Part shown: positions 1 to 64,000 of the stretch, one piece after another
How the letters are laid out: every line of letters begins with the position of its first letter
Numbering within the stretch: the first letter of the stretch is position 1
Source: Takakia lepidozioides
Lineage: Eukaryota > Plantae > Bryophyta
Reading direction: 5' to 3'
Length of the DNA: 64,000 nucleotides
NCBI GenBank assembly: GCA_030704615.1
Contig: CM060734.1
Span: 45,260,001 to 45,324,000, forward strand
Notes under the pieces: model-generated
What the model was told of the DNA's origin: nothing
The model's input: the letters and a program-made list of their open reading frames with translations, nothing else
Database searches by the model: none
Program-made: the position numbers and the translations under genes

Positions 1-409
1 CTTTGGTGGCAAAGCTGAGAACTGGACTTGGGAATGCGAGCTTTCATTGTGTGAAAGATTGAAAGACCAAGCGAAAGGGCTGATTTGGCTTGGGGCAAAT
101 CAGTGCACTTTGTGGAGTATGGTGAGATTGGGTTTCAATCTCGAGCTTCAGCATTGAGAGGGCTCTTGTCATGGCAAGAGCAGGGCTGGAACAGGAGCTA
201 AGAGGTGCGGCAAGGCCATGGAATGTGCACCTAGGGTTTCAAAGCTTGGAAGAAGAGCTCTTGCACCACAAGAGAAGTGTCTTGTGGCTGGAAATGTAAG
301 CCTTAGGGTTTCAGGAGCTTGGCAAAGGATGTGGAGTGCTTAGTCTTGTCTTAGAGAGCATCAAGGAGCCAAGGAGCCAAGATAGGGGGCTGATATCTCT
401 TGTGTGAAG

Positions 410-790
410 AGGTTGCATGTGTGGAGCATGTATCCAGCTCATTGAAGCTTCCATCTTCAAGCTTGGAGGGCAAACAAGGAAGAGGGAAGGGCTGACTTCC
501 CTTATGTGAGGGCAATGCATGTGTGGAGCATGCTATCAGCCTGGTGAAGGCTTGCACTTTCAGGTGTGGGAGTGCAAGAAAGGAAGGAAGGGGCTGGTTT
601 CCCTGTAGGGCATGTGGAGCATGCTTTCAGCCTGATGAAGCTTGTATTTTCAGGTTTGTGGGTGCAAGAAATGAAGCAAAGGAGCTGATTCTCTTATGGT
701 GAGAGTGGGGCATGTGTGGAGCATGCCTTCAGCCCATTGAGGCTCTTGTTTTCAAGCTTTAGAGAGCTAGAACGGAAGGTCTAGGGCTGG
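410..790 (+). repeat. Imperfect ~100-bp tandem repeat (~4 copies)
   Basis: Core CATGTG(TG)GAGCATG...CAGC recurs at ~417, ~518, ~611 and ~711. Confidence 0.6.
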
Positions 791-1233
791 TTTCCACTTG
801 GAGTGAAAGAAAGCACTTGTAGGGCCTATGTGAGTTGGGGTTTCAACTTCAAGCTTGAAGGGAGCGCAACTCTTGAAGCAGCAGGTGTAGGGGGCTGGAA
901 TAGGCTCTAAGACAGATGCTATGGCCAAGGAGAGTGCTTGAATGAGTGCTCACAAGAGCTGGGAACCAGTAGGGCTTGGTTGTTTGCCATTGAGTTTAGT
1001 GGCGTGTTTGGGGAGGCTAAGTGAGAAAGAAGGCTTGGTTTGTGGCAACCACCTCATGGCTTAGGGCTACTATGGTGGTGTGTGGGAGCCGAAAGAGCAA
1101 GAATACCTTGCTGATTTACTCACAGCCGCCATAGCTCGGTGGAAAGAAGCCTAGAGTCCAAGAGACACAAACCCTAGCTTGGCGTGGCTAAACCCCTTAG
1201 AGAAATGGCTAAACTGCCAGAGCGGCCATGGAT

Positions 1234-2290
1234 GGGGCTGTGACGGGCTGTGCGGGGCTGTAACAGGCTGTGCCCAGTGGCCTGTGGGGCTGTGGCGGGC
1301 TGTGCCCTGTGGCCTGTGGGGCTGTGACGGGCTGTAACAGGCTGTGGCGAGCTGTGACGGGCTGTGCGGGGCTGTGACAGGCTGTGCCCAATGGCCTGTG
1401 GGGCTGTGACGGGCTGTGCCCAGTGGCCTGTGGGGCTGTGACGGGCTGTGAGGGGCTGTGACAGGCTGTGCCCATGGCCTTTGGGGCTGTGATGGGCTGT
1501 GAGGGGCTGTGACAGGCCGTGCTTGAGGCCTTTGAGGCTGTGAGGGGCTGTAAGGGGCTGTGACAGGCCGTGCCTGAGGCCTTTGGGTCTGTGACGGGCT
1601 GTGAGGGGCTGTGACAGGCCGTGCCCGAGGCCTTTGGGACTGTGACGGGCTGTGAGGGGCTGTGTCAGGCCGTGCCTAAGGCCTGTGGGGCTGTGACGGG
1701 CTGTGAGGGGCTGTGACAGGCTGTGCCCAGTTGGCTTGTGGGGCTGTGACGGGCTGTGAGGGGCTGTGACAGGCCGTGCCTGAGGCCTTTGGGGCTGTGA
1801 CGGGCTGTGAGGGGCTGTGACAGGCCATGCTTGAGGCCTTTGGGGCTGTGAGGGGCTGTGTCGGGCTGCGCCGGTGGCCTTCAGGGCTGTGAGGGGCTGT
1901 GCCGGGCTGCGCCGGTGGCCTTCGGGGCTGTGACGGTTGTGAGGGCCTGTGCCGGTGGCCTTCGGGGTTGTGACGGGCTGTGAGAGCCTGTGACGGCCTA
2001 TGCCGATGGCCTTGGGGCTGTGATGGGCTGTGAGGGGCTGTGACAGGCCGTGCCTGAGGCCTTTGGGGCTGTGACGGGCTGTGAGGGGCTGTGACAGGCC
2101 GTGCTTGAGGCCTTTGGGGCTGTGACGGGCTGTGAGGGGCTGTGTCAGGCCGTGCCTGAGGCCTGTGGGGCTGTGACGGGCTGTGACAGGCTGTGGCGAG
2201 CTGTGACGGGCTATGAGGGGCTGTGACAGGCTGTGCCCAGTGGCCTGTGGGACTGTGACGGTTGTGACCAGTGAGCTGTGTGGGCTTGTG
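1234..2290 (+). repeat. G-rich minisatellite: 10-bp (C/G)GGGCTGTGA units in ~39-51 bp higher-order repeats
   Basis: Directly visible. The 51-bp unit gives a 17-aa repeat (HGLSQPLTARHSPKGLR) in antisense ORF 1174-2373. Confidence 0.95.
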
Positions 2291-3005
2291 ATGGTCTGTG
2301 GTGGCCCGTGTTGATCTGTGGACGGCCTGTGCTGACTCGTGGAGGCACTGGTGGACTGCCTAAGGACTGGCATGTGGTCTGGAAGGCCAAATTTTGAAGC
2401 TCGTGGAGGGCGGTTTGAGGAGTATCTTCATGATATTCCCATGGTCATGCAAGTGAGGGAAGAGAGGAGAGGAAGAGTGTTGGGATGAGGGCATGTTGGG
2501 GTTAGGCATTGCTTTAGCTTCTCTTCCTCGTAGTTTCCACCCTCTCATTAGGCCAAGACCTTTCCGTAGGTGGAGGCAAGAGTCAGTCCGGGTTTGGGCT
2601 GGGGTGTCCTTGCAGGAGCAACACCGTGGAGTTGTTTTTGGTGTGGGGGAGTTGTCGTTCTGATTTCTTGTGTTTGGATCTCCTCCATACCTGCATGCTT
2701 GACTGTGCGCCATGCTAGTTTTGTGTGGGCGCTTGTTTTTATAGGTGATTGGTCCGGATTTGATCACCGGCCAGTCCTAGAGCATGATGTCGATGGTGAG
2801 GCTGGGGTGATGACCAGCCAGACCATCATTGTTTCTCCTGTGGTGAGGTTGGAGGTGATGACCAGCCAACCATAGGAGTGCTTGCGGTGGATGCAGGTAC
2901 AGGTGTAGGCTATGTTATGAACTTAGTATTCCAAACCATAAGCCGCAACAGGTTCTCTACCCGGTTACCTTGTGGAGAGGGGGTTAGGGATATGTTCATG
3001 ACCGG

Positions 3006-4250
3006 TTGAGTGTCAACACGGAGGTGCCACTAGTTGCTGGGGACAGTGCCGGTTTGAGCACTAGCGATACTAGTGGGTACACGAGACGAGGTGTGCGGTT
3101 TAGGCCACCTTCACCTCCTGTGTCTTCCACGGAAGGTTCTGATTCGGATTGTGAATCAGGAGGACTCATACCGGCGGTGCAAGTTGTTTCTTTGCCATTG
3201 TTGTGGGACACAATGGAGGAGATGTATGGAGCTACCAAGGGGCCACGAAGGTACTCTGGGGCAGTGGGCACCATCGAGTTGGATGATTTTATCCAAGAGT
3301 TTGATAGTTGGTGTGATTTGCAGCAAATGCGCAATCCACAACTATTTACGCCGTTCATGGCATGGAAAGGGCTGTTTCAGCACCTTGAAGGGCCGCCTAT
3401 GGATGATTACCATGAGTTCAGGCGGGGGCATGAGGTTGAGATCGAGGAGTGGAGGATGTACTGATCACCCGACTATGTCTCCATCACTAGGGGCACTAGA
3501 GCCACGAGGGCAGTGGCTACACCTGCCGCTGCAAACCGGCAGCTTCAGCAAGTAGCAGTAGAACTAGTGGACTGGTGGTACAGTAGCTACGACGTCCACC
3601 CAAGCCACTACCGCACCAGCACTAGCACCTGTGCCTGCCTTCAACCCTGTTGTGGAGTTCTTCGAAGAGTTGAGAGGGAACTACCAAGGGGTGAGGACAG
3701 AGAAGTTGCGGAGCTTGCAAGAGTTCCAACGAAAGCCAACCGAGAGCTTGAGGGAGGCTTTCACTCGCATGAGGCGCTTGATAAATGTAACCCAAGGGGT
3801 TACGAAGCTCAGGCAGTCCAATTCTGGTATGGGATATTGGACAAGGAGCTGAGGAGAAGGGTGCGGGATGCAACTCTCCTACAAGCGGCCCAACCCACCT
3901 TAGCAAATGTGTTTTTGCTGGCAAAGCGGATAGAGCTCAACATGGTGGAACGAGTGGTCATGGTGGGATTTGCTAAGGAGACACCACGGGGTAGTGGTGC
4001 TCCTAGCCAACCACTACCTCAACGTGCTCAAGGCAACAAGGGGGCTCAGGTGAAGCTCAGGGAATGGCAGAGAGGACCTCAGATGCAGGGGTCTCTCCCT
4101 TCATTTGCTGGCCAACAACGGGCGGAGGTGGTGTGCTGGACATGTGGAGGACCCCATGTCAAGAAGGATTGCCCAGAGGGAGGCAAAGGGTCGGCACATG
4201 CACAGCCTGCACAGTTGCAGTGTGGGCATTGTGGCGTGGGGAGGCAAGCC
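3006..4250 (+). pseudogene. Retrotransposon gag (frameshifted) with CCHC-like zinc knuckle
   Basis: Gag-like blocks (ELDDFIQEFDSW; LQEFQRKPTESLREAFTRM; AVQFWYGILDKELRRRV) split over ORFs 3006-3464, 3631-3852 and 3513-4379; knuckle CWTCGGPHVKKDC at ~4134. Confidence 0.75.
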
Positions 4251-4699
4251 GTCAGGCTAGGCTTCCTCAGTCATTCACATTGGCGGAGACAGTGTCGACG
4301 CCATCCATGGCACCTAGTTCTCGCCCGACGGTTACCGAGGCGGAGGTTACTATGCCATTGGGGAGAGCTACACGGGTAGCACCACTACCTAGTGTTGCCA
4401 AGACTGCGGCAGCTAGTGTGCTGCTAGGAGCGGCCACATCTGTGTGCCAGGCTCCATTGTTCTCGGCTACCATGATTGCGACGCAGGGGGTAAAACCAGC
4501 TGAGGTGTTCAGGCTGGCAGCTACACTCTGTGAGAGTGGGGAGGTTACTTCATCTTCTGCGGAGATAGTGGGAGATGTAGTGCCGGAAGGATCCTCGGAT
4601 TTGAGGGTCAAGACTGCCACAGCGGCGCCATGGCAAGCTGCAGCTGCCAAGTTGATGGAGCTGCCAGCTAGGCCAGCCATTGAGCGCGCCATGGTGACA

Positions 4700-5100
4700 C
4701 CTGGAGTTGTTATGTTAGACAACCAGGATGGCATTTTCTGTTTGAGTGGACCGGCAGGCAAGAGGTACCGGCCACTGCGGGTCTTGTTGGACTCGGGAGC
4801 TCAGCCATTGATGCTGTGCAGAGCTGCTATTGCAGGCTTGGGCCTCACGGAGGCGGATATGGAGCCTTGTCCTTTCCAGATACAGACGTCTCTGGGAGGA
4901 TCGGAGCAGGCTCGGGGCATGACACGGCGTGAGTTGGCTATCAGACTACGGCCGGATCACCCTACAGATGGCTCAGTGATGCGAGCCAAGGCCATTGTGA
5001 CAGACGCAGTCTCATACGATGTCCTGGTTGGTGGGGCAGTGTTGTACCACATGGGCTTCACCCTGGATTTTTGGGAGGAGTCAGCTTCCTATAGGCCTGC
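4700..5100 (+). pseudogene. Retropepsin aspartic protease domain of pol
   Basis: VLLDSGAQP (Asp codon 4790-4792) and downstream YDVLVG motif in ORF 4064-5962. Confidence 0.85.
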
Positions 5101-5509
5101 ATGGCAGTCAGGGGAGGGCCGGTGTGTGCAGCTCCCTGTGACGTTCATAGGAGGAGTTGCGGTTGCCCAGCGAGGCAAGATGCCGACACTAGCAGCATTC
5201 ACAGCGGCAGTGAGTTGGCCTAGAGAGTTGCTTGAGGGCAATGCTCATTCAGAGGATGTACCACCTCCGGGAGAGCAGGATGACATGTATGGTATGGCGG
5301 AGTTGCCTACCATGGTTGCTCAGACTCCATTGTGGGTCCATTGTGGGGCACGAGCAAGGATTTGCAGCGGGATGTTGATCGACGGGTGCAACAAGCCTGG
5401 GTGGAGGCTTTTGTACCGTCAGGAGAGGAGGAGAGTGTGGGGATTGCACCAGGACCACCTCAATTGTCTCCATTGGACGCCACACCTATTGTGTGGCAGT
5501 ATCCAGATG

Positions 5510-6480
5510 AAGGCATTTGTCTTCTGGACTTGTTTGGCGGGATCAGCACCGGATTGGCTGCTGTGTTACAAAGCAGGTGTACGAGTTCGGCGTTACCTGT
5601 ATGTGGAGAGGGATGAGACTGCACGACGCGTTTCACTTCGCCATGTTGCTCAGTTGGTGCAGCGGTACCCTGAGTTGTTGTCGGTGTCTACAATTCGTGG
5701 ATATCAGCAGGCCTTGCCAGCAGACATTTCGTTGCTGGGGGCGCAGGATTTGGAGCGGGTTGGCTCCATTGATCTGGTAGTGGCAGGTTGGCCCTGCCAA
5801 GGGCATTCATCAGCCGGGCATGGCAATGGATTGCGAGACTCGAGGTCGGGTCTGTTTTGGGAGATGGTGCGGGTTTTGCGCCACTTGCAGCTTCATCAAG
5901 CTGTATCTCCAGCATACATCTTGGAGAATGTGCCACTGATGGGCATTCTCGGGCCAGGGTGATGGCCAATGTGCATCAAGTCCGGTCGTGGCTTGGGTCA
6001 GCAGTGTTGCTAAATGCAGCTACAGTGGGGTCACGGGCTCATCGTCCACGGCTATGGTGGACTAACTTGATGCCACCCGCACTGCTCAAGCGTGCATTTG
6101 ATGGGGTGCAGCGGCCAGCACATCTCACAGTGGATAACATTCTGGACACAGGGAGGCAGTCTCAGCGTGTGAGACACGATGACCGTTCGCCTTTGGCAAT
6201 GGTCAACAAGGTGGGTCAACCACGAGCAGCATTACCTACACTGCTCAGCTTCCCACGATCGCATGCTTTCCGGGATAGTGGACCTGGCCTCCTGTGGGAT
6301 GCTCAGTTGCAGCAGTTAGTGGAGCCTAATGCTGACGAGCGTGAGCGGGCAATGGGTTTTACCACTGGTACCACGACGGTGTCGTCTCTTTCTGAGGCAT
6401 CACGTCGTCAAGTGTTGGGGCAAGCAATGGATCTCAATTGCTTGACCTGGATTATTAGCTTGGCTCTGGCTGAGCAACGC
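5510..6480 (+). pseudogene. C5 cytosine DNA methyltransferase domain (DNMT3-like) embedded in Gypsy pol; 2 frameshifts
   Basis: Linear motif order: I LLDLFGGIS (ORF 5332-5616); II YVERD, III ADI, IV AGWPCQG, VI ILENV (ORF 4064-5962); VIII AHRPRLWWTN, IX ERERAMGF, X RRQVLGQAM (ORF 5788-6762). Confidence 0.9.
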
Positions 6481-6899
6481 AGAGTGCGGAGTACACTTCC
6501 CTCAATGGTCTCTCTGCCTACCGAGATGGTACAAGCAGTGAGTGGGGGCGAGCATGTGAGGACCACGGGGTGCATGCATCCATGGCACACGTGGGAGGTG
6601 CTCGAGGTTCAGAGGGAGTTGGCAGCCAAGGCGGCTGTGATGGATGAGGTTGGGGATTCTTCTCGGGTTGAGGAGATCCTCAAGGATGAGATGATGGGGC
6701 AGGATGAGGCCTTGTCATTGACTGAGCAGGCAGGGAGTACTGCTCAAGAGGTTGCAACATAGCAACCACTGGACGCGTCCTCTACCTCTAAGCCCACTGG
6801 ACTTAAGGTTGCAGTTACGGAGGACAATTGGGAGCCTGACATTGGACCCATTGTCACCGGAGGAGAGAGACGACGTATACGGCGGTTCCTGAGGGCTTA

Positions 6900-8250
6900 T
6901 AGGAATTGCTTTGCCTTCAGTTTGAAGGACTTGGGAGCACTGAAGGGTCAAGAGATCCGTATTGAGTTGGCCACTGATACGCCAATCTTTCGGAGACCCT
7001 ATAGATACAGTGACATGGAGAGGTCTTTGATTCAGATGAGGACTCAAGATCTCTGGGAGGCAGGTTTGGTGGAGCTCTCTGGTGGAGAGTATGCTTCAGC
7101 CACAGTGATGCCAGCCAAGAAGGATGTCTATGGCAATTGGACGGAGAGACGTATGTACGGTGATTACCGGCCTGTAAATCGTCAGACCAAGTCCGATAAG
7201 TATGCCATGCCAACACCAGAGGAGATCTTTGATGCCATCGGGCATGCTAAGGCCTTTAGCACTTTGGATTTACGATCCGGATATGAATCAAGGAGGCGGA
7301 CAAGCAGAAGACGACATTCTGGGGGATCAATGAGCACGGCAAGGATTGCCTATATCAATGGCGGTTCTTACCATTTGGGCTTAAGAATGCGCTTGCAAAG
7401 TTTCAGAGAGTCATGGATAGGATTCTAGCAGGGGTGGACTTTGCTCGGTGCTACATAGATGATATCATCATCTTTAGTGTTACGATGGAGGAGCATGAGA
7501 GACACCTTCAGGTGGTATTGGAGCGCTTGAGAGCGCACGGATTGAAGTTGCATCCGGGAAGTGCAAGTTTTTCAACAACCAGATTGAGTATCTGGGTCAC
7601 ATGATATATCCTGGAGGATTGGGGGTACAGCAGACTAAGGTAGAGGCCATTGCACAAATTCCACGCCCCACAGATGTGAGCCGAGTTCGAGCTTTCATGG
7701 GGTTGGCAAACTATTATAGACGGTTTGTCAAGGGATTTAGTACCATTGCAAAGGCTCTAACCAAGCTGACCAAGGTGGACCAGGAGTGGCAGTGGGAAGA
7801 TAAGTAGGAACGAGCTTTTCAAGAGCTCAAGGCGAGGTTGACCTCGGCGCCTATCTTGAGACGACCTATCAGGGGGCGTCCCTTTCAGCTGCATACGGAT
7901 TGGAGCATGCTGGGGCTTGGAGCGGTGCTCACACAGGTGGATGATGAGGGAAGAGAGTTCGTAGTGGCTTACGCTAGCCGCTCGAACAACGTTGTAGAGG
8001 CTAAGTACAGCTCATATGAGGGAGAGTGCTTAGCTGCAGTGTGGGCCGTGGCACACTTCAGGTGCTATCTATACGGCAATCTTTTCACCCTTGTCACGGA
8101 TCACCAGCCACTCAAGTGGTTGATGGAGTCAGACAAGCTTACGGGGAAGCTTGCACGGTGGGCACTTATACTCCAGAAGTATGACTTTCAGGTTGTGCAT
8201 CGACCGGGTTTGATCAATCGGGATGCGGATGGATTGAGTCGCAATCCATG
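6900..8250 (+). pseudogene. Reverse transcriptase and RNase H of Gypsy pol (frameshifted)
   Basis: PIFRRPYR, RMYGDYRPVN, FSTLDLRSGY, YIDDIIIFS, FMGLANYYRRFV, TSAPIL, FQLHTDWS, YSSYEGECLA, TDHQPL, ADGLSR. Confidence 0.95.
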
Positions 8251-8599
8251 CATGAGCCAGCAGGATGACACTGGAGCTTGGTGGCATGGTGAGACGGACG
8301 AGGAGATGGTGTCGGGATGGCACGCATCTGCATTTTTGTGTATCTTAGCATCGGGAGGTCAGATTGGACCTACAACAGGGATGACTGTAGACGGAGTGTC
8401 TGAGGACCCTGAGGCTAGTGATGAGCTAGGTGGTGCCAGAGATATACATGAGGATTCGGCTGTGTTGGACTACCTCCGCACGGGAGACACGGCAGCCATT
8501 GTGACTGCCAGGGAGAGGGATCGGATCCTGCAACGAGCCAAGAGGTTCAAGTGGGAGGGGATACACCTACTTCGAGTGTGGGAGGATGGTCGGGTGAGG

Positions 8600-9700
8600 A
8601 TTGTGCCTCACCCCACACAGCGTGCACGGTTAGTGCGGCATGCCCATGAGGAGTTGGGGCATTTTGGAGTGCGACGCACTCACAGTTTACTGCAGGGGCA
8701 GTATTGGTGGCGTGGTATGCATACAGAGGTGCAACAATTCGTGGCTAGGTGCATGGTGTGTGACAGGATGCGTGCTTCATTCAACGCCCCTACACCACAG
8801 TTGCATCCTTTACCAATCATGGGATTGGGCTACAGGTGGAGTCTTGACTTCGCAGGACCGTTGCCACTGACTATGCGCCACCACAGATATGTGTTGGTGA
8901 TGGTGGAGCACTTCTCCAAGTGGATTGAGTTGGTTCCATTGCCTGACAAGGCTAGTGAGGGGGCTGCGTATGCATTCTTGGATCGTGTGCTTAGCCGATT
9001 TGGTGCTCCAGCTGAGGTACTCACGGACCAAGGGAGAGAGTTTTTGGAGGAGTTTCAGGCTTTGTGTGATAAAGCCTTGATAGACCACCGCACCACTTCT
9101 CGGGATCATCCTGAGGCCGATGGCTTAGCAGAGAGAGTTGTTCAGACGGTGAAGAGGGGTTTGCGCAAGTATGGCTTGCAGAAGGGACACCTAGGAGATT
9201 GGGATCTTCAGGTTCCTTGGTTAGCCATGGGCTACAGGTTCAGCAAACAAGCATCACTTGCCTCCTTCTCACCATATTTCCTTCTCTTTGGCCGAGAGCC
9301 GGATTTGCCTGCAACCATTCGTAGGGACACTGCTTAAGTCCTTAACCTTGACGATCCCGACGTGTGGGTACGTGCATGTGATCAGCGTGCAGAGTTGTTC
9401 AAGAAAGTGATGCCCATGGCTTTTGAGAACCTTGCCATTGCACAACACCGTGATACGTTGAGGTATGCCACTATACGTGGTGGAGGATATCGTCCTGGGG
9501 TTCGGAGGTTTAGCCCTGGTGACTATGTTTATTTGCAGCAGACTGCTCCTACGACTCTGGATGTTCCTGCAGGGCGTGTTATTCTGAGGGTTCGAGAGGT
9601 GTTGCCCTCAGGGGTCCTGATCTTGGAGGGTTAGGATGGCATGACTTGGAAGGACCATGTGCGTAATTGTGCGCCATGTCACCTTCCCAATGTCGATGGC
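8600..9700 (+). pseudogene. DDE integrase of Gypsy pol
   Basis: H-x4-H...C-x2-C zinc motif (HEELGH...CMVC), SLDFAGP, TDQGREF, DGLAERVV, SPYFLLFGREP. In-frame stops at 9335 and 9632. Confidence 0.95.
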
Positions 9701-9735
9701 ACCCAAACTTGGCAGTGGTACATGCAGGTTTGAGG

Positions 9736-9879
9736 TGCATGCTCTGTGGGTCTGCCAAAGGGGCAGCCACCATGCTGGTGTGTGATCGATGCTCAAGGGG
9801 TTGGCATATGGGATGCTTGGCACCACCTCTTGAGAAGGTTCCTGACGGAGATTGGTTGTGTCCACACTGCTTGGAATAG
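9736..9879 (+). pseudogene. PHD finger (C4HC3) at C-terminus of integrase
   Basis: CMLC...MLVCDRC...WHMGCLAPPLEKVPDGDWLCPHC in ORF 9667-9879. Confidence 0.9.
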
Positions 9880-10139
9880 TGGCAGTGGACATGACTGGAG
9901 GCAGCTAACAAGACATGGGAGGCCAAGCTCATAGAAGTCAATACATGAGATCCCAAGCTCAAGTTCACAGGTTGCAAGACGGCGACTAACGATGGGGCAA
10001 CTCTTGCACCCGGCCTCTTGATCTATCGAGTTTGAGTGTAGTAGGGATAGTGGTGGAGGACTTAGTGAGGCTATGGTCACTATCACATCTTGTGGCTACC
10101 TGGACTTAGAGGGACCTAAGCACCAGCTAGGGGGGCGAT

Positions 10140-10832
10140 TGTGTGGACTAATGACTGCCATAGTGGCAGCCTAGTGACTGACTAGTTGTAGCCTAGTGGT
10201 TGGACTAGTGGCTGGACTAGTGGTGGACTAGTGGTATACTAGTGTGTGGTGTGCACATGTGTTGTGTGGTTTTGGACAGCGATGTAGTTGTGTAGCGATA
10301 TGTATGCGCATGACAGCTGTCAAGTTATTTTACCACTAGTGTGAAACTAGCTAGGAAATAGCTAGCTTTTACATATTGACATTTGGGATTGGCCCAAGTG
10401 TCAATCCAGGGGTCAAGGCAGATTTAGGCCCTGGAGTGGTTATCTTCACGGCAAGCGCGGAAGGCTCATCTTTCTCGAGTTGAGCCTCAGCGCGCCTAGC
10501 TATGGCGCCGTAGTATGGATTCCCCATGGCGTGGGGTGCACTTGGCTTGACTTGTATTTGAGTGATAAGGTTATATATGCATGAGTTTATGCTTCAGCTT
10601 TGTGAGCTCGCATGAGCTTGTGCTTGTATTCTTCTTCGTTATCATTGTGTGGACTAGTGACTGCCATAGTGGCAGCCTAGTGACTGACTAGTTGTAGCCT
10701 AGTGGTTGGACTAGTGGCTGGACTAGTGGTGGACTAGTGGTATACTAGTGGTATACTAGTGTGTGGTGTGCACATGTGTTGTGTGGTTTTGGACAGCGAT
10801 GTAGTTGTGTAGCGATATGTATGCGCACGACA
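10140..10832 (+). repeat. 3' LTR region with A-B-A' structure (A 10140-10315, A' 10646-10832)
   Basis: Near-identical ~176/187-bp direct repeats, each TG...CA and rich in ACTAGT. Follows PPT-like AGCTAGGGGGGCGA. TATA-like TTATATAT at ~10571. Confidence 0.8.
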
Positions 10833-11050
10833 GGGGTTTTATGTTTTTAAATCGCGGTCATAGGAGCTATATGTTTTCAAAATGGAATAAAACCCCAGAA
10901 CCCTAACGCAAAATAAATGTATATCTACAAGCTCCAAGTTCCATATATCTATAGCTTTGATACTCTACAAAAGATTAACACGTTAGAGAAAAACAAAGTC
11001 ACAATAACCAACACCATCCAAAACACACAAATACCAAACAATAGTTGCAC

Positions 11051-13188
11051 TTTGGGTTACTTGTTGGAGGTTAACCCTGTAGTGAGGGGCCTTCAAATGC
11101 ATGGCTTCAGAGCTGATGCTGCCCTTCAGATCAAAGATTCTATGTTTGTTGATGACACCTTTATCGTGCTTCAGGATGAGCCTGCGGCCCTGCAAGCAGC
11201 CCAATGCACGATTGACACCTTCTACAAGGTATCGGGTTGAAGGTGAATTGGTCGAAAACCAAGGCTCTTCAGGTGGGGGATATTTCAAAGTCTGGTCTGG
11301 GGGTCTCCCCCGTATGGGGGGCAAACTTGGGTTTGATCTGGCTCAAGGATGGAGAGTCCACCACCCTCTTGGGCCACGTCTTCAGGAGTAATCTCTCGGA
11401 AGACCAACGTCTTGGGCCCACTATAGCCAGGCTGAAGGGGCAACTAACCTTCTAGGGCTCTCGGTTCCTCTCCATTACTGGGAGGGCTGTGGTGGCTAAC
11501 CAAATCCTTTTGGCCGGTACTTGGTATTTCGCCTCTACTTGGAGTCCTAGCTCTAAACATATCCACGAAATCAAAAAGTGTATTAGGAACTTTATTTGGG
11601 GGGCCCATTCGTTGGACTCTAACAAACGCCCCCAATTTTCTTGGATTCAAATCATAATGCCCAAGAAAATGGGTGGCCTCGGTGTCTTGGATCCTGAAAC
11701 CCAGATCAAAGCCCTGTTGGGAAAATGGCTCCCCAGATTCCTGAGTCCAGAACGGGGTTGGTGGAAAGTTATGGTGATAGATTATATTTTCCTCAGTTCA
11801 CCCCTGAATTCCACTCAATGGTCTCCATCTCTGAGATGGATCACTCAAGGTTATTGTCATAAATCCCTTGGCTCCTCCTTTTGGACCTCTATTTGGTTGG
11901 TTTGGGGGAAGTGCCGACCCTTCCTGCGAAAAAGAGAGCCTGCTTCCTTCTGTGAGGTGCTCAGGCAATACCTGTTCCTCAACAAGCAAGTCCCATCAGC
12001 TATGGAGAGGAGCCAAGCCACAAGGTGGGCAGGATGGGATGCAAGGGGGCTCTCACAGGTTAGCCATCTATGGTTCAGTACCCCTATTTCTCTTTCCAGA
12101 ACTCTTGGCACCCAAAGACTCTCTGCCGGCATTGCCTCAGTTCTGCAATCACTTCCAGACTTGTGGAGAGACATGCTCAGGCAGGGCCCATCCTCTCCGT
12201 CTATATATCAGTTGGTGACCACACCCGATCATCATTTTCAAGTGATGTTCATAACGGAAGCCTCACGTGTTAACCTAGTGGGTTTCGCATTCAGTGCCCA
12301 TTCGTATACAGGTGCTTTCTCGTTGCACTCATCCGACTCTATCTCAATCCCAAATGCAAACACCCCACCAGCTAGAATCTGCCACTGGAACTCCAAGCTC
12401 AAAGATTTTAATCCATCCCTTCCATCCAACACGCGGGTTCTACCTTGGTTACGATCAGGAACCTTCATTTGGATTGGAGGCCAGGCCATCCAAATCGATC
12501 CGGCAGAATGACACTGGGAATTTGGGGACAAGATTTGCTCCTTCTTCAATTACACGACCAAGGGTGCCTACAGAGCGATGTTGAAGGCCAAACCTCTAAC
12601 CAAAAAATGGGACGACAGATGGGGCTTATTCCAATTTAGAGAGGAAAACTGGAAGTGCATTTGGGCTCTGATTTGGGAGAAATCCAAACCGGCCAAACTC
12701 GGTGCCTTTCTTTGGCAGATTGCAAATAGGGTTTTGAAGGTTGGGCAATTTCTAAACTTCCAAGAGGCCCTACTCTGCAGATGCTGCCCCATTACATTGC
12801 CTTCTTTTCTGTAAAGGGCCGTCAACAATTTGGCCCTTGGTTTGGTCACTTTACAGGGTTGGACCCCATAGCCCTCCTGCTAAATTACAACCAAACAACC
12901 AAGTCCAAGGTGTCCACATGCCCAGTTTTCGAGGCCCTCCGCTCGGCAACACTGTGGCAACACATAGCACATTAGCTCTCTGCGCTATGGCAAATCTTGC
13001 AACCAATAATAGATGGCTCTACCAAGCTTGCATGCGTAGCCAGGTCTATTTTCTTCTCTGTTATTTGATCGTTGGAATCTCCAACACGGCCTCCGTGTGT
13101 TAAGCCTCACGGCACTTGTAAGGGTTTAATTTTTTCCCTTTTTAATAAATTTTCAGGGCCTCTCAACTCTTTAAAAAAAAAAAAAAAA
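11051..13188 (+). mobile_element. 5'-truncated L1/Tx1-type LINE (RT C-terminus and downstream region), decayed
   Basis: SMFVDDT, VSG-LKVNWSKT, MPKKMGGLGV and FLWQIANR motifs. AATAAA at 13144, A17 tail at 13173-13189. TSD AGTTGCAC at 11043-11050 and 13189-13196. Confidence 0.9.
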
Positions 13189-13214
13189 AGTTGCACAATT
13201 TAATATAATGAGGC

Positions 13215-13420
13215 AAACAACGGGTTTCGTTAACGAAATAAATCAAAGTATCGGATTTTGCCAGCGAAATGCCAGAAAAATAATGGGTTTTTCCAGTGAA
13301 ATAGTGGGTTTTGCCAATGAAATAATGCACTTCGCCAACGAAATAGTGGATTTCTGGCGGAATTTCCAAGTATCGCTGCATAGGTCATTATCCTATAGTT
13401 TCGTGGGCGAAACAAAATGT
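13215..13420. repeat. Imperfect ~21-bp tandem repeat
   Basis: Recurring GAAATA(A/G)TGG(G/A)TTTT(G/C)CCA units. Confidence 0.55.
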
Positions 13421-15075
13421 ATTGTGTTTAGTTTAACCTAACCTAATGTAACCTAAACCTAACGAATTAGGGTGATAGGGTGACTAACCCATCTACGTGT
13501 GGCTTGTGCTCACATGAACACAAGTATGCTCACGTGCGCACAATTTGGTCCCCGTGAGCACAAATTTCCAATTTTAGTTTCGTCGCAGCATCTTTTTGAG
13601 AATATTCATGAATTTTCGGGCATTTTTCCTTTTGCTCACACGCACAGCGGCGTGAACGTGCTCACACGCTACTCGTTGGGAGTAGCTCTTGACATACGTG
13701 CAACGCTTTGCACTTTGGATCGATCCTACACTACATCGATCGAGACATGCATATAAATAAATAAATAAATTGTCTTTTTCTCTTCTCCTTGTTCACACAA
13801 TGATCACTTCTGATTTGCAATACAAATTCAGACTTGGTGATCAATATATGAAGAAAGCCAGTTTGTTTGTTTGTTTTGTTTTGTTTTGTAGCGTCGTTCG
13901 TTGAGATCTCCAAACCGTCGGGCCCAACCCTGGTGCTTGGTGCCGTTGGCAAGCCCTCGATGAGGAGGGGTGCACCGGCTTGGTCTCATGATTTTTGGAC
14001 CCACGGTGTGGGAGATGTCAAATTTCAAGTACTTTGGGTCGATGGAAATTCGCAAAAAATAGCAAAGTGGGCTTTCCTAAAACTATGATTGGCCCTTCAC
14101 GTGGGAGATTGGAATTTCAAGTACTTTTGGTCGCTGAAAATTCGCTAAAAATAACAAAGTGGATATATCAATATATGAAGCCTCGACAAGGGAGATTGCA
14201 CAAATAACAAGCCTCAAACGGCAATGGGCTCTCTTGTTTTGGCAAAACATAAGGGGAAGTGAGACTAATAAGGGGCATGACTGAGCACAACACACCAATG
14301 GGAGCCTTGACACGGTGTAAGGTCCTTTGACCACATTTTCTTCGTTGACTTCAACATGATGCAAAGTCTCTCTTCTATAGAAGAGAGCCAACAAAGTGGG
14401 TTTTGGGATTGCACTTGGACTTAGGTGACATTGGACACTGGAGGTTGCATTTGGGCCTCTACATTGGCGACGCACATAGATACATAGGAGATTGCACATA
14501 GGCTTACATTTCAATTCTTCACACATTGGCCAATGGCGCCGGCACAGGCTACCCTAGATCTCCCAAACAGTAGGGTCTTTGGATACATAGGGGATTGCGC
14601 TTGGACATAGATGACACTAGACACTTAGGCCAACGGCATAGGCTATCCTAGTATTGATAATAACATCTCAATTATGTTAAGAAATATAGAATTGGATCTA
14701 TCCTAGTTATGGTTGACAAATCATCAGTATTGTCATTTAACGACGAGTAAAGAGAGATGTGCACCTTTGCTAGCTAGTGTCTCCTTTTCTGATTGATGGT
14801 TTGGATATAGACATTCCTTACACTATGAACTATGAAACTTGTTGTTGGAATGTTGCCCACTCTTGTTATAAGCCTTTTGACCAGCAAGGTTATTTTTCTC
14901 CTTGTTTTTTGAAGGAGTTGAAGGACTTACTATATCATACCATCAAATATTTTTGTAAGGAAAACTAAAAACATGTACAACAGCTCATTAAAACCAGCAA
15001 ATATATATGTCATTGGATTGCTAGCTTCAATACGCACCCATAGCAACTCTCCAATCATGAATCCCTACTTAACAC

Positions 15076-15376
15076 TACCGTAGAGTCTTTCGATGTCCGG
15101 TGTTTATTAATTCAAATTTTGTTTATCTGAAATATTCAGAAAAGTACTAATGACCTCAATGTCAAAGCGATTAGTAAAGAATTCCACGTTAGGGTTATCC
15201 TCTAGATGATATACCCTAATTACCTCCCTAGAGGTAATTTAGATGTATGTGACCAACTTGTTCAAAAATTGTAAAAATCTAAATTTAGGTGCCAGACCTA
15301 CTTTCTCTGAAATAATTAAATATTCGGCAGCAATGTGCCGGACATTGAAGGACTCACATTGAAGGACTCCACTGTA
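15076..15376. mobile_element. Putative Tc1/mariner-type MITE
   Basis: Left TA-CCGTAGAGTCTTTCGATGTCCGG matches the reverse complement of the right end (TA-CAGTGGAGTCCTTCAATGT...CCGG, carrying a 14-bp internal duplication); TA flanks. Confidence 0.55.
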
Positions 15377-16004
15377 TACTAGACCGACACATGATAATAT
15401 TTGTCTGCTTACAAGCTTTAACAGACAGAATATAGAAGCAATATTTCTCAGAGAAGGTTGTTTTATATTTTTATTATTACCTGTTAAGAATCAACTTCCT
15501 TCTGCTTCAGCTAGTCTTCTTTAGGTTCTAGCTGGCTTTTGCTGGCTTTGACTGAAGCCCTTTGTCTTCTCTTTCGTTTTAGGCTGTGGGGTGAAGTAAT
15601 ATTCCTTCCTACAGTCTGGGCTGTGCCTGATTGTAGCTGTGATATTGTTGTTCTTTTTCTTTTTTTTACACATTGTACACATGATAGAACATGTAATATT
15701 CCTTCCTAATGTTCTCCCTATCAAATCCTTATATAGTAAACGGACATCAGGGAAAAAAATTATTTCAGTGGCGGTCTGTCAGCCCCTAGAGGGATTAAAG
15801 AAAACTTCACAAAAGTCAAGTTGCTACACCATAAGACCAGGACCACCTCAAGACCAGGGACTGCAATAGTAGTCTGTGCCGCCTCGTTGCTTGACTTTGA
15901 CTGGAATTTGAAGTCGTCAAAGTGACGGCGGAGGGGGTTTGTAGTTTGAGTGTGTGGGATCAGGAAGGTGCCATCGCAATTGCACCCTGCGACTAGCACA
16001 CTCA

Positions 16005-16010
16005 TATAAA
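16005..16010 (+). promoter_or_regulatory. Candidate TATA box of the type III PKS gene
   Basis: TATAAA ~260 bp upstream of the ATG at 16266. Confidence 0.45.
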
Positions 16011-16265
16011 TCCAATGCGGCAAGCAAAACTGCAATCAAATCAGACTGCAAGCACCTGGACTCGTCTCTCTCGTCTCTCGCTCCCTTCTGTGAATGCGAG
16101 CTGTTTGTTGACCAAGTTTTTGGAGCGAAGCAGGACCTCCTACCAAGTTTGTAGCTCGGTTAATTAGATCTAGATCCGACAGTTTTAGAGAAACAACGGT
16201 GCAATCAGCGAACTCGTACATCTTCTGAATTATCATAAATTGCGAGGCTAGCACTCTCCTTTTGA

Positions 16266-17785
16266 ATGGCGCCAGCAGAGTCGAATGGGAACAATGGGGT
16301 TCTCCCCCAGAGAAGTCCGATCTCCAGGTTCGTAGAACGACCAGCAGGTCCTGCTACAGTTCTGAGTATTGCTACCGCGAACCCTCCCACCATAAATGAT
16401 CAAGCGACCTACACTGACAGAGTCTTCGAAATCTGCAATATCGGTGACGATGAGGAGCTCAAAGGCACGTTCAGACACATGAGTGAGTACCCATCAACGC
16501 TGCGCACCAGAATTCAGCAAAATTAATAGCTAAATTAAGTATGTAGCCTGTAGGGATTTAGAGGGGCCGGGCACATCCATGCACGCTGCAAATTATGCTC
16601 GATACTACTGTCAGGTCTGTTTATATTCATGAACTCGTGAAGAGTTACCGAGCTACAATTGCAGGTTAGTCAAGACATGCGGAATCGCATGTGCAGCTCT
16701 AATTAGCAACTCGATTGGCAACCATCCCTCGAGATACAGTCGGGTGATGATGGTTTTTGTGTGTGCATTGTGCAGTTGATACCTCCTGCATCAAAAAACG
16801 GCACACGTTCCTAAGTGATGAAGTACTGAAAGCCCATCCAGAGCTCTGTACCTACTGGGACACTACTTTGGCGATGCGCTCCGAGATGGCGAACTCAAAA
16901 ATCCCTGAACTTGCCAAGGAGGCAGCGGTTAAAGCAATTGAGGAGTGGGGTCGCCCCTTGACAGAAATTACTCATATGGTTATGGCAACCACGACTATGT
17001 CAGGCATTCCGGGAGCTGACCTCAAAATCGCAAGGATGCTCGACCTCCGCCCAACGGTTCAGCGCGTGTGTATGTACCAGACAGGCTGCTTTGGCGGGGG
17101 CGCCGTCATGCGAGTAGCTAAAGATCTAGCCGAGAGCGCCAAGGGTGCCCGTGTGCTGGTTATTGCTGCGGAAGGGAACACAATCATGAATTTCAGAGCT
17201 CCAACTAAAGATACCATGTTTAAAGTCGATTTCTTTCAGGCTCATGTCACGCTTGGCGATGGCGCGGCTGCACTCATAGTAGGATCTGACCCACTGCCTG
17301 GAGTGGAGCTGCCTCTATTTGAGATGTACAGGTCAACGCAGATGTCGCCGCCCAACACAGAGAGCGCCATGACTGGAACCATCACGGAGGCAGGTCTATT
17401 ACAGCATCTCACACCAGTAGTACCCAAGCTGCTAGCTCAATACTTGCCGGAGTTTCTATCCGAAGGTCGAGACTTAGTTGGTTCCCCTGACTGGACAGAC
17501 ATGTTCTGGGTGGTGCACCCGGGCGCATACAGGATTCTAGAGGTGGTGGCCGAAGTGATGGGCTTACCAAAGGAGAAGTTGCAACCCAGCTGGGACACTC
17601 TCGAAAACTATGGTAACATGTCCAGCCCAACTTGCTTGTTTGTGCTGAATGAGCTGCGGAACCGCTCCAAAAGGCTCGGGGAATCTACCACAGGAGGGGG
17701 TTGCGAATGGGGCGTCCTCCTCGGTCTCGGTCCCGGATTCAACATGGAGTTCACCCTTCTGCGCAGCGTGCCATTCACTTCCTGA
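16266..17785 (+). CDS. Type III polyketide synthase (chalcone synthase superfamily, divergent); exons 16266-16482 and 16776-17785; 408 aa
   Basis: GPATVLSIATANP; catalytic Cys (YQTGCFGG), His (VHPG) and Asn (YGNMSS); GLGPG. Single GT-AG intron at the conserved CHS position; spliced length 1227 nt is in frame. Confidence 0.95.
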
Positions 17786-18129
17786 GAGCAGTTCCTCTCA
17801 GTTTATATTAGAACTTGGATTCATGCACGAATTAGGGCATATCATGTTCCTTAAAAGAGGGTTATGTATATGGCAAATTGGAAATGTATAGTGGGAGATG
17901 TACAAGTGATCACTGTGTAGAATCTAAAGCTCAGAATAGGCAACGTCCTCGATACAGGCCAACTGATAGCATTCCTAAGTGCAGAAGGTCGAGCTGAAAT
18001 GACCTAGGTCTTTCATCCCAATTTTTCATACTTGAAAAATAGCTAGGGGTTAGTACCCCCTTTGTTTCCCTTCATGGCCTTCACAGGGTTATTTTTCCCT
18101 GTCCTTACTTAATTTGATCAACTGGGCTG

Positions 18130-19030
18130 AGTCCATCCCCATTAAATCTGGAATTGCCCAGGATTTCATTCTGGAGACTGCACTTGTTGACATGTATGCT
18201 AAATGTGGAAACATGAAGGATGCTCGTCAAGTGTTTGACAATATGGCTAAGCGAGATGTGGTCTTTTGAAGTGCAATGATCACTGGATATGTTCAGTGCG
18301 GGTGTGGTAGGGAGGCCCTGCAACCGTTTGAAAGAATGCAACAGGAAGGCTTGACGCCAAATGCTGTCAGCTTTGTCTCTGTCCTCTCTGCATGCAGTCA
18401 TATGGGCAGTGGATGAGGGCTGTCACTACTTTGAGTCCATGAGTCAAGCCCATGGCCTCAACCCTACTCTGGAATATTTTGGCTGCATGGTGGACCTTTT
18501 TGGGCGTGCAGGGCGGCTGGATGAGGCAGAGGATCTCATTGACAAAATGTCAGTTGAACCGGGTGCTTTGTTGTGGAAGGCATTGCTTGGTTCCTGCAGA
18601 ATTCATGGCAATCTGAAAGTAGCAGAGCGTGTGGCAAGAAGTCTTCTCAATTGGGATCCACTGGATGGTGCAACTGGTGTGCTGCTACAGAATATGTATG
18701 CTGTTGCCAGTAGCTGGGACGATACAGCAAAGGTGACAAAATGATGCAGAACAGAGGTGTCACAAAGGAGCCTAGGTGCAGGTGGACTTCCGGATGCATA
18801 TATTTGTTGCAGAAAAATTGCGTCCACAAATGAAGGAAACCCACGCCGAGCTAAGGCGACGTCTTAGCAAATAATGGAGGCTGGATACTTGCCTGGCAGA
18901 TGAATTTTGTTGTACAATGTCAAGGAGGAGCAACAGTGTTTCTCTCTTTGCCTCCAAAATGAGAAGCTGTTTGGCCTGAAACCTCTCCATGTCATCAAGA
19001 ACCTCCAGGTGTGTGGTCACACCCTCCCCT
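18130..19030 (+). pseudogene. PLS-class PPR (E/E+/degenerate DYW) pseudogene fragment
   Basis: LVDMYAKCG..DARQVFD, SAMITGY, FVSVLSACSH, CMVDLFGRAGRLDEA, WKALLGSCRIHGN, KEP..W, AGYLP, IKNLQVCG. Interrupted by stops and frameshifts. Confidence 0.85.
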
Positions 19031-20459
19031 GCTGTCTCCATGGATGAGTCCGTGAAGGGTCACAGTAGGGAGGAGGGGGGAAGGTCTGTCTATTCATCTT
19101 CATCATAAACATGAGTGAAATCCTCGTGTCTCTTCTATCCAGATGGGGTCTGCTGAAACATCGTGGATGCAACTTCTTGTAATGGGTGGCTTGTCTTGAG
19201 GATCTCCGGTGTCTCTCAGTATTTTTATACATCATTGCTATTGTGGGTCTGCTGAAACATCCTGGATGCAACTTCTGATACTTGTCCTGAGGATGTCAGG
19301 TGCATCCCAGTATTTTTATACATCACTGTTTCTGTGGTTGCAGGCAAATATGCAAAACCCAGAATGGGATATGAAGCTTTGGAAGGACAATCAAACCCCA
19401 ACTACCTTCAAGGAAAAAGCCAGCAGGAGGGGAGAGAGGGTCAAGACTAACAGGACTAAAACAGAAAAGCCGAGAAGGGTATTAACTGGTGAGGTTACAA
19501 TTCAGACAGAGGTGACAAAGCCAGCCGCAGCGAGAAAACAACAGTTGCAACCAAGGATCATAACAAGCCTTGAAGTTTAGTCGGAGTTTCAGATCCATGC
19601 ATCCAAATCATGGGAGGAGAGTTGCACCACTTGACACTCGTCTTCCAGGGACAATTTGAAGTATGCTGTCCCCAGATGCTTACAAAGGAAGAGAGCAAGC
19701 TGTCAAGCACGGGGATGTCTAACCCTTAGGAAAGCTCGTTCCAGGGTATCCCATGCAGCAATGCTTTCTGGGACCAGATCCCAGGAATTGCTCTGATCTT
19801 GGTCCAAATCCCACTATGTAAAAGGAATGTGAATGTATTGAGGTACAGTAATAATATTTGTCTGGAAAGAGGTTTCTCAGCATCCTAGCTAATTGCAGTA
19901 ATACAAGAGATTTGCTGACAACACACTATTGTAAGAGCTGATTACAGTGGCTCTCTTCAGTAATCTATCTGACACATTCATTGAAGCCTGGAAGCTCCAT
20001 AGCGGATATGTAGCTGTTTGCAATACAATTTCGTTATCAACATCGGTTTATGATTTGTGTACAGCACAACTTCAAGCTCCTCTACATTTAATCGGCTCGG
20101 ATTTGTATTCTAAATTTTTGGGCAAGCAGGCTAAGAGAAAATCAAGTAATGAAAACAACGGATTTCCTGGATCACCATGAAAGACTTCCACGTCAGGTCT
20201 GGACACTTTTGGTGCTGGATAACTTGCAGTGTTGTCACAGACGATGATCTCTGGCCACGATCTTCAAGGGCCGCATTGCAGACAGGAAAGAGATTGCCCA
20301 CAATTCTGAGTAGAAGGGAGAAAAAGAGAGAGAGATTTTTCAAGGTGTCGAGGGTTTCTGAGGTGAAGTTGGGAAAATAAATAGACGGGAGGAGGTGTAA
20401 GCTGCAGAGTACTAATCTTTGCGAATTTCCCAAGTGGGGGTGAAGTTGGGGCGGAAGAG

Positions 20460-23400
20460 ATGGCAAGAGCTGCAGAGAGTGCAGCCGTGTTGGCGTTACG
20501 GAATGTGATGCAGCGGGTGTTCCAGGTGGCCGAAAGGGCTAATCGCCCTGCCTCACAGGTTGCATTTCTCTGTTAGTCCTATTTGAGCTTCGCGTGATAA
20601 TTTCCTCTCTTTCCTTTGGTCCTTGCTTTCTGTTAATCCTTAATACCTCAATCTGTATACACGGTGGAATTGTGATGATCGTGGTTGTCTTAACCTACAC
20701 GTATGGAATAGTCATGAGGTAACAGTGACATATTTTGAGCTAGGCCACATTCGATCAGAGTGTACTAAGGTTGTCCATCGTTCCTTTTCTCTCTCTTACC
20801 TCACACAATGGGCTGGGAGATTTTTTGGATGGACTGTTAGCAGGTGAGGGTAGTGGCAGTGAGCAAGACAAAACCCGTAGGAATGATCCAGGAGGTGTAT
20901 GAGGCTGGGCATCGTCATTTTGGAGAGAATTATGTTCAAGAGCTTATAGACAAGGCACCTCAGGTGAACTTCTTAATTTCTTCAACCTGACGGTCGTGTG
21001 AAAGCAAAGTAAAAACTGCTAAGCTACGTGCCAGAGAAATATCTATGCCTCGATATGCAGGAGAAGATAGGCACAGTAGTGTCTTGGTAGCAGCCAGCTG
21101 CTAGAAATGGCTTCACACGGGAGACTGAAGTTGCAGGTCTGTCACCCATAATTCAAATTTAATAATATAGTGGAACTTTAACTTGCAATGATGGCTGTGG
21201 GAACTGAAGGTCAGCTCCCCTGAACAACAAATGAAGCGGATGGAAAAGAGTATTGCTGAAAACCACAAGATCTATGGGATTTGATTATACAGTAGAAAAG
21301 TAAGGGCATTATGCATATGGAAAGAGGAGGCATCAAGTCAGTTCATGTGTTGTTGACACTGGATTGTCTTGGCAACAATGTACCCAAAAGCTGCTGGTTA
21401 TGAGTCAAAGTCTTTGGTTTCCTCACTTTTGTCTACTGTTTCATGACATTTCGGGGTTGGTGAAAAGATATCACGAAATTAATGTACAATTCTGGGCTGG
21501 GTGGGGAAGGAGTGCTGGACAGTTGCCTGCAGACATCCAATGGCATTTCATTGGGCATCTTCAAAGCAACAAAGCCAAGGCTTTGATTGGTGTGTGTTAT
21601 GGTGGCCTTACCCCATCCCTACCCATGCATCACTGAAATAAATGATCTATGTACAATTTGTTAGGTTTGTTTCGAGGGAAGCTGAGCAATGGGGCATCCA
21701 ATGGTGGGTAGCAGTTTTGACTGAGGTTGATTATCTGCGGGTGGCCGTTTCTTTTTTCAATTTTCAGGGGGCGTTCCCAATCTCTACATGGTGCAAGGTG
21801 TTGACAGCCCAAAGGTCTGCCAGTCCTTACTGGACCACAGGTGTCTGCTGCTTGGTTATGCCCACTTCAGCTTCTTGGGACTAGTTTTTGTCCCCCTAGT
21901 CACATTATTTTTGAAAGATGACGTGAAGACAGAGTCTCTGGTGTGCATTGCGTAGGGAGAGAGACGATTGCCTCACCCACATGTGGGACAGGGTCTGTCA
22001 ACTACGCCTTTTGTATTGGATTACACAGGGAGGCTCAAACTAGTGTCGAATAGCAGGATTGTAGTCTGTTGCCACAAACAGATATTGAAAGAAAAGAAAA
22101 CAGAATGTACTCATGAGACGTGGTTTGCTGTAGCCTTGTGGCCATATACCCGGAGGGAAAAGAGAGAAGACCAGAAGTCATTATTTCAGTGTCATCCATT
22201 CAGCCAGGGATTTTCTGGTGACATTGCCAAGGCTTTACTTGCAAAACGATGCTTGTAAAGCTTCTCAGCCTTGAATGCTGATTATGCTTGAATTTAGCTT
22301 TGTAAAGCCAGTTTTGAAATTTTCATGGTAAGCAGCTCTCTTGAAAATCTGTAGGTTGCAAGCCATTTAGATCGGGCCGTGGGTGGACTGGGAAGACAGC
22401 CATTGAAAGTCCTGGTGCAGGTTAACACCAGTGGAGAGCAGTGTAAGCTTCATATGCCCTTTTGGTGCTAGTTATCTTCATGTATGGTACTGTTGAACAC
22501 CAACAATCTTTTGGTGAGATTCTGTCTTGGTGCACTTGTCTGATAAAGAAAGACGGTAATGTTTGTTCTGAAACCTGAAGGCGTGAATTGATTCCACACA
22601 GCAAGAGCATTACGCGTGTCAGACTACGAGCTGTAAGAAAGCAAGAGATACACAGTTATACAGTCAAACAGACAACTATCAGTTTCTGTGGAATCTCTTG
22701 CCAATGGCAGGATGGGTTGGGCACAGCCAAGTCAGGAGTGGAGCCATCAGAATGTGTGCAGCTGGCAAAGCATGTAAAAGCATCCCCCAACCTTGAGTTT
22801 TCAGGGCTGATGACCATCGGCATGCTTGACTACACTTCCACGCCCCAAAACTTTGAGGTATGTCTCTACTATCTTGAGCCAAGCATGCTGTGTACAGTGT
22901 TGGAAAACCACTGGCATATGGTTGGGCTAGGGATTGAACCTAGGACCTCCCCCACTCCGGTGGGGTGATCTACCACTGAGCTACCCATCCCTTTCTGTTC
23001 TCAGAGTGCCGTGCAAGGGCTATAGCCTTGACACCTCCAACATACAGGACACTACTGGTATAAGTGGTGCAGTTTCACAGTAGCGATAGATGCCAGCCTT
23101 TCAATCAACATGTTACCTGCAACCAGGGTTGTAGTGTTGACAATGAGATGGATGTCGATACTACATTCTCATGGACAGTAACTGCTTAGGACACTGACCA
23201 TGCATTTGGGGGTTTGCAGACATTAGTAAATTGCAGGAAGGAGGTTTGCAAGGAGCTCCAGATACCAGAAGAACAGTGTGGGCTTTCAATGGGCATGTCA
23301 AGTGATTTTGAGCTTGCGGTACGTCCTTCCCTCTACTTGATATCTCTGTCTGTGCCATGAGCTCTCAGTACCCCTGTGGATGTTATCAAATTTCTCTCTT

Positions 23401-23675
23401 CTCCTTCGTGTGCCCCTCTCTCTTTCTTATTTCATGCTTTCTCTTGTCCCACAAGCTCCTTGAGCTTTCCGTGGATGTCATGGAGAATATTTTATTTCAT
23501 TTCTCCATGACACACAGTGGTTACTTTCTTCTATGGGACGGGGATGCCACAGTCCTTGGTAGACATGTTAGGTGGTATTGCTTGTGCTGGGTGGGTGCAG
23601 ATTGAAATGGGAAGTACAAGTGTACGAGTCGGGTCCACCATCTTTGGACCACGTGAATACCCTGCCAAGAGATAG
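20460..23675 (+). CDS. PLPBP: Pyridoxal phosphate homeostasis protein (YggS/PROSC family); exons 20460-20558, 20844-20963, 21523-21589, 21768-21814, 22355-22442, 22727-22857, 23220-23318, 23601-23675
   Basis: VAVSKTKP (PLP lysine), [52 protein letters not shown]; all introns GT-AG. Confidence 0.95.
22919..22990 (-). repeat. tRNA-derived pseudogene / SINE head in PLPBP intron 6
   Basis: Minus strand GGATGGGTAGCTCAGTGGTAGATCACCCCACCGGAGTGGGGGAGGTCCTAGGTTCAATCCCTAGCCCAACCA: A box, B box and perfect T arm; imperfect acceptor, D and anticodon arms. Confidence 0.7.
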
Positions 23676-23877
23676 TGCTCTCATCTTAAATACGTTACTC
23701 CGTTGGCTCTCTAACTCCTCTTGTGATCCGAAAGCTCTTCAAAGCATCAAACGTGCTTTCACTGTACCCCTTCCTGCTTGCTGAAAACTGTGACCTCTGT
23801 GGGTCTGAATTCTCCTGCTCGTGCTCACATGGAAGTCTCCATCTTGCCCTCTCTCACTCTCTCTCTTTTCTGTAGGG

Positions 23878-24290
23878 GGCCACAGGGCTGTGGCAAACAA
23901 CGTCTTATGAGTACATTCTTTTCTGTAGGCCAGCTCCTATGTTTGCGGATGGGTTTGGTGCAAAAGGGTAGAAGACATTTTCAAGTATATAAATTATAGT
24001 AAGAATTGAGCCTCCTCGATGAAGCTGAACTGGAGGGGGTTGTGTCCAAAGCCATGTCTGATGCCCAAAGACTGTCCGATGACAATGAAGTTAGGCACAA
24101 AACTTGCCTGAGCTTGTTTCCAGTCTGTGACACTGGCGAGGACCTTAAGGATGATTTGGAGGCCTACCTACCCTCGGCACTAGAGAAATTTAAACTCATG
24201 GAGGGAAGCCTACCTTTGAACAATAAACAGATGCCAAGATGAAGAGGAGATTGTAATTACTGCACCTGCATACACTGCTTCATCCATCCA
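23878..24290 (+). mobile_element. Fragments of the same LINE family as 36003-39827
   Basis: ORF 24006-24242 (RLSDDNEVRHKTCLSLFPVCD) matches ORF 36350-36736 (RLSDENEVRQKTSLNLFPVCD); 3'-tail motif at 23878-23920. Confidence 0.8.
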
Positions 24291-25568
24291 CAGTGGATGG
24301 ATGATAGTAAGCCTCCTCAACCTCTAATTTCAGAGCAGCCCTACCGAGCATTCGACGTGTCAGCCCCTGATTGTGTCTGAGCAGGCCGGCCACTAACCGT
24401 GCGGTATGAATTTTGGATGACGATTCGGAAAACGTGGATGAACATCGTTTAAAGCCTGGTTCGCGCGTGCTGAATACCATGTCCTTATTCATCCCCCTCC
24501 CGCCCGCTACAGGACGTGGTAGATTTAGGGGAGGCTGCGAGCCGTGGATCTTCACTAGCACGTCGATTACAGCACGTCGATGCAAGGTACGGTCACGAAG
24601 ACATGCACATTTCGTAGTCATCCACATACAGCGTAGATACGGCGGATGACAGGTCTAGTGAGTGCTAATGAAAGTGTGACACGGTGGCGAGCAGCCTCCC
24701 CTCAGATCTACGACGCGGTCCCAACACATGGCATCCGATTGTTGCATGCGATAAGTAAGGCCCAAGTTGTATGGGCATCCCAAAGAATCGCCCCGAGATC
24801 GAATCACATGAGGGCTGCGTCCATGGAGACATTGTAAGGAAGAGGATGAGGGTCGATAGCATTGTAGCAATTCGACAGGATGTGATTGAATCCTCCAGCC
24901 TCCAGGATCTAAAGAAACAAACAGTTTATTTTGGTGGTGCCCGAAATTACTGACTGTTTTCGAAAGTTTGGGCTCACAAACGGTGGCCATTTGGAAGTGC
25001 AGGTCGTCTCTCTCTCTCAGCGGGACCTCAATCTTCCTTTCCGTTTGGTGAGTGGGATGCATGTAAGTGATGGTTGTTTATGTTGTGAAAAGACGCATGG
25101 AATTTTGGTTGCATTCTACAGTGTTCGCAGCTTCCGACTTCGCTCGGATGGGATTGCTTCCACAATGGGAATGAGCGTGGAATTTGTGGTATGACGGGTT
25201 CAAAAAGCAGTATGATGAAGGAAATCAAAGCGTATCCTGCCCAATATGCCCATTGAGCTTTGCCAGGTAACCCACTGTGTATGAGTATGAAAAGCACTGT
25301 ACGAATATGTGCCTCCCATGTTCACTTCTAGTGTCATTGGATTAAAGACTCTCACTGCACCTTCTTTTGCATAGGTTGTGAAGCTTGAGATTTCCGCAAT
25401 GCAAGCGAAATTTAGAACAGCCAAGTCACATCTAAATGCTTCTTGTCAACAGAAGTTGCAGCTTTCCTACCTTCCTACGATTCCCTTCTGTTCCTCTCCT
25501 AATCAGACTATATGTTGCTACTACTTGACTACTGGAATTCAGTGCAACAAAAGTGAAAACAGGAAACC

Positions 25569-28500
25569 ATGGACAACCACAAGAATATGGGGCTCCCCGC
25601 TTTTGAGTGCCCACCTGGCCTTCCATTCTCAGCCAGCTGCCCATCAGAAATGTACAGAGTCCAAGGCCAGAAAGCCATCATGGGCACCTGTGACCTCTGG
25701 ACAGATGGATTGCTATGTGCATATGAGTTCGTACCAGCACTAAAGAGCAAGTTCAAACTAGGGGGTGTTTTCGGGCAGAAAAGTGGGCCTATGCAAGGAA
25801 AATTTAACGCCGAAGTTACAGTGCAAGAATCACAAAATTTTGAACTCGGGGCACCAGGCCAGGACCACTTTGGCAGGCACTTGGAGGAAAATCCTGTTAG
25901 GAACAGTGAAGATCTGTTGGAAAATACAGAAGAGAGGAATGGACGGTCACCGCATTTGGGGCATGGACACATTGAAGAATTGCGAACAAGACAGGGCAAT
26001 ACACAGGATCTGGATGCTGATTTAGTTCCGGGTCATGCATGGGAGCAAACTAGGAGAAAGGAGAAAGGGAGCCATTGGGTCCCCATTGGTTGGGCTCGAC
26101 TGAGTGAGCTTGTTCAGACTGTACAGGTCAGCGTCTTTTTTCTTTTGCATTTGGGTTGTTTTCCGCAAAATCACGGTTCCTTGTGGAGAGTGTGAAAGAG
26201 TTATTTCAAAGTTTTCCTACTGCTGGATACACCGAAGTGTGCGTATTCGGTGAGCAGAGTTTGCAGGCACAGGGAACCCAAAGGCTCCCTTTTGAGAGAC
26301 ATACAGTCTCATTTCTCTGGCTGTCTAATCGACAGAGTTCGAGTGCAATCTTCACCCTCTATGTCAAGCCAGTGAGGTAAAACCAAAATGATTTTGCTAA
26401 GGATGATAGCTCCGTTTTGGACCTGACAACATGGAGCAAACTGATGTTCATGGAGCTTCTTGTTTTGGTTTTGTTTTCCCTGTGCTGCCCTATAGATGTG
26501 ATTACATACGATCATGACCAACTGTCAACCAAGCTTACCATACTGAACTGCCTCAATTTGCAGGTTGATGCTGAGTGGCAAATAGAGGAGCCACCTTCTG
26601 AGAACGACGATACGCTTAGCGTTGCTGATCTGGCAACCCCTTACTGGCAGTCACGAGCTGGACCAACATGGTGGTGTCATGTGGATGCACGGCACCCACA
26701 TATTCTGGCATGGCTTGCAAATGCAAACTGGCTGCACCCTGCCATCAGTGCTGCCCTTCGTGATGAGAACCGTCTTATCAGTGACCGCATGAAATATCTC
26801 TTTTATGAGGTTCCCTCATCTCTCTTATGATTGCCTACTGCTTTCAAGTTGTGCTAATTGAAGGGATGAGCATGGAGTTCCTATAATCTTCACATTCACA
26901 ACCTGAATGCTCTATGGATGAAACTGGGTGGCCGGGCAGGTACCAGTGCGTGTGGCAGGGGGTCTGCTGTTTGAGCTTCTTGGTCAGTCTGTTGGGGACC
27001 ACAATGAAGATGTGCCAGTAGTCTTACGAGCATGGCAAGCCCAAAATTTCTTAGTAACCTCGATGCATGTCAAGGGATTCATTCGTAACCTCAATGTGCT
27101 TGGGGTTATGGAAGTTCAGGTAAGTTGGATACACATCTCTTTTCAGTGTGGAGAGCTTGAATGGGAATTTGGCTTGTTGCTGTTTCCTTTGATGATGTAA
27201 AAGGTCATGTCAGCAATTTCATAGTTCTTAAAACCAGGGAAAGGATTCTTTGGTGGTAGTACTTGTGAGTTAACTCAGACGAAAATTTTCAGGATCTAGT
27301 TGGTGCAGGTGGAACTGAAGCGCCAAAATCTGTGCACGAAGTTATCGCCCAACTGGCTGGTAGCCTTGCCAGCTGGGATAATCGGTAATTCCACTTCTCT
27401 CTCTCTATCTCTGCACGAGGCTGTCTATGTTAGAGAATCTCTTGAAGAATTGACTTTGGGCTGCTTCTTGAGGGTCCCCCTTTCTTCTGTCCCATAAGCT
27501 CAAGTTTCTTTTCCTTCTTTCTATGTATATATGTATATACATCTCTCTCTCTCCCTCCCACTCCCTCTTATGCTCAGTCTGAATCGGGATGCAGTGGCTA
27601 TTGCCACAAGGCTACTGCAAGCAAAGTCTGAAGAGTCTCTTTCTGTCCCATAAGCTCTTTGGGCTTTCTGTCGACAGTATGAAATTCCTTTCTTTCTCTC
27701 TTTCTCTCGCTTTTATCTCTTCTTCCTGACATTGAATAGTTGTTTGTGGGCTTCTTGTTGGAGGTCCCACATTCGTTCTTTTGTCCCATGAGCTCTTTCA
27801 GCTTTCATTTCATTTCTCTTTTTCTGTGTGTTGTGTTTTTCTTTGTGTTAAATGAACAAGACCCCAGGGTCAGACTTCATTACAGAACCTCTTCACATAA
27901 CACCTTAGCAAAGCTGAGAGAAGCCACAAAGTGAACTAAAGAGGCCAGCATCCCTTCAAAGTCAAAGTAGAAGTCCTTGGAAAACAAAAGAAACCCAAAC
28001 TTCCAGAAGGAACTTGCAGCACAAGCTACCTCCACCGGCCCATCTTGGCACTGGAAGCCGCCCAAGCTTACATTATGAAGGGAACTGGCCTGAAGCTATG
28101 GGGATTGCATCATGACGAGAATCTGTCAAAAGCCTCCAGGATACAAGACCTTGTAGAGGCTTCCTGTGCAGGGTCCACACCTGTCAGGCATATCACACAT
28201 CTTCTCTCTCTTCTCTGTTCCGCTCAAACTGGGCGCGGGGCAATGGCCACAAGGCTACAGCAAACGTCTTATAAGTACATTCTCTCTCTTCTTTCTTATA
28301 AAGTACCGTTTCATTTCATTTCTCTTTTTGAAAACTCTCCAACTCTGAAAATCTTGAGTCTGAGCCTAAAGCCCTGGCCTGTTGGGGTCTAGTTGCTGGG
28401 CTGCTCACACATAGCACGTTGATACTTGTGTGAAGGGATTACTAGAGGATATCTGGAAAACCTGACTAATTGTAGTTATCAAGGTAAGTCGGTCTACTGG

Positions 28501-30221
28501 GGTGAGCACCTCCCTCACACAGGTAGTATCTGTTCCCTTTTGTTCTGCCCAAACTGGGCGCAGGGTCTATGCCTACGGCAAACAATGTTGTATGAATACA
28601 TTCTTCTCTCTCTACTTCTGTCTCCATGTCCGTCATGAGGGCTTTTCAACAGAGCATCTTGTTCCTTACATGAGATCCAGGCAGAATGTCGTTTTAGAGA
28701 TTCCTCATCCCTAGCATAAGCCTTCAGCTACAAGGAACTGGAGTGCTCCTTACGCAGATGGTGCTCTTTGTCTTCACGGAACGTTTGGGGGTCAGATTTC
28801 AATTTGGTGGTCCTACTGTGTGCCATTGGTCCCCCTAGGTCTTCATATTATTGTGATTGTAGGTGATGATCAGGTGCTTGGGGTGCAGACTTTTTCGCAA
28901 AAACTATTTTGGTGCAGCGGATGAAGTTGAACTCAAATTTGTAAACAGGTATGTCAAGTTGCCTCAGAGCTAGATCTCCGATTTGTAACGCTTAGTAGGG
29001 GAGGACTGTTTTCACAAAGGGTTCCTACTCTATCCCTTGTGCTGCATGCGATTAGGCAATAATGTGGCAAGAACACTGCAGGAGAGCAAACGAGGACCTG
29101 ACACTTTTGAGCATCATACTCAATCAGGAGATTCGTCGCCTTGCTACCCAGGTGATTATGTCAACTACGTTGAAAGCTTTGAAAGCTTGCATCTCTACTC
29201 TTATTGGTTTGTTTATATAAGAGCTTCCACTTTCCTGATTCATAGAACATGACAAGTTGCTGTACATAGTCTAACCAGAGCTCCAGCATCTCAATGGAGA
29301 GAGAGAAGTACTACTCGACATTTGCTATGATGCGCATAGATCCGAGGATTAAAACTCCTCAAGCTGATTGGGCATCCAGCCCACCATGGAATGTGACATG
29401 GCTCACTACTAGGGGAAGCTTTGAGCTGTGGGGAGTCTAAGAACGAAAGGAACTGTCATGGGCTTGAATACAGTGGTCCTTGGGCGTTTGTTATTTCATC
29501 CAAGTCTTACCGTGGAAACACAGGTGATAAGAGTAAAATGGTCCCTGCATGCAAGGGAGGAGATTGTGCATGAGCTGTCAACACATTTGAAAGGCAAAGA
29601 TACATTGAGAATTTTGGATCGTGTTCGGCAAAGCACAAGGGATATGTTAGATGAGCAAGAAGGGGCACGAAACCGTCTGTTCACTGTTCAGGACGTGATG
29701 CAAAGTAATGTACGCGCATGGCTGCAGGTACTCTCCCCACCTGTTGTATCCACTCAGCAATCCCTCTATCTTATTTGCTATTTCTCTTCCCTATTCTTCT
29801 TGGTCCCACGTATACTGATTCCACTGATTGTCCTTTGCAGGAAAAGAGTATTAGAGTCCAACATAACCTTGCTGTGATCGGAGGTGGGGGCCTCTTGCTC
29901 TCAGTTTTAGTGGGCCTCTTTGGCATCAATGTGGATGGCATTCCTGGCCAAAAAAATTCACCCTATGCTTTTGCAATCTTCTCAGCGTGTCTAGTGCTCT
30001 TGGGAGTTGCTGTGATTGGTCTTGGAGTGGTGTATCTGGGCATGAAGAAGCCTCCCACTGAAGAACAAGTTACCTCCCGAAAGATAGAGCTACAGGAGTT
30101 TGTGAAAACATTTCAGCGAGCAGCCGAAGCCCATGAGAATGTCAGAAATCTGTCTTCGAATGATGAGGAGGATGTGGCTCTAAATACTAGCCTAGACAGG
30201 GATTACATCCTTATGGCTTAA
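25569..30221 (+). CDS. Plant CorA-like (Mg transporter-like) family membrane protein; exons 25569-26126, 26564-26809, 26940-27119, 27293-27384, 28889-28948, 29082-29151, 29524-29727, 29841-30221
   Basis: Blocks DLWTDGLLCAYEFV, HWVPIGWARLSELVQ, GPTWWCHV, VPVRVAGGLLFELLGQS, NQEIRRLATQVIRVKWSLHAREEI; two C-terminal TM helices with GLFGINVDGIPG (GxN loop); GT-AG introns. Start codon uncertain. Confidence 0.85.
27900..28620 (+). mobile_element. LINE 3' fragments inside intron 4 of the CorA-like gene
   Basis: Two copies of the CAAACTGGGCGC.GGG...AAAC...ATGAGTACA-like tail plus TC run (~28244-28290, ~28555-28612), matching the 3' end of the LINE at 36003-36300. Confidence 0.7.
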
Positions 30222-31646
30222 AGGCATCCTCCCCTTACTTCTAGTGGAAATAAACAACATCATCCTCGCCACATCTGCTTGGCTAGAGGGAGTAAGGCAG
30301 GAGGCAATGCTTGTGGTAGCTTTTGTTGGCCTCATAACATGCCCAGTTGCAAGCTGGGAAGAGAATAAAGGGAGCGTACTCTGACTCCAACTTCTGGGGC
30401 CTCGCCGCTGTTGGTCTAGCTGGTACTGGAGACTTGGAATTTCTATGTTGTGAACATTCAACATTGGTGACATTCCTGGTAACTGCCGCCCATCCAGCAT
30501 GTCTAATAGACAAACTGGGTGCAGGGTTTATTGCCACAAAGCTTCGGAAATTAAGAGTACATTCGATTAGCCAGCACAGAATCCCAGACAATATGCCCAC
30601 TGCATAGTGCAACTTGTCTTCGTCATTGTTGCTCTTTCATGGAAATAAAATGAAAGTGTATCAAGGGCCTCAGAAGTCCCAGACAGAAAGTCATGCAGAT
30701 AAATGGGCAATATTCATTATCATCACCTGCAGGTGTGTACATTTCTAGCAATGAAAGATCTCATTCCCAGAGATCAAAATAAGAACCTTCATGCAGCAAG
30801 CCAAAATCTGTTTCTTTGTAATCTTTTGTTTCTGGAAGCTCTGTAACCCACTAAATCTGTGCTTACTAATGGAGGTTCAACATTACTATTATACAAACTT
30901 GCCACCCAACACTCAAGGGGGAGATGCTGGTACATATAGAGCATCTGGCCATACAACTGAAGAGTGCATCTTGAGACGTGGAAGAAAATGGTGACACCGA
31001 CTACTACATTCAACTTTCTCCCCAATACCTAACAGAGAAGGATCTCATTAATGGTGTACAGCTTAACAGGCTTTCAACTTTCAACCCTGCCCAAATGAGT
31101 TGGATTGTCAATTTGGAACTGAGCAGTGAGTTCCAAGTATCTGGATTCCAAACCCATCAAGTTTGCCTTACATGTGGAGGGCAAGACATTGAGTCCAAGC
31201 CACTCTGCAACACTTACAGGAATGACCAGTGCTACCAGCCTCCATGGAGAAACTTGGAAGCTTGGATTGCAGTCCAAAATGACCTCATCGCGTAAAAAGG
31301 ACCCAATCAATTTGATATGCACACCTTCAGCACCATGGAGGGCCAAGGTGTGCTCCTGGGTCATTCGGGCCAAGAAGCCACTAGTGTTGATCGACAAGGT
31401 CCTCAATGTCTCATTAGCAGTAGCTCAGGACCACTCATATAATAGTGACATGGATTGGGGTGCAGTTCAGATTTGACCAATCCTATCTTCGGCAAAAACC
31501 AGGCAAGAGTCCGTTTTGAAACATGAGATGCACACAAGCACAGATGGCAGCACCTATTAGACTACCAAATGCAGTGCAATCAAAGAGGTACACCTACCTT
31601 GTCCTGAGCATGTTTGCACTGTCAGAATAAGGAGGTCGCAATAACT

Positions 31647-33886
31647 CTATTCTGTTGCATGCCTCTTTCTTTTTTTGGTTGACGACTTCGTGACTCCATA
31701 CGAGGCTAAACGAGACTGATCCAAAAATGCAGCTGGGCCTGATTTCTTCCTCCTTCGCTTTTTGCTCTTCTTCACAACTTCAGCTCTCACCTCATTCCCG
31801 TCAGTGGTGGTAGCGCCAGTCTCCTTTGGTTGGTCACCCTCACTCACGGATGTCCCTGGCTCCAGTTTGCTTGGAGCACTGGCCTCCCCCTTTGCATGAC
31901 TACTATGAAGTCTATTTTTGGCAGCTTTCGCTTTACTGAAACTCTGCTCCTGGTTTAAAGCCTGTTTCTTCCTTCCCTTTTGACTCAACCGCAAGTGTCG
32001 AGGAACCTCCCACTCCTCTGTTCGATAAGGGGCCAATTTTTTTATAGAAACAATCTGATTGAGATCCTTGTCATCTGTATTAAGAATCTCCTTTACCTTC
32101 AGCCCATAGTTTGATGGATTTATTTGTCGGTATTTGAACCTGGTAGGAAGATCACCAACCATGTCTTCATAGTCCAGTTTGTAATAATCCTCCAGGCGCT
32201 TGTCAAAGGCGAATTTCTCTTTCGATGATATCTTTTGCTTCTCATGTACAGCAGCAAAGCCTACCTTCTTATCCGAGTCCTTTGGCAGTCCCAACGCTTC
32301 ATCCTCATCCTCAAAATTAGGCTTCTCTATGATATCCATGTTCTCGTCTTCATCAAGTTCAGCATCCTCTGCACCATAATAATCCTCCCCAAAAGCTTTC
32401 TTCATTTTCTTGTCATACTCGTCAGGATCAAAATCTTCCTCCAAATCCTCCTCGTCCAGAACTGACAACCCTCCAGAGCTGGCACCAGCAACAGTCCTTA
32501 TTTTTTCCAGCTTCTCCATGAGCTCTTTCTTCTTTAAGTTCTTCAGACGCTTCAACTCCTCCTGTCTTAGTTTAGCTTCTTCCAATATTCTCTCCTCCTT
32601 CTTCATCCTTTGTTTCTTTCGAGCATCGGGTTTCTTGCGAACAGAACCTTCAACCATCCTTGAATGTCCCATGACCTGAGCAACTCCCCCTTCCTGAAAT
32701 CGAAAATTAAATTCAGCTTCATACTTGTCTTGTTTATCCAGATCATCTTCCTCTTCACTGACTTCCCCAACAACCTCTTGGTACGAGGGTGTCCGGTTTA
32801 GGTCACGATCAATCCAACCTTGATTGAGAAGATAATCTTTCAGGAACTTCTCATTTTCATCTAGGCCATCATCCTTGCCAAAGTAACTCTCTAGCCTGCG
32901 AGCAATGTCAACATCCTTTTTGCGCTGCTCCGCCTCCTGCACTGCTGCTTCATCGTCTTCCTTGTCCCTTACTAGTTCCTCCTGTGTCTTGTGTCTCACT
33001 CTTAGTAGGCCACCTGAGACAAACACAACAGGAGAGGGCATTCAACATTTTGCGTGGTCCATGGACTGTGTGGCGATTGGTTAGGTCAGAAAAAGCCTTC
33101 CTGTTCCAGAAAAATGAGAGAACGATTTGGAGACATTAACATCACTTGGAAGCCAGAAATTGACTCCAACAATGCTTCGGTTGGCGTCATCTCTCTCTCT
33201 GAAAACACATCCACATACCACACCCATGTGGATAAATAACACCGCTTGTGGGACAAGGAGAGCGAGGACACGGATAAGAATAAGCGAGAAGAGGGAGCAA
33301 CTCACTAACAGCAGATTACTCTACAGCGCACACCTTCATCGTCCGAATCCGCCTCTGCTGCACTTCGTAAGAACGCATCCTTCAATTCCTTCTGCTCATC
33401 CGCATAAGTGCGAGGAGGAGCGGCTCGCCTTCGGGGCCTCTCATCCTCATCATCACCGCCATCTAGTAGATGCTGCGCCACCACGTCTTTCAGATACAAT
33501 GGTTTCTTTTTTTCCGCATGCTCTCCTTCTCCATCCCCCTCCTCCTCCTCCTCATCAACATCGTCATAGAACGTCGCTCCAGGCTCATAAATATCGGGAT
33601 CCCGCCTCTTAATCTTTGAAAGCGTTTCGAATATCTGTGCATCTGTGCGGACAGGGAGAAGGCCCTCGTCATCCTCCTCCTCGGAATCGGATTCATCGGA
33701 ACCTCCAGCACGGCCCTGCTTTTCAAGCTCCTGCAGGCGATGGAGATCTTCGCGCTTCTTGTTGTGCACAAAGCGCTTGGCATAATCTTGATTCACAGTA
33801 ATCCGAGCCTCCTCCTCACCCCCGTCATCTTCGTCATCTTCAAGCAAAGATCTGCTCGCCTCGCTCCCCCGTCTCCGGCCCATCAT
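31647..33886 (-). CDS. KRI1: KRI1 homolog (40S ribosome biogenesis factor); exons 33886-33334 and 33013-31647; 639 aa
   Basis: YAKRFVHNKKREDLHRL, FLKDYLLNQGW, FNFRFQE, RQEELKRLKNLKKKE, YKLDYEDMVGDLPTRFKYR, LNQIVSIKKLAPYR; spliced length 1920 nt is in frame. Confidence 0.92.
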
Positions 33887-33934
33887 CGCAGCCACAACTC
33901 GGACCTCTCTATCCTCTCTCCTCACACCATCCAC

Positions 33935-33952
33935 CCCTAACCCTAACCCTAA
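33935..33952. promoter_or_regulatory. Telo-box-like (CCCTAA)3 just upstream of the KRI1 ATG
   Basis: Three CCCTAA hexamers ~50 bp from the start codon. Confidence 0.4.
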
Positions 33953-34848
33953 CCCCTCTCCCCCCCAACTTTTTTTTTTTGATTTTTGTTTTTTCAAATT
34001 GCCCTGGAAGCTTTATTTGGAATTTTCGCCGGCCTCAACTCTTACGTATTGTTTTAATTACGCAACCGAATTTATTTAACCATAGAATCATGACCGGGAG
34101 CTGGACGAAACATTGATCACCCGTCCGTTCACTCACAAACTTGTCGTCGATGGGGATGATTGATGGATGTGTGACAGATAGAGACATCCATTTTGCTGTA
34201 ATAGAACTCCCTGGCCTCATGAGCAGCGTGAAGAAGAATGCTGTGTACCCCAAATTGCAAAGACATCATCTTACTTGAGCCATCACCTCCGCATCAAGTT
34301 CGACAGAGAGACAAGTGATGATCATCATTTACCACTTACAACAAGGTCTGAATGAATCGCTGGCATCCCAGCTGAGCGATTAACGCACTCCTATTTCTGC
34401 AGGGACTTCCAGTAGCACCAGCTACGTGGTGCATCCACAGATGCAGCTGCCCCAATGGCTTAAAGAGCTAATTTCCAAGTGTTCCGTACCCCCTCCATAG
34501 AATAACAAGAGCTTATACAGGGTCCAATATGCAGTCACCATAATGGCCCCAGCTAAATGTACAGTGTGAGTGCATGAAGAATCTTCCAGGCCATGGAGGC
34601 CAAAATGCCAGATGAGCAATCAGGTTTCTATAAGCTCTGCTGTTGCTGCTACTGGATGTATCTTCCTATACACTAAATTATGGAGGAAGCAGATGTGAGA
34701 GAGATTAGTGGAACATAATAATAACACATGAGATTCCCCACTCTACGGTCTCTATGAAAAAAACAGAGGCTAGACTCCTTCTCGAGCGCAACCATCCACA
34801 TGGAGTGAGAAGGATTGTTTCCCCAACAATCGATGGAAGAGCAAATGT

Positions 34849-44321
<9,473 letters not shown>

Positions 44322-45195
44322 CGCTATCGCCCCTCCCTCCCCTCCCTCTCTCTCTCTCTTCACTCTCCTCCCCTTCTCTCGCCGGCAGTTTCGCCACCAC
44401 ACGCAGTTCCCTGGAACGCTTGGCGAAACACGGCTCTCCCACCTGGCTATTGCACACTCGTTGCCGACACCGTCCCTCGCCACTCCCTCCCTCCCTCCCT
44501 CACCCTCTCCGTCTCCGTCTCCCTCTTCCTCTCTCTATCATTGTCCTTCCTGCGGACACACTGACGCCACGCTATGGAGGTGGATCATATCCTTGTGTAC
44601 TGCTATTCCTGGTCAAGTGTTCTTAAAGGTCTTGCGATCAATGACAACGCTGAGACGAGACGAGGGGATGTACAGTACAAGACAACATGTGCTTGCGAGA
44701 TTGGCAGTGACGACGGGTTGAACAAGGTTTTTGCAAGCGCTTCGCTGTGGCGTGCCTCTGATGAACTTCGTGAAGGTAATTCGAGAGGCATGACGCTTGG
44801 TTAGAATCTGTGAGTGTTGGAAAGTATGGTGAGCGCCGTGTGTGGTGCTGGTCCGAGCGCTGGCAGGTGTAGTGTGGAATCGGGCCCACCGCACCGCCCC
44901 GCTCCTGCACGTAAAACAGGTCTACTGTTCTAGTGCTGCCTTTTGAGACGCGAGTCCTCGAGCCCACCGCATGGTACTTGGAGTACTCCGGTCCATTCTG
45001 CGCACTCGTTCCTCAGCATGTGCCGGTGTGGTTGGGTATGTCTTGGGGGCTTATACCCCCACTATACCCTGCACCCTCGGGTGTTGAACATTGGACCTAC
45101 TCCCTACCTACCATACCGCTCTAAGTATGGACTATTTTCATACTCCTTCAGACCTATATTGAGGATTGATAAACCCAAGCTAGCATGGGTATGTG

Positions 45196-45562
45196 TAGGG
45201 TAAAACACCCTATGACCGTTATATTTCCTATGATCGTTCACCTCATAATTGCTTGGGTCAGGCCTGCATGTGCGACCATGGCTAGGCCCAAGACTGCTCA
45301 TTTTTGCCACTTGGCAAACAGTTGTTTGATAAAACCCCCAAGAAATATGAGTGGTCATAAGGGCTCAAACTTCACACAAGCATTTGGATTGGTTCAACTT
45401 TGAAACCCCATAACTTTATGTGGATTTCATGAAATCATGCACTTCCAAATGTGTTGGGATGCGTGGGGCATCTTATCAATTTATCCCGGGTAAAAACGAC
45501 AAAAATTCACCGTTAGATCTTTCGCCATCTTTAGATGAACGGTCATAGGGTGTTCTACCCTA
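45196..45562. mobile_element. MITE with terminal inverted repeats and TA flanks
   Basis: TAGGGTAAAACACCCTATGACCGTT (45196-45220) matches the reverse complement of 45538-45562 at 24/25 positions; non-coding interior. Confidence 0.85.
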
Positions 45563-46299
45563 ACGATACTCCTTATTTGTGCTTATCCTCATTCACATTT
45601 GTGCATTAATGTAGAACATAACATTATATCTTTGCAAATTTTATTCCAAAAAAATAAAGAAATCATTCTCTACATATCCTATCTTTACACATACATAATA
45701 TATACTCCTAATATGTCATACCATATACTTGCACATATAGACCTAGTATCTACATTTAAAATTTGACTTACTCATGCCTAAGATCAGGGTATGGCCCACA
45801 TATGAATACTCATACCCGCCATGTACCCTATCCAGGCGGCCCCACGGTGATGTACACTGGGCTTTACCATCTTGGCCTTAAAGGTCGATTAGGTATATCA
45901 TGACCAGCCCGGTATGTTAAAATGGACATACCAGTACAATACTGGTTCGAACCGGATAATGAATGAGATTCATCGTGTCCCATCCAACATTGAATATGTA
46001 ATATTTTACCTATTCAAGCAGCTATTGAATAGGTGCACTGACCATGATGCTCGAACAATGCCCATTCAATTGATAATATATAATTTAAGTCGTTCACATA
46101 TAATTGGAGGTATATGGACTCAATACAATCAGTAATAAAGTAATAAAAGGGTTGATCCATGATATCGCCTAAACCCTAAAAGTATTGTTTGATTCATAAT
46201 ATTTCATATTTAATATTTGACGCCTCCCGAAGGAAGCGTAAATTATTCTGTCTCTTCGTGCCGAAGGGTTATTGCCTTCTACTAGGAAGGTGGACACCT

Positions 46300-46378
46300 T
46301 TGTGACACCAAGGGTGGATTGAACCCACAACCACTTCAGTAGGTGGTATGTACTGATTACCACCACGCTACAACTTGG
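46300..46378 (-). repeat. Degenerate tRNA-derived SINE-like head
   Basis: Minus strand has TAGCGTGGTGG (A box-like) and GGTTCAATCC (B box) at Pol III spacing. Confidence 0.4.
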
Positions 46379-47084
46379 CTGTCTTTGATTCATAATGTTT
46401 TATTAATATGTCACTTACTGATTGAAAATAATATCCCATCTTGATTTAGTACGGTAGTACGTGATGTATTGAAAAACCGACATTTTTAAGTCAAAAGAAG
46501 CAATATACCCAAAATATTCAAAAATAATATCGTATAACAAACATTTATATTTGTAATATTTATTCATTCGAAGATGGTACTATATATATATATATATTCA
46601 ATCATATTCAATTATATTTTACACAATTGTATAATCCAAAGTTATATTAATTAGAAATATCAAAATCATAATATCGTAGATGGTAGAAACATCATACCCG
46701 ACAAGTACAACAACGACACATTCATAGTGATTCTTGTCGGGGGCGATCCGTATTTGCAACGTATGTCATTCCTGCAACAAACAGTCGTCCCTTAGACTTA
46801 AGACCACAAAATAAAAACAGAAAAATAAACAAAAGTAAACACAAAAGTACAAAACAAAAGAATGAAATGAAAAACATTGCAATACAACAAGTAGGCATAG
46901 TGGATTGAGGCTTGCCTTGAGAGCTCGTGGAAGAAGCGCACGTTCAAATAAGGGCTTGCAATTCTTATAGTGTGCAATTAGCCCCTAACAATTAATGCTA
47001 TGAAAGATCTATTAAAATTTATCGTCCATTGGGTAAAGACTACCATTCGTTGGACGCAAACGTGCATCGTTGCAAACCACTGTT

Positions 47085-47250
47085 GAACTTTGGATGGTAA
47101 GGAACATGCACCGTTGGACGGAATGGAACGGCCATTGGATTTTGGATGGTAAATGGTTGTGCAATCGTTGGACTTTGGATGGTAAGGGACATGCACCGTT
47201 GGACGGAATGGAACGGCCGTTGGATTTTGGATGGTAAATGGTTGTGCATT
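47085..47250. repeat. ~83-bp tandem duplication with internal GATTTTGGATGGTAA subrepeats
   Basis: ACATGCACCGTTGGACGGAATGGAACGGCC.TTGGATTTTGGATGGTAAATGGTTGTGCA occurs twice. Confidence 0.8.
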
Positions 47251-49429
47251 GCATATTAGGTGGATGAGATATCATTAATACGCATTGACTTTTGTGTGTG
47301 TGCATGGTGCATCATTATGATAAACTAATAAGACAAACAATTGTAGTGGTTAGGTGTCATTATAAGGTAGTTCATTCATTTGAATTGTTTGAATGCACTG
47401 CATTAAATATCCTGGTATGCACACAAGGATGACTGGCGAGAGCCGGTCATTTTTGGATTTTTGATCGGTTGTTCAAGGTTCAACAAGTTTCGTGCAAAGA
47501 TCCCACAATATAAGATGCGTTTTAAAGTATCTTTCATTGCTAGATACGCTCCTAGTGGCAAGGTTTAAGGGAGACTTTAGCACTTCCACTTATATGTTAT
47601 GTTCACGGAGGGCATGTATGTCAAATACCCCAAAAATGATGTCGTTGGATTTTCAGTAAATATGTAGAGCAGTTTCATTCGGGCCCTGATTCTAGAGTGG
47701 TCCAGGAATTACTGTGGCCCATGAATTAGAGTGGGGCGCCTACGTAGGAAGGCCACATGTATTAAGGAATGGGATGAGGGGTCCAAAAAAAAAAGGGAGG
47801 AATTGGCTAAATTTAGAATAGGGTGTCTTGTAGGGTTGACATGTGTCGAGGGCCTTCTAGAAGGGTCCTAGGTCGGTGGGCTTCTAGAAGGGTCCTACCG
47901 CCCTGAGAGGCTATATAAGGGAACACCCCTCTTACTACCTACTAACTTACTACCTATTAAATTAGCAAATAGTGGGCTCCGCAAAGGCTGGGCCACCAAA
48001 ACAAAACAGCAAACATGAATCAATTAATTAATAGAGTTAAGAAAATATGTCAAACAGTTTCATATCTCCAATAAGTATATTACCACTCAAAATCAATATT
48101 TCATTTAACGTCGTCGGCCACGGTTGCTACCTGAGTCCGGCACAGCGATTTGGTGTACTCATAGAATCTGATCAAAAAATTCAGGTGGAATGAAATTTGA
48201 CTCACGTGCGGGTGTTTGCGAAATTGATGGGAAAGTTTTTGGCATAGGCGAGCATAAGCAACACGATCACAAAGCATAGACAACCCATGACTAAGCATAA
48301 GGAATCATGAGGATGCGGAATTATTGTATGTTAGATGAGCATTTGGAAGGGCGGGACTATTGTCCAACTAAGTTCAAGCTACGAAAGATGACTCGGCAAA
48401 AATAATTGACCAACGAAATTCTCTTAGAGACAGAGGAGTCCGGCCGGCATCACTTCACCTTGCGGCTACTGCCCCCTGTCGGGGGTGGCATCTATGGGCT
48501 CTCTTAGTTGGGGTGAAAATATTTTGCATTGGAACCCTTCCCACAATCTTCCAAAGCAGTTCTTCAATTCATCTGAAAGAGGGATTACACGTTGACTGGT
48601 CCTTGACATTGTCGCAATGACCTTGTCCCCTTCACAAACGTCATCATTCGGCCCCACTTTTGCGTAGCAGGCGAATGGAACTAAAAATCATCTTAGTATT
48701 ATTAGTTAATTTGAACATCTAACAAATTTAAAGCACAATCCATCTTTCGAGCGGTTATGAGTTCAAATTGTCACCCTTTATAACAGGGAGGTTGCTGGGT
48801 CATTTGCCTTCTAAATAGAAGCCCTTCATATGAAATGACACCTTGTTTTTGTTTTTGCAAGAATCAATAGTTTTTGGATAATTTAGATTATAGATTAGTG
48901 TGAGAGAGGACGCTAACATAACTAAGAGCCTATTGGCCGTGTGGCGCTAGAGCTCTATAGACTAGTAATCAAATATAATAGTAGTCTAGTTATAGTAAGC
49001 CAATCCAATAACTGGTGTATGTGTAAACCTCCATATGATGATTATTAAAATATAAATTAATTTTTTCAAGGAAATTTTTTATATTTTTAAACTATTTTGT
49101 AAGGATAAAGTTTTTTAGTATCATAGAGAAGTATTATCTTTACACAATATTTGTCTGAACATCAAGACCCACTTGTAGTACGAGAATAGTAGATAGAGAT
49201 AACTGAAGTTGATCATGCAATTATTATAATTTTATAAGAAAACAAGCGGCTAGTCGCATAATGGCTCCACCCTCAAGCATTATACATCCTATATTGCCAG
49301 TGAATGATGATATTTAACAACATGGTTTGGTAGTTTGAAAGCTATATATATATATATATATATATTTGTGATATGTTCAGTATGCCTATGTAACTCCTAA
49401 CGGTTAGGTGTATTTGTCCAAATATGATC

Positions 49430-50542
49430 CAACTGTGAACCATGTAGTAATTTTCATGAATTGAAGTGTCATATTAAACATCCTCAAGAATTGTACCAGT
49501 TATTTTGACATGGTTGAATCGTTTTGCAATATATTTATATTGAAATCCCCTATAATAATGGTGGGACAAAAATGTGGTATTTTATCAAGAATTGCTTGCA
49601 GCTGAGACAAAAATATAGATATCGAAAGTGATGGAGGTTTGTAAATAGTAACTATATGAATAGCTGTCTTGTATTGGTCAATAACTTCAAAAATATATAC
49701 AGATCCTTTAATTTGCTCGAATGCTTTGTGATTACAAATTAACATATTTTTGTTGCTATAATATGGGATTTTTGTCGAGGTTATGTATTATGTTTGTTTA
49801 TAATATTATCTGCTACATATTCAATAAGACTCAAGTGATTTAATATAGTTGGACAATCAATATATTTGTCAATGTTTAATATCTATGGATTCGAGTGGAA
49901 GACTTCGCAAATCTTTATCGGGTTTCACTACAACACATTCTCGCGGAGATGATGTATATATGAATTTGAAAGTTCTTGATGCGTGATATAGTGGTATGGA
50001 TAGCGCAATATATGCAACTAATTGAGCCGACATCTGTTGTGCATTTAAGAAAAAAAATTCTCATTTTACAGATTCTGACGTTTGGATCAATTTATTCTGA
50101 ATTATATTTTTATATGATTGTGAAAAATTCATTAGTGATAATTTTATCTATTTTAGTTAAATAAGACGTACAATAACTAGTTGTTGCATACGGACTAAGA
50201 ATATATTGTGCATCAATATTAGTTTATCACAGTGGACCCACATATATACCGAATGCGTTTGTGCAAATGTCTTTACATGCTCTTTTTAAAAATAAGGTTC
50301 GTTTGTGTAATTTACTATGTAAAGCAGCTATGTATGTCTTTTCATCAATATGTAACAATGAAAGAAACCCATGAAATGTAATATCTGAACCCATATCTAT
50401 TTTGTCCAATTCAGTTTGTATTAGTTGATATTTGGTTCAAATGCATTAATTGTTGTTTGTTCAATTGTTCCGTGAAAGGTTCCAAAATTGTAGTAGACTT
50501 CATTGGGGGCAATAATGAACATTGAAAACGACATATAACTTG

Positions 50543-50573
<31 letters not shown>

Positions 50574-53500
50574 TTCTACTCATTCGTTTATGTTGACGGG
50601 TTTGAGCTTCACGTAGAATGGGTGGAAGAATATTACTATCCGATGTTATATATTTATCTATAAAATAATCAATTACACCATTTTTATCTACTCTGTAAAT
50701 TGGTGCATTAGCTATCCATAACCTACTATGATCATTGATCATGCTCACTGCCTCGGCTTTGAAATTTTGTTACAATGAAGAAATTACGGAGTGGTCAGAA
50801 AACTGTATGATTTTTTTATACATAGATGTCTAAATGCACTCATTTGATGATCGTACTATTGAGCACATGTAACAGGATCTGATCTCACCAATTCAACAAC
50901 GTGTTTATTTTTGAAACTTTGAATGTCATTTGGAATTCCCAATTTCTTATGATTGAGCGAATGGATGGTTTGCAGTAAAGATGTCCATTTAGTTTCTGCA
51001 CTTGTAAATGTAACAAAAAAAATTAGTGGTCATAGTTGTCGAATCGTTGCAAAATTCAAATGTTTCTTTCCGGAGATGAGCAAAATAATCTGGCAATGTT
51101 CGTAATCTTTCCAAATCCCCATAGCCTAAATCCGAGCACAATCTAAATTGAAATCTAAATTTGGTTTTTCAATAAGTTCACCCGCTTTCAATTGTCTACC
51201 AAGAAGTATAACTTTACGAATACGAATCCATGAAGATTATGTAACGCCATGAATTAATACTTTGATAGCTTTTTTTTAATAAATTGAAATATGTCTAAGA
51301 AAATTTGATTCTTCACTATGAATATCTTGGAAAAGACCCAATGGTTTAAAGTCTTAAAAATGAGCTATTGTTAGTATACCACCATGAAATACTTGGATTT
51401 GATCCGAACTAAGGATAATTTGTACTATAGTATCACTAGTAGTATTTTTGACAATTTTCTCAAACTCACCTTGAGATATTTCATTAGATTATTGTAATGG
51501 TTCATTGATATCTATGCAATTTATTCTATTTGATGGGAGATTGCAAATAAGGTAGAAACATCTAAAATGGACCATTTAAGAAATGTGTGCAGTTTCAAGC
51601 ATGTAGTGTCGTCATATATATATCTGATGTGGGCACAAAAAAATGAAATTTAATGCAAAAATAAGTTTGAGGACTTTTTGGATGATAGCTAGTTTGGGGC
51701 AGATTGATAATCCGAATTATTTTGAAATATTGGTGAATATTCAATGTGAAATCATAGAATAATCCTTGAATGGACCAATAGGGGATACTATTTTGAATAG
51801 CAAGTGTATTGTGTCTAGAGCCAAATGTGCCCAAAAAGTATGCGTCATCTTTCACTTTACTGTTTAAACAAGTAGTAACATGGACCATATCATTCAACTA
51901 ACTCAATCATGGATCGTTGATCTAGATGAAACTCAATCATGATCATTGATCACGAAATGTGATCACCTCTCCTGCATGTTTGGATTCATTCTTCTTGTCT
52001 CGAATTATTCATGACTTGATACTTCTCTCAAAGTGCGCGCCGGTGGTTATTAAAAATAGTCCATTAAGTGTGTCATCATGATCATGTATGAGTTAAAAGG
52101 GTTCATTGCAGTTACCTAATCTAGACCAATTGTGATCAAAGTACCTTTTAGAGATAGCATATGAATAGTTTTATGTATTTTTTTAGTGTCCGTTTAAGGT
52201 CGCGCTCATATTTGGGTGTTTCTACCTTAATCATAACCATTGTGGTCAAATGGTAATATTAACTTATATGTATAATGGAGTAGTAGTAAGATCATGTAAA
52301 GCCAACATAATAAAATTGGGACTGACAGTTTTTGATAAATATGGAGATTTATATTCTAGACGAAATTTCAAAAGTAGTCCAATGGTAGTATTGTCATTCG
52401 ACATGCGAGATAAAACTGATTATGTATTACTAACACTTGACGGAACATTTACAATGTTATCACATATACTATATTGGACATAACCTTGCAATTGATGTAT
52501 TCGGGCAAATGCCATACGCTATGCAATTGATCTTTCCTCAAGCGCATTGAGGTTTTGAACATTATTAATAGGAGTATTTAGATGAATTATGTTAAGCACT
52601 ATATATTTAGGAGATTAATTGTGGTCAAGCATTAATTTACAACTTTGATATATAAACATTTGTCCATGATTTCCTTATATTGTTATAATAAAAATATACA
52701 CAGCTAATTTTTTTAACAAAATTTGTTGTGAGTGTAACAATTTGTTTTCTAAAACATAGTGGATGACAACACATACATATGGATGCACCAGTGTATCAGA
52801 CAATTTTTCCATGTATTTACTGCGATGAGTAGAGTTGACATGAATTTTATGAATTGGATTATCGTTGGAATAATGCAATGAATGAAGATGTATTGCTTGG
52901 ACTGAACTGGAGATCCAATGTGCGATGTATTTTAATTTGTTATTTTTTATTAATTCGCTATAAATTTGAGTAAATGTGAGATTCAAAATTGCATAATGAC
53001 GGGAGAAGATATGCATTATGCAGTCTTCGAGAGTGGACGACGGAAACTTGACCATTAAATTGAACATATGTTCATCACGAGTTGGTAGCCATGGAAAACG
53101 ATATGCTTTCGGGGTTGCATTGTTTTCATTCAAAATAATGTCATTTTGTTGTCGACTCCTTTTTTTAGTGACATGTTGAGATATCAAAGAATGTTTGTAT
53201 TGATGTTTCAAATCCTGAAATTGAAAGAGAGTAAGAATTTGAAATCGACGTTAAAGGCATAACATTCGAAGTACAATGAGTTGTTTTAAAAACAACAGGT
53301 TCAAAGTGCTCACTGTTGGTAACGTGTTTATCTTCACAAAGTAGTTGGAGAGGGGTACGCACGACAAATTGATCACCCACATAAAATATTATTATTTTAT
53401 TTACTCGAGACCATAACTAAATTGGTCTTTGTAAATAATTTGCTAAACAAAGAACGACACGATTATCACAATCCAAATCTCCGTAAACAACACTATTGGA

Positions 53501-53800
53501 CATTTTTTGAGCAAATGCATCCATTGTGTGAACATCATGTAGCTCATAGAGGGTTTTCGAAGAAAAGTGGATTTGAATCATTTCAGCCACTTCATCAATA
53601 GGCGAATATAAAGTTTGTAGATTATGTTTCATGCTTTGACGACGTGTTTTTTGACCCAGTGGTTTTTGCTAAATTCTGGAGGTCGGAGTTTTGCTCCAAA
53701 TTATATGTTTTCAATGCAGGGGTGTGGGCCATGCTGTCAGCAATGTTTTTGCTTCAAGAACCATGTCATTTGGATAAACTCTCAAAATGATATGCCCATT
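49430..53800 (-). mobile_element. Highly degenerate Helitron with Rep and APE-like endonuclease remnants (Helentron-like)
   Basis: Minus-strand Rep motifs FFVTFTSAETKW (~51000), SDPVTC (~50870), FQSRGSEH.H..LW..NAP (~50700-50780) and FIDKYIT; endonuclease-like IYKPPS...IIGDFN (49500-49745). Many stops; helicase motifs not found. Confidence 0.7.
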
Positions 53801-55249
53801 TTTCTTATATTTCAAAACCAAATTCAGGTCGCTGAGGAAGTTAAGGGTTAAGAGAACAAATTAGATATATAATTCGGGTTGTAAATAACTGAATTAAGGT
53901 TCAAATTTTATTATAACATAAGTAATATTATTGGAGATACTTGGCCGGATTAGATATAGTTTTGAAAATTTCATAATAGTTAAAAATACCAATTTACAAC
54001 ATTTTTAGTAAAGAGTCCCCCCAAATATTGAAGACATTGTTTACTAGACATTTTAATCTGACGTCGAAATTTAGAGTTTACAACCACTTGTCCAGATACC
54101 ACCTGGCCATTGTAGATTGTTGGTTTGTATGTTTTTTGGTAAAAGATGACACCTCAAAAACCCAAAACAAAATATGTTATGGACAATTTATTTTTTAGAT
54201 GTAAAATAGTCTATAACTCTCGATTCTTAAGGTAACTAATCCATATAAAAGTGGATTTGGGTTGGTTTTAGAAATGATACCCCTAATATGTTTTCATTTG
54301 TGCCATTATATGAGTGTGGATGATGTTTTTTTAGTCCATATAATTTTATGTGTAACATCTGCAGTCCATAGTAATCAACTTTAAAAGTCCATAGTTCTCT
54401 GGTACATAATTGTTTTTGCAATCTAACAGTTGGTACACATACCTATTGTAGTTAGAAACCTATCACATATAAATTTAGATGAAATATTGAGTTGTTGGAC
54501 AAATATGGGTAAAAGCATGGAGGGAGGTCACTGCAGAAACTGCATATTACGCAGTTTTTGATCCACCCATCTCGTACTGCCATCATGCGGGTTTGCTGAG
54601 TGTTTCGGCGCATTTGTGGGCATTTGCACGAATGGGTGGACCAAAAACGACAGATGTTCAGTCCATGGAAGGCCATAGAAATTTTTTTTTAGCCAATTTT
54701 GTTAGTTTATTTTTAGAAAAATAGATAGTAGTATACGAATTTAGAGTTGTTGAACAATATTATGCTATAACAAAATACTAATAGTAAAATATATATTTGG
54801 ATGAATGAAACGATTCTCCCATATTTGTATAGATTTTATATTTCATAGATATTGTACTAGCTAAATGTAAACTGAAAAATTAACTGAGATTTCTGTAAGA
54901 CTGGCTGAAAATTATCTATGAACTAAAAAGCTGAAGTTTGTAAAACTTGAAACGAAATTCTATAAATTTGAAAGAGAAAAATAATGAATACATATGAATG
55001 ACAACTTGCACAACGTTGTCAAAATAGTCATGTATTGCAACCAAAAATCACGCACAACTCACAGAAATAAAAAAACTAAAATCCAAACATATTGTGTCGG
55101 CTATAATGTCATGCGAAGAATTACTTTGACAAAGTAGAGATACCGAGGAAAAATGCTTCACATACGAAGCAGCTGCATCAAATCAAAGAGCATATAGATG
55201 TAGGAAGTCCAAATAAATCCGAGCAAATCCGAGCTACCCTCATATTTAT

Positions 55250-56070
55250 GTTTGTTTGTAGACTCAATTTTATGTGACGTTTAAGGAAAAATATCCAGAC
55301 ATTGAGGTGGGGCAGATGATTTTTGACTTCTTAAAACCCTTATATGTGAAGAGATTGAAGGACACATTGATGTGCTGTTGCATTTATTATGTAGAGATGG
55401 TGTATCTTACGGAAGCTATCAACTCTATGAGACATATAAATTATCCACCATTCATAACCCATTATGTGGGTGTGATTGTCATGAGATTTGTAGGTCAAGA
55501 GATCCATTTGTTAATGGTGGTTGCAATACCCATGATCATGTTATCCATTCCATAAGAGAGTTTTGTGAGTTTGTTTTATGCCCAAAGTTTGTCAATGGTG
55601 AATGACATAAGTTTGATTGCGTGATGGGGAGATATTTGGAATGTAGAGCTCATAAGTTACCAATGTGTCCGCTTGAAGAATTGTCGATAACACCTTTGTA
55701 GTATGAGGGGCTAAGGCGACGACATTCCTGATTTTAGCATGGTTAGATGCAGACGCTTTGAAAGAGAAATCATTGGATTTGATGAGAAATGAGATGTAAA
55801 AAAAGAATGAAGTTGAAATTTGTCGAGAGCCCTGCCCCCATTGTGGTCTCCTACTTGAAAGATAAGTTGAGAAAGTTTGTGAAACACAATTTTACTGCAT
55901 AGTGGCAAGACAAGCAATTCAGAGAATGTTTGAGAAGTTTGCTTGCAGATATGGTGATGTCACTTATTGACTTCGCCGAGAATTTCAGCTTCAAAGAGCA
56001 AAATGATATACAATCTATGCATTGGTATTATGATCTAATGACAATCCTCGTGCATATAATCTATTATCAT
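55250..56070 (+). mobile_element. Degenerate DNA-transposase remnant (Sola-like)
   Basis: F..LKP.YVK....CCC..H/Y and IDFAENFSFKEQNDIQSMHW motifs over broken frames. Confidence 0.5.
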
Positions 56071-57512
56071 GCATTGGAAAGTGGTACAAATGACGACTTT
56101 CTATCTCTTTCCCACATTCTCTCCTTCCCACATTGAAGACAATTTTCACTGTTCTCCATGTGAACATAGAGACAAAATAGATGGAAGGTGTGACTGCAAG
56201 ATGCCACCCATATATCCAATATCTCGTTGTCAAAACCTCTCTTACAAACAGGGCAAGGAACAATTTCAATTACCTTCAATGACGGACTCTTAGGATGTGT
56301 AATAGGCTTAGGTCTACCCACCATACTCTCCCCTGTTTCCAATCTCTCATATACTCTTCCACATAAGTCACATGGAGTTTCAGACCTGTAAGTTGCAATT
56401 TGGCTCTCTCAAGAACCTCAAGAGCCAACCGATGCTCATTCTCTGCCCTCATTAAATTCATGATACACTTCTCAACAGTTTAATCATACGTTTTTTTCAG
56501 AACCAATAGGACTCTCTTCTCTTCATTGAGTGTTTCCAAAACATCATTGACATTGTGCAGCTTGTTCTGTAATGCTTTCATCATAAGGTTTGATTCTGAA
56601 CATGTGACTGTCACTTCATCATTTGAGTATCCTGCAGCCTGAAGGTCTTCATGACGACTTTCTATTAGGGAAATGGTGGTATACAGCCTCCATTTGGTCT
56701 CCATCTCCCTATTTATGGCTGAAGTATTAATATCTCGAGTAACTTCACCCAACATGAAACGCCTATCCTCTAGGCTAGATTGCAAATGCGCTACAAATTT
56801 TGTAGCAGAATCGACTTCCAGCTGTTTGACAGCCACGACCTTGGCTAACTCCTGCTCTTCCTATTTCATTCCTTCTAACAGTGCCCCAATGTCCCACAAC
56901 TCCTTATTCCTCAGCTCACTTTGTCTAATTAACTACTTGTTACTCAAGTTTCTTCATTTCAAAATGTTGGAGAGCACTATCAAGCTTCAACAAACTTGTT
57001 TTCCGACCTTTACCCTTACATTTTAAAGCAGGTGCTGCCTCAAAATCGACTGGGGAGTAATGCGTTGTATCCAACCGGGAGCAGATGCTCTATACCTGCA
57101 GTTCGCATGAGGGAAATCACACATGCTCGATGTTGATTGCTCATACTGGGCTCTGACTTCACACCAAAAGCTATCGCAGCTGAGTGATAGGTAGATTCTG
57201 AAGCAAACTCAGCCCAGTCGATTTTTTTGCCGTGCTTATGAAGTGTAAAGCGTAAAACATCCCCACTCATTACACTGTTAGGTACTTTTGAACTTTGTTA
57301 CTAGTTTTTATCTCCCCAATGTCTTTCAAGCTCATTCTGTAGATTATTTGTCCAAAGCTTCTATCCTCCTGAACTGAATCAAGACCCTCATTTGAAAGCT
57401 TCACCCAATCAGAAAAGAACACCTTGGACAGATATAGAATGCTGAGATCTCGTTTTCTATCCTTGTTTTTCACTCCCCGCCTATATTCATGCCCACTTTT
57501 CGACTCATGCAA
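56067..57512 (-). pseudogene. Fragmented coiled-coil + RING-H2 ORF, probably TE-carried
   Basis: Consecutive minus-strand ORF pieces ending in CPVC-x15-CSHTFHLFC-x10-CLQC. Confidence 0.5.
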
Positions 57513-59331
57513 GCTAGTAAGTTAGTCAATTCCATCGCTTAGTGCCAGCAACTATATTTATCAAGCTCTAAGATCCTAAAGATGCAAATGCAGACTCTTA
57601 ACGGGACCACTACAAACGAGGCCGAAAGAGAGACGAAGCGAAAGATTCAGATGTCATGTCAGACGACGTTGCACTAAAAGAAAAATTGTATGCATGGATT
57701 GCGGGTAGGGCAAATGGAGGAATGTCATGTTGGCTGCACAATATAATTCATCCAATGAGATCGCAACATGCAGACTTTTTTGAAATTTTCATCCATATAC
57801 CATACTTTTTTCATCCTTATGTATACTTTCATAAAATTTTGATATTTTTTCCTTTCTCAACAGTACTTTGGATGCTGTATAAACATGCTTCAAGTGATTT
57901 TATACCCTATGCACTTGAAATAACATAGTTTGAGTAATACAAGTGAGTTTGAGAGAAACAGTAATGCACCTTTATATTGTGGAGTCGTGCTATTTTTATG
58001 ACGTTATTTGATAGAGAATAGTTATGAATGTGGCAAAGAAAGAAGACACATCACCGTCGTTGGAGCAAATTAAAGGTAGAGCTGGAAGCTGTTGAACATA
58101 ACTTAAGTGCGTCGAACGCCATAAAAGCCATAAACGAAGAAGCGAAGAAAAGAGAGCTACAAATGACAACCCTAAAATAAAAGAGTACCTAAAATAATAG
58201 TTTAGGACTTTAAAAAAAAAAAAAAATTGGACCCAAGACCTCATATGTATTGTCTTTCGGATAAGTCGTCTAACCAATAAGTCAAATAACATGACAAACT
58301 TTTGTGTACAACTTGTTTTTTTTTGTTTTTTTTTTCCTTAAACTTTACGACACGTGTCCTTTCAACCAAAATAGAATAAAAAACAGATGTTTTCGTTTGT
58401 TTTTGGGTCATTTCTGCCACCCGTTTATATTTCATCCCCCTCCGTGGTCACCTTGTCATCTTCCTCCATTGCCACATTTTTCATTTTAATTGAACTTTTT
58501 CATTAAAGACACTAATTTCTGTAAAGACGAATAACAAAGGTTCGGTCCCAAAACCTTTGTCATCCCAAATCAATGTTCTATACTATCAAATCCATGCTTA
58601 TTGAACATCATTGAATACTAGAATGTATATATTATAACGTTTATTCCACTAATTTCAAATTCTATTTTATTGTATGGTATTCATACTTGGACTTTTTTCC
58701 CCATTTTACAAGTCCTATTCATTTAGCAAAGTTTCAATATCCGCAAGCTTTGGGTGCATGCTTTTCATCACTCCACTTCACATGATGTACCATCAAGCTA
58801 ATTATATAATATTTTAAAAATATAGAACTATAAATTATAACTCCAATGTACTGCATAATCTTTTAAACTTTACCATGACATTGACATGTACTGCGTCTTT
58901 TTCATGAAACTAGTGCTTTTATGCTTGCATTTGACATCATCATATTCATTACATTAACAACTTTGGTATCATATATACTATGCACTAATGGAGGTACATC
59001 TTCCACATTTGGTGTTATCTAGTGTATAAGGTACATTAGGATCTTCACTCTTAATTTCAGCACTGGTGCGTGGTCTCCTCTTGAGGGAAGAGCCAATAAA
59101 TAAAAAATAGATTTGCTGAAGCATACATAACTTATGGTGTCGCTTGATTCCAAAAAGGCTATTGCTTTCCGACGTGAAAGTAAAAACTTCTATGACATCC
59201 AACACACTTATGTGGTTTTAATCCCACAAGCATTAGTGAAATGATGTATGTCCTAACCAATAGGTTCTCTAGTGATTCTCCATACAATTGTTATTATCTT
59301 TGTTAATTCTCGCATGGTGTAAAAAGGCCAG

Positions 59332-59364
59332 CCCCCCCCCCCCCCCCCCCCCCCCCCCACCCCC
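59332..59364. repeat. Poly-C tract
   Basis: ~27 consecutive C followed by ACCCCC. Confidence 0.9.
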
Positions 59365-62049
59365 ACTCAATTTTTCTTTTAATTTCTTAAAATATTTAGA
59401 GACCGTCACTTCGAATTTATTTTTATTTTTTAGGAAAAAAACTTAGGACAACCCGGCGTAAGGGAGTGTCAGCCAACGCAGGCGTTGACATGGCGGTCCT
59501 GATTTTTTTAATGTTTAAAATTAATTGAGGACCGCCACAACGGCGGTCCGAATTAATTTCGAGACGTCAGGCCTGCTAACCACACGCTAGTCTAGTGTGA
59601 TCCACACACATGGTCAGAAATCTTTGCATTCTAATCACATTGATCTACTTATCTGTAAATGCTTCGAAAAAATGCATGTTATTTTCAATGGATCCGAATA
59701 ACATTTTAGACCTGAAAGAAGTTCCTCCTTTGGTAATGAGTAAGGCAGCCTAGGATTACCTTAAATACTAGCAGGTTATCTTAGGATGGAGGAGACATTA
59801 AAGAAACAGAATAGTAAAAAAAAACATAATGTAAAAAGACAAAATATTCCTAAAAAGCCGAGATGAACCAAAAACCGCTTCATCCGTTGGTCCCCGCTCG
59901 ACTGTTGTCATGGACCATGGAGCCTAGTCGCACTCACGACTAGACGCACTCACACACGGGACTGCCCCACCACTGTCTTCTGTAACTGCATGATAAGCTG
60001 AATCACTTTATGTGCTTTGCGGTCCTGGTTTGTAATTAATTGTTTGTCTCCCATCTCAATTTCTTGTGGGAGTTTTTAAAAAAAGTTTTACTCATAAGAC
60101 AATATTTGTCGTAGCTTTAAGGCCACTGAGCCCCCAAAACAGAAACTATATTTTTCGTAATAGACGATGGTACCTCCGTCAAATGTGCATGTGACATAGC
60201 ATGACTGGCTTACAAGCCAGATTAGAGATATGACATGCTCTATCTCGAGGGGTGAAGCCGATTACCATGTTCTCTCCGTCTCGTCGTGTAAGAATCTCTT
60301 GCATCGGGTTCAAATTCCGGCTTGGACATCTTGGTTTCCTACACAATGAACATAAAAGAAATAAAATATGTCAAGAATGCACGTCTATTGTGTTCCATAA
60401 TTCGCATGTAGATTTGATGTGTATGTGTGACATTTATAGGGTCAAATGATGGAGGGTCAAGAGCCTATGAAACAGGTTGTTCGCAATTAGGCTGACAGCT
60501 TGGTGGATGATAGTGCTTTAATCCGAAACAGAAGTAAAGCAACATATCAGCCTAGTCCCTCAAGAGATTTTAGCAGGGGATGAGCGGATCTGCATGCATT
60601 GCGAGAGAGCTTGAGTCTGGATCCCGCTCTGGTTCACCCGTTTTGTCATAGTCCGATCCAGAAATGATTGATGGCTTGATTGAAAAGACTCATGGAATTA
60701 ATAGGGCATCTCATGATAGACAACCTCATGTGACCGAAAAGTTGACAGAGTGATACAAGAAAGAGAGAATGAGCAAGAACGACAAGAGGGTAATATGGAT
60801 TCTGCACTTTTACCTGATCTTTCGTCACCGGCTGCTCATGTACCTCAAGCTGTACATTCAATCCCGATCAAGAGTCCTAGATTGTCATATGTAATTCTAG
60901 TCTAAACAAGGGTTGGTGGGACGTCCGGATTCCGGTTCTTGGTTTGTTTTCAGTTCTTGGCATTAGGAATCTGTTCATATTTTTAGGCAAAATTGACCTG
61001 ATCTAGTGGGTTTTTCGTGCAAGATTTCCATGCTAGTTCTTGTTGGTAGTAAGATTAGTAAAATCAGAGCCGTAGATTCTCAAGAATTAATTCTTGAAGT
61101 TGATGTTTTTTTTAATAGAATGGAGCATAGTATTACCCGCAAGTAAGAAAAACATGTCTATATTTATAACCACTATCTCTGTAGCTATCCAAAGTGGGTC
61201 TCATTTACGAGGCGCCTGTGCATAGTCTTATTATTTGAGTGTTCGTGTGGCTCACGAGAGTACGCATGATGCTAGTAGACCACTCGACATCGATACATCA
61301 GGCCTGATGTAGTGCCAGCTGTTGTTGATGCCCATCGCGTAGAATCGCATGGCGTTTGTAAGAGAGCCGTGACCACCACATCTAGCCCTCAGCTAGGTCT
61401 TCCACCTCGTCACATCTCACGTACGACAGATGCTTATAGTCCCAAAAGAGTCATTCCTACATTACCTCATTCTATGCGTACAGTTCTGCGTCCGGTGTTC
61501 AGAGAGATTGTATTAGGCGCTTGATGGTGTTTTAGCCAACACTGCTTATATAGAGCCGAAAGGTTGAGAGAGACAGACTCGATATGTAGAGAGATATGCG
61601 AGAGATACTGAGAAAGTGTTCGAACCTAGAGAGTTTGAGATATGACATCGAGAGACATGAACTTGAAATACAGAATCGAGAATTACAGAGAGAGCGAGAG
61701 GTTATGACTGAGGGACATAGACACCTAGATGACGATACATTGACGTTCCTTGACTTGCATTGAAGACCGTCATCTCCATCTCCAAAATTAAGAAAGAAAT
61801 ACACGGTTGAAACACATAATATGAGAATATTAAATTGATCACCAAACAACATATAAGTATTACAATAATCATTTACAATACAATACATATTTGTCATTAC
61901 AAACATTATTGTGATTGGAATGAATATATATGCAAATAATATGTACTCATTGATATAAAATCATCCAAAACCAAGCTTAACTTGATGTATTGCGCTCTTA
62001 TCTCCATGTCAAGGCACATACGATCCCACTCTGCAGTCTATATGTGACC

Positions 62050-63950
62050 ACAACAAATTACAATTAAGTGTTCAATATATCATACGTGTACTAGAAAGCT
62101 GATGCAACCTAAACATAAATTTGCATTTTGTAACTGTTGGATATGAGTATCAGGGTCACCTTGACCGGCCTCTTGTGCCGTATAAAAGTTCTTCATCTCT
62201 CTGTGTTTTCTCTTAAGTACCTCGTTTTTCATACAACCAATAGTCACACCGGCAGACAATAAAGCAACAATCTGTCCAGCATGTGCTCCTTGTACATGGA
62301 TATAAGGTGTAACAATATCCCCAATGGCCATGGTTGCATACCACATGAACTCCTTTTGTCACATACGCAATGCTGTAGATATCAATTTTATTTTTAGCAA
62401 TGGCCTAAAATATTTGTAGATACCAGCAAACCAATTTGTATTAAACAATTTGAACCAATATATGTGCAAATTTACAAACATGTTCTCGCCAGAAGGCTCA
62501 GTGCCTAATTCCCAAACATCGTAAGGTTGTTGAATGTAGTCAAATCATTGATAACAATCCCACATGTCTTTGAGTGTGCTCAAAGCGGTCGGGGATATGA
62601 AAGCCTACGACGATCTACGCACACCACAATCGTGAGCTATATTAAACCATCACATAATATCGTGGACATTCCATAAACATGGAAATTATCAAAAATAATA
62701 TATATTACTTATTTACGACATAAGCAATCGATGTTGCGCCAATATCCTATCGGAGATCACACCATTCGATTGCATATACAAGATATCCGCGTATTTGTGA
62801 CTTTGTAAGTATGGGTATCCACACGACATGAAACTCGAAAATCTGGCCCCTACATACATATCATTTCACCATAAACTTATATTAAAATATTATTATGGTA
62901 TGCAATTGAAAAATAATTAAATCCATATGATATGAGAATGGAACATTTAGTATAAGTATACTATGGTGCGTTACTAAATTAATAATTACATATGTGAATA
63001 GTTTTTAAAAACAAATTATCGTGAATAAGTTATATATATATATATATATATATGTATGATATATATATCTGTTGGAACCGACTTGGGACGCCTGTTGGAA
63101 CACGATGGATCTTGTCAGCCTCTTGTGCCATCATTTGCAAGTGTCGCATCATCTTAAGCACGGTGCGGATGATGGTATGTCTGGCGCAATATGATAGTGC
63201 ACTCATAGAGGGGGAGGGGAAAAAGATGGTCACCTATTTTTGGACGTATTTTCAATACAAATTAGCAATATAATAAAACCATGAGTAAGCAACGGTGTTT
63301 GGTTTACCATACAATACATCATACAAATGACGATTTACAAAAGCAAGTGTAGTATAATTTACGTCAAATATTGAATACTATTTAAACATTGGATGGACAA
63401 ATTACCTTGCTCGAATTATCACGATCCATAGGCCAATCTCGCAATACCTTCGCATGTGTAGCCATTTCATAGTCCGATGCCTATACAACGGCTAATGGGC
63501 TCATCGTGTGGCATCCCTTCAAGCCATGGGTTCAATTCTTGACACATCGTATCAACTTACATATTATACATGAAAATGACGAGGTAGAGACTTCATTGAT
63601 TTATATAGAATTTATCATTCGATATGTTATTCACATCATACATATAGGTAAATTGTATGATGAATTTATCGACACGTACCATAATGATGCGAACTCGAGT
63701 GACATACCGAGTTGACACAGACAAAATGGTGTCAAAAGGCTCAACCACATGTAAGTGAGTGATGTAGCTGGAAGTGACTTTGATAACGCTACACCAAGGG
63801 CAAAACGATGTGCCAATGGCGGAGACCTCACCTTTGCAAACGAGAACGTATATACAATGTAGATTCTGACACTCCACAAGAGTGAAGCGTACATGTCCAT
63901 CAGACATGCTCAGTCCATGTGTCATAAGTTCCCCCAACTGGTCGAAAAGA
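62050..63950 (-). mobile_element. Possible Transib/RAG1-like (CMC-type) transposase relic
   Basis: In order on the minus strand: SFCPWC, CARHTIIRTVLKMM, VTPYIHVQGAH...IGCMKNE. Fragmented; no TIRs identified. Confidence 0.35.
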
Positions 63951-64000
63951 TGGTATTCATCCGGAAATGCCTCCATATTGGCAATATTACAAAGCTATTC

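Follow-up and report, generated by a model that had tools for sequence, protein, structure and literature searches.

The 64,000-nucleotide stretch of Takakia lepidozioides DNA analysed here (the window) contains a decayed copy of a Ty3/Gypsy-type retrotransposon family, very abundant in this host, which encodes a DNMT3-type C5 cytosine methyltransferase (DNMT) domain under purifying selection. The model favoured as a whole is that of a Gypsy family in which the DNMT closes a Gag-protease-DNMT reading frame (ORF1) ahead of a leaky stop, would be packaged at close to Gag levels, and would methylate newly made DNA; taken together, this model is considered probable.

The element and its methyltransferase domain

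The order Gag, protease (PR), reverse transcriptase (RT), RNase H (RH) and integrase (INT) of the DDE type, obtained from Pfam and motif mapping, fits Ty3/Gypsy. The parts of the window copy are listed below in window coordinates.

1237..2313, + strand: tandem-repeat tract, units of ~51 and ~114 nt (window repeat search)
3213..4234, + strand: gag, capsid part and CCHC knuckle (from 4134); broken by a stop and frameshifts
4784..5120 (right end approximate), + strand: aspartic protease, LLDSGA at 4784-4801; aligns to the protease of relatives
5527..6470, + strand: DNMT3-type C5 cytosine methyltransferase, motifs I-X linear; broken near 5572 and 5944
6760..6768, + strand: in-frame stop closing ORF1 and its UAG-CAR-YYA context, TAG CAA CCA; predicted read-through site
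6829..7800, + strand: reverse transcriptase, YIDD at 7452-7463 (RVT_1, E 2.3e-17); broken near 7285 and 7555
7877..8182, + strand: RNase H (RT_RNaseH, E 8.8e-35)
8612..9139, + strand: integrase zinc finger and DDE core (Integrase_H2C2, E 4.4e-16; rve, E 2.3e-14)
9736..9870, + strand: PHD finger at the integrase C-terminus (PF00628, E 1.7e-12)
10127..10139, + strand: polypurine-tract-like site (PPT); the CTAGGGGGG(C/T)G motif is also found ahead of repeat B in relatives
10140..10315, + strand: repeat B, copy 1; 93% identity to copy 2 (10644-10833 in the alignment)
10311..10322, no strand: palindromic B/A junction TGACA-GC-TGTCA; predicted integrase cleavage site
10318..10644, + strand: repeat A, lying between the two B copies; a 5' copy is predicted left of the window
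10646..10832, + strand: repeat B, copy 2, the 3' terminus of the element, ending in GACA; the ends of relatives share this motif beside a 4-bp target duplication

The window gag is 44-46% identical to the Marchantia proteins P0005/P0007, and its Retrotrans_gag match (E 0.0015) is under the family cut-off in Pfam; the Asp_protease_2 match to the protease is weak (E 0.05). Private stops of this copy lie at 3464, 7802-7805 and 9632. The tandem-repeat tract is probably part of a long 5' leader of the element. GC skew is positive from window position 1 to about 11000, and contigs of the family cover the window from 2300 on. The 5' terminus probably lies left of the window; sequence comparison found no copy of repeat A in window 1-3100. 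In the putative leader, three copies of a 61-64 nt block are present at 387-795, with spacing of about 100 and 190 nt. In single contigs of sequencing run X1 a segment of 423 or 444 nt bounded by GT and AG is missing, from 2452 to 2876 or 2897; with sides of 24-28 nt these contigs are a weak indication, and may possibly be copies of spliced RNA.

Several other features were observed in the window. A chalcone-synthase-like type III polyketide synthase occupies one long open frame at 16751-17782 (+), and a PPR fragment with an E motif lies at 18355-18741 (+). Two LINE-like elements were found at 11100-12800 (+) and 36736-39437 (-), the second with Pfam matches to endonuclease and RT. Dispersed repeats at 22-37 kb and at 60 kb have a common motif of 42-54 nt in both orientations. 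A KRI1-like gene (31650-34012, -) and a MAP-kinase-like gene (40217-44534, -) were also recognized, together with a multi-exon host gene at 25557-30218 (+), which may encode a CorA-type transporter.

An earlier note, made from the sequence, had described a DNMT motif series between protease and RT, on the same strand and without introns. By six-frame reading and motif mapping all seven C5-methyltransferase motifs were located, in linear order and without introns, at 5527-6429:

5527-5544, + strand: motif I, DLFGGI
5603-5614, + strand: motif II, VERD
5786-5800, + strand: motif IV, GWPCQ
5921-5932, + strand: motif VI, LENV
6037-6066, + strand: motif VIII, AHRPRLWWTN
6337-6360, + strand: motif IX, ERERAMGF
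6403-6429, + strand: motif X, RRQVLGQAM

The search against Pfam DNA_methylase that had been proposed as a check gave a match on the single-frame piece 5573-5944 (PF00145, E 8.5e-13, 48.8 bits, cut-off 22); the pieces 5350-5577 and 5941-6759, each taken singly, matched no Pfam family. With the piece 5941-6483, 95 proteins were found at E<=0.001 among 1674 candidates, with identities of up to 76%. The frameshifts that the note had placed at ~5570 and ~5945 were recovered as frame switches near 5572 and 5944 against Marchantia proteins, and a third was seen near 5300-5340, between the protease and motif I, in the same comparison. The breaks at 5572 and 5944 belong to the window copy, because sister contigs differ in length there.

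The DNMT3-like, non-permuted character of the domain was borne out by both profile and structure. In a search of the PDB with a profile of 31 sequences, DNMT3A/B ranked best (E 9e-23), followed by DRM2 (E 1.6e-11 to 4e-10); the bacterial enzymes, with HhaI at 2e-6, and DNMT2 ranked after DRM2. The AlphaFold model of the intact domain of the relative L058 (pLDDT 90.4) gave DNMT3A/B/C in all 32 structural matches listed (best E 7e-19, target TM 0.83). Identity as a plant DRM was ruled out; motifs I-X are linear and not circularly permuted, and DRM2 scores far under DNMT3A. The catalytic Cys of motif IV is present in 77 of the 78 sequences aligned, the Glu of motif VI in 78/78 and the Arg of motif VIII in 74-75/78. 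From this conservation and the modelled fold, the domain is very probably catalytically active in intact copies.

Breadth of the family and selection on the domain

Contigs of four runs were mapped onto the window, of which X1 and X3 derive from one sample. In run X1, 96,389 contigs map onto window 2300-10900, and the summed depth, which is not a copy number, is 0.80-1.21 million in the DNMT bins and 0.87-1.37 million over RT-integrase. The best matches listed for the C-terminal half of the DNMT are from Calypogeia fissa (76%), Marchantia polymorpha (many models, 61-72%), Riccia and Sphagnum. That the window copy alone captured a host DNMT3, or received a nested insertion, is extremely improbable: family depth is even over the DNMT, named proteins of liverworts and mosses carry the domain at the equivalent site, and RT and DNMT trees match. 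Nothing in favour of such a single event came to light, and none of the three findings by which the earlier note would have been refuted was obtained.

A profile search of 1.84 billion representative proteins gave 541 matches at E<=1e-30; Klebsormidium nitens, Closterium, Cymbomonas and Scenedesmus were named among the 20 that were looked up. Two positions of the DNMT occur in 242 proteins, one ahead of RT and one between RNase H and integrase; the full order RT-RH-DNMT-INT-PHD is found in 30 of them, and Gag-PR-DNMT without RT in 21. In a second large clade (P0080, P0083, P0138 and others, among them Scenedesmus 'pol' proteins) a related, DNMT3-like domain occupies the interval from RNase H to integrase, and a PHD the C-terminus; no description of it was found in the accessible parts of the literature compared. 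In the RT tree this layout is present in 45 of 63 elements, and the two layouts are split by a branch with 99% support. The separate RT and DNMT trees that the earlier note had proposed were built by quick searches and include no host DNMT3 as outgroup; the nested groups to which the window belongs are seen in one tree as in the other. K. nitens is a single row on a long branch at a fork without resolution in the DNMT tree, which is without a host DNMT3 outgroup.

Among the long-ORF relatives L057-L059, dN/dS is 0.07-0.15 for the DNMT and 0.10-0.14 for the protease; in the pair L057-L058 alone it is 0.04 for RT and 0.02 for integrase. For pairs with the window the DNMT value is 0.10-0.16, near saturation. 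Values below 0.2 among L057-L059 place the DNMT domain under purifying selection; neutral values would have spoken against the reading of the earlier note. In mostly decayed moss-type copies the DNMT has median dN/dS values of 0.38-0.67, with 0.33-0.74 in the remaining domains; raised medians are expected after insertion.

Several annotated Marchantia 'genes' are ORF1 of this element family (Mp4g09160, Mp8g17980 and Mp6g11220), one of them annotated as DNA cytosine methyltransferase. One protein of the family, P0038, is filed under a bacterial bin (Candidatus Obscuribacterales), likely by contamination. In viral contigs 43 pattern matches were obtained, none of which was confirmed.

The stop codon ahead of the reverse transcriptase

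The DNMT frame of the window copy closes at TAG 6760-6762, and RT continues in the same frame past CAA CCA. For a survey of this junction 80 metagenome loci were used, 67 of them with an RT match and 65 covering the RT start. A stop followed by CAR is present at the homologous site in 51 of these 65 loci (44 distinct at 99%), which are not independent because most are decayed near-relatives of one moss-type group; it sits 17, 18 or 24 codons ahead of the RT anchor. In another 6 loci the stop is not followed by CAR, and the last 8 lack a stop there. As background, 77 stops occur in 7934 RT codons, with CAR after 3 of these, and the chance of any stop in the junction span is about 0.17. The full CARYYA context is found in only 4 of the 51 loci (L057, L058, L059, and L047 with TAA); the other 47 have CAR and lack YYA. 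UAG-CAR-YYA is exact in the window, L057, L058 and L059, with the frame kept downstream. In 46 of the 51 the stop is followed by CAA CCC, with an ATG three codons past the stop, and the junction of the moss-type group reads TAG/TAA CAA CCC ATG. The intact relative L058 consists of two same-frame ORFs, Gag-PR-DNMT, then TAG CAG TTA, then 1047 codons of RT-RH-INT-PHD.

According to the earlier note, the DNMT lay inside one continuous pol, in which case TAG 6760 would be a decay mutation of a dead copy. The other private stops of the window copy are in keeping with this, as are the continuous DNMT-RT frames of the L072-L080 subfamily, where the junction stop is absent in all 7 loci, and of Closterium and some unnamed relatives. 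Against it stand the 51 of 65 loci compared with the chance value, the rarity of CARYYA, which follows just 8 of the 5958 stop triplets in the window, and the proteins of Calypogeia, Marchantia and Sphagnum, which (as protein sequences only) stop 96-100 residues past motif X. A decay mutation is thus very unlikely. The placement 'inside pol' does not hold for the window's clade, because the conserved stop separates Gag-PR-DNMT from RT-RH-INT-PHD. The stop is not required family-wide, since 14 of 65 loci, including all 7 of L072-L080, are without stop and CAR. It looks like a derived trait of a sub-clade with 99% support in both trees, because L072-L080 and Closterium do not have it. The L072-L080 elements, with their continuous DNMT-RT frame, have the same B-A-B end and palindrome and lend themselves as a natural control for what the stop does.

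How ORF2 is translated can be read in two ways. With good probability it is read-through, and not another route, that yields ORF2. The Type I read-through motif UAG-CAR-YYA was defined for TMV (PMC3542737), in which about 10% read-through fixes the ratio of short to long product (PMC2754532). Experimental proof of such sites in plants is limited to viruses, with rice gypsy elements as candidates (PMC3542737, PMC2754532); the family described here differs in that it would have an enzyme at the end of its short product and in that a large moss-type group has CAA CCC. A 3' RNA stimulator past the stop received no support in the four sequences folded (z-scores of -0.78 to -1.0 in 4/4).

In the other reading the stop is a true ORF end, and RT-RH-INT-PHD is made by reinitiation at a near ATG or from a spliced or sub-genomic RNA. 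Reinitiation is possible in the CAA CCC group and in L057, because an ATG or Met follows closely past the stop (the first Met of ORF2 is residue 14 in L057), and the Marchantia gene models P0003, P0004 and P0015 join DNMT to RT with the linker skipped. These joins vary between the models, as is expected of prediction artefacts; the first Met of ORF2 is residue 117 in L058 and residue 85 in the window, in both cases already within RT; and the frame is preserved over the stop, with CAR after it in three divergent groups. This reading is considered unlikely, and even under it the DNMT would still be on the abundant Gag-side protein. Under the favoured read-through model, RT-RNase H-integrase-PHD would be produced at a fraction of the Gag level, and the DNMT at the Gag level.

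Split termini, related systems and proposed function

The 3' end of the window element has the order PPT, B, GC, A, B. Relatives with both ends preserved are arranged as A-coding-B-A-B or A-coding-B and do not have two matching full LTRs; in the moss-type group B is followed by A in 8 loci and by other DNA in 9. A segment equivalent to A is repeated at the 5' end in six relatives (L002, L034, L061, L066, L069 and L071). Perfect 4-bp target duplications flank 5 of 7 distinct complete insertions of relatives, the other 2 having 3 of 4 bases, and in both repeat forms they lie outside the start of A and the end of B. TG...CA termini and 4-bp target duplications, as in Ty3/Gypsy, were thus found in relatives. 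The B/A junction is identical in L057, L071 and L072, with close variants in L058 and others.

The match between the element ends and the internal palindrome suggests that integrase cuts at the B/A junction. Reverse transcription would give B+A units, and integrase would cleave the palindrome inside them; a two-unit circle cut once would become A-coding-B-A-B, and two cuts, or a one-unit circle, would give A-coding-B. That integrase cleaves the internal palindrome of circular or two-LTR cDNA, leaving CA-3' ends, is rather likely from the comparison of termini. Foamy-virus integrase cleaves the palindromic junction of 2-LTR circles (PMC1180852), so that in both cases a DDE integrase would generate processed ends from a palindrome, an activity that is predicted here. 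In foamy virus the palindrome arises at the LTR-LTR junction, whereas here it is encoded within the repeat unit, and integrated copies therefore have permuted repeats. Ordinary LTRs that were duplicated in tandem and recombined could also have produced the split repeats, with no internal cut; this alternative draws on the resemblance of B+A after the PPT to one LTR and on the fact that A-coding-B can be derived from A-coding-B-A-B by recombination of B with B. It is rather improbable, given that target duplications mark the A start and B end in both forms, that the GACA-GC-TGTC junction is conserved across divergent subfamilies and the PPT-side start of B is not, and that no complete element starts with B among the 8 loci (7 insertions) having both ends.

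No TGG-type tRNA primer site was seen by eye after A in relatives. Sequence following A is complementary to a site ~165-175 nt inside A over 16-17 nt in two relatives:

L058: 8836-8851 with 9024-9039, self-complementary pair
L071: about 1842-1858 with 2016-2032, self-complementary pair

The same comparison gave 10-12 nt in 4 other relatives and none in 2, where the span compared was misplaced. This suggests self-priming in place of a tRNA primer, presumably comparable to that of Tf1. A self-priming mechanism is described in PMC2864245.

Two further assignments based on termini or integrase were rejected. The Troyka group, considered as split-repeat kin, has ordinary LTRs with CG ends (PMC12440569), and DIRS/Ngaro/PAT identity is ruled out by the rve integrase, with no tyrosine recombinase match in either L058 ORF.

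The PHD finger is also present in ORF2 of the intact L058. The best PDB sequence matches of the window PHD are CHD4, KDM5B, KDM5A, PHF12, ATXR5, DPF3 and PHF21A. Most PHD fingers of the CHD4/KDM5/PHF12-like set bind H3 tails unmethylated at K4, and silent chromatin is accordingly a plausible, if speculative, target. Whether the PHD reads unmodified H3 tails and so steers insertion is put at about an even chance. In the pieces of the window and in L058 ORF2 Pfam detects a PHD but not a chromodomain, and identity as a chromovirus was rejected. PHD-retrotransposon fusions in cnidarians are noted in a chromatin-evolution preprint.

The charophyte precedent named in the earlier note is published: KnitGypsy-Dnmt3 of Klebsormidium nitens has a DNMT3 in Pol, DIRS-like repeats and purifying selection (de Mendoza et al. 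2018, PMC5890265). The core idea of that note was therefore already in print, and cDNA self-methylation was proposed for such elements in the same paper. Shared with the window family are the Gypsy domain set, the intronless, non-rearranged DNMT3-type domain under purifying selection and the DIRS-like layout, A-coding-B-A-B being given in PMC5890265 for its DIRS elements; K. nitens GAQ93235.1 (CCHC-PR-DNMT) matches the family profile at E 6.9e-80. KnitGypsy-Dnmt3 was described from one alga with the DNMT in the Pol ORF, whereas the family described here is abundant, has land-plant relatives and carries the DNMT on the Gag side of the stop; as the DNMT of the window's clade is not within the Pol ORF, this clade is a lineage variant and not KnitGypsy-Dnmt3 itself. 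Neither a PHD nor a stop is mentioned for KnitGypsy-Dnmt3 in the accessible text of PMC5890265, nor are target duplications or a model of its integration, though Fig. 4c of that paper may show some of these.

C5-methyltransferases are also carried by SymbioDIRS-Dnmt3 and SymbioLINE-Dnmt (PMC5890265) and by EpiLTRs (bioRxiv 10.64898/2026.05.21.726589). SymbioDIRS-Dnmt3 shares the DNMT3-type domain and split repeats (PMC5890265); DIRS elements, however, have a tyrosine recombinase and LINEs no LTR, while the window family has a DDE integrase and, in relatives, 4-bp duplications. The EpiLTR DNMTs are sister to DNMT4 and accompanied by DAM and a chromodomain (bioRxiv 10.64898/2026.05.21.726589). 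Host DNMT3 enzymes (PpDNMT3b, PMC6453930; MpDNMT3b, bioRxiv 10.1101/2021.02.12.428880), compared by description only, are likewise DNMT3-type with linear motifs; they have DUF3444 and act at CHH and de novo sites, whereas the window domain is intronless and fused to Gag-protease.

In later papers the Gypsy-DNMT3 family appears only as 'streptophytes' (PMC12344493, bioRxiv 10.64898/2026.05.21.726589), and an opinion paper assumed that land plants have lost transposon-encoded methylases (PMC6338049). The bryophyte family, its stop and its integration ends are not described among the best-ranked matches in the literature text that was searched. Nothing relevant was present in the supplement text of PMC5890265 and PMC12344493, and the accessible parts of a Marchantia sperm-methylation preprint, a Marchantia review, a plant DNMT3 paper and the chromatin-evolution preprint do not mention the family. 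What appears to be new is a branch of the Gypsy-DNMT3 lineage in land plants that combines a probable read-through stop, a PHD and permuted ends, although 'streptophytes' in the 2025/2026 papers may cover land plants.

In the proposed mechanism, the DNMT is packaged in the particle at near-Gag amounts and would methylate the new DNA of the element. That the element's protease sets the DNMT free, and that the DNMT is packaged, is quite probable; that the substrate is the cDNA, before or at integration, is only somewhat favoured. The gain would likely be that new copies arrive pre-marked and do less damage to the host, or that the cDNA is hidden from surveillance. The domain may instead be kept for another job, such as methylation of the insertion site or of host chromatin, RNA methylation, or nucleic-acid binding in the particle. 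Extra CpG depletion as a trace of self-methylation is absent from the element (CpG o/e 0.54, against 0.55 in the rest of the window), two LINE-like stretches of the window being lower at 0.37 and 0.45; this measure is confounded, as every transposon is methylated by enzymes of the host. No activity was seen in yeast for the Klebsormidium domain, a result called inconclusive by its authors, whereas Symbiodinium retrotransposon DNMT3s methylate CG de novo (both PMC5890265). The RNase H/integrase placement of the DNMT in 45 of the 63 RT-tree elements would also suit another job, while the near invariance of motifs IV, VI and VIII speaks against it, and such a job is held to be less probable, though a serious alternative. 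Among 23 hand-picked transitions in family contigs, 13 were CHH, 7 CHG and 3 CG, too few and too selected for a conclusion to be drawn. With methylation of new element DNA still the preferred reading, a wider proposal can be made only tentatively and is on balance doubtful, namely that a green-lineage Gypsy clade, abundant in living bryophytes including Marchantia, combines a Gag-fused particle DNMT3 obtained via read-through, cDNA methylation before integration, tRNA-free priming, circular cDNA cut at a palindrome and guidance by a PHD.

That retrotransposons carry the enzyme class of their silencers is a known puzzle, for which the Gypsy case has so far been one alga. With the family present in many Marchantia gene models and in mosses, the question can be addressed in a genetically tractable plant. 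From the conserved stop, predictions follow for the amount and destination of the enzyme, and the split ends lead one to expect a DDE integrase that uses another route of integration. With such ends the family is likely to be missed or misannotated by standard LTR finders, and its copies may inflate DNMT gene counts in bryophyte annotations. If the wider proposal is true, the DNMT of the Marchantia elements could also mark the host genome.

Follow-up and report, generated by a model that had tools for sequence, protein, structure and literature searches.

What might a PHD finger be doing at the very end of a retrotransposon's pol, i.e., at the place where chromoviruses instead carry a chromodomain? 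The question is raised by a decayed copy of a DNMT-carrying Gypsy retrotransposon of high copy number, the pol of which is closed by such a finger, DNMT referring here to a C5 cytosine methyltransferase. This copy lies in what we term the window, that is, the whole 64,000 nt stretch of DNA analysed (Takakia lepidozioides, GCA_030704615.1, CM060734.1, positions 45,260,001 to 45,324,000, forward strand). The original prediction took the finger to be a possible reader of unmodified histone H3 and, in addition, possibly the reader which the element's own DNMT lacks.

Profile scans along with the alignments of relatives give the domain order of this element as gag-PR-DNMT-RT-RH-INT-PHD (Table 1). 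The PR-RT-RH-INT order and the Ty3-like RT and integrase are those of Ty3/Gypsy (Metaviridae), and Ty3 is the top solved-structure match for P0001, which is the closest relative of the window element. The 3' end of the element reads B-A-B, i.e., the split-repeat form of KnitGypsy-Dnmt3. A search of the window for the 5' copy of repeat A found none, that copy lying outside of the window or having been lost. A full A-coding-B-A-B layout is seen in five of the 31 loci examined, four of them distinct as two are one locus (L013, L024, L026, and L037), these being DIRS-like repeats despite a DDE integrase. At the inner B/A junction the letters (CA, two bases, TG) look like two element ends brought together. 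Target duplications, of 4 bases, were readable in three loci only, with L037 showing an exact one and L013 and L024 agreeing at three of four bases.

Table 1. Element features, as positions within the window
Feature	Positions	Strand	Remarks
51-base tandem array	1237..2313	+	probably within the element's 5' leader
Decayed gag	3237..4200	+	weak Retrotrans_gag match below cut-off; CCHC-like knuckle near 4135
Aspartic protease	4715..5074	+	
C5 cytosine methyltransferase, catalytic domain only	5528..6492	+	motifs I, IV (PC), VI (ENV), VIII, X; one frameshift near 5940
In-frame stop, CAR-YYA context, between DNMT and RT frames	6760..6768	+	fixed among family copies, likely leaky
Reverse transcriptase core	7141..7583	+	two frameshifts, near 7287 and 7550
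RNase H	7793..8182	+	contains stop 7805-7807
Integrase zinc finger (H2C2) and DDE core	8612..9286	+	frame ends at stop 9335-9337
Integrase C-terminal region (beta domain and linker)	9338..9735	+	stop at 9632, frame change near 9700
PHD finger (C4HC3) and pol-ending stop	9736..9879	+	Pfam, ligands, structure alignment
PHD: R2-type Asp after third Cys	9784-9786	+	
PHD: Gly at His-2	9799-9801	+	
PHD: A1-pocket Trp	9853-9855	+	
Terminal repeat B, first copy	10138..10316	+	
Terminal repeat A	10319..10643	+	begins TG
Terminal repeat B, second copy	10644..10832	+	ends CA; 3' end of element

Mapped depth, which is no measure of copy number, drops about fifty-fold past 10867, and 26,872 contigs of one sequencing run map onto 2.4 kb of the element. 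The family thus is very abundant in its host. The CpG content of the element, at 0.53 versus 0.54 for the remaining window, is uninformative. Directly after the element is a decayed fragment with a poly(A) end and no Pfam match (11086-13171), which from its motifs we take to be LINE-like. Elsewhere in the window are a chalcone/stilbene synthase-like type III polyketide synthase gene (16751-17785) and a short repeat family, possibly a non-autonomous element, whose copies lie dispersed in both direct and inverted orientation (22092-37362). The polyketide synthase gene, along with the relatives from Coleochaete and Sphagnum named below, would be in keeping with a non-seed land plant as host.

The finger itself is complete. 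Positions 9736-9876 supply all eight zinc ligands of a C4HC3 finger, with a stop directly downstream (9877-9879), and the match to Pfam PF00628 is of 47.9 bits (cut-off 24; E 1.3e-12). A six-frame scan finds no second PHD in the window. A DNMT3-type ADD was also considered as the finger's identity and was rejected, what is present being a single canonical C4HC3 finger, and the matches listed including neither an ADD family nor an ADD structure. Integrase core and PHD are 450 bases apart, with 457 being the commonest value (12 of the 36 loci with both). An intact C4HC3 finger ending pol after integrase thus is what the window holds, as had been claimed, but in this copy the two are not fused: the PHD is out of frame with integrase, with integrase-frame stops at 9335 and 9632 and a change of frame at about 9700-9703. 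That frame break is missing from the contigs of all four sequencing runs compared, and nearly all of the mapped depth differs from the window at 9633, i.e., within the 9632 stop. Frame break and 9632 stop represent the decay of one copy rather than the state of the family.

The position of the finger likewise is as had been proposed, that of a chromovirus chromodomain, in that the finger follows the integrase C-terminal beta domain. That fold assignment is taken from the model of P0001 (pTM 0.38, thus a tentative model), in which a five-strand domain and then a linker of low confidence precede the finger. A fold search with the 1033-residue P0001 model gave only reverse transcriptases among the matches listed, and has no bearing on the PHD. 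As for chromodomains, none was found in the window pieces, in 42 scans of relatives, or in the precomputed domain lists of 120 relatives, and the identity of chromovirus was rejected, there being no chromodomain after integrase. Troyka was rejected as well, the termini here being TG...CA in a plant context versus CG...CG, a 3-base duplication, and animal hosts, as too was Selgy.

Is the finger then a regular part of integrase in the family? Relatives were gathered by searching with the integrase region among proteins of 892-2545 residues only, 120 of the 151 found being used, with the PHD detected by a local profile. PHD and integrase are found in one protein in 100 of these 120 listed relatives, the PHD always lying 134-175 residues after the core. 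At the level of DNA, the PHD is in the integrase frame in 23 of the 36 loci holding both, six of these without a stop. The in-frame fusion for which the original prediction called is therefore the state of the family. The PHD is the C-terminal end of the protein in 37 of the 100 PHD-bearing relatives.

Long tails follow the PHD in other relatives, and 55 of 61 share a module of ~100 residues (P0028, P0099, P0035, P0114, and others). Among such tails, that of P0099 matches the PTM/DIR17 Tudor family above cut-off, with sub-threshold matches in P0028 and P0106. A second module, shared by 28 of 29 longer tails, is weakly like adenine methyltransferases (ESM Atlas 0.82 for a chlorophyte-type tail, scores <0.9 being a lead only), and has motif-like columns, with no canonical adenine methyltransferase catalytic motif in the 29 tails. 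P0106 possesses, in addition, a 658-residue RNase H-integrase gap (residues 628-1286) without DNMT or Pfam match, possibly other cargo.

The DNMT was detected in 74 of the 120 listed relatives, and 60 of those 74 also carry the PHD, bearing out the expected co-occurrence. Most of the remaining 46 records begin just before RT, so that in most of them the presence of a DNMT is unreadable. A survey of DNA, consisting of 81 rows (80 loci plus the window), 47 of them covered on both sides, gives a similar picture, though several loci are one locus in different assemblies and the row counts therefore are not independent: with a family-level integrase score and both sides covered, 28 of 31 rows have PHD and DNMT (window included), two PHD only, and one DNMT only, versus neither domain in 14 of the 16 rows with a low integrase score. 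Locus L005 is an internal deletion. Members of this large family as a rule pair an integrase-PHD with a DNMT.

A tree of 117 proteins and the window, three records with short integrases having been left out, splits by DNMT position at an SH-aLRT of 98. The two domain orders are found on its two sides, i.e., PR-DNMT-RT, where the DNMT precedes RT (13 rows), and RH-DNMT-INT, where it follows RNase H and precedes integrase (59 rows). Named relatives include the streptophytes Coleochaete, Closterium, and Sphagnum and the chlorophytes Monoraphidium and Tetrabaena, the chlorophyte records having the DNMT between RNase H and integrase. Two records, P0137 and P0071, are labelled in public sources as a cyanobacterium and a Minisyncoccia bacterium, and probably are eukaryotic DNA in metagenome bins. 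With ten truncated or degenerate rows set aside, absence of the PHD amounts to two changes on the tree, in P0025 and in one DNMT-keeping branch. As one branch of ten records is without it, the PHD is dispensable.

The DNMT of the window matches PF00145 at E 1.4e-11, its catalytic motifs lying inside of pol, and the catalytic Cys is kept in 62 of 64 family DNMT domains. Motif IV of the family DNMTs often reads EC instead of PC. The C-terminal half matches DNMT3A chains at E about 0.3 only, and the assignment to the Dnmt3 class is putative. Neither ADD nor PWWP families occur in the full-length relatives scanned, and the DNMT noted earlier is indeed present in the window, as a catalytic domain with one frameshift.

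Between DNMT and RT frames there is the stop at 6760-6768, with no variant letter at 6758-6769 in three sequencing runs, positions 6757 and 6770 both varying. An equivalent stop is found 121 codons before RT in four relatives (L001 2686, L006 9962, L025 9962, and L041 1664). What follows the stop is CAA-CC, the window context fitting CAR-YYA and the relatives fitting five of its six letters. A strict search for stop-CARYYA between DNMT and RT matched five of 40 rows, window included, with two of the other four off frame and two, one locus twice, at another position. Other branches of the family are continuous across this boundary. CAR-YYA is a readthrough signal of plant viruses (PMC2194720), and judged by its context the 6760 stop likely is leaky. 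In this subfamily, that is, the DNMT likely would be made upstream of a leaky stop and RT-RH-INT-PHD via readthrough, and given that readthrough context the DNMT likely would be made in excess of INT-PHD.

Might the finger then be serving the DNMT, guiding or licensing a catalytic-only enzyme on K4-unmethylated chromatin and thereby recreating the DNMT3 combination of ADD and catalytic domain within a single polyprotein or particle? The frequent co-occurrence just described would be in keeping with this, as would the single reading frames which hold both domains (P0012, P0014, and P0163), the adjoining of DNMT and PHD-bearing domain in the 59 RH-DNMT-INT rows, the retention of the catalytic Cys, and the absence of ADD and PWWP families from the proteins scanned. 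Co-occurrence, however, follows from shared ancestry, and each domain has been lost without the other, with DNMT but not PHD in P0079, P0081, P0082, P0103, and P0025, and PHD without detectable DNMT in P0026/L073 and P0105. The PHD, furthermore, is at a fixed distance from integrase whereas the DNMT takes two positions, and in the window's subfamily a fixed stop intervenes between DNMT and RT-RH-INT-PHD. The ADD of DNMT3 consists of a GATA-like finger plus an atypical, all-Cys PHD, and the canonical C4HC3 finger seen here has no such likeness. It may be added that cDNA is without nucleosomes. Methylation of cDNA is what de Mendoza et al. favour as the role of the DNMT of a DIRS element (PMC5890265). 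The claim that the PHD, which tracks integrase rather than the DNMT, supplies the DNMT's reader fares poorly, and we see it as quite unlikely.

What may the finger read? PHD fingers which read K4me3 (ING2, BPTF, or TAF3 type) have a cage Trp two residues before the zinc-ligand His. The Gly that had been reported at that position in the window is indeed there, and an aromatic at His-2 is found in none of 100 family fingers, so that the K4me3 cage is absent. Solved-structure matches, the best 60 of 82, are led by CHD4, KDM5A/B PHD1, PHF12, ATXR5, DPF3, and BHC80, and include none of ING, BPTF, TAF3, or ADD. UHRF1 fingers, the K4 dependence of which is weak, are among the solved matches listed. 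In terms of sequence, the finger comes out closest to readers of unmodified H3, with KDM5A/B PHD1 and ATXR5 matching at E of about 3e-13 to 3e-12.

Within KDM5B PHD1, L325, P347, G349, and W351 hold Ala1 of H3, D328 holds Arg2, and D308 the unmethylated Lys4, while mutation of L325, D328, or W351 lowers H3 binding (PMC4225485). Mapping of KDM5B positions onto the window finger via the structure-match alignment yields L, P, G, W, and D at the L325, P347, G349, W351, and D328 positions, i.e., an A1 pocket and R2 aspartate of the KDM5 PHD1/ATXR5 type. The triad of L325, D328, and W351 is intact in 91 of 100 fingers, and without exception in the 11 closest relatives. Fingers of the family differ from those of KDM5B and ATXR5 in that the KDM5B D308, Y310, and E321 and ATXR5 D44 positions are not conserved. 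The D308 position, the K4 acid, is Ala in the window, an Asp or Glu at -5 to -2 before the first Cys is present in 59 of 100 fingers but in only two of the 11 closest, and the second R2 acid, at the ATXR5 D44 position, is Asp in just eight of 100. The finger is under constraint, albeit weaker than that on integrase, pN/pS being 0.32-0.64 for the PHD versus 0.16-0.48 for integrase (window versus 13 loci, uncorrected).

With the A1/R2 pocket kept, the cage absent, and the K4 acid unconserved, binding of the H3 tail by the family finger is likely, and selectivity for K4me0 possible. The idea that the PHD may read unmodified H3 accordingly retains its pocket and its missing cage aromatic, but a missing Trp alone is no proof of K4me0 selectivity, and that part was overstated, the K4-binding acid being absent from the window and from nine of the 11 closest relatives. 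Such an acid nevertheless is not required, as ATXR5 reads Lys4 through main-chain carbonyls only (PMC5499861), so that the family finger might still be K4me0-selective.

The nearest rival to the explanation favoured below takes the absence of the acid at face value. The finger would bind the start of H3, Ala1 and Arg2, whatever the state of K4, and thus be a general nucleosome tether which makes integration more efficient but does no steering from promoters. Conservation of the A1/R2 positions but not of the K4 acid is what this would predict, the UHRF1 fingers are among the matches, and loss of the PHD is tolerated in one branch. Counting against it, besides ATXR5's discriminating of K4 methylation by main-chain atoms alone, is the KDM5B L326 position. 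In KDM5B this residue crowds methylated K4 (PMC4225485), and its equivalent is aliphatic in most family fingers (L in 75, V in eight, and I in seven of 100). A K4-blind tether we hold to be unlikely. Alternatively, the finger could bind a non-histone partner, i.e., a host factor or a protease-released element protein with an H3-like N-terminus, or it could be merely structural. A conserved pocket implies a conserved shape of ligand rather than a particular ligand, and H3 mimicry is known for PHD fingers (PMC8166343), yet the close solved relatives, the best 60 of 82, all are chromatin proteins and the position is that of the chromovirus chromodomain, leaving this reading very unlikely.

The explanation we prefer, and which seems to us rather probable, is that in intact copies the PHD serves to tether integrase to chromatin through the free and unmodified N-terminus of H3. 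Going into that reading are results established above, namely the identity of the domain, its fusion to integrase in the family, the constraint, and the conservation of those residues with which KDM5B and ATXR5 grip Ala1 and Arg2. By this tether explanation, the PHD would stay attached to mature integrase, and the finger would dock the integration complex onto nucleosomes. Given no aromatic cage, K4-trimethylated tails probably would be bound less well, so that fewer insertions would go to active promoters. The DNMT would be a separate module, acting on the element's own cDNA. A broader version has the PHD delivering both integrase and the DNMT3-like enzyme to K4-unmethylated nucleosomes, such that insertions would arrive pre-equipped with their own methylation, a green-lineage-wide counterpart of chromoviruses in which the DNMT3 reader-writer unit has been rebuilt from two captured parts within split-repeat Gypsy elements. 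This version we judge to be improbable.

Published already, as separate parts of this arrangement, are Gypsy polyproteins with a PHD, Gypsy elements with a DNMT, and elements which combine a reader with a DNMT. By description, KnitGypsy-Dnmt3, i.e., the streptophyte Gypsy-DNMT3 elements (PMC5890265), shares with the element here its Gypsy domains, a DNMT in pol (Dnmt3-related in the published element, and putatively so here), a DIRS-type repeat layout (A-coding-B-A-B here), and streptophyte relatives. It differs in that a PHD goes unmentioned in the main text and supplements of that paper, the Fig. 4c of which may show one, and in that the clade found here includes chlorophytes with the RH-DNMT-INT order. 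Gypsy-7a_cRei of Chlamydomonas reinhardtii (PMC9940879, bioRxiv 2022.06.16.496473) also is a green-lineage Gypsy with a PHD in Gag-Pol. Its insertions are intergenic 2.6 times above chance (PMC9940879), and Craig et al. suggest that its PHD plays a role in limiting harmful insertions (PMC9940879, bioRxiv 2022.06.16.496473), though per its authors the bias could be due to selection. A DNMT goes unmentioned for it, and as its legend lists the PHD before INT, Gypsy-7a may be of other architecture, which limits the analogy with regard to targeting.

Chromoviruses (PMC6317226; Kojima 2025, PMC12440569) similarly are Ty3/Gypsy elements in which pol ends with a domain that reads histones, whereas the element here has a PHD rather than a chromodomain, split repeats, and a DNMT. 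The REXdb paper (Neumann et al. 2019, PMC6317226) mentions neither PHD nor methyltransferase. EpiLTRs (bioRxiv 10.64898/2026.05.21.726589) combine a histone reader and a cytosine DNMT in one LTR element. They differ, however, in consisting of a chromodomain, DAM, and a DNMT4-related enzyme, found in Cymbomonas and Euglena, and are described there as distinct from streptophyte Gypsy-DNMT3. More generally, PHDs are widespread retrotransposon modules (PMC6673714; bioRxiv 2021.11.30.470311). For the pairing of integrase-PHD with DNMT in this lineage we found no published text, though a figure, supplementary table, or thesis may show it.

The window copy is dead, its sole interest being that it points to its family. 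Gypsy-DNMT3 elements, described for streptophytes, are by way of this family extended to chlorophytes, with a second domain order. As the family is abundant and has natural branches without PHD or without DNMT, the roles of these modules are testable by comparison. Chromodomains are the model for reader-guided integration, and a targeting role for the PHD is plausible. If true, then a second old and successful lineage would possess a PHD at that same place, that is, the strategy would have arisen twice, with different marks.
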